From positions 1 to 49,638 of the forward strand of contig JBNKUM010000068.1 of assembly GCA_050298595.1 (NCBI GenBank): DNA of 49,638 bases. Direction: 5' to 3'. Both the position numbers and the translations under genes were made by a program. The stretch's first letter is position 1. The number at the start of each line of letters is the position of its first letter. Below the pieces are notes generated by a model. It did not search any database and was not told the DNA's origin. It saw nothing but the letters and a program-made list of their open reading frames with translations. This document shows, in pieces, positions 1 to 49,638 of the stretch. Source of the DNA: Gammaproteobacteria bacterium (GTDB lineage Bacteria > Pseudomonadota > Gammaproteobacteria > GCA-001735895).

Positions 1-1218
1 AATTCCCGGAATACTGGAAGGTGTAAAAGTATTATCCGCATTATCTACGTCACTACTGGTCAGCACGCCCGAGGTAGATAGTATAGAATCTGTTTCGGTA
101 AGGTATCTCGTATGACTACTTACGGTCGCCGCATCATTGCTACCGTTGATGGTAATTTGAACTGTGCTCGGAGTGCCGTCAATAGTGCTTACGTTGAAGG
201 TTTCATTGACACTTTCACCAAGGTTTAAATTATCGAATGCGCTATTCGCAGTAAATGTCCAGTTACCATTCGCATCAATGGCAAAAACACCTAAAGTACC
301 GCTGCTAGTCGAAGGGGTAAATGCATTGCCCTGATTATCAACATCAGTACTGCTCAGGGTACCGGAAGTCGTCAATGCCACATCAGTTTCTGTTAAGGTC
401 TGACTATCGTTACTAACAATAGCAATATCGTTAACACTGTTTACGTCTACATTGACGGTTGTGGTATCCAATCCTCCTTTACCATCACTGACGCTATAGG
501 TAAAACTATCGGGGCCATAGTAATTATCGTTCGGAATATAGTTAATAGTACCATCGGTATTGATATTTACACTGCCATGCATACCCTGAGTAACACCGCT
601 GATCATTAGTGAATCACCATTCAGATCCGTATCGTTGGCCAGTACATCTATGCTCAGGCCGGTATCTTCATTGGTGGTTAGATGGTCCAACCCTGCGACA
701 GGGCTGAAGTTAGCTACTGGCTCAGTGACGGGCGTTTCTGGTATGAAAATATTTTCACCCGTATCTATGGCATTGTTCTGCTCGTTGGCGGTAACATTGA
801 AAGCTGAAACCTGGGTATCTACATGTCCTTCCTCACCCTCTCTGGTATAGGTTGATGCTGAATGCAATGCAGCTGCTCCTGTTTGAGTTTCACCGGCAGC
901 AGTTTCTGGTAATTCATTCAGGTCTATACCATCCACAATTAACTGTTGTAATTCGGCTAATTGTTCTGCGCGCTGATCTGGAAAATCATTTATATTTGCA
1001 AATACTGTTTCATCCATCAGTACTTCGGCATCGGCACCTATCTGCAACTTCTGGCCATCGTAAAACTCAATGTCAATTTGCGAGTTAAGGCCAGTGCTTA
1101 CTACATCACCTTCGAATACTTTATCACCGTTGCTAAGTACCTTGATAATGCCATCAACATCTCGAACCTCTGCTGTGCCAGAAACTTCAACGACGAAACC
1201 GATATTTTTTGTAGTCAT
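1..1218 (-). CDS. lapA: Giant T1SS adhesin (LapA/BpfA-like), N-terminal retention module + cadherin-like/Big_9 domain + VCBS-type repeats; 3' end outside window
   Basis: Not in ORF track. Manual translation from ATG at 1218 is open to base 1 (406 codons): MTTKNIGFVVEVSGTAEVRDVDGIIKVLSNGDKVFEGD... (retention-module-like), ELPETAAG (LapG di-alanine site, T106-G109), then VLANDTDLNGDSL...DSFTYSVSDGKGG and repeats LTETD..TSG.L.S.DVDN. Lies downstream of lapEGDBC. Confidence 0.92.
   Translation of the reverse strand, partial: MTTKNIGFVVEVSGTAEVRDVDGIIKVLSNGDKVFEGDVVSTGLNSQIDIEFYDGQKLQIGADAEVLMDETVFANINDFPDQRAEQLAELQQLIVDGIDLNELPETAAGETQTGAAALHSASTYTREGEEGHVDTQVSAFNVTANEQNNAIDTGENIFIPETPVTEPVANFSPVAGLDHLTTNEDTGLSIDVLANDTDLNGDSLMISGVTQGMHGSVNINTDGTINYIPNDNYYGPDSFTYSVSDGKGGLDTTTVNVDVNSVNDIAIVSNDSQTLTETDVALTTSGTLSSTDVDNQGNAFTPSTSSGTLGVFAIDANGNWTFTANSAFDNLNLGESVNETFNVSTIDGTPSTVQITINGSNDAATVSSHTRYLTETDSILSTSGVLTSSDVDNADNTFTPSSIPGI
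892..903 (-). other. TAAG LapG cleavage motif codons in the adhesin (residues 106-109)
   Basis: ACT GCT GCC GGT in frame; motif and approximate position match the known Pseudomonas LapA TAAG site. Confidence 0.8.
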
Positions 1219-1373
1219 GATTTTCACTTTTGATTTGAACCGCAGACAATATAGATAAGGATACTTTATTCAGCATCGTACCAAAGTCGTAGTGCCACCA
1301 AAGGAAACCCCAATTCGAGACTTGAATCACAAAAAATCAGGGGACAAGTGAAATAAACGCAAGGGCGTTATGG

Positions 1374-1961
1374 CTATTTGAAATAAAGTACCAGTGCCAC
1401 TCGATCTTTGATATCGAGTTTTTTGAAGATATTGGTCAAATGAGCTTTAACAGTACGTTCCGAGATCTCGCAACGTTCAGCTATCTGCTTATTCGACAGA
1501 CCCTCTGCGACCGCACGTGCCACTTCATTTTCACGCTCAGTAAGCTCTGCAAGCGCTGCAGAATGCTGTCGTACACCCAGAGCAGCCTGAGCCAGTGAGA
1601 ATGTCTGCTCCAGCATTTGCGGAGGAAACCAGCTTTGTCCATCAGCAATCTGTTGAATCATTTGCTGATAAAGCCCTGTTTGCATATAGCTATTGCAGTA
1701 AGCCTTGCTGCCAGCCTGTACACAGGACAACATTTCAGCAATATCGGGGCGATCCGAACAGACGGCAATATTCAAACCTGCCGTTGCCATACGACGAATC
1801 CACGGAATGCTCTCTGTACCAAAAGATGTGATATGCAAAAAAAGAAGATGCCCAGCCTCGATCCGATCCGATAATTCATTCCGAACCTCAAGCGGGCTTT
1901 CCAGCTTTTCGCTTAAGTGAGCAATCAGTGATTGCGAATTCGAATACAGGATGAGGCCCAT
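1374..1961 (-). CDS. LuxR/NarL-family regulator with degenerate receiver domain
   Basis: C-terminal LTERENEVARAVAEGLSNKQIA...SERTVKAHLTNIFKKL HTH; REC-like N-terminus lacks acidic pocket; start overlaps lapC stop. Confidence 0.9.
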   Translation of the reverse strand: MGLILYSNSQSLIAHLSEKLESPLEVRNELSDRIEAGHLLFLHITSFGTESIPWIRRMATAGLNIAVCSDRPDIAEMLSCVQAGSKAYCNSYMQTGLYQQMIQQIADGQSWFPPQMLEQTFSLAQAALGVRQHSAALAELTERENEVARAVAEGLSNKQIAERCEISERTVKAHLTNIFKKLDIKDRVALVLYFK

Positions 1962-3334
1962 TACCCTTCTCTTAAGGCTTTGTCCAGTCCACGCTGAACC
2001 GGATTTATAAGATACTGGAGTATAGTTTTTTTATCGGTAACAATATCGGCATCAACCGTCATACCTACTTTTATGGGTAGTTTTTTTGATTCAGGCCCCA
2101 AAAAAGATTTTACTGGCTTTACCCTTACCAGATAAAAACTATCTCCCGCATCGTTAGTGATGGTATCGGCGCTGATAAAAGCAACATGACCTTGCAAACT
2201 GCCATGTATCGCAAAATCATAGGCTGAAAATTTAAGACGTGCTAAATCGTTGAGGTGTACCGAAGCAATATCTGCAGGTTTGATATTTAATTCGATAATA
2301 AGAGCATCATCCTGAGGCACAATTTCGAGTACATCATTACCCGGATTGACGACACCACCCACAGTATTGGCATATAGCCGTTGTACTACACCCTTTACCG
2401 GTGAACGCAAAGTAGTTCTGGTAACTCGATCCTGCAGCGCAGCCTGGGCTTCTTTAATACGGCTAATTTCTGCACTCACTTCATTCCATTCTTTTTTAGC
2501 CTTATTACGAAAACCAAGCATCTCTTCCTGTTTTTTAGAACGCGCTTCTTCAATAATCGATTGATAACGCGGTATGGACAAATCTATCGATTCCAGTTCA
2601 CCCTCCATTTCAGCCTCACGTTGCTGCAACTGAAGAAACTCTACCTCGCTGATAATGCCGCGCTCTTTTAACGGCAACTTGATCTTGATCTCTTTTTGCA
2701 GCAACTGTAGTGTTTTTTTAACCTGCCTCTGTTTCGACTCGGCTTCCTTTAACGACGTTTCCTGTTGAGATATCTGCTGCTCTAGGATACTCAAAGATTC
2801 TTTCAGCTGCTGTTTATTACTGAGAAACAGGCTTTCTTCAGCTTGTGTTAACTCTGGGGCATTTTTAGTAACCTCATCAATCGGCTTAAACTCCTGTGCA
2901 TTTGCTTCAGCATTCAATCGACTGGATCGGGCAAGTAATTCCAGATACTGCAGACGATTCTCTTCCACCGAGCTTGAGAACGCGATATCACTCATTTTAA
3001 CCAGCGCCTGGCCGGCTTCTACCGCTTCACCTTCAGTAACCAGAATCTCAGAAACAATACCGCCTTCCAGGCTCTGTATCAGCTGCACCTGACTCGCCGG
3101 TGTAACCTTGCCCGAGCCTCTAATCACCACATCGATTTCTGCCCAGCTCATCCATAAAAGTGCGGTTGCTACAAATAGCGCAATAAACAGGATCACCAGT
3201 ATCAGATAGCGAGGTGAACGATGTACCACGGCTGCGGCCAGACTTTGCATATACACAGCATCGTGTTTGCCATAGGCTCCAATCTGGGTGACATCTTCCA
3301 GGTTGGTCGTATCATCGTTGTGATCAGGATGCAT
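1961..3334 (-). CDS. lapC: HlyD-family T1SS periplasmic adaptor (LapC-like)
   Basis: N-terminal TM, IQSLEGGIV motif, coiled coil, RSPVKGVV, GMTVDADI..KKTILQYLINP. Confidence 0.93.
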   Translation of the reverse strand: MHPDHNDDTTNLEDVTQIGAYGKHDAVYMQSLAAAVVHRSPRYLILVILFIALFVATALLWMSWAEIDVVIRGSGKVTPASQVQLIQSLEGGIVSEILVTEGEAVEAGQALVKMSDIAFSSSVEENRLQYLELLARSSRLNAEANAQEFKPIDEVTKNAPELTQAEESLFLSNKQQLKESLSILEQQISQQETSLKEAESKQRQVKKTLQLLQKEIKIKLPLKERGIISEVEFLQLQQREAEMEGELESIDLSIPRYQSIIEEARSKKQEEMLGFRNKAKKEWNEVSAEISRIKEAQAALQDRVTRTTLRSPVKGVVQRLYANTVGGVVNPGNDVLEIVPQDDALIIELNIKPADIASVHLNDLARLKFSAYDFAIHGSLQGHVAFISADTITNDAGDSFYLVRVKPVKSFLGPESKKLPIKVGMTVDADIVTDKKTILQYLINPVQRGLDKALREG

Positions 3335-5477
3335 TCTGTCCTCCTTTTAACGCTTTCAATACGTCCTGCTTGGGGCCATCCATTACGATACGACCTTCAT
3401 CAACCACAATCACTCTTTCTACCAGATCCAGCAAAGGCGCTTTATGAGTGACCAGAATGAGTGTTTTATCGCGCGTGTATTCATGTAAGCGCTGCTTGAC
3501 GATGGATTCGGTTGTATTATCAAAGCTATTGGTAGGCTCATCCAGAATAAGAATTGGCTCATTCAATAAAAGAGATCGACCCAGAGCAATTGCCTGCCGT
3601 TGCCCGCCTGACAACATGGAGCCATATTCACCCACATCGGTATCAAAACCCTGCGGTAAATTATTTACAAATAAATCAACCCCACTGACATGGGCGGCTT
3701 TGAGCAGTTTTTCATCATTGGCCTGCAAATCTTTATACGCCAGATTATCGCGTATCGAGCCACGGATGAGCTCTATATCCTGCGAAAGATAGCCAATGTG
3801 ATGACGCAGATCAGCAGGATCGATTTGATTGATATCAATATTGTCTATCGCAATACTTCCCTGCTCTGCCTGATACAGGCCGAGCATCAATTTGAGCATG
3901 GTAGTTTTACCGCAACCGACCTTACCTATAATTGCCACATGCTCACCCGGCTTAATCTTAAAAGAGACATGACTAATAGACGCTTTAACCGCCTCAGGGT
4001 AATTGAAGGTGATATCTTTAAATTTAATCCCACCCTCAAAAGCAGGACGCCGCACAAAGGTTTTTCCATGCGGCCTTTCTACCTCCTTTTGCATCAGTTC
4101 ATTGAGTGTCTGATAAGCGGTTTTGGTTTGTTCAAAGGTAGTTATTAAAGCAGCTATCTGTCCCATCGGCGCGACTGCTCGTGAAGACAACATGACCGAA
4201 GCAATCAAGCCGCCTAGCGATAGCTCTTGGTCTGCAATCAGATAAATCCCATATATGATCAAACCCACCGTAGTAAATTGCACCAATAGATTGGTGATCA
4301 CCGTTATCGAGATTGAGAGCATTCTGGATCTCATTGATTTATCTGCAATAAGGCCTGAGGATTCTTCCCATACCCATTGAGAATAATTTGAGACACCCAG
4401 AGATTTAATGGTTTTGATGGAATGCAGGGTTTCTATTAAATGTGCATTTTTATTGGCAGTCGCTTCGTAGGTTTCTTCCACGCTTTGCTTTAGAGGTTTA
4501 ACCAGTATTGCGCTATAAATCAATAGAATCACAATAGTAGTCAAGGGTACTAACACCATCGAGCCGCCAATATAGAAAATCACTACCAGAAATATGACTG
4601 CAAAAGGAATATCAACCAGAGTAGCCATGGTTGATGCAGTAAAGAAATTTCGAATGCTTTCAAAATCACGCAGTTTACTGGCGAAGGCCCCGACACTCTT
4701 CGGCCATTCATTCATTTTAAGATTGAGGGTCTGCGAGAATAGAATGGACGACATGATGATATCGCTTTTCTTGCCCGCGATTTCAAGCAGATAGTTACGT
4801 AAAAAACGTAATATGGTATCAAAAATATACACTACCAGAATGCCAACCGCCAATACCCAGAGCGTTTCAATGGCATCGTTCGGTACTACCTTGTCGTAAA
4901 CATTCATCGTAAACATGGGGGTGGAAAGAATAAAGAGGTTAATCAATACCGAAGACAGTATAACGCTGGCAAAGATATCCTTTGATTTTGCCAACGTCCC
5001 CCAGAACCAGTGATTACCGTCCTTACCGGTTGTTTTGGGGATATGTTTCTGTTGCTGTAATTCACGCTTCAGTAGAAAAGCATAACCCAGATACTCCTGA
5101 TTTAACCTTTCAAGAGTGAACCACTCTTCGCCCTCACCCACTTCGGGCAATACGACTTTGGCTCGTTTATTCTTCCGGTCGATAGATTCCAGTATACAGG
5201 CATTGCCATTACGCAACACCAGAATACAGGGCAATAACAGGCGAGACAGGCTATTTAATTCTCGATGAATCAAACGGCTGGCAAATCCAGCGCGGCTGGC
5301 TACCCGCGAAAAAAGCCCCTTCGGGCTATCTATACTGAATAGCTCTGGACCACTAGCGCCCGGTTTGACGGGTAAACCGGAGATCAATGCATCCACGCTT
5401 ACCGGGCGATTATGCATCCTGGCAAAGATGACCAGGCATTCAAGCAACGGGTCGTAATGTCGATCTGGGTCAATCAT
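3324..5477 (-). CDS. lapB: T1SS permease/ATPase with C39-like N-terminal domain (LapB/LssB-like)
   Basis: DPLLECL N-terminus, MNVYDKVVP TM domain, Walker A GKVGCGKT, LSGGQRQ, LDEPT. Confidence 0.95.
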   Translation of the reverse strand: MIDPDRHYDPLLECLVIFARMHNRPVSVDALISGLPVKPGASGPELFSIDSPKGLFSRVASRAGFASRLIHRELNSLSRLLLPCILVLRNGNACILESIDRKNKRAKVVLPEVGEGEEWFTLERLNQEYLGYAFLLKRELQQQKHIPKTTGKDGNHWFWGTLAKSKDIFASVILSSVLINLFILSTPMFTMNVYDKVVPNDAIETLWVLAVGILVVYIFDTILRFLRNYLLEIAGKKSDIIMSSILFSQTLNLKMNEWPKSVGAFASKLRDFESIRNFFTASTMATLVDIPFAVIFLVVIFYIGGSMVLVPLTTIVILLIYSAILVKPLKQSVEETYEATANKNAHLIETLHSIKTIKSLGVSNYSQWVWEESSGLIADKSMRSRMLSISITVITNLLVQFTTVGLIIYGIYLIADQELSLGGLIASVMLSSRAVAPMGQIAALITTFEQTKTAYQTLNELMQKEVERPHGKTFVRRPAFEGGIKFKDITFNYPEAVKASISHVSFKIKPGEHVAIIGKVGCGKTTMLKLMLGLYQAEQGSIAIDNIDINQIDPADLRHHIGYLSQDIELIRGSIRDNLAYKDLQANDEKLLKAAHVSGVDLFVNNLPQGFDTDVGEYGSMLSGGQRQAIALGRSLLLNEPILILDEPTNSFDNTTESIVKQRLHEYTRDKTLILVTHKAPLLDLVERVIVVDEGRIVMDGPKQDVLKALKGGQNAS

Positions 5478-5652
5478 GAATGAATAAAATCATCTTTTTT
5501 AATTCGTTAATAAAACCCATTGTGATCAGGGTGAAATCTAATCTTTATTGTAGTTAAAAACACTCATAAATGTAACCAATTAACTCGACCACCATTATCA
5601 GTGATCCACAGTGGAACATAGATTTGGGGGGGGGAATACTTTCGCATGAACC

Positions 5653-7584
5653 CTATTCAGACATTTCTCCAGGAGCTTCTGGTTCATGCAGGTAATTTCC
5701 CTGCAAATTCTGTATACCTAGCTCAACCAGTACTTCATAAAGTTCTTTTGAATCAACCCCAACTGCGATTAGCGTGATGTTCATGGTATCAGTTAGAGTC
5801 TTCAATGCCTGATAGCCTGCAGACATATCGTTTTGACTAATATCATGCAGAGTTCTTGCATTGATCTTCACATAATCGAAACGAGCTATTTTCAACAGAT
5901 CCAGGGATTGCCCTATATCCAGGTGATCTATACCCATCTGATGACCCGACTGATGTACTCTGCTAGCAACCTGCTGGCACATCAACAGATGCTGTGCCAG
6001 AATGCTATGGCTGGCTTCAATACATAAACCTGCCCCACGCTCCTGACATCGCGTAAGTAGTTGATCAAATTCATATTGAGCATCCGCCTGTTCAAAAAAG
6101 GCGGCACTCAAATTCAGCGCCAGGGGCAACGGTTCATCGCCTGGCTGAATTTCTGAAATTATCTTAAACACAGCCTTATCGATATCGATAGACATACCCA
6201 GGCTACTAGCCATTGGCATAAAAGTGGACGCAGGTAATACCTGACCTGATTCATCTCTGGCCCGGATATACAGCTCCCTGTGCACGTTCTGCCCATTAGG
6301 ATGCTTGACCAGTTGCCCCACCATGAATAAACGTTGAGAAGCGATGGTCTGCTCCAGCCAATGTCGCCATTGCATCTTGCCCTGAGGCAAATCGATCTGA
6401 TTAGATGCACGTCGCTCTATCGACCAGGGACCACTGCCATCAGCCTGGGTCAGACAGTAATCGATGCCCGATAGAATTTCGCCAGCAGTACTACTACCAT
6501 CAATTGCCGAAATCGCTCCAATTAGAAACAACTCAACCTCTGACCGGGTTACCTGATCCCACTCTTTAACGCGACAAAATAGCTGTTGCATATAGTTTTT
6601 CGTCGATTCTTCATCAGCAGCAAATAGAAAGGCGAATTCATCATCATTCAATCGAGCTGGAGATTGCAGGTTTGATTCATCACCCAGTAGCTGCGCCATT
6701 TGCTTGATCAAGGCATCTGAAAACTCATACCCCAGACGCTCCCTGGCAATTTCATAATTCACCAGTTTGATGATCGCAAGCGAGCCGTGAAACTGAGATT
6801 GCTCTGAGCTAGCCTGCTGCAGCTGGTCCATGAGATACTGGCGATTACCCAGATTGGTCACTTTATCGTTGTACAGCAACTTCTGATATTTGTTCAGACT
6901 TTCCTGTTGGTCATTAAATATCACCTGCACCTTGGACACCATATTATTCATGGCCTCGACGACACGCTTCAAATCAATGGTTCTGGGTAATGATTCCTGC
7001 TGCACAAAACGGTTGTTTTGAATCGCATCGGCCTGTTCCATAACTCGCTTCAAAGGAAGCAACAGATACTGTAACACCAGCCACAGCAGTATCAGGGCGA
7101 CCAGAAACATTAAACCAAACCACTTCACAGTTGAGATTAGAGTTCTGTATAACTTGCTATAGGCAAACCCTGGGTGCATGGTCACTTCAAGTCGACCCAA
7201 TTGAGTCCAGCCCTTCATCACCTGGGTAGAGCCCTGAGCCTGACTCAGCGGAATTAAACTGATAAACCAGTCCGGTACGCCTTCAACACTGACCTGCTGA
7301 CTTTTTTGCTGGATAGTCTTGTTATCTACTGAAACCAGTTCAATGCTCGAGTAATAACCGCTATCAAATACCGCATTAAATAATACCTCAAGCGTTGCAG
7401 GATCATTACTTTCAGGCAGATTACTGATCACTATCCCTAAGGTAGTTGCCATATCCTGTGCTGTAGTATGCAGTTGCCCCTGCATAAATTCACGGGTGCG
7501 ATTTAAGTCGTTGATAACGATAACGCTGGCAAGAATGATAAATACCAGTGTCACTAACAATGCTATTTGCTTGAATAAGGTCAT
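5653..7584 (-). CDS. lapD: LapD-like c-di-GMP receptor (periplasmic domain-HAMP-degenerate GGDEF-degenerate EAL)
   Basis: MTLFKQI start, FDSGYY, GWTQ (LapG-binding Trp loop), RLNDDEF in place of GGDEF, ELYIR and GIDHLD in place of EAL/DDFG; overlaps lapG stop. Confidence 0.92.
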   Translation of the reverse strand: MTLFKQIALLVTLVFIILASVIVINDLNRTREFMQGQLHTTAQDMATTLGIVISNLPESNDPATLEVLFNAVFDSGYYSSIELVSVDNKTIQQKSQQVSVEGVPDWFISLIPLSQAQGSTQVMKGWTQLGRLEVTMHPGFAYSKLYRTLISTVKWFGLMFLVALILLWLVLQYLLLPLKRVMEQADAIQNNRFVQQESLPRTIDLKRVVEAMNNMVSKVQVIFNDQQESLNKYQKLLYNDKVTNLGNRQYLMDQLQQASSEQSQFHGSLAIIKLVNYEIARERLGYEFSDALIKQMAQLLGDESNLQSPARLNDDEFAFLFAADEESTKNYMQQLFCRVKEWDQVTRSEVELFLIGAISAIDGSSTAGEILSGIDYCLTQADGSGPWSIERRASNQIDLPQGKMQWRHWLEQTIASQRLFMVGQLVKHPNGQNVHRELYIRARDESGQVLPASTFMPMASSLGMSIDIDKAVFKIISEIQPGDEPLPLALNLSAAFFEQADAQYEFDQLLTRCQERGAGLCIEASHSILAQHLLMCQQVASRVHQSGHQMGIDHLDIGQSLDLLKIARFDYVKINARTLHDISQNDMSAGYQALKTLTDTMNITLIAVGVDSKELYEVLVELGIQNLQGNYLHEPEAPGEMSE

Positions 7585-8297
7585 TGTGCGTCTTTCCTGA
7601 AATCAGCAAGCAGTTTTTTCCACTTACTGTTCTTGATTTTATCGGTGGGTAGAGATTTTCCCAGGCCTGCAGATGCATTACTCAGGAACAGGGAATTAGC
7701 GTTGAAACTATATACTGGTAACAGATCCAGCCGTTTTGATGCTGACAGAATCTGTGGATTATAATTATCCAGAATTTTGGGGATGCTTTTAGGCGTCACA
7801 AAATAACTTAATACCATATGTGCGGCATTCTGATTGAGTGCTTTTACATAGGTCAGGTAAAGTCGGTTATCAGGTACTCCGAGTTTTCTTAATGCAAAGT
7901 ACTTGGCAATGACGAAGTCTTCGCAATCTCCCTGTTGGGTACCCAGGAATTCCTGTGGTGTGGCCCAGTAATCTTTAACTCCCCACTGATCCTTGTCCTC
8001 TCGATATTGAAACTGATTAAAGAAGCGATTAACTTCAATCAGCTGGGTATCTTCGTCTTTGTCCTTTAATTCATCCAGCAATTTATTCAGTGCGATGCCG
8101 CGCCTGTAAGCCTGATCGGAATAATTCTGTTTTAAACTCTGCAACATGCCATCGCTTACAAATGGATCAGCTGATGGTATCAATGGAAGCCAGATCAGCA
8201 GGCACAATGCAAGCAGTGGATAGCATTTTGCAATATCGATATGTCGTCTAAACAAGTAATCTGGCTCAGTATTTCGCTTGCGCAAAGTGTAGCTCAA
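7581..8297 (-). CDS. lapG: LapG-like transglutaminase-like cysteine protease (BTLCP, C93)
   Basis: DYWATPQEFL, GDCEDFVIAKY (Cys), AHMVL (His), ILDN (Asp); TTG start uncertain. Confidence 0.93.
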   Translation of the reverse strand: MSYTLRKRNTEPDYLFRRHIDIAKCYPLLALCLLIWLPLIPSADPFVSDGMLQSLKQNYSDQAYRRGIALNKLLDELKDKDEDTQLIEVNRFFNQFQYREDKDQWGVKDYWATPQEFLGTQQGDCEDFVIAKYFALRKLGVPDNRLYLTYVKALNQNAAHMVLSYFVTPKSIPKILDNYNPQILSASKRLDLLPVYSFNANSLFLSNASAGLGKSLPTDKIKNSKWKKLLADFRKDAQ

Positions 8298-8323
8298 ATG
8301 ACAGCTTTTGACGGATTAGCCTG

Positions 8324-10468
8324 CTAAAAAGAGGTACCTCTGGCCCTGAACATGAATTCGCCGCGTCGATTGATCGCCTGACCCTCCTTGCTTGCATTAT
8401 CTGCAATCGGCATTTCTTCACCCATACCCTGAACTTCGATATAGGCAGGATCTATGCCTCGTGCCACCAACAAATCTCGCATCGCCTTAGCACGTTTATG
8501 CGATAGCTTCATATTGTAAGAATTTGATCCTGTACTATCCGTATGAGCTAAAACCCGAATCTGAATTTCACCCGCAGCTTTGATTTGATTGATGATCATT
8601 TCAACCTTTTCTTTGGAGCTATCGGTCAAATCAGTACTCATATATTTAAAATTCACCAGTTGCATTTTAGTCAGATCAATTAAGGAGCTTTGTACAACCT
8701 TAATAGATACCATCGCGGTATCTACACCACCTTTGCCATCGGATACAGTGTAGGTGAAAGAGTCTATGCCTTCAAAACGCTCCTGGGGACGATAGACCAA
8801 ATTCTTTTCCTTACTAAAGGCCAGTTTCCCATTCGTTACTTTGGTAAAACCGGTGATGGTCAATTGATCTCCATTGATATCAGAATCGTTTGCGAGTAAT
8901 TGAGATTGAGAGATAATCAATACACCGTGACCATCGACTTCCAATGAGTCATTTTCAGCTATCGGCGCTACATTCACTGATAACTTCGCAAGTTCTACCT
9001 TACCATCCACTGAACAACCGTATTTGTTTACGGTTTGCTGGTTCAGGGTATTATCACAATGATCAGTTGTATCCTCTTCCTTGTCCTTATCTTCATCTTT
9101 GGGTAAAGGTAGCGCATCCTTCTCATTGGCTTTTATGCGTGCGATGGTGAAATCATTTTCACTAAGCTCTGAGTGTAAATTTAAAGCATCAAACAACCCA
9201 CCCAAGGATTCATACACTCTGTAACGAGCGGCCATTAAATCGAAATAGGCTTTGGTGTAATCATTATTCGCTGTGTTCAATTCATTTTCCGCATCCAGCA
9301 GGTCGATTAAATCTCTCTGACCAATAAAAAACTCTTCGCGATATGAGCCAACGGTTTCACTGGCTTTTAGAATATACTGCTGGAAAAAATCAAGCTGGCG
9401 CTGCAGAGATTCATCAGCTGCCCAGGCCAGGCGCAGTGTATTTATGATTTGACGACGGACACGTGCAGCAAAATCTTTCTGTGCGTAAACTGCACTGATT
9501 TTTTTATTTTGATCCGATTCATCAGCACCGCCATTGTAGAAATTATAAGTCAGATTCAACACCAGACTTACTTCAGAAGTATCGCCAGAAACACCTCCAA
9601 TATCATTTCCCCATTCAGAAGCCAGGCGTAAATCGAGATTCGGATAACGAGAACTTTTGCTGCGCTGATAATCGAACTGAGAAGCTTCAATATTACTGCT
9701 GGCTACTTTTACTGCCGGATGTCGTAACAATGCCTGATCGATTAACGTATTCAAGTCTTCACGCGGTATTTCAGGTAACGATGGTTCAACTAAATCCTGC
9801 GCCTCTACATAACGACCCAGTAACTGGTGCAATTCGGTTAACGCATCATTCAGATTATTTTGCTGCGCTATCAGGCTGGCATGCGCTCTGGCCACACGTC
9901 CTTCTGTTTGCTGTAGCTGCGAACGACGCCCCACACCTGAGCTATTACGTTCCGTGATTTGAGCCAGTATCCCTTCATGCGATGCCACATTTTCTTTAGC
10001 TAGCTGGTAGAGTTTTTTATGCTTTAACACATTCAGGTAGGCTTGAATGGTATTCAATGCAATATTGTCAGCGGTATCGTAAAGATCATATAAGGCTGCC
10101 TGCGCTCTGGACTCATTTTGCTTAATCTGGTTAGTTGACTGATACCCGTTAAACAGGTTTTGTGTCACTGATAGCTCGACACGAGAGCTGTCATAATCAA
10201 CAGCATTGCCACCGGTAGAGGGTGACTCGGTATTATACAAACCCGTTGATGCCTGCAGATCAACACTGGGGCGGTTACTACTGGAAGCAATCGACTGGTC
10301 ACTGAGTACCTGACGGTACACGTGTACTTTTTCCTTAACCAGGGGATGCGCACTAATGGCATCAGACACGATATCAGCCAGTTCGTCTGCTTGTATCGAA
10401 ACAGAAAATACTGTCACTGTAGAGAGCGTGAGCAGTCTAAATAATTTTTTAAGCCTACAGATTTTCAT
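8324..10468 (-). CDS. lapE: TolC-family T1SS outer-membrane protein (LapE/AggA-like) with C-terminal Asp/Cys loop, cadherin-like Ig domain and OmpA domain
   Basis: Signal peptide, TolC repeats (TQNLFNG, GQRDLIDLLDAENE), DEDKDKEEDTTDHCDNT..GC, LLANDSDINGD..DSFTYTVSDGKGG, HTDSTGS..YNMKLS..RA..NRR. Confidence 0.9.
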   Translation of the reverse strand: MKICRLKKLFRLLTLSTVTVFSVSIQADELADIVSDAISAHPLVKEKVHVYRQVLSDQSIASSSNRPSVDLQASTGLYNTESPSTGGNAVDYDSSRVELSVTQNLFNGYQSTNQIKQNESRAQAALYDLYDTADNIALNTIQAYLNVLKHKKLYQLAKENVASHEGILAQITERNSSGVGRRSQLQQTEGRVARAHASLIAQQNNLNDALTELHQLLGRYVEAQDLVEPSLPEIPREDLNTLIDQALLRHPAVKVASSNIEASQFDYQRSKSSRYPNLDLRLASEWGNDIGGVSGDTSEVSLVLNLTYNFYNGGADESDQNKKISAVYAQKDFAARVRRQIINTLRLAWAADESLQRQLDFFQQYILKASETVGSYREEFFIGQRDLIDLLDAENELNTANNDYTKAYFDLMAARYRVYESLGGLFDALNLHSELSENDFTIARIKANEKDALPLPKDEDKDKEEDTTDHCDNTLNQQTVNKYGCSVDGKVELAKLSVNVAPIAENDSLEVDGHGVLIISQSQLLANDSDINGDQLTITGFTKVTNGKLAFSKEKNLVYRPQERFEGIDSFTYTVSDGKGGVDTAMVSIKVVQSSLIDLTKMQLVNFKYMSTDLTDSSKEKVEMIINQIKAAGEIQIRVLAHTDSTGSNSYNMKLSHKRAKAMRDLLVARGIDPAYIEVQGMGEEMPIADNASKEGQAINRRGEFMFRARGTSF

Positions 10469-10787
10469 TGAATAGTACTTAATTTATGGAATAGAAGTAG
10501 TTGCTAATATATTAGCATAGGATAAAAATTATGAGGTCTTTTTAACAATTTCCAAAACCACACATCCTGTTTCACCATATTTTTTAATATATTTTATAAA
10601 TACTTATAATTGAAGTAACCGGATATATTACATGATTGAGCCTCTTCAGATTCATTTTTTTAGCCTGAAACAATTTTAGCTATAAAAATACTACCCTCTA
10701 GCGGAACTATAAATTTTTGTCCGTAATCAATCTGATACCTCTGATAGAATCGTAAACAGGAACGTGCAGAATACTGAGGAATACAAC
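10469..10787. promoter_or_regulatory. AT-rich divergent promoter region between the lap operon and the ABC exporter
   Basis: Non-coding, strongly AT-rich, head-to-head starts; individual elements not resolved. Confidence 0.45.
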
Positions 10788-11933
10788 ATGGCGAAATTAA
10801 AGATATTTTTCTGGCTGTTAATCCTTTTGGTAATCATCGCTTCATTCGTTTATTGGGCACAAAGAAAAAAGCTCATTGAGGTAACAATAGAAGAGGTCAC
10901 TCAGGGTGAGATTCAGCGCACTATAACCAATACCCGTGCAGGCACTCTGAATGCCTGTCGCCGTGCCCGCCTGTCACCCTCGCTAGGTGGCCAGATAGCA
11001 AACCTGCCAGTAAGCGAAGGTGAAAGGGTCACCAGTGGCCAGCTTTTATTTGAAATCTGGAACCGGGATTTACGCGCTCAACTACAACTGGCTAAATCTG
11101 AGTTACTCTCCAGCCAATCGTTACAACAACAGTCCTGTATTCAGGCAGAGCTTGCGCAACAGGAAGCTCACCGCTTATCTCAACTGCTCTCACGCGGACT
11201 AGCCTCCGATGAATCTGCTGAAAAAGCAGTCGGGCAATCACGCGCCAGTCAGGCAGCCTGTGATTCAACCACAGCCAATGTGAGCGTAAGCCGCGCACGA
11301 ATTGAAGTCGCTGAAGCGGCCCTGCAGCGAACCCAGTTACGCGCACCCTTCGATGGCATCATTGCCGAAGTGAATGGCGAGCTGGGAGAGTACGTCACAC
11401 CCTCCCCTGTCGGCATCCCTACCCCGCCAGCTATCGATATTATTGATACCAGCTGTCTGTATGTTTCTGCCCCCATCGATGAAGTGGATGCTCCAGAAAT
11501 TCGTGCAGGTATGACTGCACGGATTTCTCTGGATGCCTTCGGGAAACATTATTTTGAGGGCAAGGTTCGTCGTGTCGCTCCCTATGTTCTGGATATAGAA
11601 AAACAGGCCCGCACCGTAAATATAGAAGTTGACTTCATTACTGCGAACGACAACCGCAATATGCTACCTGGATATACTGCAGATGTTGAAATCATCATTG
11701 ATGCACATGAAAACAGTCTGCGCGTACCTAGTCAGTCATTATTAAAAGGCAAACGAGTATATCTATACGACTCTGACTTCGACACCATTAGTGAAGTAGA
11801 AGTGAAAACCGGTTTGAGTAACTGGGAGTTCACTGAGATTCTGCAGGGTCTTGAGCAGGGCCAGAAAATTGTTACCTCCATTGATAAAAAAGGCCTGGAG
11901 GAAGGCGCTCTGGTCAAAGTCGTCAGCGAATAA
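10788..11933 (+). CDS. MacA-like efflux periplasmic adaptor (MFP)
   Basis: ATG at 10788 after GAGGA; N-terminal TM; LRAPFDGII, PGYTADVEI, V.TGLSN..TEI..GL..G. Confidence 0.9.
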   Translation: MAKLKIFFWLLILLVIIASFVYWAQRKKLIEVTIEEVTQGEIQRTITNTRAGTLNACRRARLSPSLGGQIANLPVSEGERVTSGQLLFEIWNRDLRAQLQLAKSELLSSQSLQQQSCIQAELAQQEAHRLSQLLSRGLASDESAEKAVGQSRASQAACDSTTANVSVSRARIEVAEAALQRTQLRAPFDGIIAEVNGELGEYVTPSPVGIPTPPAIDIIDTSCLYVSAPIDEVDAPEIRAGMTARISLDAFGKHYFEGKVRRVAPYVLDIEKQARTVNIEVDFITANDNRNMLPGYTADVEIIIDAHENSLRVPSQSLLKGKRVYLYDSDFDTISEVEVKTGLSNWEFTEILQGLEQGQKIVTSIDKKGLEEGALVKVVSE

Positions 11934-11936
11934 AAA

Positions 11937-12617
11937 ATGATCAAACTATCCAACATTCATCGCGACTTTCAGGTAGGCGAGCAGACCGTACATGCACTGG
12001 ATGATATAAACCTGGAAATCCAGCAGGGTGAGTATGTTTCGGTAATGGGACCTTCAGGATCAGGTAAATCTACCCTGCTCAACTTAATTGGCATGCTGGA
12101 TCATGCTTCAAGCGGAGAGTATGTCCTTAACGAGATCAACATTACTGATATGAATGAACAGCAGGAAGCCCACACCAGAAACCGTTTGATCGGGTTTGTT
12201 TTTCAGTCCTTCCATTTGATCCCACGACTAACTGCGGCAGAAAATATTGAGCTGCCACTAGTCATCGCAGGCATAGAGCCCGAGATTCGAGCGCAAAGAG
12301 TAGCGCAGGCTATTAGCAGCATGAATCTGGATGATCGAAAACACCATAAACCCGATCAATTATCCGGCGGTCAGCGCCAACGTGTTGCAATTGCGCGGGC
12401 GACCGTTACTGAACCATCTGTATTACTGGCCGATGAGCCTACCGGCAACCTTGATCAGAAATCCGGTCAGGATGTGATACAGAGTCTTGAGTTACTCAAC
12501 GCCAATGGCATTACCCTGATTGTGGTCACTCATGATACACAGCTGGGGCTACGTGCCAGACGAGCACTTAGAATAGTCGATGGTCGTATCGTATCGGACC
12601 AGGATAATCCCGGCTGA
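11937..12617 (+). CDS. ABC ATP-binding protein (LolD/MacB NBD type)
   Basis: [43 protein letters not shown]. Confidence 0.95.
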   Translation: MIKLSNIHRDFQVGEQTVHALDDINLEIQQGEYVSVMGPSGSGKSTLLNLIGMLDHASSGEYVLNEINITDMNEQQEAHTRNRLIGFVFQSFHLIPRLTAAENIELPLVIAGIEPEIRAQRVAQAISSMNLDDRKHHKPDQLSGGQRQRVAIARATVTEPSVLLADEPTGNLDQKSGQDVIQSLELLNANGITLIVVTHDTQLGLRARRALRIVDGRIVSDQDNPG

Positions 12618-13831
12618 TGACTATGTTTAAACGTGATATTTTAAGCTTTGCCTGGTCATCCCTGAATGGATATCGCAGTCGTACTCTGCTGATGTTGCTG
12701 GCCATGAGCATTAGCGTAGCTTCGGTATTACTGCTAACAGCTTTGGGCGACGGCGCGCGTCGATATGTGTTACAGGAATTTATCTCTCTCGGCACTAATC
12801 TGGTGATTGTACTTCCGGGTAAGAGTGAAACCTCAGGTGCAGGCTTAAGCAGCATGATGGGGATTACACCTAGAGACCTGACCCTTTCCGATGCCAGAGC
12901 CTTAACTCGACACCCGGCAATCACGAATATTGCTCCGTTGAATATCGGATCAGTGGAAGCTTCCTGGCAAAACCGTAAGCGCCAGGTAACGCTGATGGGG
13001 TCTACCTCAGAATTGCTTGCCGTCAGACAGTGGAAAATGGGCAGCGGTGAATTTTTACCCGAAACTGAATGGGACCGGGCTGCATCGGTTTGCGTTATCG
13101 GGCGCAAGATCCGTGATGAACTATTCGGTTCTCACAATGCGCTTGGACAATGGATACGCCTGGGTGAAAATCGATACCGCGTGATCGGGGTAATGGCTTC
13201 GTCGGGCCGCTCAATAGGCGTTGATGTACAGGAAGTGGTGATCGTCCCTGTCGCTGCCGCTCAATCATTATTAAATACCGAAGGCCTGTTTCGTATCCTG
13301 ATCCAAACCAAAAATACTGAGGACATGCCAGCGGTCATCGAATTTACCGAAAAGACCATCCAGCAACGCCATCACGGCGTTAAGGATATTACGGTGATCA
13401 CTCAGGATGCGGTGATTAAGACCTTTGACAATATTCTCTCAGCACTCACCTACGCACTGGCGGCTATTGCTGCGATTAGTCTGGGTGTTGCCGGAATTCT
13501 CATCATGAATGTCATGCTGGTGGCCGTATCTCAACGAACGGCCGAAATTGGATTACTTAAGGCATTGGGCGCATCCAGGCATACCATACTGCTGTTAATC
13601 CTGAGTGAAGCATTACTTTTATCGATGCTGGGTTCACTGTTTGGATTCATCATTGGGGGTTTAGGAAGCTGGGGACTGTCTAGCGCAGTGCAAGACCTGC
13701 AGGCTTACCCTCCACTGTGGGCTTTGTTGGCTTCGCTTACAGTCGCTTTGTTAACTGGACTTCTTTTCAGCCTGATTCCTGCACGTAAGGCTGCGCGCAT
13801 GGATCCTGTAAATGCTTTGCAGGGTCATTGA
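12617..13831 (+). CDS. MacB/FtsX-type ABC permease 1
   Basis: RTLLMLL TM1, large periplasmic domain, GILIMNVMLVAVSQRTAEIGLLKALGA, PARKAARMDPV; TGATG coupling. Confidence 0.92.
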   Translation: MTMFKRDILSFAWSSLNGYRSRTLLMLLAMSISVASVLLLTALGDGARRYVLQEFISLGTNLVIVLPGKSETSGAGLSSMMGITPRDLTLSDARALTRHPAITNIAPLNIGSVEASWQNRKRQVTLMGSTSELLAVRQWKMGSGEFLPETEWDRAASVCVIGRKIRDELFGSHNALGQWIRLGENRYRVIGVMASSGRSIGVDVQEVVIVPVAAAQSLLNTEGLFRILIQTKNTEDMPAVIEFTEKTIQQRHHGVKDITVITQDAVIKTFDNILSALTYALAAIAAISLGVAGILIMNVMLVAVSQRTAEIGLLKALGASRHTILLLILSEALLLSMLGSLFGFIIGGLGSWGLSSAVQDLQAYPPLWALLASLTVALLTGLLFSLIPARKAARMDPVNALQGH

Positions 13832-13833
13832 TT

Positions 13834-15033
13834 ATGCGCATCGCTGACTTTCTTCATCTCACGCTCACGTCATTATTAACACACAAATTACGTAGCCTTT
13901 TAACCATGCTGGGGATTTCTGTCGGTATTCTAGCGGTAATAATCCTGACTTCTATCGGCGAAGGTATGCATAAATTCATACTCGCCGAATTCACTCAGTT
14001 CGGTACCACGTTGGTCGCCATCAACCCGGGAAAGACGGATACGATGGGTGTGTCGATGGGGGTATTCGGCAGCGACAGGCCCTTATCCATTGATGATGCA
14101 GAAGCCATCAAGCGACTGCCATTTGCACAAACTGTGGTTGGAATTATCCAGGGTAATGCCGAGGTCGAAGGCAATAAGCGCAACCGTCGAACTACGGTTT
14201 ATGGCAGTGGCTCCGATTTTCCACAGGCTTTCAGAATGCCGGTTTCACTGGGGGAGTTTCTTCCGCCGGATGACCCACTCGCACCGCGAGCATTTACCGT
14301 GCTAGGTAGCAAGATAAAACAGGAATTATTTGGCGATCAGAATCCTATAGGGCAACGCATACGCATAGGTGGTGATCGCTACCGGGTAATAGGTGTCATG
14401 CAATCCAAGGGACAGGTTCTGGGTTTTGATCTGGACGACACGGTGTATATCCCTTTAGCGCGCGGTCTGGAAATGTTCAATCGCGAGGGGTTGATGGAAA
14501 TCGATCTGCTATACCACCCAGCTAGTGATGAAGACAGTGTTGTGGCTGGCATAAAACGCCTGCTGCTAGCGCGTCATGGGCGTGAGGATTTCACCATTAC
14601 CAGTCAGCAGCAAATGCTTGATGTCATGGGGTCTATTCTCAACATCATTACTTTTGCGGTTGGCGCCATAGGCTCTATTTCATTACTGGTGGGTGGTATA
14701 GGGATTATCACCATCATGACGATCAGTGTCGCTGAAAGAACCTCAGAAATCGGCTTACTCAGAGCATTGGGCGCTGAACATAATCAGATTATGCTACTTT
14801 TCCTCGGCGAAGCCGTGGTACTTTCAGCTGTAGGAGGACTCGCAGGGCTACTCGGTGCAACAACCATTTTGCTATTGGTACAGTTATTTTTACCTGATCT
14901 CCCAGTGCATACACCCTGGAATTATATTTTGCTGGCAGAATCAAGCGCAGTATTTATCGGATTGCTTACTGGAGTATTACCCGCCCGTCGTGCTGCTAAA
15001 ATGGATCCAGTTGAAGCATTGCGTAATGAGTAG
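13834..15033 (+). CDS. MacB/FtsX-type ABC permease 2
   Basis: KLRSLLTMLGI, GGIGIITIMTISVAERTSEIGLLRALGA, PARRAAKMDPVEALRNE; ATG 13834 preferred over TTG 13828. Confidence 0.92.
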   Translation: MRIADFLHLTLTSLLTHKLRSLLTMLGISVGILAVIILTSIGEGMHKFILAEFTQFGTTLVAINPGKTDTMGVSMGVFGSDRPLSIDDAEAIKRLPFAQTVVGIIQGNAEVEGNKRNRRTTVYGSGSDFPQAFRMPVSLGEFLPPDDPLAPRAFTVLGSKIKQELFGDQNPIGQRIRIGGDRYRVIGVMQSKGQVLGFDLDDTVYIPLARGLEMFNREGLMEIDLLYHPASDEDSVVAGIKRLLLARHGREDFTITSQQQMLDVMGSILNIITFAVGAIGSISLLVGGIGIITIMTISVAERTSEIGLLRALGAEHNQIMLLFLGEAVVLSAVGGLAGLLGATTILLLVQLFLPDLPVHTPWNYILLAESSAVFIGLLTGVLPARRAAKMDPVEALRNE

Positions 15034-15143
15034 AGCTAAGAATCATTTTTTTATCGTAATCATCCAAATAACCCTACTGAAACATCTACATTATTAGCCT
15101 ATTTTGAGGTAGTTATTTTCTACCTTACGCCCTGCAGACCGGT

Positions 15144-15173
15144 AAAACCGGTAATTTTGCGGTTTTTTTTATT
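15144..15173 (+). terminator. Probable intrinsic terminator after the ABC exporter
   Basis: AAAACCG/CGGTTTT stem running into T8. Confidence 0.5.
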
Positions 15174-15379
15174 GGCCATTGAAAACATTGATTACTATTA
15201 TTGCTAATTTCATGGGAGAATTTTTCCACCAACAAAGATTAGTGTTTTTCGTGTTAAACGTTTAACAATCTGTTGTTTTCTTTCTGGTACTTAAGCCGCT
15301 ACAAATTCTAATAAAACATTTTTTATAGTTGAAATCTGGATTCTTAAATATATAAAAATCCTGGACTTAGTTAAAGAAA

Positions 15380-16036
15380 ATGAACAACAAATTATATAGC
15401 GGTTTTACCTTGGTAGAGATTGCTATCGTTCTGGTCATTATAGGTCTTCTGGTTGGTGCTGTAATGAAAAGTCGCGAGATGATCGTAAATGCCAAACTCA
15501 AACGCATTGAATCAGATGCCTCTGGAATTCACCTTGCTATCGCCACCTATCAAGACCGCTATAGACAATTACCCGGTGATGATTCTGAGGCACAAAGCCG
15601 TTTCGATGCCTACAGTGCGCTAGCTGAAAGCAATGTCAACGGTAATGGATCAGGGATTATTGAGGGCTTCTGGGATGAATACAATACAGATACCTTAGAT
15701 GTATCTGGTGCAGCTGAATCAGAGAAAGTTTTTGCTCATCTTAGAGCTGCAGGCCTGATACCTGGTGGCAGTAATGATACGACCAGACCAATCAATGCCA
15801 ATAGCGGCAAAATTGGTATTCAGGATGGCGCATTGAGAATTTCAGGTCATGTGACAGTATTCGGAAAGCTGGATGGATATTTTATAAAAATCATAGAATC
15901 ACGCCTGGATGATGGAGAACCTGATACTGGACGCATTCAGGCAGATACAACCGATAACCTGATGACCAGCGGTTCTCTCAGCCGGGCAACAAAATACAAC
16001 GATGCAAACCAGTACAATGTTGCATTTCGCCTATAA
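15380..16036 (+). CDS. Prepilin-type N-terminal cleavage/methylation domain protein (pilin/pseudopilin)
   Basis: G|FTLVEIAIVLVIIGLL class III signal with Glu5; YQDRYRQLPGD. Confidence 0.88.
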   Translation: MNNKLYSGFTLVEIAIVLVIIGLLVGAVMKSREMIVNAKLKRIESDASGIHLAIATYQDRYRQLPGDDSEAQSRFDAYSALAESNVNGNGSGIIEGFWDEYNTDTLDVSGAAESEKVFAHLRAAGLIPGGSNDTTRPINANSGKIGIQDGALRISGHVTVFGKLDGYFIKIIESRLDDGEPDTGRIQADTTDNLMTSGSLSRATKYNDANQYNVAFRL

Positions 16037-16365
16037 AAATCCTGCTTATATTAGCAGTTAATGTTCTTCAACTTGATCATCAATTAATTTAACCTGACAA
16101 TACATCTCCGCCGGACAGGCTTTTTTTACCACAAAAAACACCTATACTTAACACAATTGTCATAACAGTAACGAATTGAAATGCAACAATAGTAAGCGTT
16201 TTTTTATCGTGTCAAGATAAAAACAAGGGTATTTTTATTTGCTAATTTTTTCTGGGGGAATTTATGACTTGATTGCGCCAAAAAGAATCCATTGCAAGCC
16301 GAGGATTAGCTTGGTAGGCTCAGCGAAATTTTAATCTTTCCGCCACTAAAATACTTCCAGTTTAT

Positions 16366-17220
16366 ATGCAGCATATCCGCCGATTTGCGTTAGTTCTTGT
16401 TTGTATACAGCTATCAGCATGTGCGAGCATGATCAGCTCAGCCACGCAGAAGATGGCAAATAATCTATCCCAGGCCATACTCAATCAAAACGATCTGGAG
16501 ACAGTGAAAGCAGGAGCACCTGCTTATCTGATTATGATCGACAGCCTTATTCAGGGTGATCCTGAAAACACGGCTATCCTGCTGTCAGGCTCGAAGCTAT
16601 ATAGCTCTTACACCTCGGCTTTTGTTGAAGATGAAGAACGCGCCAAACGGCTGGCCCAGAAGTCGTACGACTATGCTCATAGTGCACTCTGCATGGAGCT
16701 GAAAGATTTATGTGATTCACTCGACAAAAAATCAGATGAGCTAACTCCACAATTAAAAAAAATCAATGTTAGCCAGCAACACTTTCTTTATGATTTTGCC
16801 AGCGCCTGGGCAACCTGGATTCAGGTAAATAGCGATGACTGGAATGCCATTGCTCAAATTCCAAAGTTACAGTCACTGTTTGAACGATCAATAGAATTGA
16901 ATGAAGATTACGATTTTGGCGGTGCTCACCTTTATCTGGGAGTCCTGACTTCACAGATGCCTCCCTCTCTGGGAGGAAAGCCGGAGGTTGGGCGCTTGCA
17001 TTTTGAAAAAGCCCAGGCACTGTCCAATGGTAAAAACCTGATGGTCAACGTTTTATTTGCCGAGCACTATGCGCGACTGATATTTGATCAGGAGTTGCAC
17101 GATAAATTGCTTACTGAAGTAGTCAATACTCAAACTAATGACAAAGATCTGGTGCTGATTAATACTCTGGCCCGCCAACGTGCCTTAATATTATTACAAC
17201 AATCTAACGAATATTTTTGA
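16366..17220 (+). CDS. tatT: TRAP transporter TatT component (TPAT lipoprotein)
   Basis: Lipobox LSAC, helical content, P.YLIMIDSLI..DPEN, PPSLGGKPE motif; first gene of dctPQM operon. Confidence 0.85.
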   Translation: MQHIRRFALVLVCIQLSACASMISSATQKMANNLSQAILNQNDLETVKAGAPAYLIMIDSLIQGDPENTAILLSGSKLYSSYTSAFVEDEERAKRLAQKSYDYAHSALCMELKDLCDSLDKKSDELTPQLKKINVSQQHFLYDFASAWATWIQVNSDDWNAIAQIPKLQSLFERSIELNEDYDFGGAHLYLGVLTSQMPPSLGGKPEVGRLHFEKAQALSNGKNLMVNVLFAEHYARLIFDQELHDKLLTEVVNTQTNDKDLVLINTLARQRALILLQQSNEYF

Positions 17221-17232
17221 TCTGACATTACT

Positions 17233-18225
17233 ATGAAAAAAACCTGTATTACTCTGGCCCTGCTTACCCTGAACCTGATTTTCTCGACAGGTTACGCAGC
17301 GGTTACCCTGAAGATTGCGACAATCGCTCCTGCTGGAACCAGCTGGATGAAAGAAATGAAGAAAGGCGCCGATGCCATCAAAAAGAAAACCTCAGGCAGG
17401 GTGAAATTTAAATTCTACCCCGGTGGGGTCATGGGCAATGATGCCAGCGTTCACCGTAAGATTCGCATTAACCAGCTTCAGGGTGGTGCCTTTAGTTCCA
17501 GTGGTTTAACGCATATAGATCCATCTATCCAGCTATTCAGCCTCCCCATGATATTTGACTCATTCGCAGAAGTGGATCATGTACGTAAAATCATGGATAA
17601 AAGGGTCAAACAGCATATGGCTGAAAATGGCTTTATCCTTCTCGGCATCACCGAAGGAGGATTCGGTCGTATCTTTTCTACCCAACCCGTAACGAACCTT
17701 GAACAAATTCGCGCCACCAAGGTCTGGATGCCGGAAGGAGACAACCTGATCAAGGAATCCTTTGACGCACTGGGAGTTCAGCCCATAGCATTACCCCTGG
17801 CTGATGTATTTACCGGTTTGCAAACCGGTTTGATAGAAACTATCACCGCAAGCTCCACTGGGGCGATAGCTTTTCAATGGCACAGCAAGGTCAACTATAT
17901 GATTGACACACCGGTGCTATATCTTATCGGCACACTGGCAGTCAGTAAAAAAGCCTTCAGCAAAATCAGACCAGATGACCAGAAAATAGTTATTGATGAA
18001 ATGGATCTGGTATTTGATCGCCTGGAGAAAATTAATCGCCAGGATAATATTAATGCGACTGAAGCGCTTAAAACTCAGGGAATAAAAGTAATCACTCCCA
18101 GTCCGGAAGAAGTTAAACGCTGGAAAAAGCTGTCGCAGAAATCGATTCAAAAAATCATGGATAATGATGGAATCGATAAAAATCTTGTTCAGGAGATGAA
18201 TCGTTTACTTAGTGAAATCAGATAA
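17233..18225 (+). CDS. dctP: TRAP substrate-binding protein DctP (TatP type)
   Basis: LKIATIAPAGTSW, FYPGGVMG, DVFTGLQTGLIE. Confidence 0.92.
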   Translation: MKKTCITLALLTLNLIFSTGYAAVTLKIATIAPAGTSWMKEMKKGADAIKKKTSGRVKFKFYPGGVMGNDASVHRKIRINQLQGGAFSSSGLTHIDPSIQLFSLPMIFDSFAEVDHVRKIMDKRVKQHMAENGFILLGITEGGFGRIFSTQPVTNLEQIRATKVWMPEGDNLIKESFDALGVQPIALPLADVFTGLQTGLIETITASSTGAIAFQWHSKVNYMIDTPVLYLIGTLAVSKKAFSKIRPDDQKIVIDEMDLVFDRLEKINRQDNINATEALKTQGIKVITPSPEEVKRWKKLSQKSIQKIMDNDGIDKNLVQEMNRLLSEIR

Positions 18226-18239
18226 CACTACCCCTATAC

Positions 18240-18734
18240 ATGAGCTCACTTACTAAACTAACGCATCTGTTAGAAGACAGCCTGTTAATGCTATTACTCG
18301 GTAGTATGATCGTACTTGCCAGTGGTCAAATTATTTTAAGGAATTTCTTTGATTTCGGATTTATCTGGATTGATCCACTGTTACGCCTTTTAGTGCTGTG
18401 GACAGGCCTGATTGGTGCCACAGTTGCCAGTCGTGATAACAAACATATCCGCATAGACTTACTGTCCAGATATCTATCCAAAGATGTCCACCTTTTTATA
18501 CAGTTTTTAGTCGGACTATTTACTTCATTTATCTGCACTATAATCGCCTGGCATGGCGCAAGCTGGGTGCTTCTTGACTACCAGGATAATCTGCTCGGTT
18601 TTCAGGATTTACCCGCCTGGATCATGGAATCCATTATTCCGCTGGCTTTCGGATTAATTGCTTTACGTTATCTCACTCATAGCGTCACCTGGTTCATCAT
18701 GTGTTTCAATTCATTCATCAAGGCTAAACAGTAA
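18240..18734 (+). CDS. dctQ: TRAP small permease DctQ
   Basis: 4 TM segments, QIILRN, HIRIDLL. Confidence 0.9.
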   Translation: MSSLTKLTHLLEDSLLMLLLGSMIVLASGQIILRNFFDFGFIWIDPLLRLLVLWTGLIGATVASRDNKHIRIDLLSRYLSKDVHLFIQFLVGLFTSFICTIIAWHGASWVLLDYQDNLLGFQDLPAWIMESIIPLAFGLIALRYLTHSVTWFIMCFNSFIKAKQ

Positions 18735-20012
18735 ATGTCTGCTCTCGTTACGCCATTTTTATTGTTATTATCGATTTTGCGTACGCCGCTTTTCGTGGTG
18801 ATTTTAGCCGGAGCCATGTACGGTTTCTATTCGGAAGAGATTGATTTATCCGTTATCTCCATAGAAATCTACCGCCTTGCTGAAATGCCAGTTTTACTAT
18901 CTATCCCTCTGTTTACCTTCGCAGGTTATTTGCTGGGTGAAAGCCAGGCATCGCAACGACTGGTTAATCTGACTCGCGCTTTACTGGGCTGGCTACCTGG
19001 CGGATTAGCCATTGTGTCCATCGTAGCCTGTGCTCTATTCACTGCTTTTACAGGAGCATCCGGGGTAACCATCGTTGCACTCGGAGCCCTGTTATATCCA
19101 GCATTAACAAAGGAAGGGTACTCAGAAAAATTCTCTCTAGGTTTGTTAACCAGTTCAGGCAGCCTTGGTCTACTGTTCGCACCAGCCGTACCGTTGATCA
19201 TTTATGGTGTGGTTGCCCAGCAAATGGATCTGGATGATCCAGTAAGTATTGATCAGTTATTTGTCGCGGGCGTATTGCCTGGATTGCTCATGCTGGTATT
19301 ACTCGGTATTTACAGCATGACACAAAAAAAACAACCTCCCTCTGCCGATATTGATGAAATTCCCGATGCATGGGATTCAATCAAAAATTCCAGGTGGGAG
19401 CTCCCCTTACCTGTGCTTATTTTAGGTGGCATCTACAGCGGTTATTTTGCGGTCTCAGAGGCAGCTGCGGTCACAGCTTTGTATGTATTCATCGTCGAAG
19501 TTTTCATTCTCAAAGAGATCAGCCTGCGAGATTTACCCACTGTAGTGCGCGAGTCTATGGTGCTAGTCGGCGGTATTATGATCATTCTGGGTGTATCGCT
19601 GGCTTCTACTAATTATCTGATAGATACCGATGTTCCTGCTCGATTATTCGACTTCATTCGTCAACATATCGAAAATAAACTCACTTTTCTAATTCTACTG
19701 AATGTCTTTTTACTGGTACTAGGCATGATGCTGGATATTTTTTCGGCTCTGGTACTGATTGTTCCTATCATCCTTCCCATCGCAGTAGGCTATGGTATTC
19801 ACCCCATTCACCTCGGCATTATTTTTCTGGCCAATATGCAGCTAGGTTACTTTACACCACCAGTCGGTATGAACCTGTTCATCGCCAGTTATCGGTTTGA
19901 AAAACCGGTCATGACCTTATACAGGGCAACCATTCCATTCTTTTTTATTTTATTACTCGCGGTACTCATCATCACCTATGTGCCCGAACTTAGCCTGATA
20001 CTTATCCAATGA
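18735..20012 (+). CDS. dctM: TRAP large permease DctM
   Basis: LLSIPLFTFAG, FTGASG, GYFTPPVGMNLF. Confidence 0.93.
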   Translation: MSALVTPFLLLLSILRTPLFVVILAGAMYGFYSEEIDLSVISIEIYRLAEMPVLLSIPLFTFAGYLLGESQASQRLVNLTRALLGWLPGGLAIVSIVACALFTAFTGASGVTIVALGALLYPALTKEGYSEKFSLGLLTSSGSLGLLFAPAVPLIIYGVVAQQMDLDDPVSIDQLFVAGVLPGLLMLVLLGIYSMTQKKQPPSADIDEIPDAWDSIKNSRWELPLPVLILGGIYSGYFAVSEAAAVTALYVFIVEVFILKEISLRDLPTVVRESMVLVGGIMIILGVSLASTNYLIDTDVPARLFDFIRQHIENKLTFLILLNVFLLVLGMMLDIFSALVLIVPIILPIAVGYGIHPIHLGIIFLANMQLGYFTPPVGMNLFIASYRFEKPVMTLYRATIPFFFILLLAVLIITYVPELSLILIQ

Positions 20013-20629
20013 CCCTAGAAACCTGGCTCGCTTTTCTGATTGCCTGCATTCTAATCTCTGTTACACCTGGCGCAGGTGCGGTTAACACCATGAGTAATGG
20101 CATCGTTTACGGTGTAAGGCATAGTCTGCCTGCAATACTGGGATTACAGTTAGGCCTGGCTACTCAATTTTTAATAGTGGGCATAGGCCTGGGCGCATTA
20201 TTCGCTTCTTCAGATGAGATCTTCACTTTTATCAAATGGGTAGGTGTGGTCTATCTGCTTTGGCTTGGAATTCAGAAATGGCATCAGGCTCCTTTAAAGA
20301 TCACAGCTGGAAATGAATGTGAATTGAATTACAGTAAACGCTTCTGGCAAGCCTCGCTGGTTAACCTCACCAACCCGAAGGCAACTATTTTCCTGGTAGC
20401 TTTATTACCTCAATTTATCGATTTAAATGCACCCCACTTCCCACAATTCAGCATCATGGCTATTACCATGCTATGTGTCGACGTTATAGTTATGCTATGT
20501 TACGCCACACTCGCGACTACAATTGCACGCTGGATGAAAAGTGAGCTTCACCAACGTAGAGTCAACAAAATATTCGGTGGTATGTTTATGCTAGCAGCGG
20601 GATTGATGGCCAGTTATCAACGAACTTAG
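20009..20629 (+). CDS. rhtB: RhtB/LysE-family homoserine(-lactone) efflux protein
   Basis: TPGAGAVNTMS, KWVGVVYLLWLGIQKW, VNLTNPKA; overlaps dctM stop. Confidence 0.85.
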   Translation: MTLETWLAFLIACILISVTPGAGAVNTMSNGIVYGVRHSLPAILGLQLGLATQFLIVGIGLGALFASSDEIFTFIKWVGVVYLLWLGIQKWHQAPLKITAGNECELNYSKRFWQASLVNLTNPKATIFLVALLPQFIDLNAPHFPQFSIMAITMLCVDVIVMLCYATLATTIARWMKSELHQRRVNKIFGGMFMLAAGLMASYQRT

Positions 20630-20709
20630 ACCCTGTCAGCCCTCTTTTTAGCAATACACTGATAGTTTTTTCTGGCATGATTTAACAAAAAAAATTAACA
20701 CAGGTCATT

Positions 20710-21069
20710 ATGAAAAATCTAATCACTCTTATTGCAATGGTTGCGGTTATGACTGGATGCGCATCTGATACTTCATCATTAAGCAAGTCAGAACAAAAGT
20801 TACAATGGGTTAAGGATGCGAATCCTCAACAGGATGCCCAAAAAGCAATAGCCGCAGGAGACTTACGTATGATGGGACTGGTACAGCGTTCTATACTCAT
20901 CCCTGGAGTAGCACTGGATAAAATTAACCATTACCAGCAAAAGTGCGGCGTGAAGTTGATTGATGGAGTGAGCGATACCGTGCTGAATAACAATCACCTA
21001 AAACTGATGAAGATGGCTCATCAATACGCGCTTCAGTACAACGCGATCATAAAGCTTCATTGTGAATAA
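20710..21069 (+). CDS. Hypothetical lipoprotein
   Basis: Lipobox MTGC after hydrophobic stretch; AGG RBS; followed by terminator. Confidence 0.75.
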   Translation: MKNLITLIAMVAVMTGCASDTSSLSKSEQKLQWVKDANPQQDAQKAIAAGDLRMMGLVQRSILIPGVALDKINHYQQKCGVKLIDGVSDTVLNNNHLKLMKMAHQYALQYNAIIKLHCE

Positions 21070-21090
21070 ACCTTAAGCTTCGCTTTCTCG

Positions 21091-21116
21091 AAGACCAGCC
21101 GTAGCTGATCTTTTTT
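21091..21116 (+). terminator. Intrinsic terminator between convergent genes
   Basis: AAGACCAGC-CGTA-GCTGATCTT hairpin (one mismatch) + T run. Confidence 0.6.
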
Positions 21117-23286
21117 ATGAATATATGCGCCTTCTGAAACCATATAATGTTAATAAGCATAACAGGCCATAGATACTCATGGCTCCACCACCGCTATCGC
21201 TGCTTTCTTCAATAATGTAATTAGTATTAGGGTCTATATCAATTTGCGGCGCTGTCTGTTCCTGATTTTCAGGGACGACTGATTTACAACTTACATTAGC
21301 AGGGATACCAGCATTGATAGTCAAATCACCGCTGGATAAGGCGTAAAAAACATTATTCGCACAGCTAACCTTAAATCGCGCCTTAGGTATGTATTCATTG
21401 GGTAAAATCACGGATGCAGAACCATTATTTGCGGTATTAGTAATCAGGTTCTCTTCACAGTAGGTGGTTTTATTAGCATCAAATTTTAACAGGTCGATAT
21501 TTACGTATTGGCAGTTTATCGGCGATGAATCAGTATCTCCCACATTCCAGGTCACAGCATGTGGGATTGTTGTATCTAAAATAGGGTTGCTTACTGAATC
21601 TGAGATTACCGAAAAACTGCTGGAAGTATCAATGGTGTGAATGACCAGACTATCCTGCGCTTGTCCACCTTTTCCATCCCGAACCGTCAGGGTAAACTTT
21701 AATGCTCTAGTAGTTGTGGGTTCAGTTTCACCTACTATAGATGAAGAACTCAACACACTATCCAGACGAGGAAAGTAACGTTCAGGTTGAGCCTGTGGTA
21801 GATAGCTGCGAAATAATGCGTTATCACCTAAGTCCGTTCCAAAGGTTTCAGGAATAGCGTCATCAGTCACATCGTAAGATGTAGCTGTACCTGCATCCAT
21901 CTCATCCCAGGTATAGGATAAGGTGTCACCATCAGCATCTGTAGCTGTAGCAGTTAACACAAAAGGTGTCTGAGTAGGTATCGTATAATCACTACCAGCA
22001 ATAACAACCGGTTGACTATAATTATTGGTAATGCTTTGCAGACTACCGCACACCTCGCCTCCACCAGAAGTGGTAAATTGATTAATCTGACTCAGTGAAC
22101 CGGCATGAAAGACAGCATCAGAGTTGGATTGCAAATTTTCTGCACCACATAAACCCGCATAAGCCATAATGGATGAACCACTTCCGGGTTCAAAAGCTGT
22201 AGCAGGATTACGGTTAGTACCACTACAGGAATCTGTTGTGCCATTGAAGGTATGATCAGCGCCGAATTGATGCCCCATTTCATGCGCCACATAATCAATA
22301 TAAAATTGGTCTCCAGCTCCTGCGCCCCCAATTAGTCCTGTTGCTCCCTGGGCTTTATACCCTTTGCTGCACACTGAGCCAACGGACGCTATGCCGCCAC
22401 CACCAGTACTAAATACGTGACCAATATCATAATTAGCACTACCAATTCGAGCATCCAGAGTTTTCTGATTTTCATCTAACAGGACTTCCAGGCCAAAAGC
22501 TGGATCAGAATATGGATCGGCATTAGTGCCTACATCAAAAATAATCCGATCATTATTAGCGACCAGCTCAAGCTTAACGCCAAGGTCTCGTTGATAAATT
22601 TCATTAACCCGATTAATAGTTTTCACTATTTCACTCAAAGCCGCTGCTTTGGTTCCTCCAACCTTATCAACATATTCAGCCGTTGCCGCCACTGCTAGCC
22701 GATACAAACGCATACTCCCTGCAACACGTCGAGCTGTCCTGGCAGCTAGAGTCATTGTAGTGACAGGGCTGCCGAAATTATGGCCCACTACTCCACACTT
22801 AAATGGCTCGCCAGGATTTGAAAAGGATTTACTGGAGGCCCGAAACAAACCATCATCAGTCGGATCAAGATAGTGAGTATCAGAAGGTGTAGAAATCATC
22901 GCTGAAAAACCTTTAGTCGTGTAACTCAATCGACCACTGATAAGAGGATTTTCTATACCTGTAACTTTATAGGTTTTTATTTCCGGGTATTTTGCGGCTA
23001 GCTCAGGCGCCATTACCGGCGATTCCGTCAATTGAAACTGTGTTATCTGTCCATTGGCGAGCGGTAATTCAATTCTGCTATCCAGACCTGCCCCACCTTC
23101 CATCGCAGCACGAGATAGAATCTGCTTAAGTGTTTGTGTATTGCTTTTATAATAATGCGCTGACTGGCTTTGAGGCACTGCACTACGATGTGCAGATGAT
23201 ACTTCCTGCCACAGGTTCTCAGAGGCTACAGCACTAGCCTGTAACAGCATCAGAGCTATTCCTGTATACAACTTATTACACTTCAT
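21115..23286 (-). CDS. Reprolysin-like (M12B) zinc metallopeptidase with GlyGly-CTERM anchor
   Basis: Signal peptide, propeptide Cys (FKCG), HEMGHQFGADH zinc motif, SIMAY Met-turn, C-terminal SDSGGGAMS-TM-RRR; ATG 23286 after AGGA. Confidence 0.9.
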   Translation of the reverse strand: MKCNKLYTGIALMLLQASAVASENLWQEVSSAHRSAVPQSQSAHYYKSNTQTLKQILSRAAMEGGAGLDSRIELPLANGQITQFQLTESPVMAPELAAKYPEIKTYKVTGIENPLISGRLSYTTKGFSAMISTPSDTHYLDPTDDGLFRASSKSFSNPGEPFKCGVVGHNFGSPVTTMTLAARTARRVAGSMRLYRLAVAATAEYVDKVGGTKAAALSEIVKTINRVNEIYQRDLGVKLELVANNDRIIFDVGTNADPYSDPAFGLEVLLDENQKTLDARIGSANYDIGHVFSTGGGGIASVGSVCSKGYKAQGATGLIGGAGAGDQFYIDYVAHEMGHQFGADHTFNGTTDSCSGTNRNPATAFEPGSGSSIMAYAGLCGAENLQSNSDAVFHAGSLSQINQFTTSGGGEVCGSLQSITNNYSQPVVIAGSDYTIPTQTPFVLTATATDADGDTLSYTWDEMDAGTATSYDVTDDAIPETFGTDLGDNALFRSYLPQAQPERYFPRLDSVLSSSSIVGETEPTTTRALKFTLTVRDGKGGQAQDSLVIHTIDTSSSFSVISDSVSNPILDTTIPHAVTWNVGDTDSSPINCQYVNIDLLKFDANKTTYCEENLITNTANNGSASVILPNEYIPKARFKVSCANNVFYALSSGDLTINAGIPANVSCKSVVPENQEQTAPQIDIDPNTNYIIEESSDSGGGAMSIYGLLCLLTLYGFRRRIYS

Positions 23287-23356
23287 AATGATTCCTGACA
23301 ATTCATTTTATAGTATAGTCTGTTCGAGCCAGAATTTATTAGCAGCACATAAGTGC

Positions 23357-23386
23357 AAAAAAAAAGCCATACCGAAGTATGGCTTT
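23357..23386 (-). terminator. Intrinsic terminator after purA
   Basis: Minus strand AAAGCCATAC-TTCG-GTATGGCTTT-TTTTTT. Confidence 0.9.
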
Positions 23387-23405
23387 CCCTGCATATTTAA
23401 TAATA

Positions 23406-25930
<2,525 letters not shown>

Positions 25931-25933
25931 GTT

Positions 25934-26125
25934 TTAACCTCTGACAAAATACAAAAAGATAGCGCCCGCAATCATACTTCCAAAGCCAATCATTCGTATG
26001 GTTTTTTCTGGAAAAGATGACATTTGCATCATAGTGTTCTTATAACTACGCGGGTTTATAAAGGGCAATAGACCTTCAATCACCAACACCAGAGCCAAAG
26101 CGGCAAATAAATCATTCCAGTTCAT
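25934..26125 (-). CDS. yjeT: DUF2065 / YjeT small membrane protein
   Basis: ALALVLVIEGLLPF..P; canonical position after hflC. Confidence 0.88.
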   Translation of the reverse strand: MNWNDLFAALALVLVIEGLLPFINPRSYKNTMMQMSSFPEKTIRMIGFGSMIAGAIFLYFVRG

Positions 26126-26140
26126 AAGGTAGTCATAGAA

Positions 26141-26164
26141 ACGGGCGGTTTTAAATCCGCCCGT
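26141..26164 (-). terminator. Stem-loop after hflC (weak terminator or mRNA stabiliser)
   Basis: ACGGGCGG/CCGCCCGT 8-bp stem, poor U tract. Confidence 0.55.
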
Positions 26165-26181
26165 ATTTTAAGGGAAAGCGC

Positions 26182-27054
26182 TTACTGTTTGCCAGTAGCT
26201 TCTTTAAAGTACCTGAAGAAATCAGATTCAGGGTTAAGAACCATCATATCGCTATTACCCGAAAAGCTGTTGCGATAAGCATTCAGGCTTCGATGAAATG
26301 AATAAAACTCTTTATCCTTACCATAGGCATCAGCGTAAATCTTGGCCGCAGAAGCATCACCATCGCCTCGAATCTGTTCTGCTTCACGGTAAGCTTCAGC
26401 AAGAATTTCAGTACGTTGACGATCCGCATTAGCACGTATGCCCTTGGCCTGCTCTTCACCTGCAGAGCGGAAGGACTTGGCTACCGTGTCACGCTCCTTG
26501 ATCATGCGTTGATAAACCGATTCGCTGACATCAGGTGGTAACTCAACCTTTTTAATACGCACATCAACCAATTCAACGCCGAGATCACGGGTTTTAACAC
26601 CCGCGTTTTCATTCACTGCCTGCATAATGGCCGAGCGTTCACCAGATATGACTTCTTTGATGGTCTTGGAACCAAACTGCCCTTTCATTTCATCGTTCAG
26701 GATTGAAATGATACGAGATACAGCTCGTTGCTCATCACCACCCTGGGTAGATGTATAGTAATCGCGAGGGCTGGAGATGCGCCACTTAACATAAGAATCT
26801 ACGATTACATTCTTCTTTTCACTGGTCAGATAGCGTTCAGGAGGCGTATCCAGGGTCAATACACGGCTATCGAATTTACGTATGTTATTAATGAATGGAA
26901 TTTTGAAATAGATACCTGGCTCATTAATCGTAGTGACTATCTCACCCAGTTTAAATTTAATCGCCAGTTCTCTTTCATGAACTATATAAGTCGATAACCA
27001 GACAACAAGGGCAATGAAGGCAGCAACAAACAATCCAAATTTAATATTTCCCAT
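26182..27054 (-). CDS. hflC: FtsH modulator HflC
   Basis: SPFH domain, YLTSEKKNVIVD, VDVRIK, RSLNAY. Confidence 0.97.
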   Translation of the reverse strand: MGNIKFGLFVAAFIALVVWLSTYIVHERELAIKFKLGEIVTTINEPGIYFKIPFINNIRKFDSRVLTLDTPPERYLTSEKKNVIVDSYVKWRISSPRDYYTSTQGGDEQRAVSRIISILNDEMKGQFGSKTIKEVISGERSAIMQAVNENAGVKTRDLGVELVDVRIKKVELPPDVSESVYQRMIKERDTVAKSFRSAGEEQAKGIRANADRQRTEILAEAYREAEQIRGDGDASAAKIYADAYGKDKEFYSFHRSLNAYRNSFSGNSDMMVLNPESDFFRYFKEATGKQ

Positions 27055-28211
27055 TATCTTGTCTCCCGTATACGAGTGCGCGAATTGTTGCGTCTAAACT
27101 CATCCATAGAATTGAGGTTAGCAGCACCACCACTACTCTGACTGGTAGCAGGCAGACGAATGCTTGATGATGAGGAGCCTGAATTTCTTTCAATCATCTT
27201 ATCCAATGGCAAATAGGTCAGGTTGTTCCCGTTTTTAACATCCAGTAAAACCTTGGGATTGCTGGACATAATCTGCTCCATGGTTTCCAGATACAGACGT
27301 TCACGGGTTACATCTGGGGCTTTCTCGTATTCAGTGAGTAGTTTTGTAAAACGCTCTGTTTCACCTTGCGAAGATTTCACGACCTGAGTCCGATAAGCTT
27401 CTGCATCCTCACGCATCGCCTGAGCATCACCCCTGGCCTTTGGTACAATATCGTTTCGATAAGCATTCGCTTCATTGATGATACGTTGTTGATCCTCACG
27501 CGCCTTGATAGCGTCGGCAAATGCATCCTGCACCTCTTCCGGTGGCTGCGCTTCATTCAGGTTTACCTGAAGTACATTCAACCCTGCTTGATAGGAGTCC
27601 AGTATCTCCTGCATGATACGTTTGGTTTGTGATGCAACTTCAGCACGGCCATCGGTAATGATGTAATCCATCTTATTTCGACCAACCACTTCGCGAATTG
27701 CTGTTTCGGCTGCCTGCTTCAGGGTGATATCTGGTTCTCTTACCTCGAAAACATAATCTTGCGCATTTTTAACGTTGTACTGGGCCTCAAGGCTTAGCGC
27801 TACGATATTTTCGTCTTCGGTAAGCATTAGGGAGTTATGGTTAATCTTACGCAAGGCGCCCACATCAACCATTTCTACCGCATCAATGGGCCAGGGAAGG
27901 CGCCAGTGCGGACCAGGCTGCGTGACATTACTACGTGCACCAAAGCGGGTTTCTACGCCTCTCTTACCTTCATCCACGATGTATACACCACTAAGTAGCC
28001 AAACCACTATTACCGCAGAAAGCGCAATTAAAATGATACCAGTATAGTCATCACTACCGCTGCTACGACCACCTGAGCCCCCTCGACCACTGCCGAGGAT
28101 ACCGCCAAGTTTCTTTTTCAGGTTTTTGAAAACTTCGTCAAGATCAGGGGGGGCATCGTTATTACGCTGCCCCCAGGGATCTTTATCTTTACCCGGTTCG
28201 TTCCAGGGCAT
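27054..28211 (-). CDS. hflK: FtsH modulator HflK
   Basis: MPWNEPG..DPW..PPDLDE, MLTEDENIV, APDVTRERLYLE. Confidence 0.98.
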   Translation of the reverse strand: MPWNEPGKDKDPWGQRNNDAPPDLDEVFKNLKKKLGGILGSGRGGSGGRSSGSDDYTGIILIALSAVIVVWLLSGVYIVDEGKRGVETRFGARSNVTQPGPHWRLPWPIDAVEMVDVGALRKINHNSLMLTEDENIVALSLEAQYNVKNAQDYVFEVREPDITLKQAAETAIREVVGRNKMDYIITDGRAEVASQTKRIMQEILDSYQAGLNVLQVNLNEAQPPEEVQDAFADAIKAREDQQRIINEANAYRNDIVPKARGDAQAMREDAEAYRTQVVKSSQGETERFTKLLTEYEKAPDVTRERLYLETMEQIMSSNPKVLLDVKNGNNLTYLPLDKMIERNSGSSSSSIRLPATSQSSGGAANLNSMDEFRRNNSRTRIRETR

Positions 28212-28284
28212 AAGGCTTCTCCAAATTGATTATTGTAGATCGTCTGTACTGACAGTTCACAAAGGCTGTGAATTGTAAGATGGG

Positions 28285-29598
28285 TTATGCTACGACTGCA
28301 AGTCTATCGCTGCAGATATGGAATCTTTCTGCAGGAATTTCAAGCTGTCTACACATTTTTTTGATTTGAACTTCACTGATGTTAACTATTAGCCGAATTG
28401 AGCCATCATCATTATAGGATTCAGAGGCAATTACCTTCTCTTCGTGCAGGCGTGATCGTAAATGACCTTCAGCAGGATTGATAGTGATTTCACAACAGAG
28501 GGTTTGCGGAAGAAAGAAATCAGAAATAACCTCTTTAAACTCTTCAAAACCAGCGCCAGTTTTAGCGGATAACCAGATACGCTCAGGCCTGCCTTCTTCA
28601 TTGCGATCTATTCTCGGCTGATAAGCGGCCAGATCTATCTTGTTGAAGACCTGTAATTGAGGGGTGTTTTCCGCACCTACCTCAATCAACACCTGATTAA
28701 CTGCATCGATTTTCTCCTGACGACTTTCATCTACACAATCTATGACATGCAGAATCAGGTCTGCTTCCTGCGTTTCCTGTAAGGTCGCTCGAAAGGCAGC
28801 CACCAGATCATGCGGCAGATGACGAATAAAACCGACAGTATCTGCCAGAATGACGGATAACTGATCGCTAATCTGAAGCTTGCGCAAAGTGGGGTCCAGA
28901 GTCGCAAACAGTTGGTCCGCTGCATAAGCATCGGCATTGGTTAATGCATTAAACAAGGTCGACTTACCAGCATTGGTATAACCCACCAGAGAGAGAGTTG
29001 GGATTTCGGCCTTAGTTCTGGCCTGGCGGCTCTGTTGACGCTGTTTACTAACTTTTTCAAGCCGAGTATTCAGGTACTTAATACGTTTACCCAACAGGCG
29101 GCGATCCGTTTCCAGCTGGGTTTCGCCTGGACCACGCAATCCAATACCGCCCTTTTGTCTTTCCAGATGGGTCCAACCTCTAACCAGACGTGTTGACAGA
29201 TGTTTCAGCTGTGCCAGCTCAACCTGCAGTTTACCTTCAAAGGAATGTGCTCGCTGGGCAAATATATCCAGGATTAATCCGATGCGATCAAGCACTCTGC
29301 ACTGCAATGCCTTTTCCAGGTTTCTTTCCTGAGAAGGTGATAAAGCATGATTGAATAAAACGACATCGATATCATGCTGACGTACTAAAGACTCGATTTC
29401 TTCGAGCTTACCTTTACCAACAAAGGTTTTAGAAGAAGGGGTTTGTCGACTACCGACAACAATATCAACATCGATTACATCGGCAGAACGCACCAGTTCA
29501 ACAAATTCAGACAGGTCATCCTGATCAGCGCTATCAGGAAAATTTATATGTACAAGTAATGCTGATTCACCGCCTCTTGGTCGCTCAAACTCTAACAA
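28285..29598 (-). CDS. hflX: Ribosome-associated GTPase HflX
   Basis: GPGETQLETDRR, GYTNAGKST, DTVGF, NKID; TTG start after GGGAG. Confidence 0.98.
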   Translation of the reverse strand: MLEFERPRGGESALLVHINFPDSADQDDLSEFVELVRSADVIDVDIVVGSRQTPSSKTFVGKGKLEEIESLVRQHDIDVVLFNHALSPSQERNLEKALQCRVLDRIGLILDIFAQRAHSFEGKLQVELAQLKHLSTRLVRGWTHLERQKGGIGLRGPGETQLETDRRLLGKRIKYLNTRLEKVSKQRQQSRQARTKAEIPTLSLVGYTNAGKSTLFNALTNADAYAADQLFATLDPTLRKLQISDQLSVILADTVGFIRHLPHDLVAAFRATLQETQEADLILHVIDCVDESRQEKIDAVNQVLIEVGAENTPQLQVFNKIDLAAYQPRIDRNEEGRPERIWLSAKTGAGFEEFKEVISDFFLPQTLCCEITINPAEGHLRSRLHEEKVIASESYNDDGSIRLIVNISEVQIKKMCRQLEIPAERFHICSDRLAVVA

Positions 29599-29631
29599 TC
29601 AAAGCTCCCAGAGACGTATAAAATCAACAGC

Positions 29632-29871
29632 TTATTGATTAAACTCTTCATCCGCTTTTTCAATCTGAACGTTCCTTGCTGGAACAATGGTTGACACAGC
29701 ATGCTTGTAAACCATTTGACTGACATTGTTCTTGAGAAGAATGACAAATTGATCAAAAGATTCAATCTGCCCCTGTAGCTTAATTCCATTTACCAGGAAA
29801 ATTGATACAGGTACATGCTCGCGACGTAAAGCATTGAGGAAGGGTTCTTGTAGCATTTGCCCTTTTGACAT
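29632..29871 (-). CDS. hfq: RNA chaperone Hfq (short C-tail)
   Basis: [28 protein letters not shown]. Confidence 0.99.
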
Positions 29872-29966
29872 TATAAGGTACTCCTAAATTTTGTGATTGT
29901 ATCAAATATCTGGATTAGTATATCAGAAATATTTAACTTCCATAGAAGCTCATAATTTTCTCTGTT

Positions 29967-30896
29967 TTATCCCGATAAGCCTAAATATTCAAAGATGCTG
30001 CTATATGTATAGTCGTTATAGTCTATTTTCAATGCCTCATTATATTTTCGTAGCCAGGTTAGCTGACGTTTGGCCAGCTGACGGGTAGCGACGATAGACT
30101 TGTCCACCATTTGCTGATAATTGTATTCACCCTGCAGGTACATCCACATCTGCCGATACCCTACGCAGCGCATTGAGGGCATCTGCACATTCAGGTCATC
30201 GCGTTGATACAATTGTCTGACCTCTTCCTCAAATCCCAGTTCCAGCATTTGATGAAATCTTTTCTCAATCCTTTGATGCAAAGGTTTTCTATCATTCACG
30301 TCCAGAATAACCTGCTGAAAGTCTATATCTGGCCTGTCACTTTGACCCTGCAGTAACTGGGTCATAGTTCTACCACTGATCTTAAATACCTCCAGGGCAC
30401 GCAATATTCGCTGAGGATCACCTGGCTTGATGCGCGCCGCCGACTCTGGATCTATTTCTTTAAGCTCCTCATATAGCTGCTCCAGTCCTTCCTGTTGTAA
30501 GCGAAGGCTTAATGCTTCACGTATCGTCTCATCAGCCATAGGTAAATCATTTAGGCCCTGTTGCAGCGCATTAAAATACATCATCGTCCCTCCTACCAGC
30601 AGAGGGATCTTGCCACGTTGGTTGATTTCTTTTATTAAACCTACTGCCTGTTGGACAAAGTCCCAGGCTGACCAGCTTTGTGCTGGATCAAGTATATCAA
30701 TCAGATAATGTGGTGCGCGTTGTAAAGTCAAGGGATCTGGTTTTGCAGTACCGATATTCATATCACGATAGATTAAAGCAGAGTCGACACTGATTATCTC
30801 AACAGGAAAGCGTTCAACCATATGCACGGCCAAATCGGTTTTTCCAGTTGCAGTAGCACCCATTATCAATATGGCTCGGGGTTTCGCAGAAGTCAT
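29967..30896 (-). CDS. miaA: tRNA dimethylallyltransferase
   Basis: GATATGKT, ISVDSALIY..MNIGTAKP, TRQLAKRQLTW. Confidence 0.98.
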   Translation of the reverse strand: MTSAKPRAILIMGATATGKTDLAVHMVERFPVEIISVDSALIYRDMNIGTAKPDPLTLQRAPHYLIDILDPAQSWSAWDFVQQAVGLIKEINQRGKIPLLVGGTMMYFNALQQGLNDLPMADETIREALSLRLQQEGLEQLYEELKEIDPESAARIKPGDPQRILRALEVFKISGRTMTQLLQGQSDRPDIDFQQVILDVNDRKPLHQRIEKRFHQMLELGFEEEVRQLYQRDDLNVQMPSMRCVGYRQMWMYLQGEYNYQQMVDKSIVATRQLAKRQLTWLRKYNEALKIDYNDYTYSSIFEYLGLSG

Positions 30897-30902
30897 CGCT
30901 CC

Positions 30903-32699
30903 TCACTGACCTCGCAGAAACAGGGAATCCAGTTGTTGTAAACTTAACTGTTTCCAGGTAGGCCGCCCGTGATTGCATTGCCCACTACGTTCAGTTTGTT
31001 CGATGTCTCGCAATAGCGCATTCATTTCACTGGTAGTTAGCTGTCGATTTGCCCGCACTGAACCATGGCAAGCCATGGTTGAAAGAATGTCATTGGTTTT
31101 TTGTTCTATCTGCTGGCTCTGTCCATGCTCCATATAATCACTTAGGACATCTCGCACAAGTTTTTCTATGTCTGCCTGTTTTAATAATGCAGGCACCTCC
31201 CTGATGCGTATCTGCTCATGACTTAAGCGCTCCATTTTAAGGCCAAATTGCATTAGCTCCTGCTGCTGGTTTTCTACCAGATCACCTTCAGATTGACTGA
31301 CATGCAGGGTTAAGGGGACCAGCAAGGGTTGAGAAATTATGCCTTCCTGAAGAGAACTTTGCTTTAATCGTTCATAGACAATACGTTCATGCGCTGCATG
31401 CATATCTACCAGCACAAGCCCCTGATCATTCTCAGCAAGAATATAGACGCCTTTTAATTGAGCCAATGCATAACCCAAAGGTGGTGCTTTTTGTTCCTCA
31501 TTAATTTCTGGCTGCGCCAATAATTGGGCATAGGCAGCTACATTTTCTCTCACCTGAGATACTGAGCGGCCCGAGCCACCACTGTATGAAAAACCCGATT
31601 GAGCCGGTTTTATTGGCATTTCTGTCTGCTTGAACGGAGTTACGAGCGGTCTTTCGGGATTAGTATTCAGCGCAAAAGCAGGGCTGTTGATTTGCTGTTC
31701 TGGTTGAACATCTGCAAGAGCCTGATGCAGGCTTCGATACAGAAAATCATGCACCTGACGAGAGTTACGAAACCTGACCTCATGCTTCTGTGGATGCACA
31801 TTCACATCCACCTGACGAGGATCTATCGCAAGATAAAGCACAAATGCAGGATGCCGACCGTGGAATAATACATCCTGATAAGCCTGGCGTACCGCATGAC
31901 TAATCACCTTATCCTTTACCATACGTCCATTGACAAAGAAGTACTGCATATCAGCCTGACTTCTTGAGAAAGTTGGCATCGCAACCCAGCCAGATAACGC
32001 AAGCCCCTCCACCTTATGATCGATATCGATCAGGCTTTGTGAAAACTCTCGTCCACACACCCTCGCCAACCGTTGGGATGTAGAAACAGGGTCGTTCGCT
32101 GCAGGAAGCTGGTAAATAATTTTGTGATTATGCGTCAGTGAAAGCGCAACCTGGGGCTGACTTAATGCAAGGGTTTTGAACAGGCTATCAATATGATTAA
32201 ACTCTGTACGCTCCGTACGCAGAAATTTTTTGCGCGCAGGTACATTATAAAACAGGTCACGTACATCGATGATACTTCCACTATGCTGAAAACTGACTGG
32301 CTCAGGCTGCTGGTGATCTCTCCCGGATAATTTCCAGCCATGTTCGGCATTTTCAACCATTGAAGATAGTGTCAACCTGGATACCGAGGCAATACTGGGT
32401 AAAGCTTCACCGCGAAACCCAAGGCTACAGATAGATTCAAGGTCATCTAAAGAATGAATTTTACTGGTAGCATGGCGCGAAAGCGCCATGGCCAGATCAT
32501 TTTTCTCGATGCCGCAACCATTATCAATAATTTGAATAGATTTCAGACCGCCGGCTTCGACATTGATATCAATTCTAGCGGCTCCTGCATCCAGGCTATT
32601 TTCCACCAGTTCCTTGATTACAGAGGCTGGCCTTTCAACAACTTCACCAGCCGCAATCTGGTTTATCAAGTGGGAGGGTAATTGCTCAATTCTGGACAC
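30903..32699 (-). CDS. mutL: DNA mismatch repair endonuclease MutL
   Basis: NQIAAGEVVERPASV, GFRGEAL, DMHAAHER, CNHGRP. Confidence 0.99.
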   Translation of the reverse strand: MSRIEQLPSHLINQIAAGEVVERPASVIKELVENSLDAGAARIDINVEAGGLKSIQIIDNGCGIEKNDLAMALSRHATSKIHSLDDLESICSLGFRGEALPSIASVSRLTLSSMVENAEHGWKLSGRDHQQPEPVSFQHSGSIIDVRDLFYNVPARKKFLRTERTEFNHIDSLFKTLALSQPQVALSLTHNHKIIYQLPAANDPVSTSQRLARVCGREFSQSLIDIDHKVEGLALSGWVAMPTFSRSQADMQYFFVNGRMVKDKVISHAVRQAYQDVLFHGRHPAFVLYLAIDPRQVDVNVHPQKHEVRFRNSRQVHDFLYRSLHQALADVQPEQQINSPAFALNTNPERPLVTPFKQTEMPIKPAQSGFSYSGGSGRSVSQVRENVAAYAQLLAQPEINEEQKAPPLGYALAQLKGVYILAENDQGLVLVDMHAAHERIVYERLKQSSLQEGIISQPLLVPLTLHVSQSEGDLVENQQQELMQFGLKMERLSHEQIRIREVPALLKQADIEKLVRDVLSDYMEHGQSQQIEQKTNDILSTMACHGSVRANRQLTTSEMNALLRDIEQTERSGQCNHGRPTWKQLSLQQLDSLFLRGQ

Positions 32700-32784
32700 A
32701 GTATTTTAACAGGGTATCGGCTTAGGACAGGCCAGCAACCATATCAAAAAGCAGGCTTAAGGTGAATGGAAAGATAGCGCAGCT

Positions 32785-33243
32785 TTAATTAAATAAACGC
32801 TTGATGGTATTTGATAGCCAACCACCAGCATCCTTTTTTTCGATCAACGCTAATTGCCGCCGAACCAGAGGCACGTAGCTTTGATCGTCATCCAGAATAT
32901 GATTGATTAACCAGGTTTGCAGTAAAGTTCCAATTTCAGCACTAACATCATTTCCCTGCTTGAAACGCTGATGTAAATCACCGACGCGTTCGCTAAAAGC
33001 CTCGTGGGTGCGCTTATGAACACTCAGAAACTCATACCCGGCCTCTTCCATTAAGGCTTCCTCAAAAGCAAAGTGGGAATAAGTATAATCAATTAATGCG
33101 TTAATCAGTTCAGCCATTTCATCATGCCCGGCATGACCATCAAAATCTACCAGCTGGTTGATATAATCGACGATACGCTTATGCTGCGTATCAATCACAT
33201 TGATGCCTATTTCATATTCCTGCTTCCACTCTACACGCCGCAT
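32785..33243 (-). CDS. Bacteriohemerythrin 2
   Basis: GINVIDTQHK, HFAFEE.LM...GY, HKRTH, WLINHILDDD. Confidence 0.93.
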   Translation of the reverse strand: MRRVEWKQEYEIGINVIDTQHKRIVDYINQLVDFDGHAGHDEMAELINALIDYTYSHFAFEEALMEEAGYEFLSVHKRTHEAFSERVGDLHQRFKQGNDVSAEIGTLLQTWLINHILDDDQSYVPLVRRQLALIEKKDAGGWLSNTIKRLFN

Positions 33244-33264
33244 ATGTTTTAAACCTGCTACTGT

Positions 33265-33720
33265 TTAACCAAAGAACTTTTTCATATTACGCGAAAACCA
33301 ACTCCTTCGACGTGAATCGCCGGTATTCAATTGAGTACGCACTATCTCAGAGTAATCATAATCATCGTTTCGAATATGGTTAATCAGCCAGGCCTTAAGA
33401 GTATTGTGCAACTCTTCGGTTATATCTTCACCCATCTTAAATCGTTGCATATAGTCACTAACACGTCTAATAAATAACTCATGCACGCGTTTATGAGCTT
33501 TTATAAAGGGATAGCCAGCCTCTTCCATAAGGCTTTCTTCAAAGGTGAAATGTGATAGCGTATAGTCAACCAGCTCATCCAGAACCACACCCACTTCTTC
33601 CATGCTGTGATGCTCGCGGGTATCCTCCAGCTTATTGATATAATCGACGATACGTCGGTGCTGGTTATCGATCACATCAATACCAGTGTCTAAACTGTCG
33701 CTCCAATCAATATAAGCCAT
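33265..33720 (-). CDS. Bacteriohemerythrin 1 (Mhr-like)
   Basis: WSDSLDTGIDVIDNQHR, HFTFEE, HKRVH, WLINHIRNDD. Confidence 0.94.
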   Translation of the reverse strand: MAYIDWSDSLDTGIDVIDNQHRRIVDYINKLEDTREHHSMEEVGVVLDELVDYTLSHFTFEESLMEEAGYPFIKAHKRVHELFIRRVSDYMQRFKMGEDITEELHNTLKAWLINHIRNDDYDYSEIVRTQLNTGDSRRRSWFSRNMKKFFG

Positions 33721-33796
33721 TTTATCCCCTGCAATTCATCCAGATGCGTGGCTTTTAAGCCAAGTTAAAACTTAGCTCTTTATAAACCTAAATCAA

Positions 33797-34543
33797 CTAA
33801 TGTTGAATGATTTGGCTCAAGAATAGCTGAGTTCTTTCGTTTTGTGGATTTTCAAAGAACTCATGTGGCTCATTTTGTTCAATTATTTCACCGCCATCCA
33901 TAAAAATGACTCGATTGGCTACTTTCTTGGCAAAACCCATTTCATGAGTCACGCAAAGCATAGTCATACCTTCTTCAGCCAACTCTACCATGACATCCAG
34001 TACTTCAGAGATCATTTCAGGATCCAGCGCAGAGGTTGGCTCATCGAACAGCATGACCTTAGGACTCATACAAAGACTTCTTGCTATAGCAACACGTTGC
34101 TGCTGCCCACCGGACAACTGGCCTGGAAATTTCTTAGCCTGTTCAGGAATTTTTACACGTTCCAGATAGTTCATCGCTATCTCTTCAGCTTCTTTGCGAG
34201 GCATTTTCTTAACCCAGACAGGTGCCAGGGCCAGATTTTCCAGAATGGTTAAATGCGGGAACAGATTGAAGTGCTGGAAAACCATACCGACTTCTTTACG
34301 AATCTGTTCGATATGTTTCAGATCACCGGTTAACTCAGTGCCATCAACAATAATCTGGCCCTGTTGATGCTCTTCGAGGTGATTGATACAGCGGATGGTG
34401 GTCGATTTACCAGAGCCAGAAGGCCCACAGATAACGATACGCTCACCCTTCTCGACCTGCAGATTCACATTCTTTAGTACATGAAAATCGCCATACCATT
34501 TATGTACAGCATTCATTTCTACAATATATTTATTCTCTGACAT
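33797..34543 (-). CDS. aapP: General L-amino acid ABC transporter ATPase
   Basis: [38 protein letters not shown]. Confidence 0.93.
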
Positions 34544-34548
34544 GGAAA

Positions 34549-35667
34549 TTACCTTTTATGTCCAGTGTGGAGTTTGGCTTCGAGTGCAATACTGTATCGA
34601 GACATGCTGAAACAGAACACCCAGAAAATAGAAGCGGCAAATACATAACCTTCGGTATCAAAACCGAGCCAGGATGAATCGGAGTTTGCCTGCTGGATAA
34701 TCGCTAGCAAATCAAACAGACCAATGATCAATACCAGCGTGGTATCTTTAAATAACGCGATAAAGGTGTTTACGATACCGGGGATTACCAGCTTTAACGC
34801 CTGCGGTAGAATGATAAGGCTCATGCTTTTCCAGTAGTTTAACCCCAGCGCGGCTGCAGCTTCATACTGACCTTTGGGTATCGCCTGTAAACCACCACGC
34901 ACCACCTCGGCCATATAGGCTGACTGGAACATGATGATACCGATCATAGCGCGCAACAATTTATCGAAATCGGTGCCTTCTGGAAAAAATAAAGGCAACA
35001 TAACTGAAGACATAAAAAGTACCGTTATCAACGGAACCCCACGCCAGAATTCGATGTAGATAACACATACCGATTTCACAATAGGCATTTGAGAGCGTCG
35101 GCCCAGAGCCAGCACTATACCCACTGGCAATGACGCCACTATGCCCACAGCAGAAAGCACCAGTGTTAACATTAGTCCACCCCATTTATTGGTAGGAACC
35201 TCTTCAAACCCGAACCAACCACCATGTATCAATACATAGGCAATAAAGGGATAGATAAACAGGATAAATCCACCCAGCATCCACTTTTTACCAAATGATT
35301 TAATAAACAATGGGATCGTTAACAGAATGAGTAGAATACCCGCAAGATTTGGTCGCCAGTAAAGCTCCGAAGGATAAAAGCCATACATAAACTGAGGAAA
35401 ACGACTATTAATAAACGCCCAACAGGCACCCACCCCATCAACCTCACAAACTGCGCGTGAATCGCCTGTCCATACGGAATCTATAAAGGCCCAGCTAATC
35501 AGAGGCGGTATATAGAGATACAGCAGATATAAACCAAACAGGGTAAAAACCGTATTCACATAACCATCAAACAGGTTAATACGTAACCAGCCTATTACAC
35601 CTGTAGTGCTGACTGGAGGGGGTAAGCTAGGATGATGTCCAGGTTCGTAAGTTTCAGTTGTCATCAT
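34549..35667 (-). CDS. aapM: General L-amino acid ABC permease AapM
   Basis: [24 protein letters not shown] loop; ATG at 35667 or 35664 after AGGGG. Confidence 0.9.
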
Positions 35668-35674
35668 CTTTCCC

Positions 35675-36862
35675 CTATCGCTCAACCAGAGCCATTTTCT
35701 TGTTGTACCAGTTCATGAAGAATGAAATGGTCAAACTGATTGTTAGATATACCGCCATAGTCATAGCCGTAATTTCTACCGCCTGACCAGTCTGATTCAG
35801 CGTCGTCCCCATAAATACAGCAACAATGTCTGGATAACCGACCGCTGTTGCCAGTGAAGAGTTTTTCGCCAGATTGAGGTATTGACTAGTCAAAGGAGGA
35901 ATAATAACCCGCATAGCCTGAGGTATGATAACCAGGCGCATCGTCTGGCCACGAGAGAGTCCCATCGCCAATGCAGCCTCAGTTTGACCATGACTCACTG
36001 CATTAATACCCGCACGCACTGTTTCAGCGATGAAGGTTCCGGTATAGATCGTCAATGCCAGCAGTAATGCCAGTAATTCAGGAATAATCGCAGTGCCACC
36101 CTTAAAATTAAAACCTTTTAGTTCAGGGTAATCCCAGGCAAGAGGTGAGCCCATAATCAGGAAAACCAGCAGCGGAATACCGATAATAATGCCGAGCGAA
36201 GTTAAAAATACCGGGAATTGTTGCCCCGTATCATCCTGTCTTTTACGTGCCCAGCGTCGGATAAAAAAAGCACCAATAATGCCAATAAAGAACAACCAGC
36301 CAACAATGGCAAATCCATCCTGCGGCACAGGAGAAGGAAGATAGAGGCCACGATTATTGAACTGTATGCCAGCACCTAGAGACAGGCTCTGGCGTACGCT
36401 TGGTAAAGCACCCAATACGGCGAAATACCAGAAGAAGATTTGTAGTAATAACGGTATATTTCTAAAGGTTTCGATATAAACCGTTGCAATTTTTGATATA
36501 AGCCAGTTATGCGAAAGCCTGGCAATACCCATAATAAAACCGACAATCGTGGCGCAAATTATGCCCAGAGCTGAAACCAGAAGTGTATTCAACAGACCGA
36601 CAAAAAAGGTACGACCATAGGTATGGGATTCATCGAACTCAATCAGGCTTTGTAATATACCAAAACCAGCGGGTTCACTGAGGAATGCAAAACCGGTAGA
36701 AATCCCCCGGGATTCCATATTTTGTAAAGTATTATTGACAATACTGACCAGGAAATAACCTAGAGCCAGTACCAAAACAATCTGAAAGAACAGTGCGCGA
36801 TATTGTGGATCATTCCACACTGCCGGTTTGGACGGTTTTATTTCCGAATCATTATCAGACAT
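35675..36862 (-). CDS. aapQ: General L-amino acid ABC permease AapQ
   Basis: GLLNTL, RNIPLLLQ, GFNFKGG, KNSSLA.AVGYPD. Confidence 0.92.
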   Translation of the reverse strand: MSDNDSEIKPSKPAVWNDPQYRALFFQIVLVLALGYFLVSIVNNTLQNMESRGISTGFAFLSEPAGFGILQSLIEFDESHTYGRTFFVGLLNTLLVSALGIICATIVGFIMGIARLSHNWLISKIATVYIETFRNIPLLLQIFFWYFAVLGALPSVRQSLSLGAGIQFNNRGLYLPSPVPQDGFAIVGWLFFIGIIGAFFIRRWARKRQDDTGQQFPVFLTSLGIIIGIPLLVFLIMGSPLAWDYPELKGFNFKGGTAIIPELLALLLALTIYTGTFIAETVRAGINAVSHGQTEAALAMGLSRGQTMRLVIIPQAMRVIIPPLTSQYLNLAKNSSLATAVGYPDIVAVFMGTTLNQTGQAVEITAMTMAVYLTISLTISFFMNWYNKKMALVER

Positions 36863-36976
36863 GCTCCGCTCCGTATAATTGGAAAGATTTATTGTTGCAT
36901 ATGGGAGTAAAAAATGATCTCTACCTCAATAGTCGCACACTGGATAAAACCTGTGCAAAATACTGGGCAGAAATAA

Positions 36977-37005
36977 GAAAGGGACATGCTTTGCATGTCC
37001 CTTTC
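36977..37005 (-). terminator. Strong intercistronic stem-loop after aapJ (stabiliser or partial terminator)
   Basis: Perfect 13-bp stem GAAAGGGACATGC/GCATGTCCCTTTC, 3-nt loop, followed by TTATTT on minus strand. Confidence 0.8.
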
Positions 37006-37014
37006 ATTCCGGTT

Positions 37015-38022
37015 TTAACGGATAGGTGGTGCGTATTGCAGACCGCCTTTACTCCACAGTGCATTCAGACCGCGAGAGATTTTTAATGGTGAACCCATGC
37101 CCACATTTCTTTCGAATGATTCGCCATAGTTTCCAACCTGATTAACAATGTTAAAAGCCCAGTCGTCGCCCAGGCCCAGTTTTTCTCCCTGTCCAGACAT
37201 AAAACGACCAATAGCAGGATTATCACTACCCATCATGCTCTTAGAGTTACTCATGGTAATACCCAGCTCTTCAGCATTAACCATAGCCATTAGAGACCAT
37301 TTAACAATGTTAAACCATTTATCATCACCCTGACGAACTACTGGTCCCAGAGGCTCTTTAGAAATAACTTCAGGCAGTACGATTGCAGCACCTGGATTTT
37401 TCAGTTTGATGCGTAATGCATACAGCTGAGATTGATCAGAAGTCAACATATCACAGCGGCCTGCTTCAAAACCCTTGATGGTGGCATCTGAAGTATCGTA
37501 AGTAACTGATTTGTATTTCATGCCATTCTGACGGAAGTAATCCGCCAGGTTCAATTCAGTAGTGGTACCAGCCTGAATACATACAGCTGCACCATCCAGT
37601 TCTTTTGCAGATTTAACACCCAGAGCCTTGGTTACCATGAAACCCTGACCATCGTAGTAGTTAACACCAGCAAAGTTAAGACCCAGTGAAGCATCACGCG
37701 TCAGAGTCCAGGTAGTATTACGTGATAACAAATCGATCTCACCAGATTGTAGTGCGGTAAAACGCTCTTTAGCGGTTAATGGAGAATATTTAACCTTGCT
37801 CGCATCGCCTAATGTAGCAGCAGCAACGGCACGACAAACATCTACATCCAGTCCCTGCCAGTTACCAGAAGCATCGGCATTTGAAAACCCGGGCAATCCT
37901 GTACTTACACCACATTGAACGTAACCTTTACTCTTAACAGAATCTAGAGTATCGGCATTTGCAGAATTAGCGCAAATCGCTAGTAAAGAAGTCAACAATA
38001 AAGTTGAAGTGATTTTTTTCAT
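37015..38022 (-). CDS. aapJ: General L-amino acid ABC substrate-binding protein AapJ
   Basis: ATG 38022 after GAGGGG, signal peptide, RFTALQSGEIDLLSRNTTWT, ISKEPLGP, GGLQYAPPIR. Confidence 0.95.
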   Translation of the reverse strand: MKKITSTLLLTSLLAICANSANADTLDSVKSKGYVQCGVSTGLPGFSNADASGNWQGLDVDVCRAVAAATLGDASKVKYSPLTAKERFTALQSGEIDLLSRNTTWTLTRDASLGLNFAGVNYYDGQGFMVTKALGVKSAKELDGAAVCIQAGTTTELNLADYFRQNGMKYKSVTYDTSDATIKGFEAGRCDMLTSDQSQLYALRIKLKNPGAAIVLPEVISKEPLGPVVRQGDDKWFNIVKWSLMAMVNAEELGITMSNSKSMMGSDNPAIGRFMSGQGEKLGLGDDWAFNIVNQVGNYGESFERNVGMGSPLKISRGLNALWSKGGLQYAPPIR

Positions 38023-38261
38023 GGATATCCCCTCAGATATTTTTTGATATTGGAACGACAATAGTATTGAAGGACTACTGACTGCGGGCAAATGTAACAC
38101 TCTGATGTTTGATTGCAAGCTGAATTTAATTCAGCACCGGGTGTCGACAACCGCACCAATATAAAGCATCCAAGGTATCGCTGAAGAATAAAAATCCCAT
38201 ATTTTAATTCGCCAGGTGCTACTATATAATACCTTACCAATTTGCTAGGTTTTTCGTTATT

Positions 38262-38504
38262 ATGTCATTTTACTACATATACAAGATTACACAGGGACCC
38301 ACAGAGATTGTTACCAGGCTCGAAAAGCTTGAGCGCTATGACAACTATAAAACGGCCAAACAAACTATCAAGCAGCTACGTGCCGAACAGGCCGCAGACG
38401 CAACTCACATCTATAAAATCATCTTTGCCGAATCTGAATTACAGGCAGAAGAGATGTTGATGGAAAAAAGGGAAGCACCCGTAATGATGGAGTGGGAAAA
38501 ATAA
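38262..38504 (+). CDS. Hypothetical 80-aa protein
   Basis: ATG start, protein-like composition, fills gap and sits 13 nt before next ORF. Confidence 0.7.
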   Translation: MSFYYIYKITQGPTEIVTRLEKLERYDNYKTAKQTIKQLRAEQAADATHIYKIIFAESELQAEEMLMEKREAPVMMEWEK

Positions 38505-38517
38505 AACATCCCTGGCT

Positions 38518-38988
38518 ATGGACGAAAACGAATACCGCAGTGCTTACCACAGTATTAACCATACGCGCTGTGTATTTGAAAAATCCATCCTGACCCTTAA
38601 CTGCAAGTGTAGATATCATGAGAAGTTCAACCTCGCTGAACGCGAAGGTATCCGCTGTAAAAATCCAGATGCACAAAACAATTGCGCCATCTTGTTAAAT
38701 GAAACGCGCAAACAGGCTCGATTTGCACTGGGTCTCAGTGAGATCGTAGGTAATCTGTTACCTCACAGTAAAGAAACTCAGCTGCAAAAAGGTGCTTTAC
38801 TCGGACTCAACCCTGACCTACCCAACCTGCCTGAAACGCCTGTTCACGATATTTACCTTTTGCTCGAAAAAGCATTAGCTCAATGCTCAGGAAATATGCA
38901 TCAATTTCCTTTTCACACCTTGATACCTTCCATCGCCCATCACCCTGCACGACAACGTCGTAAGCGAGGCAAAAAAAACACCGACTAA
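38518..38988 (+). CDS. Hypothetical Cys-rich protein with basic tail
   Basis: Five clustered Cys in N-terminal third; RQRRKRGKK tail. Confidence 0.78.
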   Translation: MDENEYRSAYHSINHTRCVFEKSILTLNCKCRYHEKFNLAEREGIRCKNPDAQNNCAILLNETRKQARFALGLSEIVGNLLPHSKETQLQKGALLGLNPDLPNLPETPVHDIYLLLEKALAQCSGNMHQFPFHTLIPSIAHHPARQRRKRGKKNTD

Positions 38989-39075
38989 GCGCGTTACATT
39001 AAGTCAGGGATGCTTGCAACTACGCCCTGCATTGCTTAGTCTTCCCTATTCTTTGCATTAGTTTCACTTTCCTTA

Positions 39076-40224
39076 ATGAGAAACCCTTTACCTGACCTGA
39101 TCAGCATGATGTCGCAACTGATAGCGACACCGTCGATTAGTTGCTCTCGCCCCGAACTCGACATGAGCAATGAACCTGTGATTGACAAACTGGCTAACTG
39201 GCTAGATAGCGCGGGCTTTAAGGTTACCAAACAGCCGGTTGAAACTGGCAAATTTAACTTAATCGCGACCCTGGGCCATGGTTCAGAAGGATTAATACTT
39301 TCCGGGCATACCGATACGGTGCCCTGTGACGAAGTACTCTGGAAGTCCGACCCCTTCAGCTTCAACGAACGCGATAACCGTTTTTATGGGCTGGGAAGCT
39401 GTGACATGAAAAGCTTTCTCGCTATGGCTATCAGCGCAAGTCAGGCGTTCAGGCCAGAACAATACAAACACCCGCTAACCATTATTGCCACAGCAGATGA
39501 AGAAACCACCATGTCAGGGGCCAAACTGCTAGCCAGCAATGGAGAAAAGCTGGGGCGCTATTGTGTCATCGGTGAGCCTACCAATTTATCCCCGATTCGT
39601 GAACATAAAGGCATCCTGATGGAAGCCATTCGTTTTACAGGTCAAAGCGGCCATTCCAGCAACCCAGAATTAGGCAATAACGCACTGGAAGCCATGTATG
39701 AATATATGCATCAACTGATGCTATTCAGGCAACAGCTTCAGAAGCAGCATAGTAATCCAGCCTTTGAGGTATCCGGCCCTACATTGAACCTCGGACATAT
39801 ACATGGCGGTGATAACCCGAATCGTATCTGCGGAGAGTGCGAACTGCATATCGACCTCAGGTTCCTGCCCGGCATGCGCTATGAAGATCTGCGCGAACAA
39901 TTACGCGACCTGGCAAGACAGGTGGCACGACGCCGACAGTTGAAAGTTGATTTTACGGTGCTATTTGATGGAATACCGGCAATGTCGACCGATGCAAACA
40001 GCCTGATCAATCGATTTCTGGAACAATCTACCCATCAACAGAGCAAGACGGTCGCCTTCGGCACTGAAGCGCCCTACTATAATCAACTGGGCTGTGAAAC
40101 TATCGTTATTGGACCCGGCTCAATCGACCAGGCACACCAGCCCGATGAATACCTGCCAGCAGAGCAAATCAAACCGACTATTGCATTGCTGGAAAAACTG
40201 ATTGCTCGATTCTGTATTGAATGA
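39076..40224 (+). CDS. argE: Acetylornithine deacetylase
   Basis: LSGHTDTV, GLGSCDMK, ADEE, IGEPT, GHSS, AHQPDE. Confidence 0.95.
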   Translation: MRNPLPDLISMMSQLIATPSISCSRPELDMSNEPVIDKLANWLDSAGFKVTKQPVETGKFNLIATLGHGSEGLILSGHTDTVPCDEVLWKSDPFSFNERDNRFYGLGSCDMKSFLAMAISASQAFRPEQYKHPLTIIATADEETTMSGAKLLASNGEKLGRYCVIGEPTNLSPIREHKGILMEAIRFTGQSGHSSNPELGNNALEAMYEYMHQLMLFRQQLQKQHSNPAFEVSGPTLNLGHIHGGDNPNRICGECELHIDLRFLPGMRYEDLREQLRDLARQVARRRQLKVDFTVLFDGIPAMSTDANSLINRFLEQSTHQQSKTVAFGTEAPYYNQLGCETIVIGPGSIDQAHQPDEYLPAEQIKPTIALLEKLIARFCIE

Positions 40225-40305
40225 ATTTACCATAAAGCACCGTTGACTCATTCAACTTACACTGCATAATTTTAATCCCCACGTTTTTTTATTCCTTTAT
40301 AAAAT

Positions 40306-41451
40306 ATGAAAATCATAGCTGACGAAAACATTCCTTTTGCCACAGAAGCCTTTCAGCAACTCGGAAGCATAACCACCCTGCCCGGCAGAGAAATGCGTCA
40401 ACAGGATTTAATCGACTGCGAATGCCTGCTGGTCAGATCCGTCACTCGCGTGGATCAACAGTTACTGGAGAATACAGCAGTTAAATTTGTGGCTTCTGCC
40501 ACAATCGGCACCGACCATATTGATCTCGATTATCTGCAACAACAGGGAATCGGTTTTGCCAATGCCCCCGGCTGCAATGCCGAATCTGCCTCTGAATACG
40601 TCATCAATGTTTTATTCTACCTGGCACAACAAAAAAGCTTTGACCCGTTTGAACTAACCGCAGGCATTATCGGTTGTGGCAATGTAGGATCAAGAGTAAA
40701 ACAGAAACTGGATGCTCTGGGCATCCACTGCCTGATCAATGATCCACCCAAACAGGATGCCGGTGATGACAGAGAAAACTATGTCTCCCTGCAAACCATC
40801 CTGCATGAATGTGACTTCATCACACTGCATGTACCCTTAACCAACACAGGCGAATATGCAACCAGACATTTACTGGACCAGCAGCAACTGGACGAATTAA
40901 TGCCCGGATGTATTTTATTTAATGCCGCACGCGGACCAGTGATTAACAATCAGGCCCTGTCAGAATTACTGCAGCGCAGAAAAGATCTGACCGTCTTTCT
41001 GGATACCTGGGAAGGCGAACCATCGATAGATTTAAAACTACTATCCCAGGTCGACTTCGGCAGCCCGCATATTGCAGGATACAGTTACGAAGGCAAACTA
41101 CGCGGCACACAAATGATTCTGGATGCAAGCTGTGATTATTTTGGCGAGGAAGCTGAGTGGAAAATGCTGGAACATCTACCTGAAAAGCAAGTCATTCAAC
41201 TGCTTGATCAGGGTGATGCGGTTGATTTGCTGGAGTCACTATTTCAGCAGCACTACCCGGTACAACAGGATTATCAAAACCTGTTATCGATTAACGCTCT
41301 TGATAGTACTCAGCAGGCCAGGGCTTTTGATTTGTTAAGAAAAAATTACCCACTGCGTTACGAGTATAGGCAATACCTGATAAATGGGATATCTATGAAA
41401 AAAAAAACAGCCTCTCTAATAGAGAGGCTGCAGTTTAACATTAATAGATAA
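40306..41451 (+). CDS. pdxB: 4-phosphoerythronate dehydrogenase
   Basis: MKIIADENIP, LVRSVTRV, NAPGCNA, PHIAGYS.EGKLRGT, FDLLRKNYP. Confidence 0.97.
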   Translation: MKIIADENIPFATEAFQQLGSITTLPGREMRQQDLIDCECLLVRSVTRVDQQLLENTAVKFVASATIGTDHIDLDYLQQQGIGFANAPGCNAESASEYVINVLFYLAQQKSFDPFELTAGIIGCGNVGSRVKQKLDALGIHCLINDPPKQDAGDDRENYVSLQTILHECDFITLHVPLTNTGEYATRHLLDQQQLDELMPGCILFNAARGPVINNQALSELLQRRKDLTVFLDTWEGEPSIDLKLLSQVDFGSPHIAGYSYEGKLRGTQMILDASCDYFGEEAEWKMLEHLPEKQVIQLLDQGDAVDLLESLFQQHYPVQQDYQNLLSINALDSTQQARAFDLLRKNYPLRYEYRQYLINGISMKKKTASLIERLQFNINR

Positions 41452-41460
41452 TTATAAAAC

Positions 41461-43680
41461 TCACGGAGCTGGTGCTTTTAACAAATTCCCGGCTTCAGTT
41501 TCATTTATATTTAAATAAACTCCGTCCGATGCAAGAAATGTTGCTGTAATGGATTGTATCTCCGTAGTCACCTTCAGGTTAGTTTCGGCACTATTGACTT
41601 CATCAGCAGCAGGGCTTAACAACGATCTATGATTACCAACTACAAATTTGACACTGTGTTTCAGATTTGTAGTGCCGGGGCCCTGATCAGTATTTACAGG
41701 TGTACTTATGCCCAACAGGGCCAGCAGTGGCTCAGTACCTGAAAGTGGGGATGGAACAGTGTTACCACTATCATTGCCATCTGGAACAGTATTCGGCACT
41801 ACCAGATCAGATGGTGAAGAACTACCTCCAACGATTTCGAAGAATAGGATACCTTCATTTTTATCCAGTAGCTTTGAAGTAAAATTCACCGGATCAGCTG
41901 TATCCACTACGGTTTGGGCCGCACCAACAAAAGACTCATAATCAGCTGTTCCCTTATTCACTCCATTAGCGCCTAAGCCAGCAACTATCGCAGGAGAAAA
42001 TGTAGCCGAGCCATCCAGAATTTTGGGCACACCACCCCCACCAAAAACGAAAGCAGTATCTCTAACGCCAGGCTCTAAAGCAGCAAAGGTGGTACCTATA
42101 ATTGCACCCAAAGAGTGACCCAAAAAGTAAATCTTTGAGGTATCAAATGTCGCAGCCCCAGCTGCCATGTTTTCAAGAGACCTGGTCAAAGCGAATAGAT
42201 CAGAGACACTCTGACGCATGTTATCTCGCATATTTAATAAGTTAACCAGGTTTATATAATGTTTACCAGAGGGGTCGGTAACACCATCTGCTCCAGGAGC
42301 ACCAGTAGTATTATTCACCAAATCAAGGTCAAATGTACGTTCAAAATCAGTTTTAAAAGCTTCTGTACCATTAGTCTCATTACCTGTTAATCCATGTAAA
42401 GGCAAATCGATTGCAACCACAGCCATACCTGCTTGCGCCATTGCATCGGCTACGGCCAGCATGGTCGTACGATTAGTAGTGATGCCATGCTGATAGATAA
42501 CTACTGGGTACTGACCTGTCCCAGCAGTTCCATCACCATTTTTAGGGATAGATACCATCAACGGAATGGTTTGAGTAGAAGTCGGAACCGCATCTGGGCT
42601 TAATGGAGTAATATCCGCACCATCTGTGCTCTTCCATACTGAACCTAATATAGATGAGTCAGAAGTACTAGTTGCTGCAGTCAGATAATATGGGACATTA
42701 ACAGTACCTACATAGATATCAGCAGCAGAATAGGGCGAATCTGCCCCACTATCAGCCAACAGCGATGTTGGAACATCCCCTCCACTGATATCAGCTTGTT
42801 CTTTGGTTAAAATAGCCCCAATGGATTGCGTAGTAAAACTCCAACTCAAAATAATATCGCTGGTTGATATAGTTGCATCGGCAGTCGCAACGGTTGAATT
42901 ACTGGTATAGATAATCTGGCGCAGTCCTTCTAGCGAAGCTAACGTGGCATTGAATTCTGTCGCATTGTCAATGTCTTTAAGTTTAGTGATTAACGCTCCC
43001 GGAATCTTGCAGTTGCTGGAATCCGCGGCAATAGGGAAACTACAATCCAGTGGACTACTCAGGCTCTTGAACAGACGATAGGTTACTGAAGGGCTAAATG
43101 CTTTTCCATCCGATGTTTTCAGGTCATCGGTAATCACCACCATGTAAGAGCTTGAAGGAGCAAGTGGTTTCAGCGGGACGATAGTCAGGGTCGAGTTTGA
43201 AGTATCTAATGACGAAAGTGTTGCAACGTAATCAACACCAAAAGTCAGCGGTTCGCTTACAGCAACAACAGGCCCAGCTATAGGTTGAGTTTGCGATGAA
43301 TAGAGTGTAGCCTCATACAGTTTCACCGAGCTGCCACTGATACTACTTACATCAATCGCAGTACTGAAAGTTGTAGTCATTGGGGCAACGGTAGAAAAAC
43401 CATCCAACGCATTCATCGCTACCTTTGGATCAGAAAAATCAGTCGCATCCGCGACAGGAATATTCAAGGTTAAATCAGTTGTACCAGCAAATAACAAATT
43501 ATTTGGAAGAGGAAGCACTTCATTGGAAGGATCAAATTTAGCGTAAGGAGCCGTTACTACTTCAGCAGGAGTTACATCAACAATAGAATCCTCAAGATTC
43601 GTCGTCGCATCACTTCCACATCCTGAAATTACCAGTGCGGCTACTACAGCCATTAACAATTTAATATTATTCATTATCAT
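41461..43680 (-). CDS. Pla-1/cef (VolA-like) extracellular lipase lipoprotein
   Basis: Lipobox ISGC, LDGFST, IYQHGIT, AIDLPLHG, RDNMRQS..DL, GHSLG nucleophile; start may be 43674. Confidence 0.88.
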   Translation of the reverse strand: MIMNNIKLLMAVVAALVISGCGSDATTNLEDSIVDVTPAEVVTAPYAKFDPSNEVLPLPNNLLFAGTTDLTLNIPVADATDFSDPKVAMNALDGFSTVAPMTTTFSTAIDVSSISGSSVKLYEATLYSSQTQPIAGPVVAVSEPLTFGVDYVATLSSLDTSNSTLTIVPLKPLAPSSSYMVVITDDLKTSDGKAFSPSVTYRLFKSLSSPLDCSFPIAADSSNCKIPGALITKLKDIDNATEFNATLASLEGLRQIIYTSNSTVATADATISTSDIILSWSFTTQSIGAILTKEQADISGGDVPTSLLADSGADSPYSAADIYVGTVNVPYYLTAATSTSDSSILGSVWKSTDGADITPLSPDAVPTSTQTIPLMVSIPKNGDGTAGTGQYPVVIYQHGITTNRTTMLAVADAMAQAGMAVVAIDLPLHGLTGNETNGTEAFKTDFERTFDLDLVNNTTGAPGADGVTDPSGKHYINLVNLLNMRDNMRQSVSDLFALTRSLENMAAGAATFDTSKIYFLGHSLGAIIGTTFAALEPGVRDTAFVFGGGGVPKILDGSATFSPAIVAGLGANGVNKGTADYESFVGAAQTVVDTADPVNFTSKLLDKNEGILFFEIVGGSSSPSDLVVPNTVPDGNDSGNTVPSPLSGTEPLLALLGISTPVNTDQGPGTTNLKHSVKFVVGNHRSLLSPAADEVNSAETNLKVTTEIQSITATFLASDGVYLNINETEAGNLLKAPAP

Positions 43681-43686
43681 CTCCTC

Positions 43687-45069
43687 CTAGTACTGCCAGT
43701 TCAGCTGAACACTGAAAATATCGATTGACGCTGTGTACTCGCCATTTAAATTAGCCCTAAGTGTAGGAACACGCTCACTTTCAAATTCATTATTAATGGG
43801 CGCATCATCCACAAATAAATGTGAGTATCCGATATCGACACTCATATCCGTATCAAGCTGTTTACTTACACCTAAAGACAACCAGGTTCTATCACTGCCT
43901 GGGAGTCTGGCAGTCCTTCTCTCCTTATTGGGGGTTGGAGTTTCATCATAAGCAACACCGACTCGATAGATGGTTTCATCGTTATATTGGTAGTCAATAC
44001 CAAAGGAATAACGCATCGTATCATTCCAGTCCTCGGTAGTTACCGTATCAGGCTGACTGGGGTTATCGTATTTAACTCTCAACTCTTGAAAAGAACTCCA
44101 ACCAGTCCAGGTGACATCAGTCAGATAAGTGATTTTGCCGCTTTCAAGTGCATAGCTCAAAGATAAACTGGCGGGCATGGTGACTGAAGCCTTCAGACCT
44201 GTATCCAGAAACAGGTTACTCGCATACACAAAAGTACCCGCAGCAGGTACTTTAAAATCAGCTGAACCGGTAACATCAATATCCACCTCAGATCGATAAG
44301 CAACACCGATCGTGCTTTCTTCGGTTGGTTTATAGGTTAGTCCGAAGTTATAGCCAAGATTGATATCATCGTAGTTATCACCTTCCAGAAGAGCCATACC
44401 ATCTGCCTGTTGCGGTAAAGTACCCGTGTCTATACAATAATCAACACCAAAAGAAGCCACACAAATCGCTCCAAAGTCAATTGCACTGGTCAATTTTACA
44501 GTTCCCAGCATCACATCAACGCCAGCACCAATAGAAAGCTGATCATCGACCTTGTAGGCATAACTCGGGTTGATATTGATAATTTTCAGATCAGATAATA
44601 CGCCGTGATAGCGACCTACCCAGTCATCGTTATATTCTGTTGCCAGACCGAATGGTGAGTTGATTCCTACACCGAACTTACTCGATTCATCAAGAGTCTT
44701 CACCCAATAAAGATTAGGCACAAATGCTGGAGAGCCTCCATCGTCCTCTTCACCGTTTAAACTGGCAAATGGAGTCCCTCCAAATAATGAAGAGGCAGTT
44801 GACCCGTCATTGTGAAAATCAGATTTGGGTGATATAAAATGTGCTGCGATAGTCAGTTGATCGCCATCGATCTGTGTCATACCAGCAGGATTAAAAAATA
44901 TGGTTGAAGCATCGGGTGTATGGGCTGCAGCCCCGGCATAGGCATTACCCTGGCCACGGGCATTGGTTTCAATAAGTGCAAAACCAGATGCAGATGCAAG
45001 CGTGGGGAAAAGTGTAGCAGTTAGCAGTGACGACACAATAGTTCGTCTTAAGTTCGGGTGAATTGTCAT
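43687..45069 (-). CDS. fadL: Long-chain fatty-acid outer-membrane transporter (FadL/OmpP1)
   Basis: SGFALIE..GNAYAG..DASTIFFNPAGM, NINPSYAY, PGSDRTWLSLG, terminal aromatic; ATG 45069 after GGAGAGGA. Confidence 0.93.
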   Translation of the reverse strand: MTIHPNLRRTIVSSLLTATLFPTLASASGFALIETNARGQGNAYAGAAAHTPDASTIFFNPAGMTQIDGDQLTIAAHFISPKSDFHNDGSTASSLFGGTPFASLNGEEDDGGSPAFVPNLYWVKTLDESSKFGVGINSPFGLATEYNDDWVGRYHGVLSDLKIININPSYAYKVDDQLSIGAGVDVMLGTVKLTSAIDFGAICVASFGVDYCIDTGTLPQQADGMALLEGDNYDDINLGYNFGLTYKPTEESTIGVAYRSEVDIDVTGSADFKVPAAGTFVYASNLFLDTGLKASVTMPASLSLSYALESGKITYLTDVTWTGWSSFQELRVKYDNPSQPDTVTTEDWNDTMRYSFGIDYQYNDETIYRVGVAYDETPTPNKERRTARLPGSDRTWLSLGVSKQLDTDMSVDIGYSHLFVDDAPINNEFESERVPTLRANLNGEYTASIDIFSVQLNWQY

Positions 45070-45191
45070 ATCCTCTCCAGGTTTTATTAATACAAGTTTT
45101 ATGCATATTATTTTTATTAGTTTCAAAATGATACTATACAAAGTTTTTAATACACAACATTTTCGCAAGGTAATTTACATCAACTTTCTCT

Positions 45192-45500
45192 ATGTCCAAT
45201 AAACCCACCACCTATGTAGCCGAAAGCGGCATCCACGGTAAAGGCCTGTTTGCTGCAGAAAGCATCAAAAAAGACACAATTATCGGCTATCTTGATGGCA
45301 AACCTACCCAGGAAGATGGCATGTATGTACTCTGGTTAAATGGCGAAACCGGTTTTGAAGTGAGCGGTAAGCTTAAATATATCAACCACTCAGACGATCC
45401 AAATGCCTGTTATTACGATGATAAATCAGTGGTGGCTTTGTGTGATATCCTGCCAGATGAAGAAATCACGCACAATTATGAAGCCGACGTTGACTGGTAG
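45192..45500 (+). CDS. Stand-alone minimal SET-domain protein
   Basis: SGIHGKGLFA (motif I), YINHSDDPN, EEITHNY. Confidence 0.88.
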   Translation: MSNKPTTYVAESGIHGKGLFAAESIKKDTIIGYLDGKPTQEDGMYVLWLNGETGFEVSGKLKYINHSDDPNACYYDDKSVVALCDILPDEEITHNYEADVDW

Positions 45501-45501
45501 C

Positions 45502-45846
45502 TTAACCCGGAGGCCAGGTCATAGATCTCCCCCCCAATACATGCATGTGAATATGGGCAACCGTTTGTCCAGCATCTTCATTACAGTTCATCACCAGACG
45601 ATAACCTTTTTCTGAAACCCCCTTCTCTTTTGCCAGCTTTTGTGCGGTTAACACCATTTTCCCTATCAGATGTGCCTGCTCCGGCTGGATATCATTAATC
45701 GTAGCAATCGCTTGTTTAGGGATCACCAGAAAGTGCACTGGGGCCTGCGGGTTAACATCACTAAAGGCTAGAACTTCATCGTCTTCGAATAGTATATCGG
45801 CGGGAATCTCTCGATTTATGATCTTGCTAAAAATAGTTTCAGACAT
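45502..45846 (-). CDS. hinT: HIT-family purine nucleoside phosphoramidase
   Basis: TIFSKII, PQAPVH, GQTVAHIHMHVLGGR..WPPG. Confidence 0.95.
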   Translation of the reverse strand: MSETIFSKIINREIPADILFEDDEVLAFSDVNPQAPVHFLVIPKQAIATINDIQPEQAHLIGKMVLTAQKLAKEKGVSEKGYRLVMNCNEDAGQTVAHIHMHVLGGRSMTWPPG

Positions 45847-45862
45847 TTTATGCTCCTGCTTA

Positions 45863-46459
45863 TTAATAGTTCTGCCGACCGCTAAACGCTTTGCTTAAAG
45901 TACCGCTATCGACATATTCAAGCTCACCACCTACTGGCACACCATGAGCTATACGACTCACCTTGATATCATATTGATGCGCGATGTCGGCGACATATTG
46001 CGCAGTAATCTCACCCTCAACGGTTGGATTGGTGGCAAGAATAACCTCGCTTATAGTTTCACTACTCAGGCGACTTTCTAACAAATCCAGTCCCAGTTGC
46101 TGCGGGCCTATACCATCGATAGGAGACAGGTGGCCGAGCAAAACAAAGTATCTACCATTAAAACTCCCTGATGCATCTATCGCAAGCACATCTGCCGGGG
46201 TTTCAACAACACATAGCACACCGTTTTCGCGCTTATGATCTTTACATATAGTACAGCGAGGTTGATCTGAATAATTTCGGCACAGCTCGCACTGCTTAAC
46301 CGTTTCCAGTGCATTAGTTAATGTTCGGGCAATTGCCTCAGCACCATCGCGATTACGATCAATCAAATACAATGCCATGCGTTGAGCAGATTTACGCCCT
46401 ACCCCTGGCAAACAGCTTAGGGCCTCGACCAGTGCATCTAGAGACGGTGAGGAAGACAT
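45863..46459 (-). CDS. recR: Recombination mediator RecR
   Basis: [12 protein letters not shown]4 zinc finger, Toprim [19 protein letters not shown]. Confidence 0.98.
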
Positions 46460-46468
46460 TAATATATT

Positions 46469-46792
46469 TTAAAAAGGCAGTTTAAAGCCTGGGGGTAGAT
46501 TAAGGCCGGCAGTCATTCCCGCCATAGCATCTTTGTTGGTTTTGGCAATCTTATGCACCGCATCGTTGATCGCAGCAGCGATCAGGTCTTCCAGCATTTC
46601 TTTATCATCTTCCATTAATGCGGCATCAATATTGACCCGAGTAACTTCATGGGTGCCACGCATAACCACTTTACACATACCACCGCCAGATTCACCGGTT
46701 ACCTCAGTATTTGCCAGATCAGCCTGCGCTTTTTGCATTTCTTCCTGCATCTTTTGCGCCTGCTTCATGATATTACCCAAACCGCCTTTCAT
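46469..46792 (-). CDS. ybaB: YbaB/EbfC nucleoid-associated protein
   Basis: [37 protein letters not shown]. Confidence 0.97.
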
Positions 46793-46804
46793 AGATATAC
46801 CTCG

Positions 46805-48594
46805 TTACTCTTTGACTTTTTTAACACTGTTTTCAATTAATCTCGCTCCGAAGAGCGAATTTAGTTTTAGTACCACAGGATCTTGTTTAATCGCTGCGAT
46901 AGCGGACTGATGCTCCTCCTGTTGAAGACGTATACGCGCCTGTTGAGGGGTTTCTGCATCCAGCCTGGGTACACTGATAAAATCGAGTTTTAATTCTAAC
47001 CCAAGTTTGCTTTCTATCGCTTGCTTAATTTGATCTTTAATTCCGGGCTTAATCATTAACTCAAGCTCGGGCAGGTATGCCAGTTGTAAATGATTGTCCT
47101 GCCATGACTGGACGATACAGTTGATCACGACCTGTCCGGCTAGCGCATCCAGATCTAGTTCATGCGCAGTTTTTGACCAGTTAAGTTCATCTTGTGCCTG
47201 TTGTGGCTGGTCTTTTTTGACATCCATTTTATTAGCCACAGGCTCGGGTTTTTTGACCAGTGACAACTCTGCCCGCGCGCTCTCAGGCTCAGGGCGAGGA
47301 GGTTCTTCTGCGCGATTAACACTTTCTACCACCGCTTGTACTGGAGCAACAGTCTGATGGTTAACTGGCGGAGCTTGAATTGCCGGAGATAGAATCGGTG
47401 GTGGTTTTTTTACTTCAGTGACTGAAGAAGAATGGAGTGAGCCTGTCTGTTGCTCGGTTTTAGCCTGAACTACAGGCTTTTTTTTTCCGCCGCAGGTGAA
47501 TCAGTATCCAGAGCTGGGGAAAACGCCAGCATGCGTAGCATCAACATTTCAAACCCAATGGACTGATCAGGACTTAATTCCAGATCCTGCCTGCCCTGTA
47601 AAACGATCTGGTAATACAGCTGAACTTCTTCTGCAGATAACTGATCGGCACATTGCATAATTTCCTGCTGCATCAGACCATCCGCTGGTTGAATCTTTGC
47701 CTGGCTCAGATACAGGGCCATTTGATGGAAGATTTCTATAAAGTCGCTACACACGCGCTGATAATCTGGATTGCGTTCCAGCAAAGTGCGGGTTTCCTGC
47801 AGTAAAGCCGTTGCATCCTGAGCAATCAAAGCCTGGATAATACGAATCAGGTAATCACACGAAATCGCGCCCAGCATGGTTTCCACGGCTTCAGTCTTCA
47901 CAGCGCCGCCGCCAAAGGCTATCGCCTGATCCAGCAGGCTTAATGCATCACGCATACTGCCATCGGCAGCGTGGGCCAGTAGCATCAGCGCCTGATCTTC
48001 GGTTTCTACCTTTTCCTGCTGAAGCAAATCAGCCAGATGCTGCTGGATCTGACTCGGCATCATACGCTTTAGATTAAACTGCAAACAACGAGATAACACC
48101 GTTACGGGCAGCTTTTGTGGGTCGGTGGTCGCGAGCAGGAACTTGACGTGCTCGGGTGGTTCTTCCAGGGTTTTTAACAAAGCATTAAAACTATGCTTGG
48201 AGAGCATGTGTACTTCGTCGATCAGATAAACCTTGTATCGACTACGAGTCGGTGCGTATTGCACATTCTCCAGCAACTCGCGCATATCATCCACACCTGT
48301 ACGTGAAGCAGCATCGATTTCGATCAGGTCAACACTACGCCCTTCATCGATTTCCAGACAGGAACCGCAGGTACCACAGGGCATGGAGCTAATGCCGGTT
48401 TCACAATTGAGCGACTTGGAAAAGATTCGAGCTATGGTGGTTTTACCAACACCCCGGGTGCCGGTAAACAGATAGGCATGATGTAGCCGCTGAGCATCAA
48501 GAGCATTTATCAATGCCTGTAGCACATGCTGTTGCCCCACCATTTCGGTGTAATTTTTAGGGCGCCATTTTCGCGCAAGAACCTGATAGCTCAT
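46805..48594 (-). CDS. dnaX: DNA polymerase III tau subunit (about 596 aa; needs a -1 frame change at the A9 run 47478-47486)
   Basis: AAA+ part (SYQVLARKWRP, GTRGVGKT, DEVH, SRC) in frame 0; -1 frame open from the A run through a Pro-rich linker into the tau C-terminal region (ETP...DPVV...FGARLIENSV) ending TAA at 46805. Confidence 0.88.
47462..47487 (-). other. Putative recoding signal: A9 slippery run + hairpin with stop codon in loop
   Basis: Minus strand GAA AAA AAA AGC CTG TAG TTC AGG CT; AGCCTG/CAGGCT stem with TAGTT loop. Confidence 0.75.
47470..48594 (-). CDS. dnaX: DNA polymerase III gamma subunit (374 aa, product of standard decoding)
   Basis: Ends FEMLMLRMLAF...AAEKKSL-TAG, just after clamp-loader domain III. 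Confidence 0.85.
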   Translation of the reverse strand: MSYQVLARKWRPKNYTEMVGQQHVLQALINALDAQRLHHAYLFTGTRGVGKTTIARIFSKSLNCETGISSMPCGTCGSCLEIDEGRSVDLIEIDAASRTGVDDMRELLENVQYAPTRSRYKVYLIDEVHMLSKHSFNALLKTLEEPPEHVKFLLATTDPQKLPVTVLSRCLQFNLKRMMPSQIQQHLADLLQQEKVETEDQALMLLAHAADGSMRDALSLLDQAIAFGGGAVKTEAVETMLGAISCDYLIRIIQALIAQDATALLQETRTLLERNPDYQRVCSDFIEIFHQMALYLSQAKIQPADGLMQQEIMQCADQLSAEEVQLYYQIVLQGRQDLELSPDQSIGFEMLMLRMLAFSPALDTDSPAAEKKSL

Positions 48595-48643
48595 GGTTGG
48601 ATAAGTATTTTAATGACCGGCAGCTTTGATAAGGCAGTAAATG

Positions 48644-48757
48644 GGTGGCAACCGACACCAGCGCACCCCGGCGCCCAACGTCCCTGCTACCGTTGCTCCC
48701 TTCCGGGCCTGGCGGAGTTTACAGTTGGTTGTCGCGGGGGAACCGATGCCGGTCACC
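48644..48757 (-). ncRNA. ffs: Signal recognition particle 4.5S RNA
   Basis: Minus strand CCGCCAGGCCCGGAAGGGAGCAACGG (domain IV, GGAA tetraloop) inside a long hairpin closed by GGUGACCGGCAUCGGU/GCUGGUGUCGGUUGCC; directly upstream of dnaX. Confidence 0.95.
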
Positions 48758-48848
48758 ATAAACCTGTTTCAGTTATTAATGCCTGAAAAATTCAGGCGGT
48801 ATAGTACTTGTTGAGTGATTAAATGAAAAGGGCAAATCCCAGACTTAT

Positions 48849-49340
48849 TTAATCCTTGTTAAAAAGATTGCGTAATAGCTTATCGGGTATAGCGCTGGAG
48901 TGTTTAACCTGTTTGGTCACAATATAGCTGAAATAACGTTTCAGCCCCAGTTGGGCATTCAGTAAATCATCAACAAAGCATTGATAATCGTTCACCGACG
49001 CCGTTACGATTTTTAGAAAGTAATCGATGCCCCCACCCACAGCCCAGCATTCCAGCACCTCTGTACGTGCCTGCACAGCCTGTTCAAAGCGATCGAAGTC
49101 CTGTTGTTTGTGACTCTCTAACTCTACTTCCATGATAATAAAGGTAAGATCTCTGACCAGCTCTTCAGACAGACTTGCACAATAGCCTTCAATAAGACCC
49201 GCCTTATCCAGGCGTTGTAATCGCTCCCAACAGGGTGTGGGCGACAGGTTCACACGTCGAGCCAGTTCCGTTTTGGTAATCCGGCCTTCACGTTGAAGAA
49301 TGGATAAGATCTGAATATCACGCTCATCTAATTTAATCAT
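48849..49340 (-). CDS. Lrp/AsnC regulator (ectoine-catabolism AsnC/DoeX-like)
   Basis: LDERDIQIL..LQREGRIT..LARRVNLSPTPCWERL HTH, CWAVGGGIDY; overlaps eutB end. Confidence 0.88.
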   Translation of the reverse strand: MIKLDERDIQILSILQREGRITKTELARRVNLSPTPCWERLQRLDKAGLIEGYCASLSEELVRDLTFIIMEVELESHKQQDFDRFEQAVQARTEVLECWAVGGGIDYFLKIVTASVNDYQCFVDDLLNAQLGLKRYFSYIVTKQVKHSSAIPDKLLRNLFNKD

Positions 49341-49638
49341 AGCCGTCGCTAATCACCTGCATAAACTGTTGCATATCTATATTTTGACCCGAAATAATCA
49401 GCGCAACATTGCGCCCGATTAAACTGGAATAACGTAATTCAAGGTCAGGGTCGATCAATAACGCGGCACCAACAGCAGCCGCACCTTCGCTAACCAGACG
49501 TTCCTGCCAGAATAGATGGCGCATACCCGCCGCAATCTGTGGCTCGGTTAATAAAACGACCTTATCGGCCAGGGCTTGAGTCATCGAAAAAGTGAATTGA
49601 TTATTCGTCCCAATACCTCCACCCAGAGAGTCTGCCAG
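49333..49638 (-). CDS. eutB: PLP threonine-dehydratase family, EutB-like (hydroxyectoine utilisation), 3' fragment; 5' end outside window
   Basis: Frame open to window end: LADSLGGGIGTNNQFTF...EGAAAVG...IISGQNID. Confidence 0.78.
   Translation of the reverse strand: MADSLGGGIGTNNQFTFSMTQALADKVVLLTEPQIAAGMRHLFWQERLVSEGAAAVGAALLIDPDLELRYSSLIGRNVALIISGQNIDMQQFMQVISDGYD

Follow-up and report, generated by a model that had tools for sequence, protein, structure and literature searches.

Giant RTX adhesins are held solely by a plug in the TolC pore, and how the assembly of pore and adhesin resists being torn from the fluid outer membrane is unsettled. Characterised LapE proteins are plain TolC-sized proteins and are not known to carry a tail. 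In P. fluorescens, LapA is held in LapE through its retention module (10.1101/198937). In Acinetobacter sp. Tol 5, TpgA is the periplasmic OmpA-type wall binder of AtaA (PMC13082670, 10.64898/2026.01.22.700529), and wall binding by AtaA-TpgA approximately doubled the simulated extraction force (PMC13082670). In the Salmonella SPI4 type I secretion system (T1SS) for SiiE, a wall-binding mutant of SiiA showed lower function (10.1101/641415). For a Veillonella trimeric autotransporter with an impaired wall-binding domain, release of the adhesin under shear was not increased (10.64898/2026.01.22.700529); the idea that such domains bear load is thus not general. In Shewanella, a separate OmpA-like gene (SO4321, Sputcn32_3595) lies between aggA and bpfG (PMC4523816, PMC3672883), and deletion of SO4321 impairs biofilm formation (PMC4523816).

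The window, i.e., the whole 49,638-nucleotide stretch of DNA that was analysed, carries a lapE-type gene whose single open frame translates into 714 amino acids and runs unbroken from the TolC part into a C-terminal tail. Within the protein, the TolC body is followed by an acidic Cys loop, a tandem-95/cadherin-like Ig domain and an OmpA-type domain, and the gene is the first in the order lapE-lapG-lapD-lapB-lapC-luxR-adhesin. The features are as follows.

8324..10468 (including the stop codon), minus strand: lapE-type gene, TolC-family outer-membrane factor with C-terminal tail (714-aa ORF, Pfam, NCBIfam, AlphaFold, Foldseek)
9134..10387, minus strand: TolC body, approx. residues 28-445 (OEP, TIGR01844, helix/strand pattern of the model)
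9014..9118, minus strand: TSP3-type acidic repeat with Cys471-Cys485 loop, residues 451-485 (invariant residues, spacing, profile search)
8978..9013, minus strand: short variable spacer, residues 486-497 (low model confidence)
8696..8977, minus strand: tandem-95 / Big_9 / Cadherin_5 Ig-like domain, residues 498-591 (Pfam, model, Ig tree)
8366..8650, minus strand: OmpA_C-type peptidoglycan-binding domain, residues 607-701 (Pfam, structural matches, invariant residues)
7581..8297, minus strand: LapG-like periplasmic cysteine protease (Peptidase_C93 in Pfam: 56.5 bits, cut-off 27)
5653..7584, minus strand: LapD-like c-di-GMP receptor with LapD_MoxY_N, GGDEF and EAL (Pfam, NCBIfam)
3324..5477, minus strand: T1SS ABC transporter of the LssB/LapB type (TIGR03375, 886.8 bits against 693.1)
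1961..3334, minus strand: HlyD-family T1SS adaptor, LapC-like (TIGR01843, 382 bits against 208.65)
1374..1961, minus strand: LuxR-type regulator between lapC and the adhesin gene (NCBIfam; conserved)
1..1227, minus strand: cargo adhesin gene, 5' portion; the gene extends beyond the window (NF033682, tand_rpt_95, VCBS); retention module, approx. 868-1203; TAAG site, 892-903; first tandem-95 Ig domain, 442-711, followed by VCBS

As in P. fluorescens, where LapE is a TolC-family duct, the operon combines the duct gene with a LapB-type ABC transporter, an HlyD adaptor, a LapG-like protease and a LapD-like receptor, and the cargo shares with LapA-type cargos an N-terminal retention module (retention_LapA NF033682: 58.6 bits, cut-off 50) and the TAAG site. 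The latter corresponds to residues 109-112, of which A110 and G112 are nearly invariant among relatives; a [TPAS]AAG site was found in 35/42 related cargos. NCBIfam searches of the cargo also matched tand_rpt_95 (90.1 bits) and VCBS. Unlike in the P. fluorescens system, the LapG and LapD matches fall below the NCBIfam equivalog cut-offs (LapG NF045674: E 1e-56, 191.6 bits against 320; LapD: 347.1 against 1020 bits), with LapD_MoxY_N reaching 132.8 bits against 25 in Pfam. Overall, operon neighbours, retention module and TAAG site indicate, at the level of sequence, that the secretion system is a Lap-type T1SS for a giant adhesin, as the first-pass annotation of this DNA had proposed.

The TolC body was recognised by Pfam OEP in two stretches (E 1.2e-46) and by the TolC model TIGR01844, which scored above its cut-off (252.4 against 225.15 bits; residues 27-429), while residues 1-27 look, by eye, like a Sec signal peptide. 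In the full-length AlphaFold model (mean pLDDT 78.8), Foldseek matched TolC structures including 1ek9, 7ng9 and 2xmn (target TM-scores 0.65-0.72; E 1e-19 to 1e-18), which supports a TolC fold for the modelled protein, with its long helical barrel, beta-barrel strands and equatorial region.

The acidic stretch DEDKDKEEDTTDHCDNT..NKYGC (residues 458-485, window 9014-9097) had been likened to the thrombospondin-3/OprF linker. Residues D451, P454, D458, D460, D462, D469, H470, C471, D472, N473, G484 and C485 were invariant in 54/54 sequences, the Cys-Cys spacing was identical in 59/59 loci, and C471 and C485 are the sole Cys of the mature protein. The Pfam TSP_3 model matched neither the whole 714-aa protein nor, at E up to 10, the linker alone, for which no Pfam family of any kind was found at E up to 10; likewise, no solved structure was matched by the linker or by the linker profile. 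A profile of the loop motif retrieved 2587 proteins at E <= 0.001, the best matches having 4-44 tandem copies. TSP_3 was above cut-off in all of the scanned profile matches (24/24), OmpA was present too in 17/24, and one of the 24 carried an OprF barrel besides TSP_3 and OmpA. Moreover, alignments placed the Cys loop in register with TSP_3 repeats that Pfam recognises in free-standing OmpA proteins. By this profile kinship, the Cys loop appears to be a thrombospondin-type-3 repeat, in line with the earlier reading. The sole two Cys of the mature protein point to a Cys471-Cys485 disulfide and the spacing DxDxDxxxDxxDxC to calcium binding by the acidic repeat; calcium may stiffen the tail. The spacer that follows has a pLDDT below 60 in both the full-length and the tail models, and 8-70 residues (median 16 across loci) separate the second Cys from the Ig domain. 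The order TSP_3, C..GC loop and OmpA_C is that of OprF-type proteins; compared to these, the anchor in the window would be a TolC trimer in place of a small beta-barrel, with an additional Ig domain lying between loop and OmpA_C.

The Ig domain was matched by Pfam Big_9 (residues 499-589; E 4.3e-21, 76 bits against a cut-off of 23.6) and Cadherin_5 (residues 498-591; E 5.9e-21, 74.6 bits against 26.5), and NCBIfam tand_rpt_95 gave 68.5 bits, under its cut-off of 90. In a model of the tail alone, the Ig and OmpA domains reached pLDDT values above 90 and were modelled as a single unit (pTM 0.74); in the full-length model, the two blocks had a pLDDT of approx. 80-91. The positions quoted earlier for the loop (9014-9097) and, approximately, for the Ig domain (8695-8974, as compared to 8696-8977 here) are right.

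For the OmpA domain (residues 607-701), the Pfam OmpA match had an E of 1.9e-20 (73.4 bits against a cut-off of 27.2) and the best solved match was the OprF C-domain 5u1h (E 4.3e-17). The predicted fold gave TM-scores of 0.79-0.89 against 5u1h, 3td3, 3td5 and 4g4v, among them a domain solved with a peptidoglycan peptide. D644, R659, N700, R701 and R702 are invariant positions, with D644 and R659 present in 54/54 sequences and lining up with the TD..RRA motif of OprF; we take D644 and R659 to be the conserved Asp/Arg position that holds the diaminopimelate carboxylate in OmpA_C-like domains. The tail thus ends, as annotated at first pass, in an OmpA domain with the invariant Asp/Arg and the fold of the family, which would bind peptidoglycan non-covalently.

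The four-part architecture was common to 88/120 listed protein clusters. A genome scan with two TolC-body patterns, whose reach is confined to this TolC subfamily, yielded 68 loci, 59 of them with a complete tail, and 57/59 of these, those of two cultured Zhongshania among them, are four-part, in agreement with the architecture originally described; in one of the two exceptions the Ig-OmpA part is doubled, and the other (L061) is without Ig. In an unrooted tree, L061 is a long branch beside an Ig-bearing clade (SH-aLRT 87), and its Ig domain was likely lost rather than never gained. As L061 is a natural member, the Ig domain is not indispensable. The linker is conserved across the TolC-tail junction. 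Of 40 shorter proteins examined, nine carry Ig and OmpA, none of them on a contig longer than 3.9 kb, and two of these nine retain a piece of the TolC body; the short Ig-OmpA proteins resemble fragments, and therefore no free-standing Ig-OmpA form is shown by them. The surroundings of the fused gene were also constant: the LapG gene is next after it in 56/59 loci, and 42 loci contain the full set of six downstream genes, each of them (42/42) with the gene order of the window. The ABC transporter was found in 48/59 loci, the HlyD adaptor in 45/59 and the LuxR gene in 45/59, the absences lying at contig ends.

In other Lap-type operons the corresponding parts are separate genes. A Marinomonas algicola plasmid carries, in an order that matches the window's, genes for TolC, a lipoprotein, a TSP3-OmpA protein, LapG, LapD, the ABC transporter, HlyD and a regulator, and at E 7e-13 the TSP3-OmpA protein aligns with the tail from its Cys loop through to its C-terminal end. 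The separate OmpA gene (in Marinomonas and, according to the papers, in Shewanella) and the fused tail occupy the same place, between tolC and lapG; in the split pairs, however, the OmpA protein is a polypeptide of its own, and Marinomonas has additional TSP3 repeats where the window has the Ig domain, besides the lipoprotein gene. In a Vibrio harveyi plasmid, TolC is followed by an OmpA gene, whose product has OmpA as its only Pfam match; a weak stretch resembling the Asp/Cys loop was also noticed in that protein. These comparisons suggest that the 714-aa protein unites in one chain what other Lap-type operons encode as a gene pair, TolC plus OmpA family.

Fusion was also observed in forms that lack the Ig domain. 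The Arcobacter cloacae plasmid pACLO encodes an 860-aa TolC-TSP3-OmpA fusion that, like the one in the window, adjoins a T1SS ABC transporter, HlyD, a regulator and a LapG-like peptidase, as well as a 3430-aa protein. Unlike in the window, it has two TSP3-OmpA units, no Ig domain and another gene order, and it belongs to the Campylobacterota. Giant proteins adjoin the Arcobacter, Marinomonas and Vibrio examples. As leads only, the Atlas includes TolC clusters with fused OmpA or SPOR domains, one of them named for adhesin transport and the rest not. Full-text literature searches, which covered mainly non-subscription journals, brought up no paper that describes a TolC-OmpA fusion. Accordingly, the earlier statement that no characterised LapE has this design stands as far as the literature found is concerned, although the design is not rare and is the fused form of a known gene pair. 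The fused design is real, recurrent and uncharacterised, and its split two-gene version has already been seen in other marine bacteria.

Building on the architecture, its conservation, the operon and the homology to the split gene pair, which are established here, we hypothesized that the 714-aa protein is an exit duct to which a tether is fused that holds the adhesin pore, with the stalled adhesin, at the cell wall, a reading that we consider probable. The secretion system of this LapE-type duct would display the giant adhesin, release being governed by c-di-GMP, LapD and LapG. Each protomer would run from the periplasmic equatorial region of TolC into the tail, made up of one TSP3 acidic repeat that a disulfide loop of 15 residues would close, the short variable spacer, the tandem-95 Ig domain and OmpA_C, and the last of these would grip peptidoglycan non-covalently. 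As there is one tail per protomer, the trimer is predicted to have three tethers, and these would fix the pore, together with the adhesin stalled inside it, to the cell wall. The tail, which would lie in the periplasm, most likely clips the exit channel to the wall, and its purpose may be to bear the pulling load of the adhesin. The Shewanella authors propose other roles for SO4321 (PMC4523816). In bearing load, the tail would resemble TpgA, a wall binder that is joined to the outer-membrane anchor of a giant adhesin and is proposed to resist extraction; TpgA, however, belongs to secretion type Vc and, being a protein of its own, uses a BamE-like domain to contact the barrel. Similarly, SiiA adds a wall-binding accessory domain to the type I system of the giant adhesin SiiE, but is a MotB-like protein of the inner membrane that conducts protons with SiiB. 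The natural fusion of pore and wall binder thereby gives the orphan OmpA-like genes of Shewanella-, Marinomonas- and Vibrio-type adhesin operons a testable role, i.e., cooperation with the TolC pore.

The tail could also bind the wall for reasons other than resisting pulling, e.g., to position or immobilise the pore, to settle the long TolC barrel in the peptidoglycan mesh, to keep LapE stable after the inner-membrane partners leave, or as a general staple like OmpA or Pal. This explanation, which we regard as the less probable one but take seriously, draws on the same domain evidence as the tether reading. Wall-binding domains occur on many envelope machines, and the structural matches of the OmpA domain include TagL of the T6SS, PorE of the T9SS, Dot/Icm and MotY; the negative Veillonella shear result (10.64898/2026.01.22.700529) and, as leads only, the TolC-OmpA/SPOR clusters of the Atlas with their single name for adhesin transport point the same way. 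On the other hand, the fused form is, in this family, strictly bound to adhesin operons, with LapG next in nearly all complete loci, and the Arcobacter, Marinomonas and Vibrio examples also lie beside giant proteins, which speaks against this explanation.

It is rather unlikely that the Ig-OmpA arms act around the periplasmic mouth of the pore, where they would hold the retention module or control the access of LapG to the TAAG site. Such a role is consistent with the co-inheritance of tail, LapG, LapD and retention module in a fixed operon and with a tail Ig domain that forms its own conserved clade and a single modelled unit with OmpA; the Shewanella authors, too, speculate on a link of SO4321 to BpfG/BpfD (PMC4523816). 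It fits poorly, however, with the Ig-less L061 and with the TSP3 repeats that take the place of the Ig domain in Arcobacter and Marinomonas. A co-fold of the tail (264 residues) with the cargo retention module (130 residues) scored 0.00 in two runs with no controls and counts neither way. A broader reading, for which we likewise see little probability, would join anchoring and release: wall anchoring would be a general, unnamed fourth component of Lap-type systems, and the arms would cage the pore mouth so that load feeds the release switch. If this were true, the anchor would come as a tail fused to TolC (OmpA, perhaps SPOR) or from a neighbouring OmpA gene, and in this clade three rigid Ig-OmpA arms would hold the retention module and set the access of LapG to its cleavage site.

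A special relation between the tail Ig domain and the first Ig domain (Ig1) of the cargo, which the first-pass annotation had raised on the strength of shared motifs while cautioning that the similarity might be family-level, is not supported. The four motifs it quoted are present as written, the second pair being identical at 14/16 positions, and over 93 residues the two domains share 42% identity (E 4e-18), which would fit a recent copy of the tail Ig from the cargo or co-evolution of the two, the motif match then reflecting a specific relation of duct and cargo. A motif match of >= 14/16 was, however, also found in 7/40 tandem-95 domains of unrelated proteins, whose whole-domain identity was 34-47% as compared to 41% for the cargo; this 40-domain baseline is generous, as the domains are the best matches of a homologue search. 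The domains are far above chance, while the motif match between tail and cargo lies within what the tandem-95 family gives. In the Ig tree, a branch (SH-aLRT 99) set all 60 tail Ig domains apart from the 24 cargo and 40 unrelated domains, which were intermixed with one another. Forcing tail and cargo Ig1 domains to be sisters cost 46.7 log-likelihood units (p-AU 0.004; AU test on a 40-row subset with 14/60 tail, 14/24 cargo and 12/40 other domains). Moreover, cargo Ig1 shares 57% identity with a domain from an unrelated protein as compared to 41% with the tail Ig, and a tandem-95 domain is visible in only 13/42 cargo N-termini, within the part available, with none in the cargos of the two closest relatives (882 and 984 residues examined). 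Specific descent of one domain from the other is thus contradicted by the tree and the AU test and is, in our judgement, very improbable; the likeness of the tail Ig to cargo Ig1 is family-level only, as the original caution had it.

Finally, that the fusion is an assembly or gene-calling artefact merging tolC with an adjacent OmpA gene, an idea to which the split form in other genera lends some sense, is contradicted by a frame with no stop or frameshift between tolC and tail, of the kind the first-pass annotation had considered, either in the window or in 59 independently assembled loci, two isolate genomes included, and by the linker conserved over the junction, and hardly merits belief. 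The isolate genomes are those of cultured carriers, Zhongshania guokunii and Z. borealis, and with D644, R659, C471 and C485 as mutation targets the proposed role of the tail is therefore directly testable.

The lapE-type gene (window 8324-10468, minus strand) is a single unbroken open reading frame of 714 residues; a stop codon or frameshift between tolC and the tail was looked for, and the frame runs through the tail without interruption. The coordinates in the first-pass annotation and all four motifs quoted there were correct when re-read in the sequence. Pfam searches identified two OEP repeats (E 1.2e-46), a Big_9/Cadherin_5 Ig-like domain (residues 498-591; E about 5e-21) and an OmpA domain (residues 607-701; E 1.9e-20), and the protein passed the NCBIfam TolC model TIGR01844 (252.4 bits; cut-off 225.15). 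Five further genes, and the beginning of a sixth, follow on the same strand, and a MacA/MacB-like exporter lies upstream of the duct gene in divergent orientation.

Operon genes and upstream exporter in the window
7581-8297, minus strand: LapG-like protease
5653-7584, minus strand: LapD-like receptor
3324-5477, minus strand: LssB/LapB-type ABC transporter
1961-3334, minus strand: HlyD adaptor
1374-1961, minus strand: LuxR-type regulator
1-1227, minus strand: 5' end of the cargo gene (LapA-type retention module, TAAG, tandem-95 Ig, VCBS domain)
10764-15033, plus strand: MacA/MacB-like exporter genes (HlyD-type adaptor, ABC ATPase, two MacB_PCD/FtsX permeases)

The distribution of the four-part architecture, which the first-pass annotation had left to be searched, proved to be broad. 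Using the tail as query, 741 proteins were returned; among the best 120 of these, which were examined for domains, 88 combined TolC, Ig and OmpA, and the other 32 were multi-Ig proteins. A genome scan that took one genome for each species gave 68 loci, of which 59 carry the whole tail, 57 of these in the four-part form; among the nine incomplete loci, eight are truncated at contig ends and one (L065) ends early. In 56 of the 59 whole-tail loci LapG comes next, and all 42 loci with all six downstream genes keep the order seen in the window. Missing operon genes coincide with contig ends, except in L063, which is without lapG and lapD. As the fusion recurs in protein clusters and genome loci with conserved operon order, it is a stable trait of the family rather than an artefact. 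Two carrier loci come from cultured Zhongshania species and the rest mostly from uncultured Gammaproteobacteria, some labelled Kangiellaceae, Thiotrichales or Litorivivens. The contigs of L011 (labelled Acidimicrobiia) and L056 (Rhodobacter) carry this Gram-negative Lap operon and are probably mis-binned.

Two of the 59 whole-tail loci, L052 and L061, depart from the four-part form. The 948-aa relative at L052:6246-9089 has the Ig-OmpA unit twice, and the placement of both Ig copies as sisters in the tree points to a recent tandem duplication. The 611-aa relative at L061:9989-11821 has a TSP3 loop and OmpA without Ig; the Ig was likely lost, since its long branch adjoins an Ig-bearing clade. 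In the incomplete locus L065 (592-1422) the TolC frame ends after 276 aa and the next frame, of 613 aa, is unrelated; this is either a disrupted gene or a chimeric assembly.

Split and differently fused counterparts were found elsewhere. On a Marinomonas algicola plasmid, the tolC gene is followed by those for a lipoprotein (annotated LptE), an OmpA-family protein, a LapG-like peptidase, an EAL protein, a T1SS ABC transporter, HlyD and a response regulator, in that order; this is the gene order of the window, but with the tail equivalent as a separate gene. The alignment of the Marinomonas OmpA protein (TSP_3 repeats and OmpA) with the window tail begins at the Cys loop and reaches the end (E 7e-13); additional TSP3 repeats stand in the position of the Ig domain. 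The lipoprotein between tolC and the OmpA gene (L070:10345-11199; Pfam LptE, E 1.3e-06) has no counterpart in the window. A Vibrio harveyi plasmid carries a giant Ig-like protein, TolC and an OmpA gene. TolC-OmpA fusions also occur beyond Gammaproteobacteria, as Arcobacter cloacae plasmid pACLO (L069:14986-17568) encodes an 860-aa TolC-TSP3-OmpA-TSP3-OmpA protein adjoining a T1SS, a 3430-aa protein and a LapG-like peptidase. As leads only, a protein atlas lists further TolC clusters with OmpA, TSP_3, SPOR or He_PIG domains, some of those with SPOR or He_PIG being named for adhesin transport; the latter two combinations suggest that T1SS ducts carry wall-binding tails of other kinds as well.

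The separate parts and the split gene arrangement are already known. In Shewanella, an OmpA-like gene is reported to lie between aggA and bpfG, and its deletion to impair biofilm, its role being stated there as unknown (PMC3672883; PMC4523816). Full-text searches, mostly outside subscription journals, found no description of a TolC-OmpA fusion; the fused Ig-bearing form is widespread yet uncharacterised. Its main value is that, as a natural fusion, it gives the orphan OmpA-like genes of adhesin operons a partner and a role.

The first-pass annotation had pointed to a close motif match between the tail Ig and the first Ig domain of the cargo (Ig1), with the caveat that it might be only family-level; the caveat held, and a special link was not supported. 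The tail Ig shares 42% identity with cargo Ig1 (E 4e-18), and 34-47% with 40 domains of unrelated proteins, a generous baseline as these were chosen as best matches; seven of the 40 also matched at least 14 positions of the 16-residue motif. In a tree of 124 Ig domains, a branch with SH-aLRT 99 separated all 60 tail domains from the others, among which cargo domains (24) and unrelated ones (40) were intermixed. Forced grouping of the window tail Ig and cargo Ig1 as sisters was rejected (p-AU 0.004; 40-row subset). A tandem-95 domain occurred in only 13 of 42 cargo N-termini (partial cargo sequences), and in the two closest relatives (LapE 89% and 87% identical) it was absent from 882 and 984 cargo residues. 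The likeness does not exceed what membership of the domain family provides. The TolC-body tree shows the same major clades as the tail-Ig tree, consistent with an Ig domain that was inherited along with the duct. The TAAG site of the window cargo occupies residues 109-112 (window 892-903). In L003 (19249-22140), the LapE is identical to that of the window, and a different cargo has TAEG in place of the TAAG LapG site; [TPAS]AAG was absent from the first 160 residues in 7 of 42 related cargos.

Twelve residues of the Cys loop region (D451, P454, D458, D460, D462, D469, H470, C471, D472, N473, G484 and C485) were invariant in 54 aligned members; C471 and C485 are the sole cysteines of the mature protein, with identical spacing in all 59 loci. 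The Pfam TSP_3 model did not match the 714-aa protein, nor did the loop match solved structures. When aligned with free-standing OmpA proteins, the L061 tail keeps register with their Pfam-recognised TSP_3 repeats and with the C..GC loop that comes next. A profile built from the motif (A2, 36 columns), searched against 1.84 billion proteins (E <=0.001), matched 2587, the top matches having 4-44 tandem copies; all 24 proteins scanned among the 150 matches listed contained TSP_3 (Pfam), 17 of them OmpA as well. The proposed likeness to the thrombospondin-3/OprF linker therefore holds at profile level, where the loop can be assigned to the TSP_3 family; its calcium binding and disulfide are putative.

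An AlphaFold model of the duct, built on 54 relatives, was confident for the TolC body, of low confidence for residues 450-496, and moderate to good for Ig and OmpA; the full-length model matched solved TolC structures (E 1e-19 to 1e-18). Ig and OmpA are predicted to form one unit, as the tail-only model showed pLDDT >90 across both (pTM 0.74). Its OmpA part superposed on solved wall-binding domains with TM-scores of 0.79-0.89, and by sequence its closest solved counterpart was the OprF C-domain (E 4.3e-17).

The termini of E. coli TolC are periplasmic, at the equatorial region, and the TolC part of the model ends there in short strands. Each protomer would bear a flexible acidic loop followed by a rigid Ig-OmpA unit able to reach and bind the wall, and we consider it likely that the tail tethers the duct to the wall. 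Since LapA-type adhesins are described as remaining plugged in LapE (10.1101/198937), such a tether would link the adhesin to the wall, not to the fluid membrane alone. By analogy, the idea draws support from TpgA, reported to strengthen the AtaA anchor in simulations (PMC13082670), and from SiiA, reported to bind peptidoglycan, with lower Salmonella invasion in a wall-binding mutant (10.1101/641415). Against the generality of load bearing, a Veillonella adhesin with impaired wall binding is reported to show no greater release under shear (10.64898/2026.01.22.700529); that bearing load is the purpose of the tail is a tentative reading, somewhat short of an even chance.

As in the window, a small divergent ABC ATPase lies upstream in L001, L003, L004, L008, L010, L040, L062 and L064. 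The remainder of the window holds ordinary chromosomal genes. Within 46805-48594 (minus strand), the dnaX frame has only 374 aa, matching positions 1-372 of a 655-position model, and is followed by a 175-aa frame with no family match; a frameshift, a split gene or a divergent tau C-terminus could account for this. Bacteriohemerythrin genes form a tandem pair at 32785-33720 (minus strand).

What the first reader, a model, noticed from the sequence alone, without database searches (positions are those of the whole stretch)
46805..48594. Inverted dnaX recoding: gamma by default, tau only through slippage at A9
Seen: frame 0 reads ...GCG GCG GAA AAA AAA AGC CTG TAG and stops at 374 aa, just after domain III. 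The -1 frame (equivalent to A10) is open from the run (KPVVQAKTEQQTG...PPPILSPAIQAPP...) into ORF 46805..47332, giving about 596 aa. The +1 frame (A8) stops after ACSSG (377 aa). A 6-bp hairpin AGCCTG-TAGTT-CAGGCT abuts the run and holds the stop in its loop. Established: E. coli makes tau in frame 0 and gamma by -1 shift at A AAA AAG; Thermus thermophilus uses transcriptional slippage on A9; tau is essential. Inference: here the essential subunit depends on recoding, by A_AAA_AAA ribosomal shift or RNA polymerase slippage. Similar inverted dnaX cases have, as I recall, been predicted in other phyla, so the novelty would be lineage and signal. A homopolymer assembly error is the main alternative, but the break falls right at the expected gamma boundary.
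Basis: partly seen in the sequence, partly recalled or inferred. Interest (0 to 1): 0.85.

Follow-up and report, generated by a model that had tools for sequence, protein, structure and literature searches.

The report
dnaX: tau made only by recoding
In this uncultured marine gammaproteobacterium the replication gene dnaX stops early by default and can make its essential long form (tau) only by slipping one base at a conserved run of nine A's, an arrangement predicted in other bacteria in 2013.

Summary
dnaX (minus strand, ATG 48594) reads GAA AAA AAA AGC CTG TAG and stops at 374 aa, just after domain III. The -1 frame runs on to 46805, carries tau domain V (PF12170) and gives a 596-aa tau. 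An independent contig from another sample also shows A9.

The same break occurs in 35 of 68 examined genomes of the window's order, which is a single family of 79 genomes. It is present in every determinable genome of three genera and in 21 of a fourth. In all 35 the run has at least 9 A's and tau lies in the -1 frame.

The other 32 genomes have the same A9-GCCTG site one phase over (NTA AAA AAA AAG CCT GAA). There tau is in frame and a stop lies one codon into the -1 frame. So the whole order makes two products at one site, and the polarity has flipped.

Run length of at least 9 is selected against codon usage. I favour RNA-polymerase slippage (one extra A), with ribosomal -1 shifting as the rival. 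No RNA data covered the run.

This type of dnaX was predicted by Antonov et al. 2013, so this is a new member of a known kind.

The parts
47470..48594 (-). dnaX frame-0 ORF, the gamma-like product of 374 aa (domains I-III)
   Evidence: One search gives PF13177 at residues 20-177, PF22608 at 182-230 and PF12169 at 232-358.
47478..47486 (-). Run of nine A's, the slippage or shift site. It sits in phase as G-AA AAA AAA A-GC.
   Evidence: A run of at least 9 A's is conserved in 35 of 35 broken-type and 31 of 31 continuous-type loci of the order.
47470..47472 (-). Frame-0 stop TAG, two codons after the run. It ends gamma.
   Evidence: In 32 of 35 broken-type relatives (window included) a TAA or TAG lies in this position; in L009 and the two g3 loci it lies further on.
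47460..47462 (-). Stop TAA of the +1 frame, read by A8 or A11 messages. It gives a 377-aa gamma-like variant.
   Evidence: Read. In one search the +1 frame closes within 3-13 codons in 35 of 35 broken-type loci.
46805..47479 (-). The -1 frame continuation, the tau-specific C-terminal part (linker, domains IV-V). Joined to the N-terminal part it gives a 596-aa tau.
   Evidence: PF12170 (tau domain V, binds alpha) scores E 3.5e-14. One search places it at 46823-47203 and finds it is the only copy in the genome.
47462..47478 (-). Local hairpin AGCCTG / TAGTT / CAGGCT. It is present here but not conserved.
   Evidence: 6 of 6 pairs in the window, at least 5 of 6 pairs in 8 of 35 broken-type loci, and an empty RNAalifold consensus.

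Best explanation
This is a programmed recoding site in the only dnaX gene of the genome.

**What happens by default (shown).** Standard decoding of the DNA-encoded A9 message ends two codons after the run. It gives a gamma-like clamp-loader subunit of 374 aa.

**How tau is made (inferred).** Tau carries domain V, which binds the polymerase alpha subunit. It is made only from messages or ribosomes that reach the -1 frame at the run. I think the main route is RNA-polymerase slippage on the nine A's, as shown for Thermus thermophilus dnaX. Transcripts with one extra A (A10, also A7 or A13) join the two frames and are then translated normally. A9, A8, A11 and similar transcripts all end within a few codons and give gamma-like proteins. 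Ribosomal -1 slippage on A_AAA_AAA may add to this.

**Shown:** the sequence, the frames, the domains, the single gene copy, conservation of the run and of the frame relation across an order, and the absence of conserved stimulators.

**Inferred:** that tau is made at all, the mechanism, and the ratio of the two products.
For: 1. **Real and single-copy.** A 555-base contig from another sample spans 47048-47602 with 0 differences and 0 gaps. There is only one dnaX match and one PF12170 match in the 98.6%-complete genome.
2. **Conserved break.** 35 of 68 examined genomes of the order have a frame-0 stop at 373-379 aa and a run of A9 (31) or A10 (4). In 33 of these the -1 frame is open 135-300 codons; in L009 and L032 it runs off the contig at 121 and 80. 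The +1 frame closes in 3-13 codons in all 35. N-terminal identity falls to 66% and the flanking linker is not alignable.
3. **Sister arrangement.** 31 fetched continuous-ORF loci have the same A9(A10)-GCCTG in the other phase (32 genomes counting G072). Tau is in frame, and in 29 of 31 a stop follows one codon into the -1 frame. So the same -1-type event is productive in both arrangements whatever the phase. This is what a transcription-level event predicts.
4. **Run length is selected beyond a heptamer.** The codon that starts the run is GAA or CAA in 35 of 35 broken loci. In 27 of 31 continuous loci it is GTA, CTA, ATA or TTA, yet these codons make up only 15-17% of Val, Ile and Leu codons in the same genes.
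5. **E. coli-type stimulators are missing.**
   - RNAalifold finds no consensus structure downstream or upstream.
   - An SD-like motif lies in the 18 nt before the run in 2 of 35 broken loci.
   - The heptamer in phase is A_AAA_AAA, which the review read reports as much less shift-prone in E. coli than A_AAA_AAG.
   - Variants A_AAA_AAC exist (L040 and L041, L071).
   - The genome has two predicted tRNA-Lys(CUU) genes.
6. **Long A and T runs are depleted.** The ratio of counts for successive A-run lengths falls 0.35, 0.27, 0.17, 0.09, against 0.275 expected from composition. Baranov et al. 2005 read this pattern as selection against slippage-prone runs.
7. **Precedent.** Thermus A9 slippage is described in the passages read. 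Two-ORF dnaX genes with poly-A were predicted by Antonov et al. 2013.
Against: - **No RNA or protein evidence.** The one metatranscriptome run that held part of the stretch did not cover the run, and all runs were available only as contigs, which drop minority variants.
- **Ribosomal shifting cannot be excluded.** A_AAA_AAA in phase is a legitimate -1 ribosomal shift heptamer. The continuous sister clade has the exact E. coli heptamer A_AAA_AAG in phase.
- **Other long runs are tolerated.** The genome tolerates 83 A or T runs of exactly 9, some inside long open frames. Slippage at nine A's therefore cannot be very costly, or is not very frequent, in this organism.
- **Extra conserved bases are not fully explained.** GCCTGTAATTC after the run, and a G ending the codon before GAA in 32 of 35 loci against a 28% background, are only partly explained by the need for a stop codon. 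They could be a ribosomal or other signal that I did not recognise.
- **Slippage behaviour of this lineage's RNA polymerase is unknown.**
Confidence: 0.6

Rival explanations
1. Programmed -1 ribosomal frameshifting. Ribosomes decoding AAA AAA in the P and A sites slip back one base on A_AAA_AAA and continue in the tau frame. The message itself is uniform A9.
For: - The heptamer is in the correct phase in the window and in all A9 broken-type loci.
- The continuous sister clade carries A_AAA_AAG in phase with a stop one codon into the -1 frame, exactly as in E. coli.
- Atkins et al. 2016 treat reversed dnaX cases as candidate ribosomal frameshifts.
- Conserved bases flanking the run might be an unrecognised stimulator.
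Against: - No conserved downstream structure was found. There is no conserved upstream structure, and an SD-like motif occurs in only 2 of 35 loci.
- Nine A's are conserved where seven would do.
- A_AAA_AAA and A_AAA_AAC are reported as much weaker than A_AAA_AAG in E. coli.
- tRNA-Lys(CUU) genes are predicted in the genome.
- The same cassette is kept in two different phases.
Confidence: 0.3
2. Artefact or decay. The break is a homopolymer sequencing or assembly error, or dnaX is a pseudogene.
For: The break sits in a homopolymer, which is a classic error site. The genome is a 119-contig assembly.
Against: - An independent contig from another sample is identical across the site.
- 35 species from many studies share the break with the same frame relation.
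- No member of the broken group has an in-frame run.
- The -1 frame stays open for 135-300 codons through a fast-evolving linker.
- This is the only dnaX and the only tau domain V in the genome.
Confidence: 0.02
3. Split gene. The C-terminal ORF (GTG at 47332 or another start) is translated on its own, and the cell works with a gamma-like DnaX plus a free domain IV-V protein.
For: An ORF with a GTG start is listed at 46805-47332.
Against: - The -1 frame is open all the way from the run, not just from an internal start. This holds in the 33 broken loci whose contig reaches the end of the ORF and as far as the contig goes in L009 and L032.
- KKKP follows directly on the run and is conserved in tau of the whole order, including the continuous genes.
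- By established knowledge of the clamp loader, a free domain V could not tether the polymerase to it.
Confidence: 0.03
4. DNA-level phase variation. Replication slippage gives A9 and A10 subpopulations, and only A10 cells make tau.
For: Homopolymer runs are mutable. A10 continuous genes exist in the order (L067 and L073-L075).
Against: - By established knowledge tau is essential in every cell, so A9 cells would not replicate.
- All 35 assemblies show the broken phase.
- The contigs from a second sample show A9 only, although contigs hide minorities.
Confidence: 0.02

Closest known systems
Two-ORF ('reversed') dnaX genes predicted by GeneTack (Antonov et al. 2013, NAR, PMC3711429; taken up in Atkins et al. 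2016, PMC5009743). I read passages of both.
   Same: - dnaX spans two ORFs, with a -1 frame change at the DNA level.
- There is a poly-A stretch at the junction (10, 9, 8 or 7 A's in their cases).
[quoted passage not shown]
- Recoding is needed for tau, and transcriptional realignment was proposed.
   Different: - **Lineage.** Theirs were 17 genes from 12 genera among complete genomes of 2013. Chlorobi are named in the text and the rest are in Supplementary Figure S3, which I could not see. This case is an uncultured gammaproteobacterial order known from metagenome bins.
- **Both polarities.** Here both polarities occur at one homologous A9-GCCTG site within one order, including inside one genus.
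- **Validation.** Neither theirs nor this case has been validated experimentally, as far as searches show.
Thermus thermophilus dnaX transcriptional slippage (Larsen et al. 2000, PNAS). The paper is not held, so this is known to me from passages.
   Same: A run of nine A's at the gamma/tau boundary. Stops lie close by in the frames that do not encode tau. There are two products from one gene.
   Different: In Thermus the DNA-encoded A9 message gives tau and the slipped messages give gamma. Here it is the reverse, so the essential product depends on slippage.
Escherichia coli dnaX -1 ribosomal frameshift (A_AAA_AAG, upstream Shine-Dalgarno-like element, downstream stem-loop). Read in passages.
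   Same: Same gene, same boundary between the shared part and the tau-specific part, a lysine-codon slippery run, and a -1 direction. The continuous-ORF sister clade has the same heptamer in phase with a stop one codon into the -1 frame.
   Different: In the window the polarity is reversed and the heptamer is A_AAA_AAA. Neither stimulator is conserved. Nine A's are conserved.
Slippage needed for the longer product in other genes: Shigella mxiE (passage) and Citrobacter rodentium tssM (title and abstract only).
   Same: The genome encodes a prematurely ending frame. RNA-polymerase slippage on a homopolymer run restores the long protein in a share of the messages.
   Different: Those are accessory virulence or secretion genes, and some occur in single strains. 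Here it is an essential replication gene, and the state is fixed across an order.

Membership tests
Two-ORF (reversed) dnaX, Antonov et al. 2013 | Orthologue of dnaX (clamp-loader ATPase domains I-III) | tested here: met
   PF13177 at 4.2e-44, PF22608 at 1.7e-23, PF12169 at 1.2e-21. The context is ffs-dnaX-ybaB-recR.
Two-ORF (reversed) dnaX, Antonov et al. 2013 | Zero-frame stop directly after a poly-A stretch, with the tau-specific part in the -1 frame | tested here: met
   PF12170 lies in the -1 frame.
Two-ORF (reversed) dnaX, Antonov et al. 2013 | Conservation of site and direction among relatives (programmed, not a mutation) | tested here: met
   35 of 68 examined genomes of the order, all -1 and all with a run of at least 9 A's.
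Two-ORF (reversed) dnaX, Antonov et al. 2013 | Both products made in cells | not testable with these tools
   No proteome is available. The RNA run X21 did not cover the site.
Thermus-type programmed transcriptional slippage in dnaX | Homopolymer of nine or more A's at the gamma/tau boundary | tested here: met
   Run length is kept against codon usage.
Thermus-type programmed transcriptional slippage in dnaX | Nearby stops in both frames that do not encode tau | tested here: met
   The frame-0 stop lies 2 codons after the run. The +1 frame stops within 3-13 codons in 35 of 35 loci.
Thermus-type programmed transcriptional slippage in dnaX | mRNA population heterogeneous in the number of A's | not testable with these tools
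   Only contigs were on hand, and the RNA run did not reach the run.
Thermus-type programmed transcriptional slippage in dnaX | Tau encoded in the zero frame | tested here: not met
   Tau is in the -1 frame in the window. This feature is met in the continuous sister clade.
E. coli-type -1 programmed ribosomal frameshift in dnaX | A_AAA_AAG heptamer in phase | tested here: not met
   The window has A_AAA_AAA followed by AGC. The feature is met in 30 of 31 continuous-type loci; L071 has AAC.
E. coli-type -1 programmed ribosomal frameshift in dnaX | Shine-Dalgarno-like stimulator upstream | tested here: not met
   GGAG, GAGG or AGGA occurs in the 18 nt before the run in 2 of 35 broken loci.
E. 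coli-type -1 programmed ribosomal frameshift in dnaX | Conserved stem-loop downstream | tested here: not met
The RNAalifold consensus is empty. Mean z of the downstream 60 nt is -0.28.
E. coli-type -1 programmed ribosomal frameshift in dnaX | Single tRNA-Lys (UUU anticodon) decoding AAA and AAG | tested here: not met
   ARAGORN predicts 2 tRNA-Lys(UUU) and 2 tRNA-Lys(CUU) genes. One CUU gene is 99 bases long and may be atypical.

The most novel reading that the evidence does not exclude
In a whole order of marine-sediment gammaproteobacteria the essential tau subunit has depended, since the order's common ancestor, on RNA-polymerase slippage at A9. One clade inside one genus later flipped back to tau-in-frame by a one-base phase change at the same cassette. 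L062 would be a transitional form: it is already in frame but still carries the old P-V-I / TAA context. The two polarities would then be a natural, phase-swapped pair. They would show that the slippage rate is near one half and independent of reading phase, which means the recoding is done by the polymerase and not the ribosome.
Probability: 0.4. Interest if true: 0.6.

Novelty: new member of a known kind. Interest (0 to 1): 0.5.

Why it matters
**Annotation.** Pipelines will call this gene a truncated dnaX plus an orphan ORF, or a pseudogene, in dozens of metagenome bins. It should be annotated as one recoded gene with two products.

**Biology.** It adds an order-wide, long-lived case in which an essential replication protein is reachable only through an 'error' of gene expression.

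**A natural test pair.** The order also holds the same A9-GCCTG cassette in both polarities. That pair could settle, with simple reporters, whether such sites work at the polymerase or at the ribosome. It also bears on the idea that a roughly 1:1 tau:gamma output lets a single base change swap the default product, a point made in general terms in the 2016 review read.

Tried and rejected
**Direct evidence from reads.** All 21 runs found were held only as contigs. I laid X2, X5, X7 and X21. Only X2 covers the run. The RNA run X21 covers 46400-47025 and 47573-48700 at 88-95% likeness and stops short of the site. Nothing can therefore be said about A8, A9 or A10 mixtures.

**Order-level scan.** It returned the same 79 genomes as the family scan. 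It added only the fact that the order has one family.

**Class-level scan.**
- I searched 301 evenly drawn genomes of at least 90% completeness. One was not scored, and 294 of 300 had a match.
- Only 150 match rows were listed and 146 were not, so no complete count of broken genes in the class is possible.
- Outside the order, six listed rows had short open frames. I fetched four of them.
  - G177, G288 and G160 are cut by contig ends.
  - G285 is a true second case.
  - G222 and G313 lie at contig ends by their coordinates, and I did not fetch them.

**Direction of the flip.** The gene tree does not fix it. 'Continuous as one clade' is not rejected (p-AU 0.637) and neither is 'broken as one clade' (p-AU 0.412).

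**Genome-wide A9 count as a test of rarity.** A9 runs are not rare, so the run alone is no signal. I dropped that argument and kept only the depletion trend.

**Papers.**
- Larsen et al. 2000 is not held.
- Sharma et al. 2014 gave no usable numbers for A_AAA_AAA in the passages shown.
- The 2025 preprint and the 2022 Caulobacter preprint do not treat reversed dnaX.
- Supplements are closed. Supplementary Figure S3 of Antonov et al. 2013 lists the genera with A10 and could show whether any gammaproteobacterium was already included.

**Notebook.** The first entry gave wrong run coordinates (47481-47489). Entry 5 corrects them to 47486-47478.
Full report
**1. What is in the window.**
- dnaX lies on the minus strand with its ATG at 48594.
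- Frame 0 reads ...GCG GCG GAA AAA AAA AGC CTG TAG and ends at 47472-47470 after 374 residues.
- The run is exactly nine A's, at 47486-47478.
- The 374-aa product holds the clamp-loader ATPase module, the lid and domain III (PF13177, PF22608, and PF12169 at residues 232-358).
- The -1 frame reads KKKPVVQAKTEQQTG... from the run and stays open to the stop at 46807-46805.
- That frame contains tau domain V, the part that binds the polymerase alpha subunit (PF12170, E 3.5e-14, above the curated cut-off).
- Joined at the run, the two parts give 596 residues.
- The +1 frame ends after ...EKKACSSG at 377 residues.
- The gene sits in the usual context: SRP RNA (48653-48748), dnaX, ybaB, recR.

**2. 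Not an artefact.**
- A 555-base contig from a different sample of the same study spans 47048-47602 with no difference and no gap (run X2, record 2).
- A second, more distant strain in that sample has two compensating indels just upstream of the run, and none in it.
- The genome is 98.6% complete. It has one dnaX, plus a weak match to a second clamp-loader-like AAA+ gene (E 1.4e-9, not examined further), and one tau domain V.

**3. Conservation in the order.**

The window's order consists of one family of 79 species-level genomes.
- 69 genomes have a dnaX N-terminal match.
- I examined 68. G059 holds only a 183-residue fragment and was not fetched.

The counts come:

| Arrangement | Genomes |
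|---|---|
| Broken (frame-0 stop after the run) | 35 |
| Continuous (tau in frame) | 32 (31 complete, plus G072, whose contig ends after 509 open codons but has the run in the continuous phase) |
| Undeterminable | 1 (G078, contig ends before the site) |

By genus:

| Genus | Broken | Continuous | Other |
|---|---|---|---|
| g1 (the window's) | 10 of 10 | 0 | - |
| g2 | 2 of 2 | 0 | - |
| g3 | 2 of 2 | 0 | - |
| g4 | 21 | 32 | 1 undetermined, 1 not fetched |

In all 35 broken genes:
- frame 0 stops at residue 373-379;
- the run has nine A's (31) or ten (4);
- tau is in the -1 frame;
- the +1 frame closes within 3-13 codons.

In 33 of them the -1 frame is open for 135-300 codons. In L009 and L032 it runs off the contig at 121 and 80 codons.

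The four A10 cases are L040 and L041, where the G after the run became A, and the two g3 genomes.

The consensus is G GAA AAA AAA AGC CTG TAA TTC. The linker on either side is too diverged to align. L009 differs: its stop lies 26 nt downstream of the run.

Named records show that these are metagenome bins labelled 'Gammaproteobacteria bacterium'. The Olavius algarvensis Gamma 3 endosymbiont belongs to g4 and has the continuous type. The nearest named genus outside the order is Marinobacter at 61-64% identity. The dnaX genes of Marinobacter and Porticoccaceae are continuous and have no run of seven or more A's in codons 330-470.

**4. The same site in the other phase.**

The continuous genes of the order were the most informative result.
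- All 31 carry, at the homologous place, NTA AAA AAA AAG CCT GAA. This is again nine A's, or ten in four genes written GAA/CAA AAA AAA AAG.
- Here tau (..V-K-K-K-P-E..) is in frame.
- The -1 frame ends after one codon (GCC TGA or equivalent) in 29 of 31.
- The +1 frame ends within 7 codons in 27 of 31.
- KKKP is conserved in tau throughout the order. Nine other families of the class have nothing like it.

So the whole order makes a long and a short DnaX at one A9 site, and what differs is which product is the default.
- In both arrangements the frame reached by a -1-type event (one extra A, or a -1 ribosomal step) is the one that matters. It is tau in the broken type and the immediate stop in the continuous type.
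- Removing one A from the A10 continuous form (GAA AAA AAA AAG CCT GAG CTG A) produces the broken reading frame.

**5. How many flips, and in which direction.**
- I built a maximum-likelihood tree of the first 360 residues with 72 rows and nine outgroups.
- 29 continuous genes form one clade (SH-aLRT 98). L071, on a long branch, is unresolved.
- The fewest changes needed is 2.
- Holding all continuous genes together gives a better likelihood than the free search (p-AU 0.637). Holding all broken genes together is not rejected either (p-AU 0.412).
- One flip therefore suffices, and the gene tree does not give the direction.

Two things favour broken-to-continuous:
- Three genera are wholly broken, and the fourth holds both types.
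- L062 lies at the base of the continuous clade. It is in frame but still has CCC GTA ATA (P-V-I, with TAA in the +1 frame), as in the broken type.

This direction is an inference.

**6. Mechanism.**

Against an E. coli-type ribosomal signal:
- There is no consensus structure downstream or upstream of the run in either type. Mean z-scores of local folding are near zero.
- A Shine-Dalgarno-like motif precedes the run in 2 of 35 broken loci.
- The heptamer in phase is A_AAA_AAA. Variants with AAC exist.
- The genome has predicted tRNA-Lys(CUU) genes.

For a run-length-dependent process:
- The codon that begins the run always ends so as to give at least nine A's.
- It is GAA or CAA in 35 of 35 broken loci.
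- It is GTA, CTA, ATA or TTA in 27 of 31 continuous loci. These codons are only 15-17% of their families elsewhere in the same genes.
- The cassette A9-GCCTG is the same in both phases.
- Stops lie close by in both frames that do not encode tau, as described for Thermus (passages).
- Long A and T runs are progressively depleted in the genome.

I therefore favour RNA-polymerase slippage, with A10 messages encoding tau, at about 0.6. A ribosomal -1 shift stands at about 0.3. The two may act together.

Points against my reading:
- No RNA or protein data are available.
- The genome has 83 other A or T runs of exactly nine, some within long open frames.
- Conserved bases next to the run are only partly explained by the need for a stop codon.

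**7. What is known.**
- Antonov et al. [quoted passage not shown] They found 17 genes in 12 genera with -1 at the DNA level. Twelve had poly-A stretches: nine with A10, and Chlorobi with A9, A8 and A7. They proposed transcriptional realignment (passages).
- Atkins et al. 2016 repeat this. They mention an unpublished Chlorobium candidate with E. coli-like stimulators.
- Two full-text searches turned up no later treatment and no experimental test of the reversed type.
- The list of genera is in a supplement that I could not open.
- In a sample of the class, I found one further family (G285) with a reversed dnaX. It has an A10 run at codon 403-406 and again uses the -1 frame.

**8. Verdict.**

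This is a real, conserved, programmed recoding site, and a new member of a known though never validated kind. Its added value has three parts:
- the order-wide fixation of the broken arrangement;
- the presence of both polarities at one homologous cassette;
- the comparative evidence pointing to the polymerase rather than the ribosome.

Interest is moderate, at 0.5.

Noticed in passing
window 48653-48748 (-): Bacterial small SRP RNA (ffs, RF00169, 58.6 bits) lies directly upstream of dnaX. The ORFs listed there by the ORF finder (48610-48759 and 48641-48814) are therefore spurious.
   Followed up: yes
L160 (G285:C25:124634-127240, minus strand): A second gammaproteobacterial family has a reversed dnaX at a different place. 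It reads GAT CCA AAA AAA AAA CTG AAC ... TAA, with an A10 run and a frame-0 stop at 412 aa. The -1 frame is open for 167 codons or more (SKKKTEPARL...).
   Followed up: partly
L062 (G067:C15:17517-20017): This continuous-type dnaX keeps the broken-type context after the run (AAG CCC GTA ATA, with TAA in the +1 frame) instead of CCT GAA. It may be a transitional form of the polarity flip.
   Followed up: partly
window's own genome (contig not recorded), about 221.9-222.6 kb: A cluster of tRNA genes includes Lys(CUU), Asn(GUU) and Lys(UUU) within 800 bases. A further predicted tRNA-Lys(CUU) elsewhere is 99 bases long, which is unusual. I did not check whether these are chromosomal, phage-derived or bin contamination.
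   Followed up: no
window 47487-47490 and relatives: In 32 of 35 broken-type genes the codon before GAA ends in G, against a 28% background, which gives GG-A9-G. I have no explanation for this conserved G.
   Followed up: no
window 48849-49340 (-): An Lrp/AsnC-family regulator (PF13412, PF01037) lies upstream of ffs. It overlaps by 8 bases the end of an ORF that runs off the window (49333-49638).
   Followed up: partly
window 47492-47497, run X2: A co-occurring related strain (contig depth 37 against 159) carries an inserted T and a deleted base 5 nt apart, just upstream of the run. The frame and the A9 are kept.
   Followed up: no
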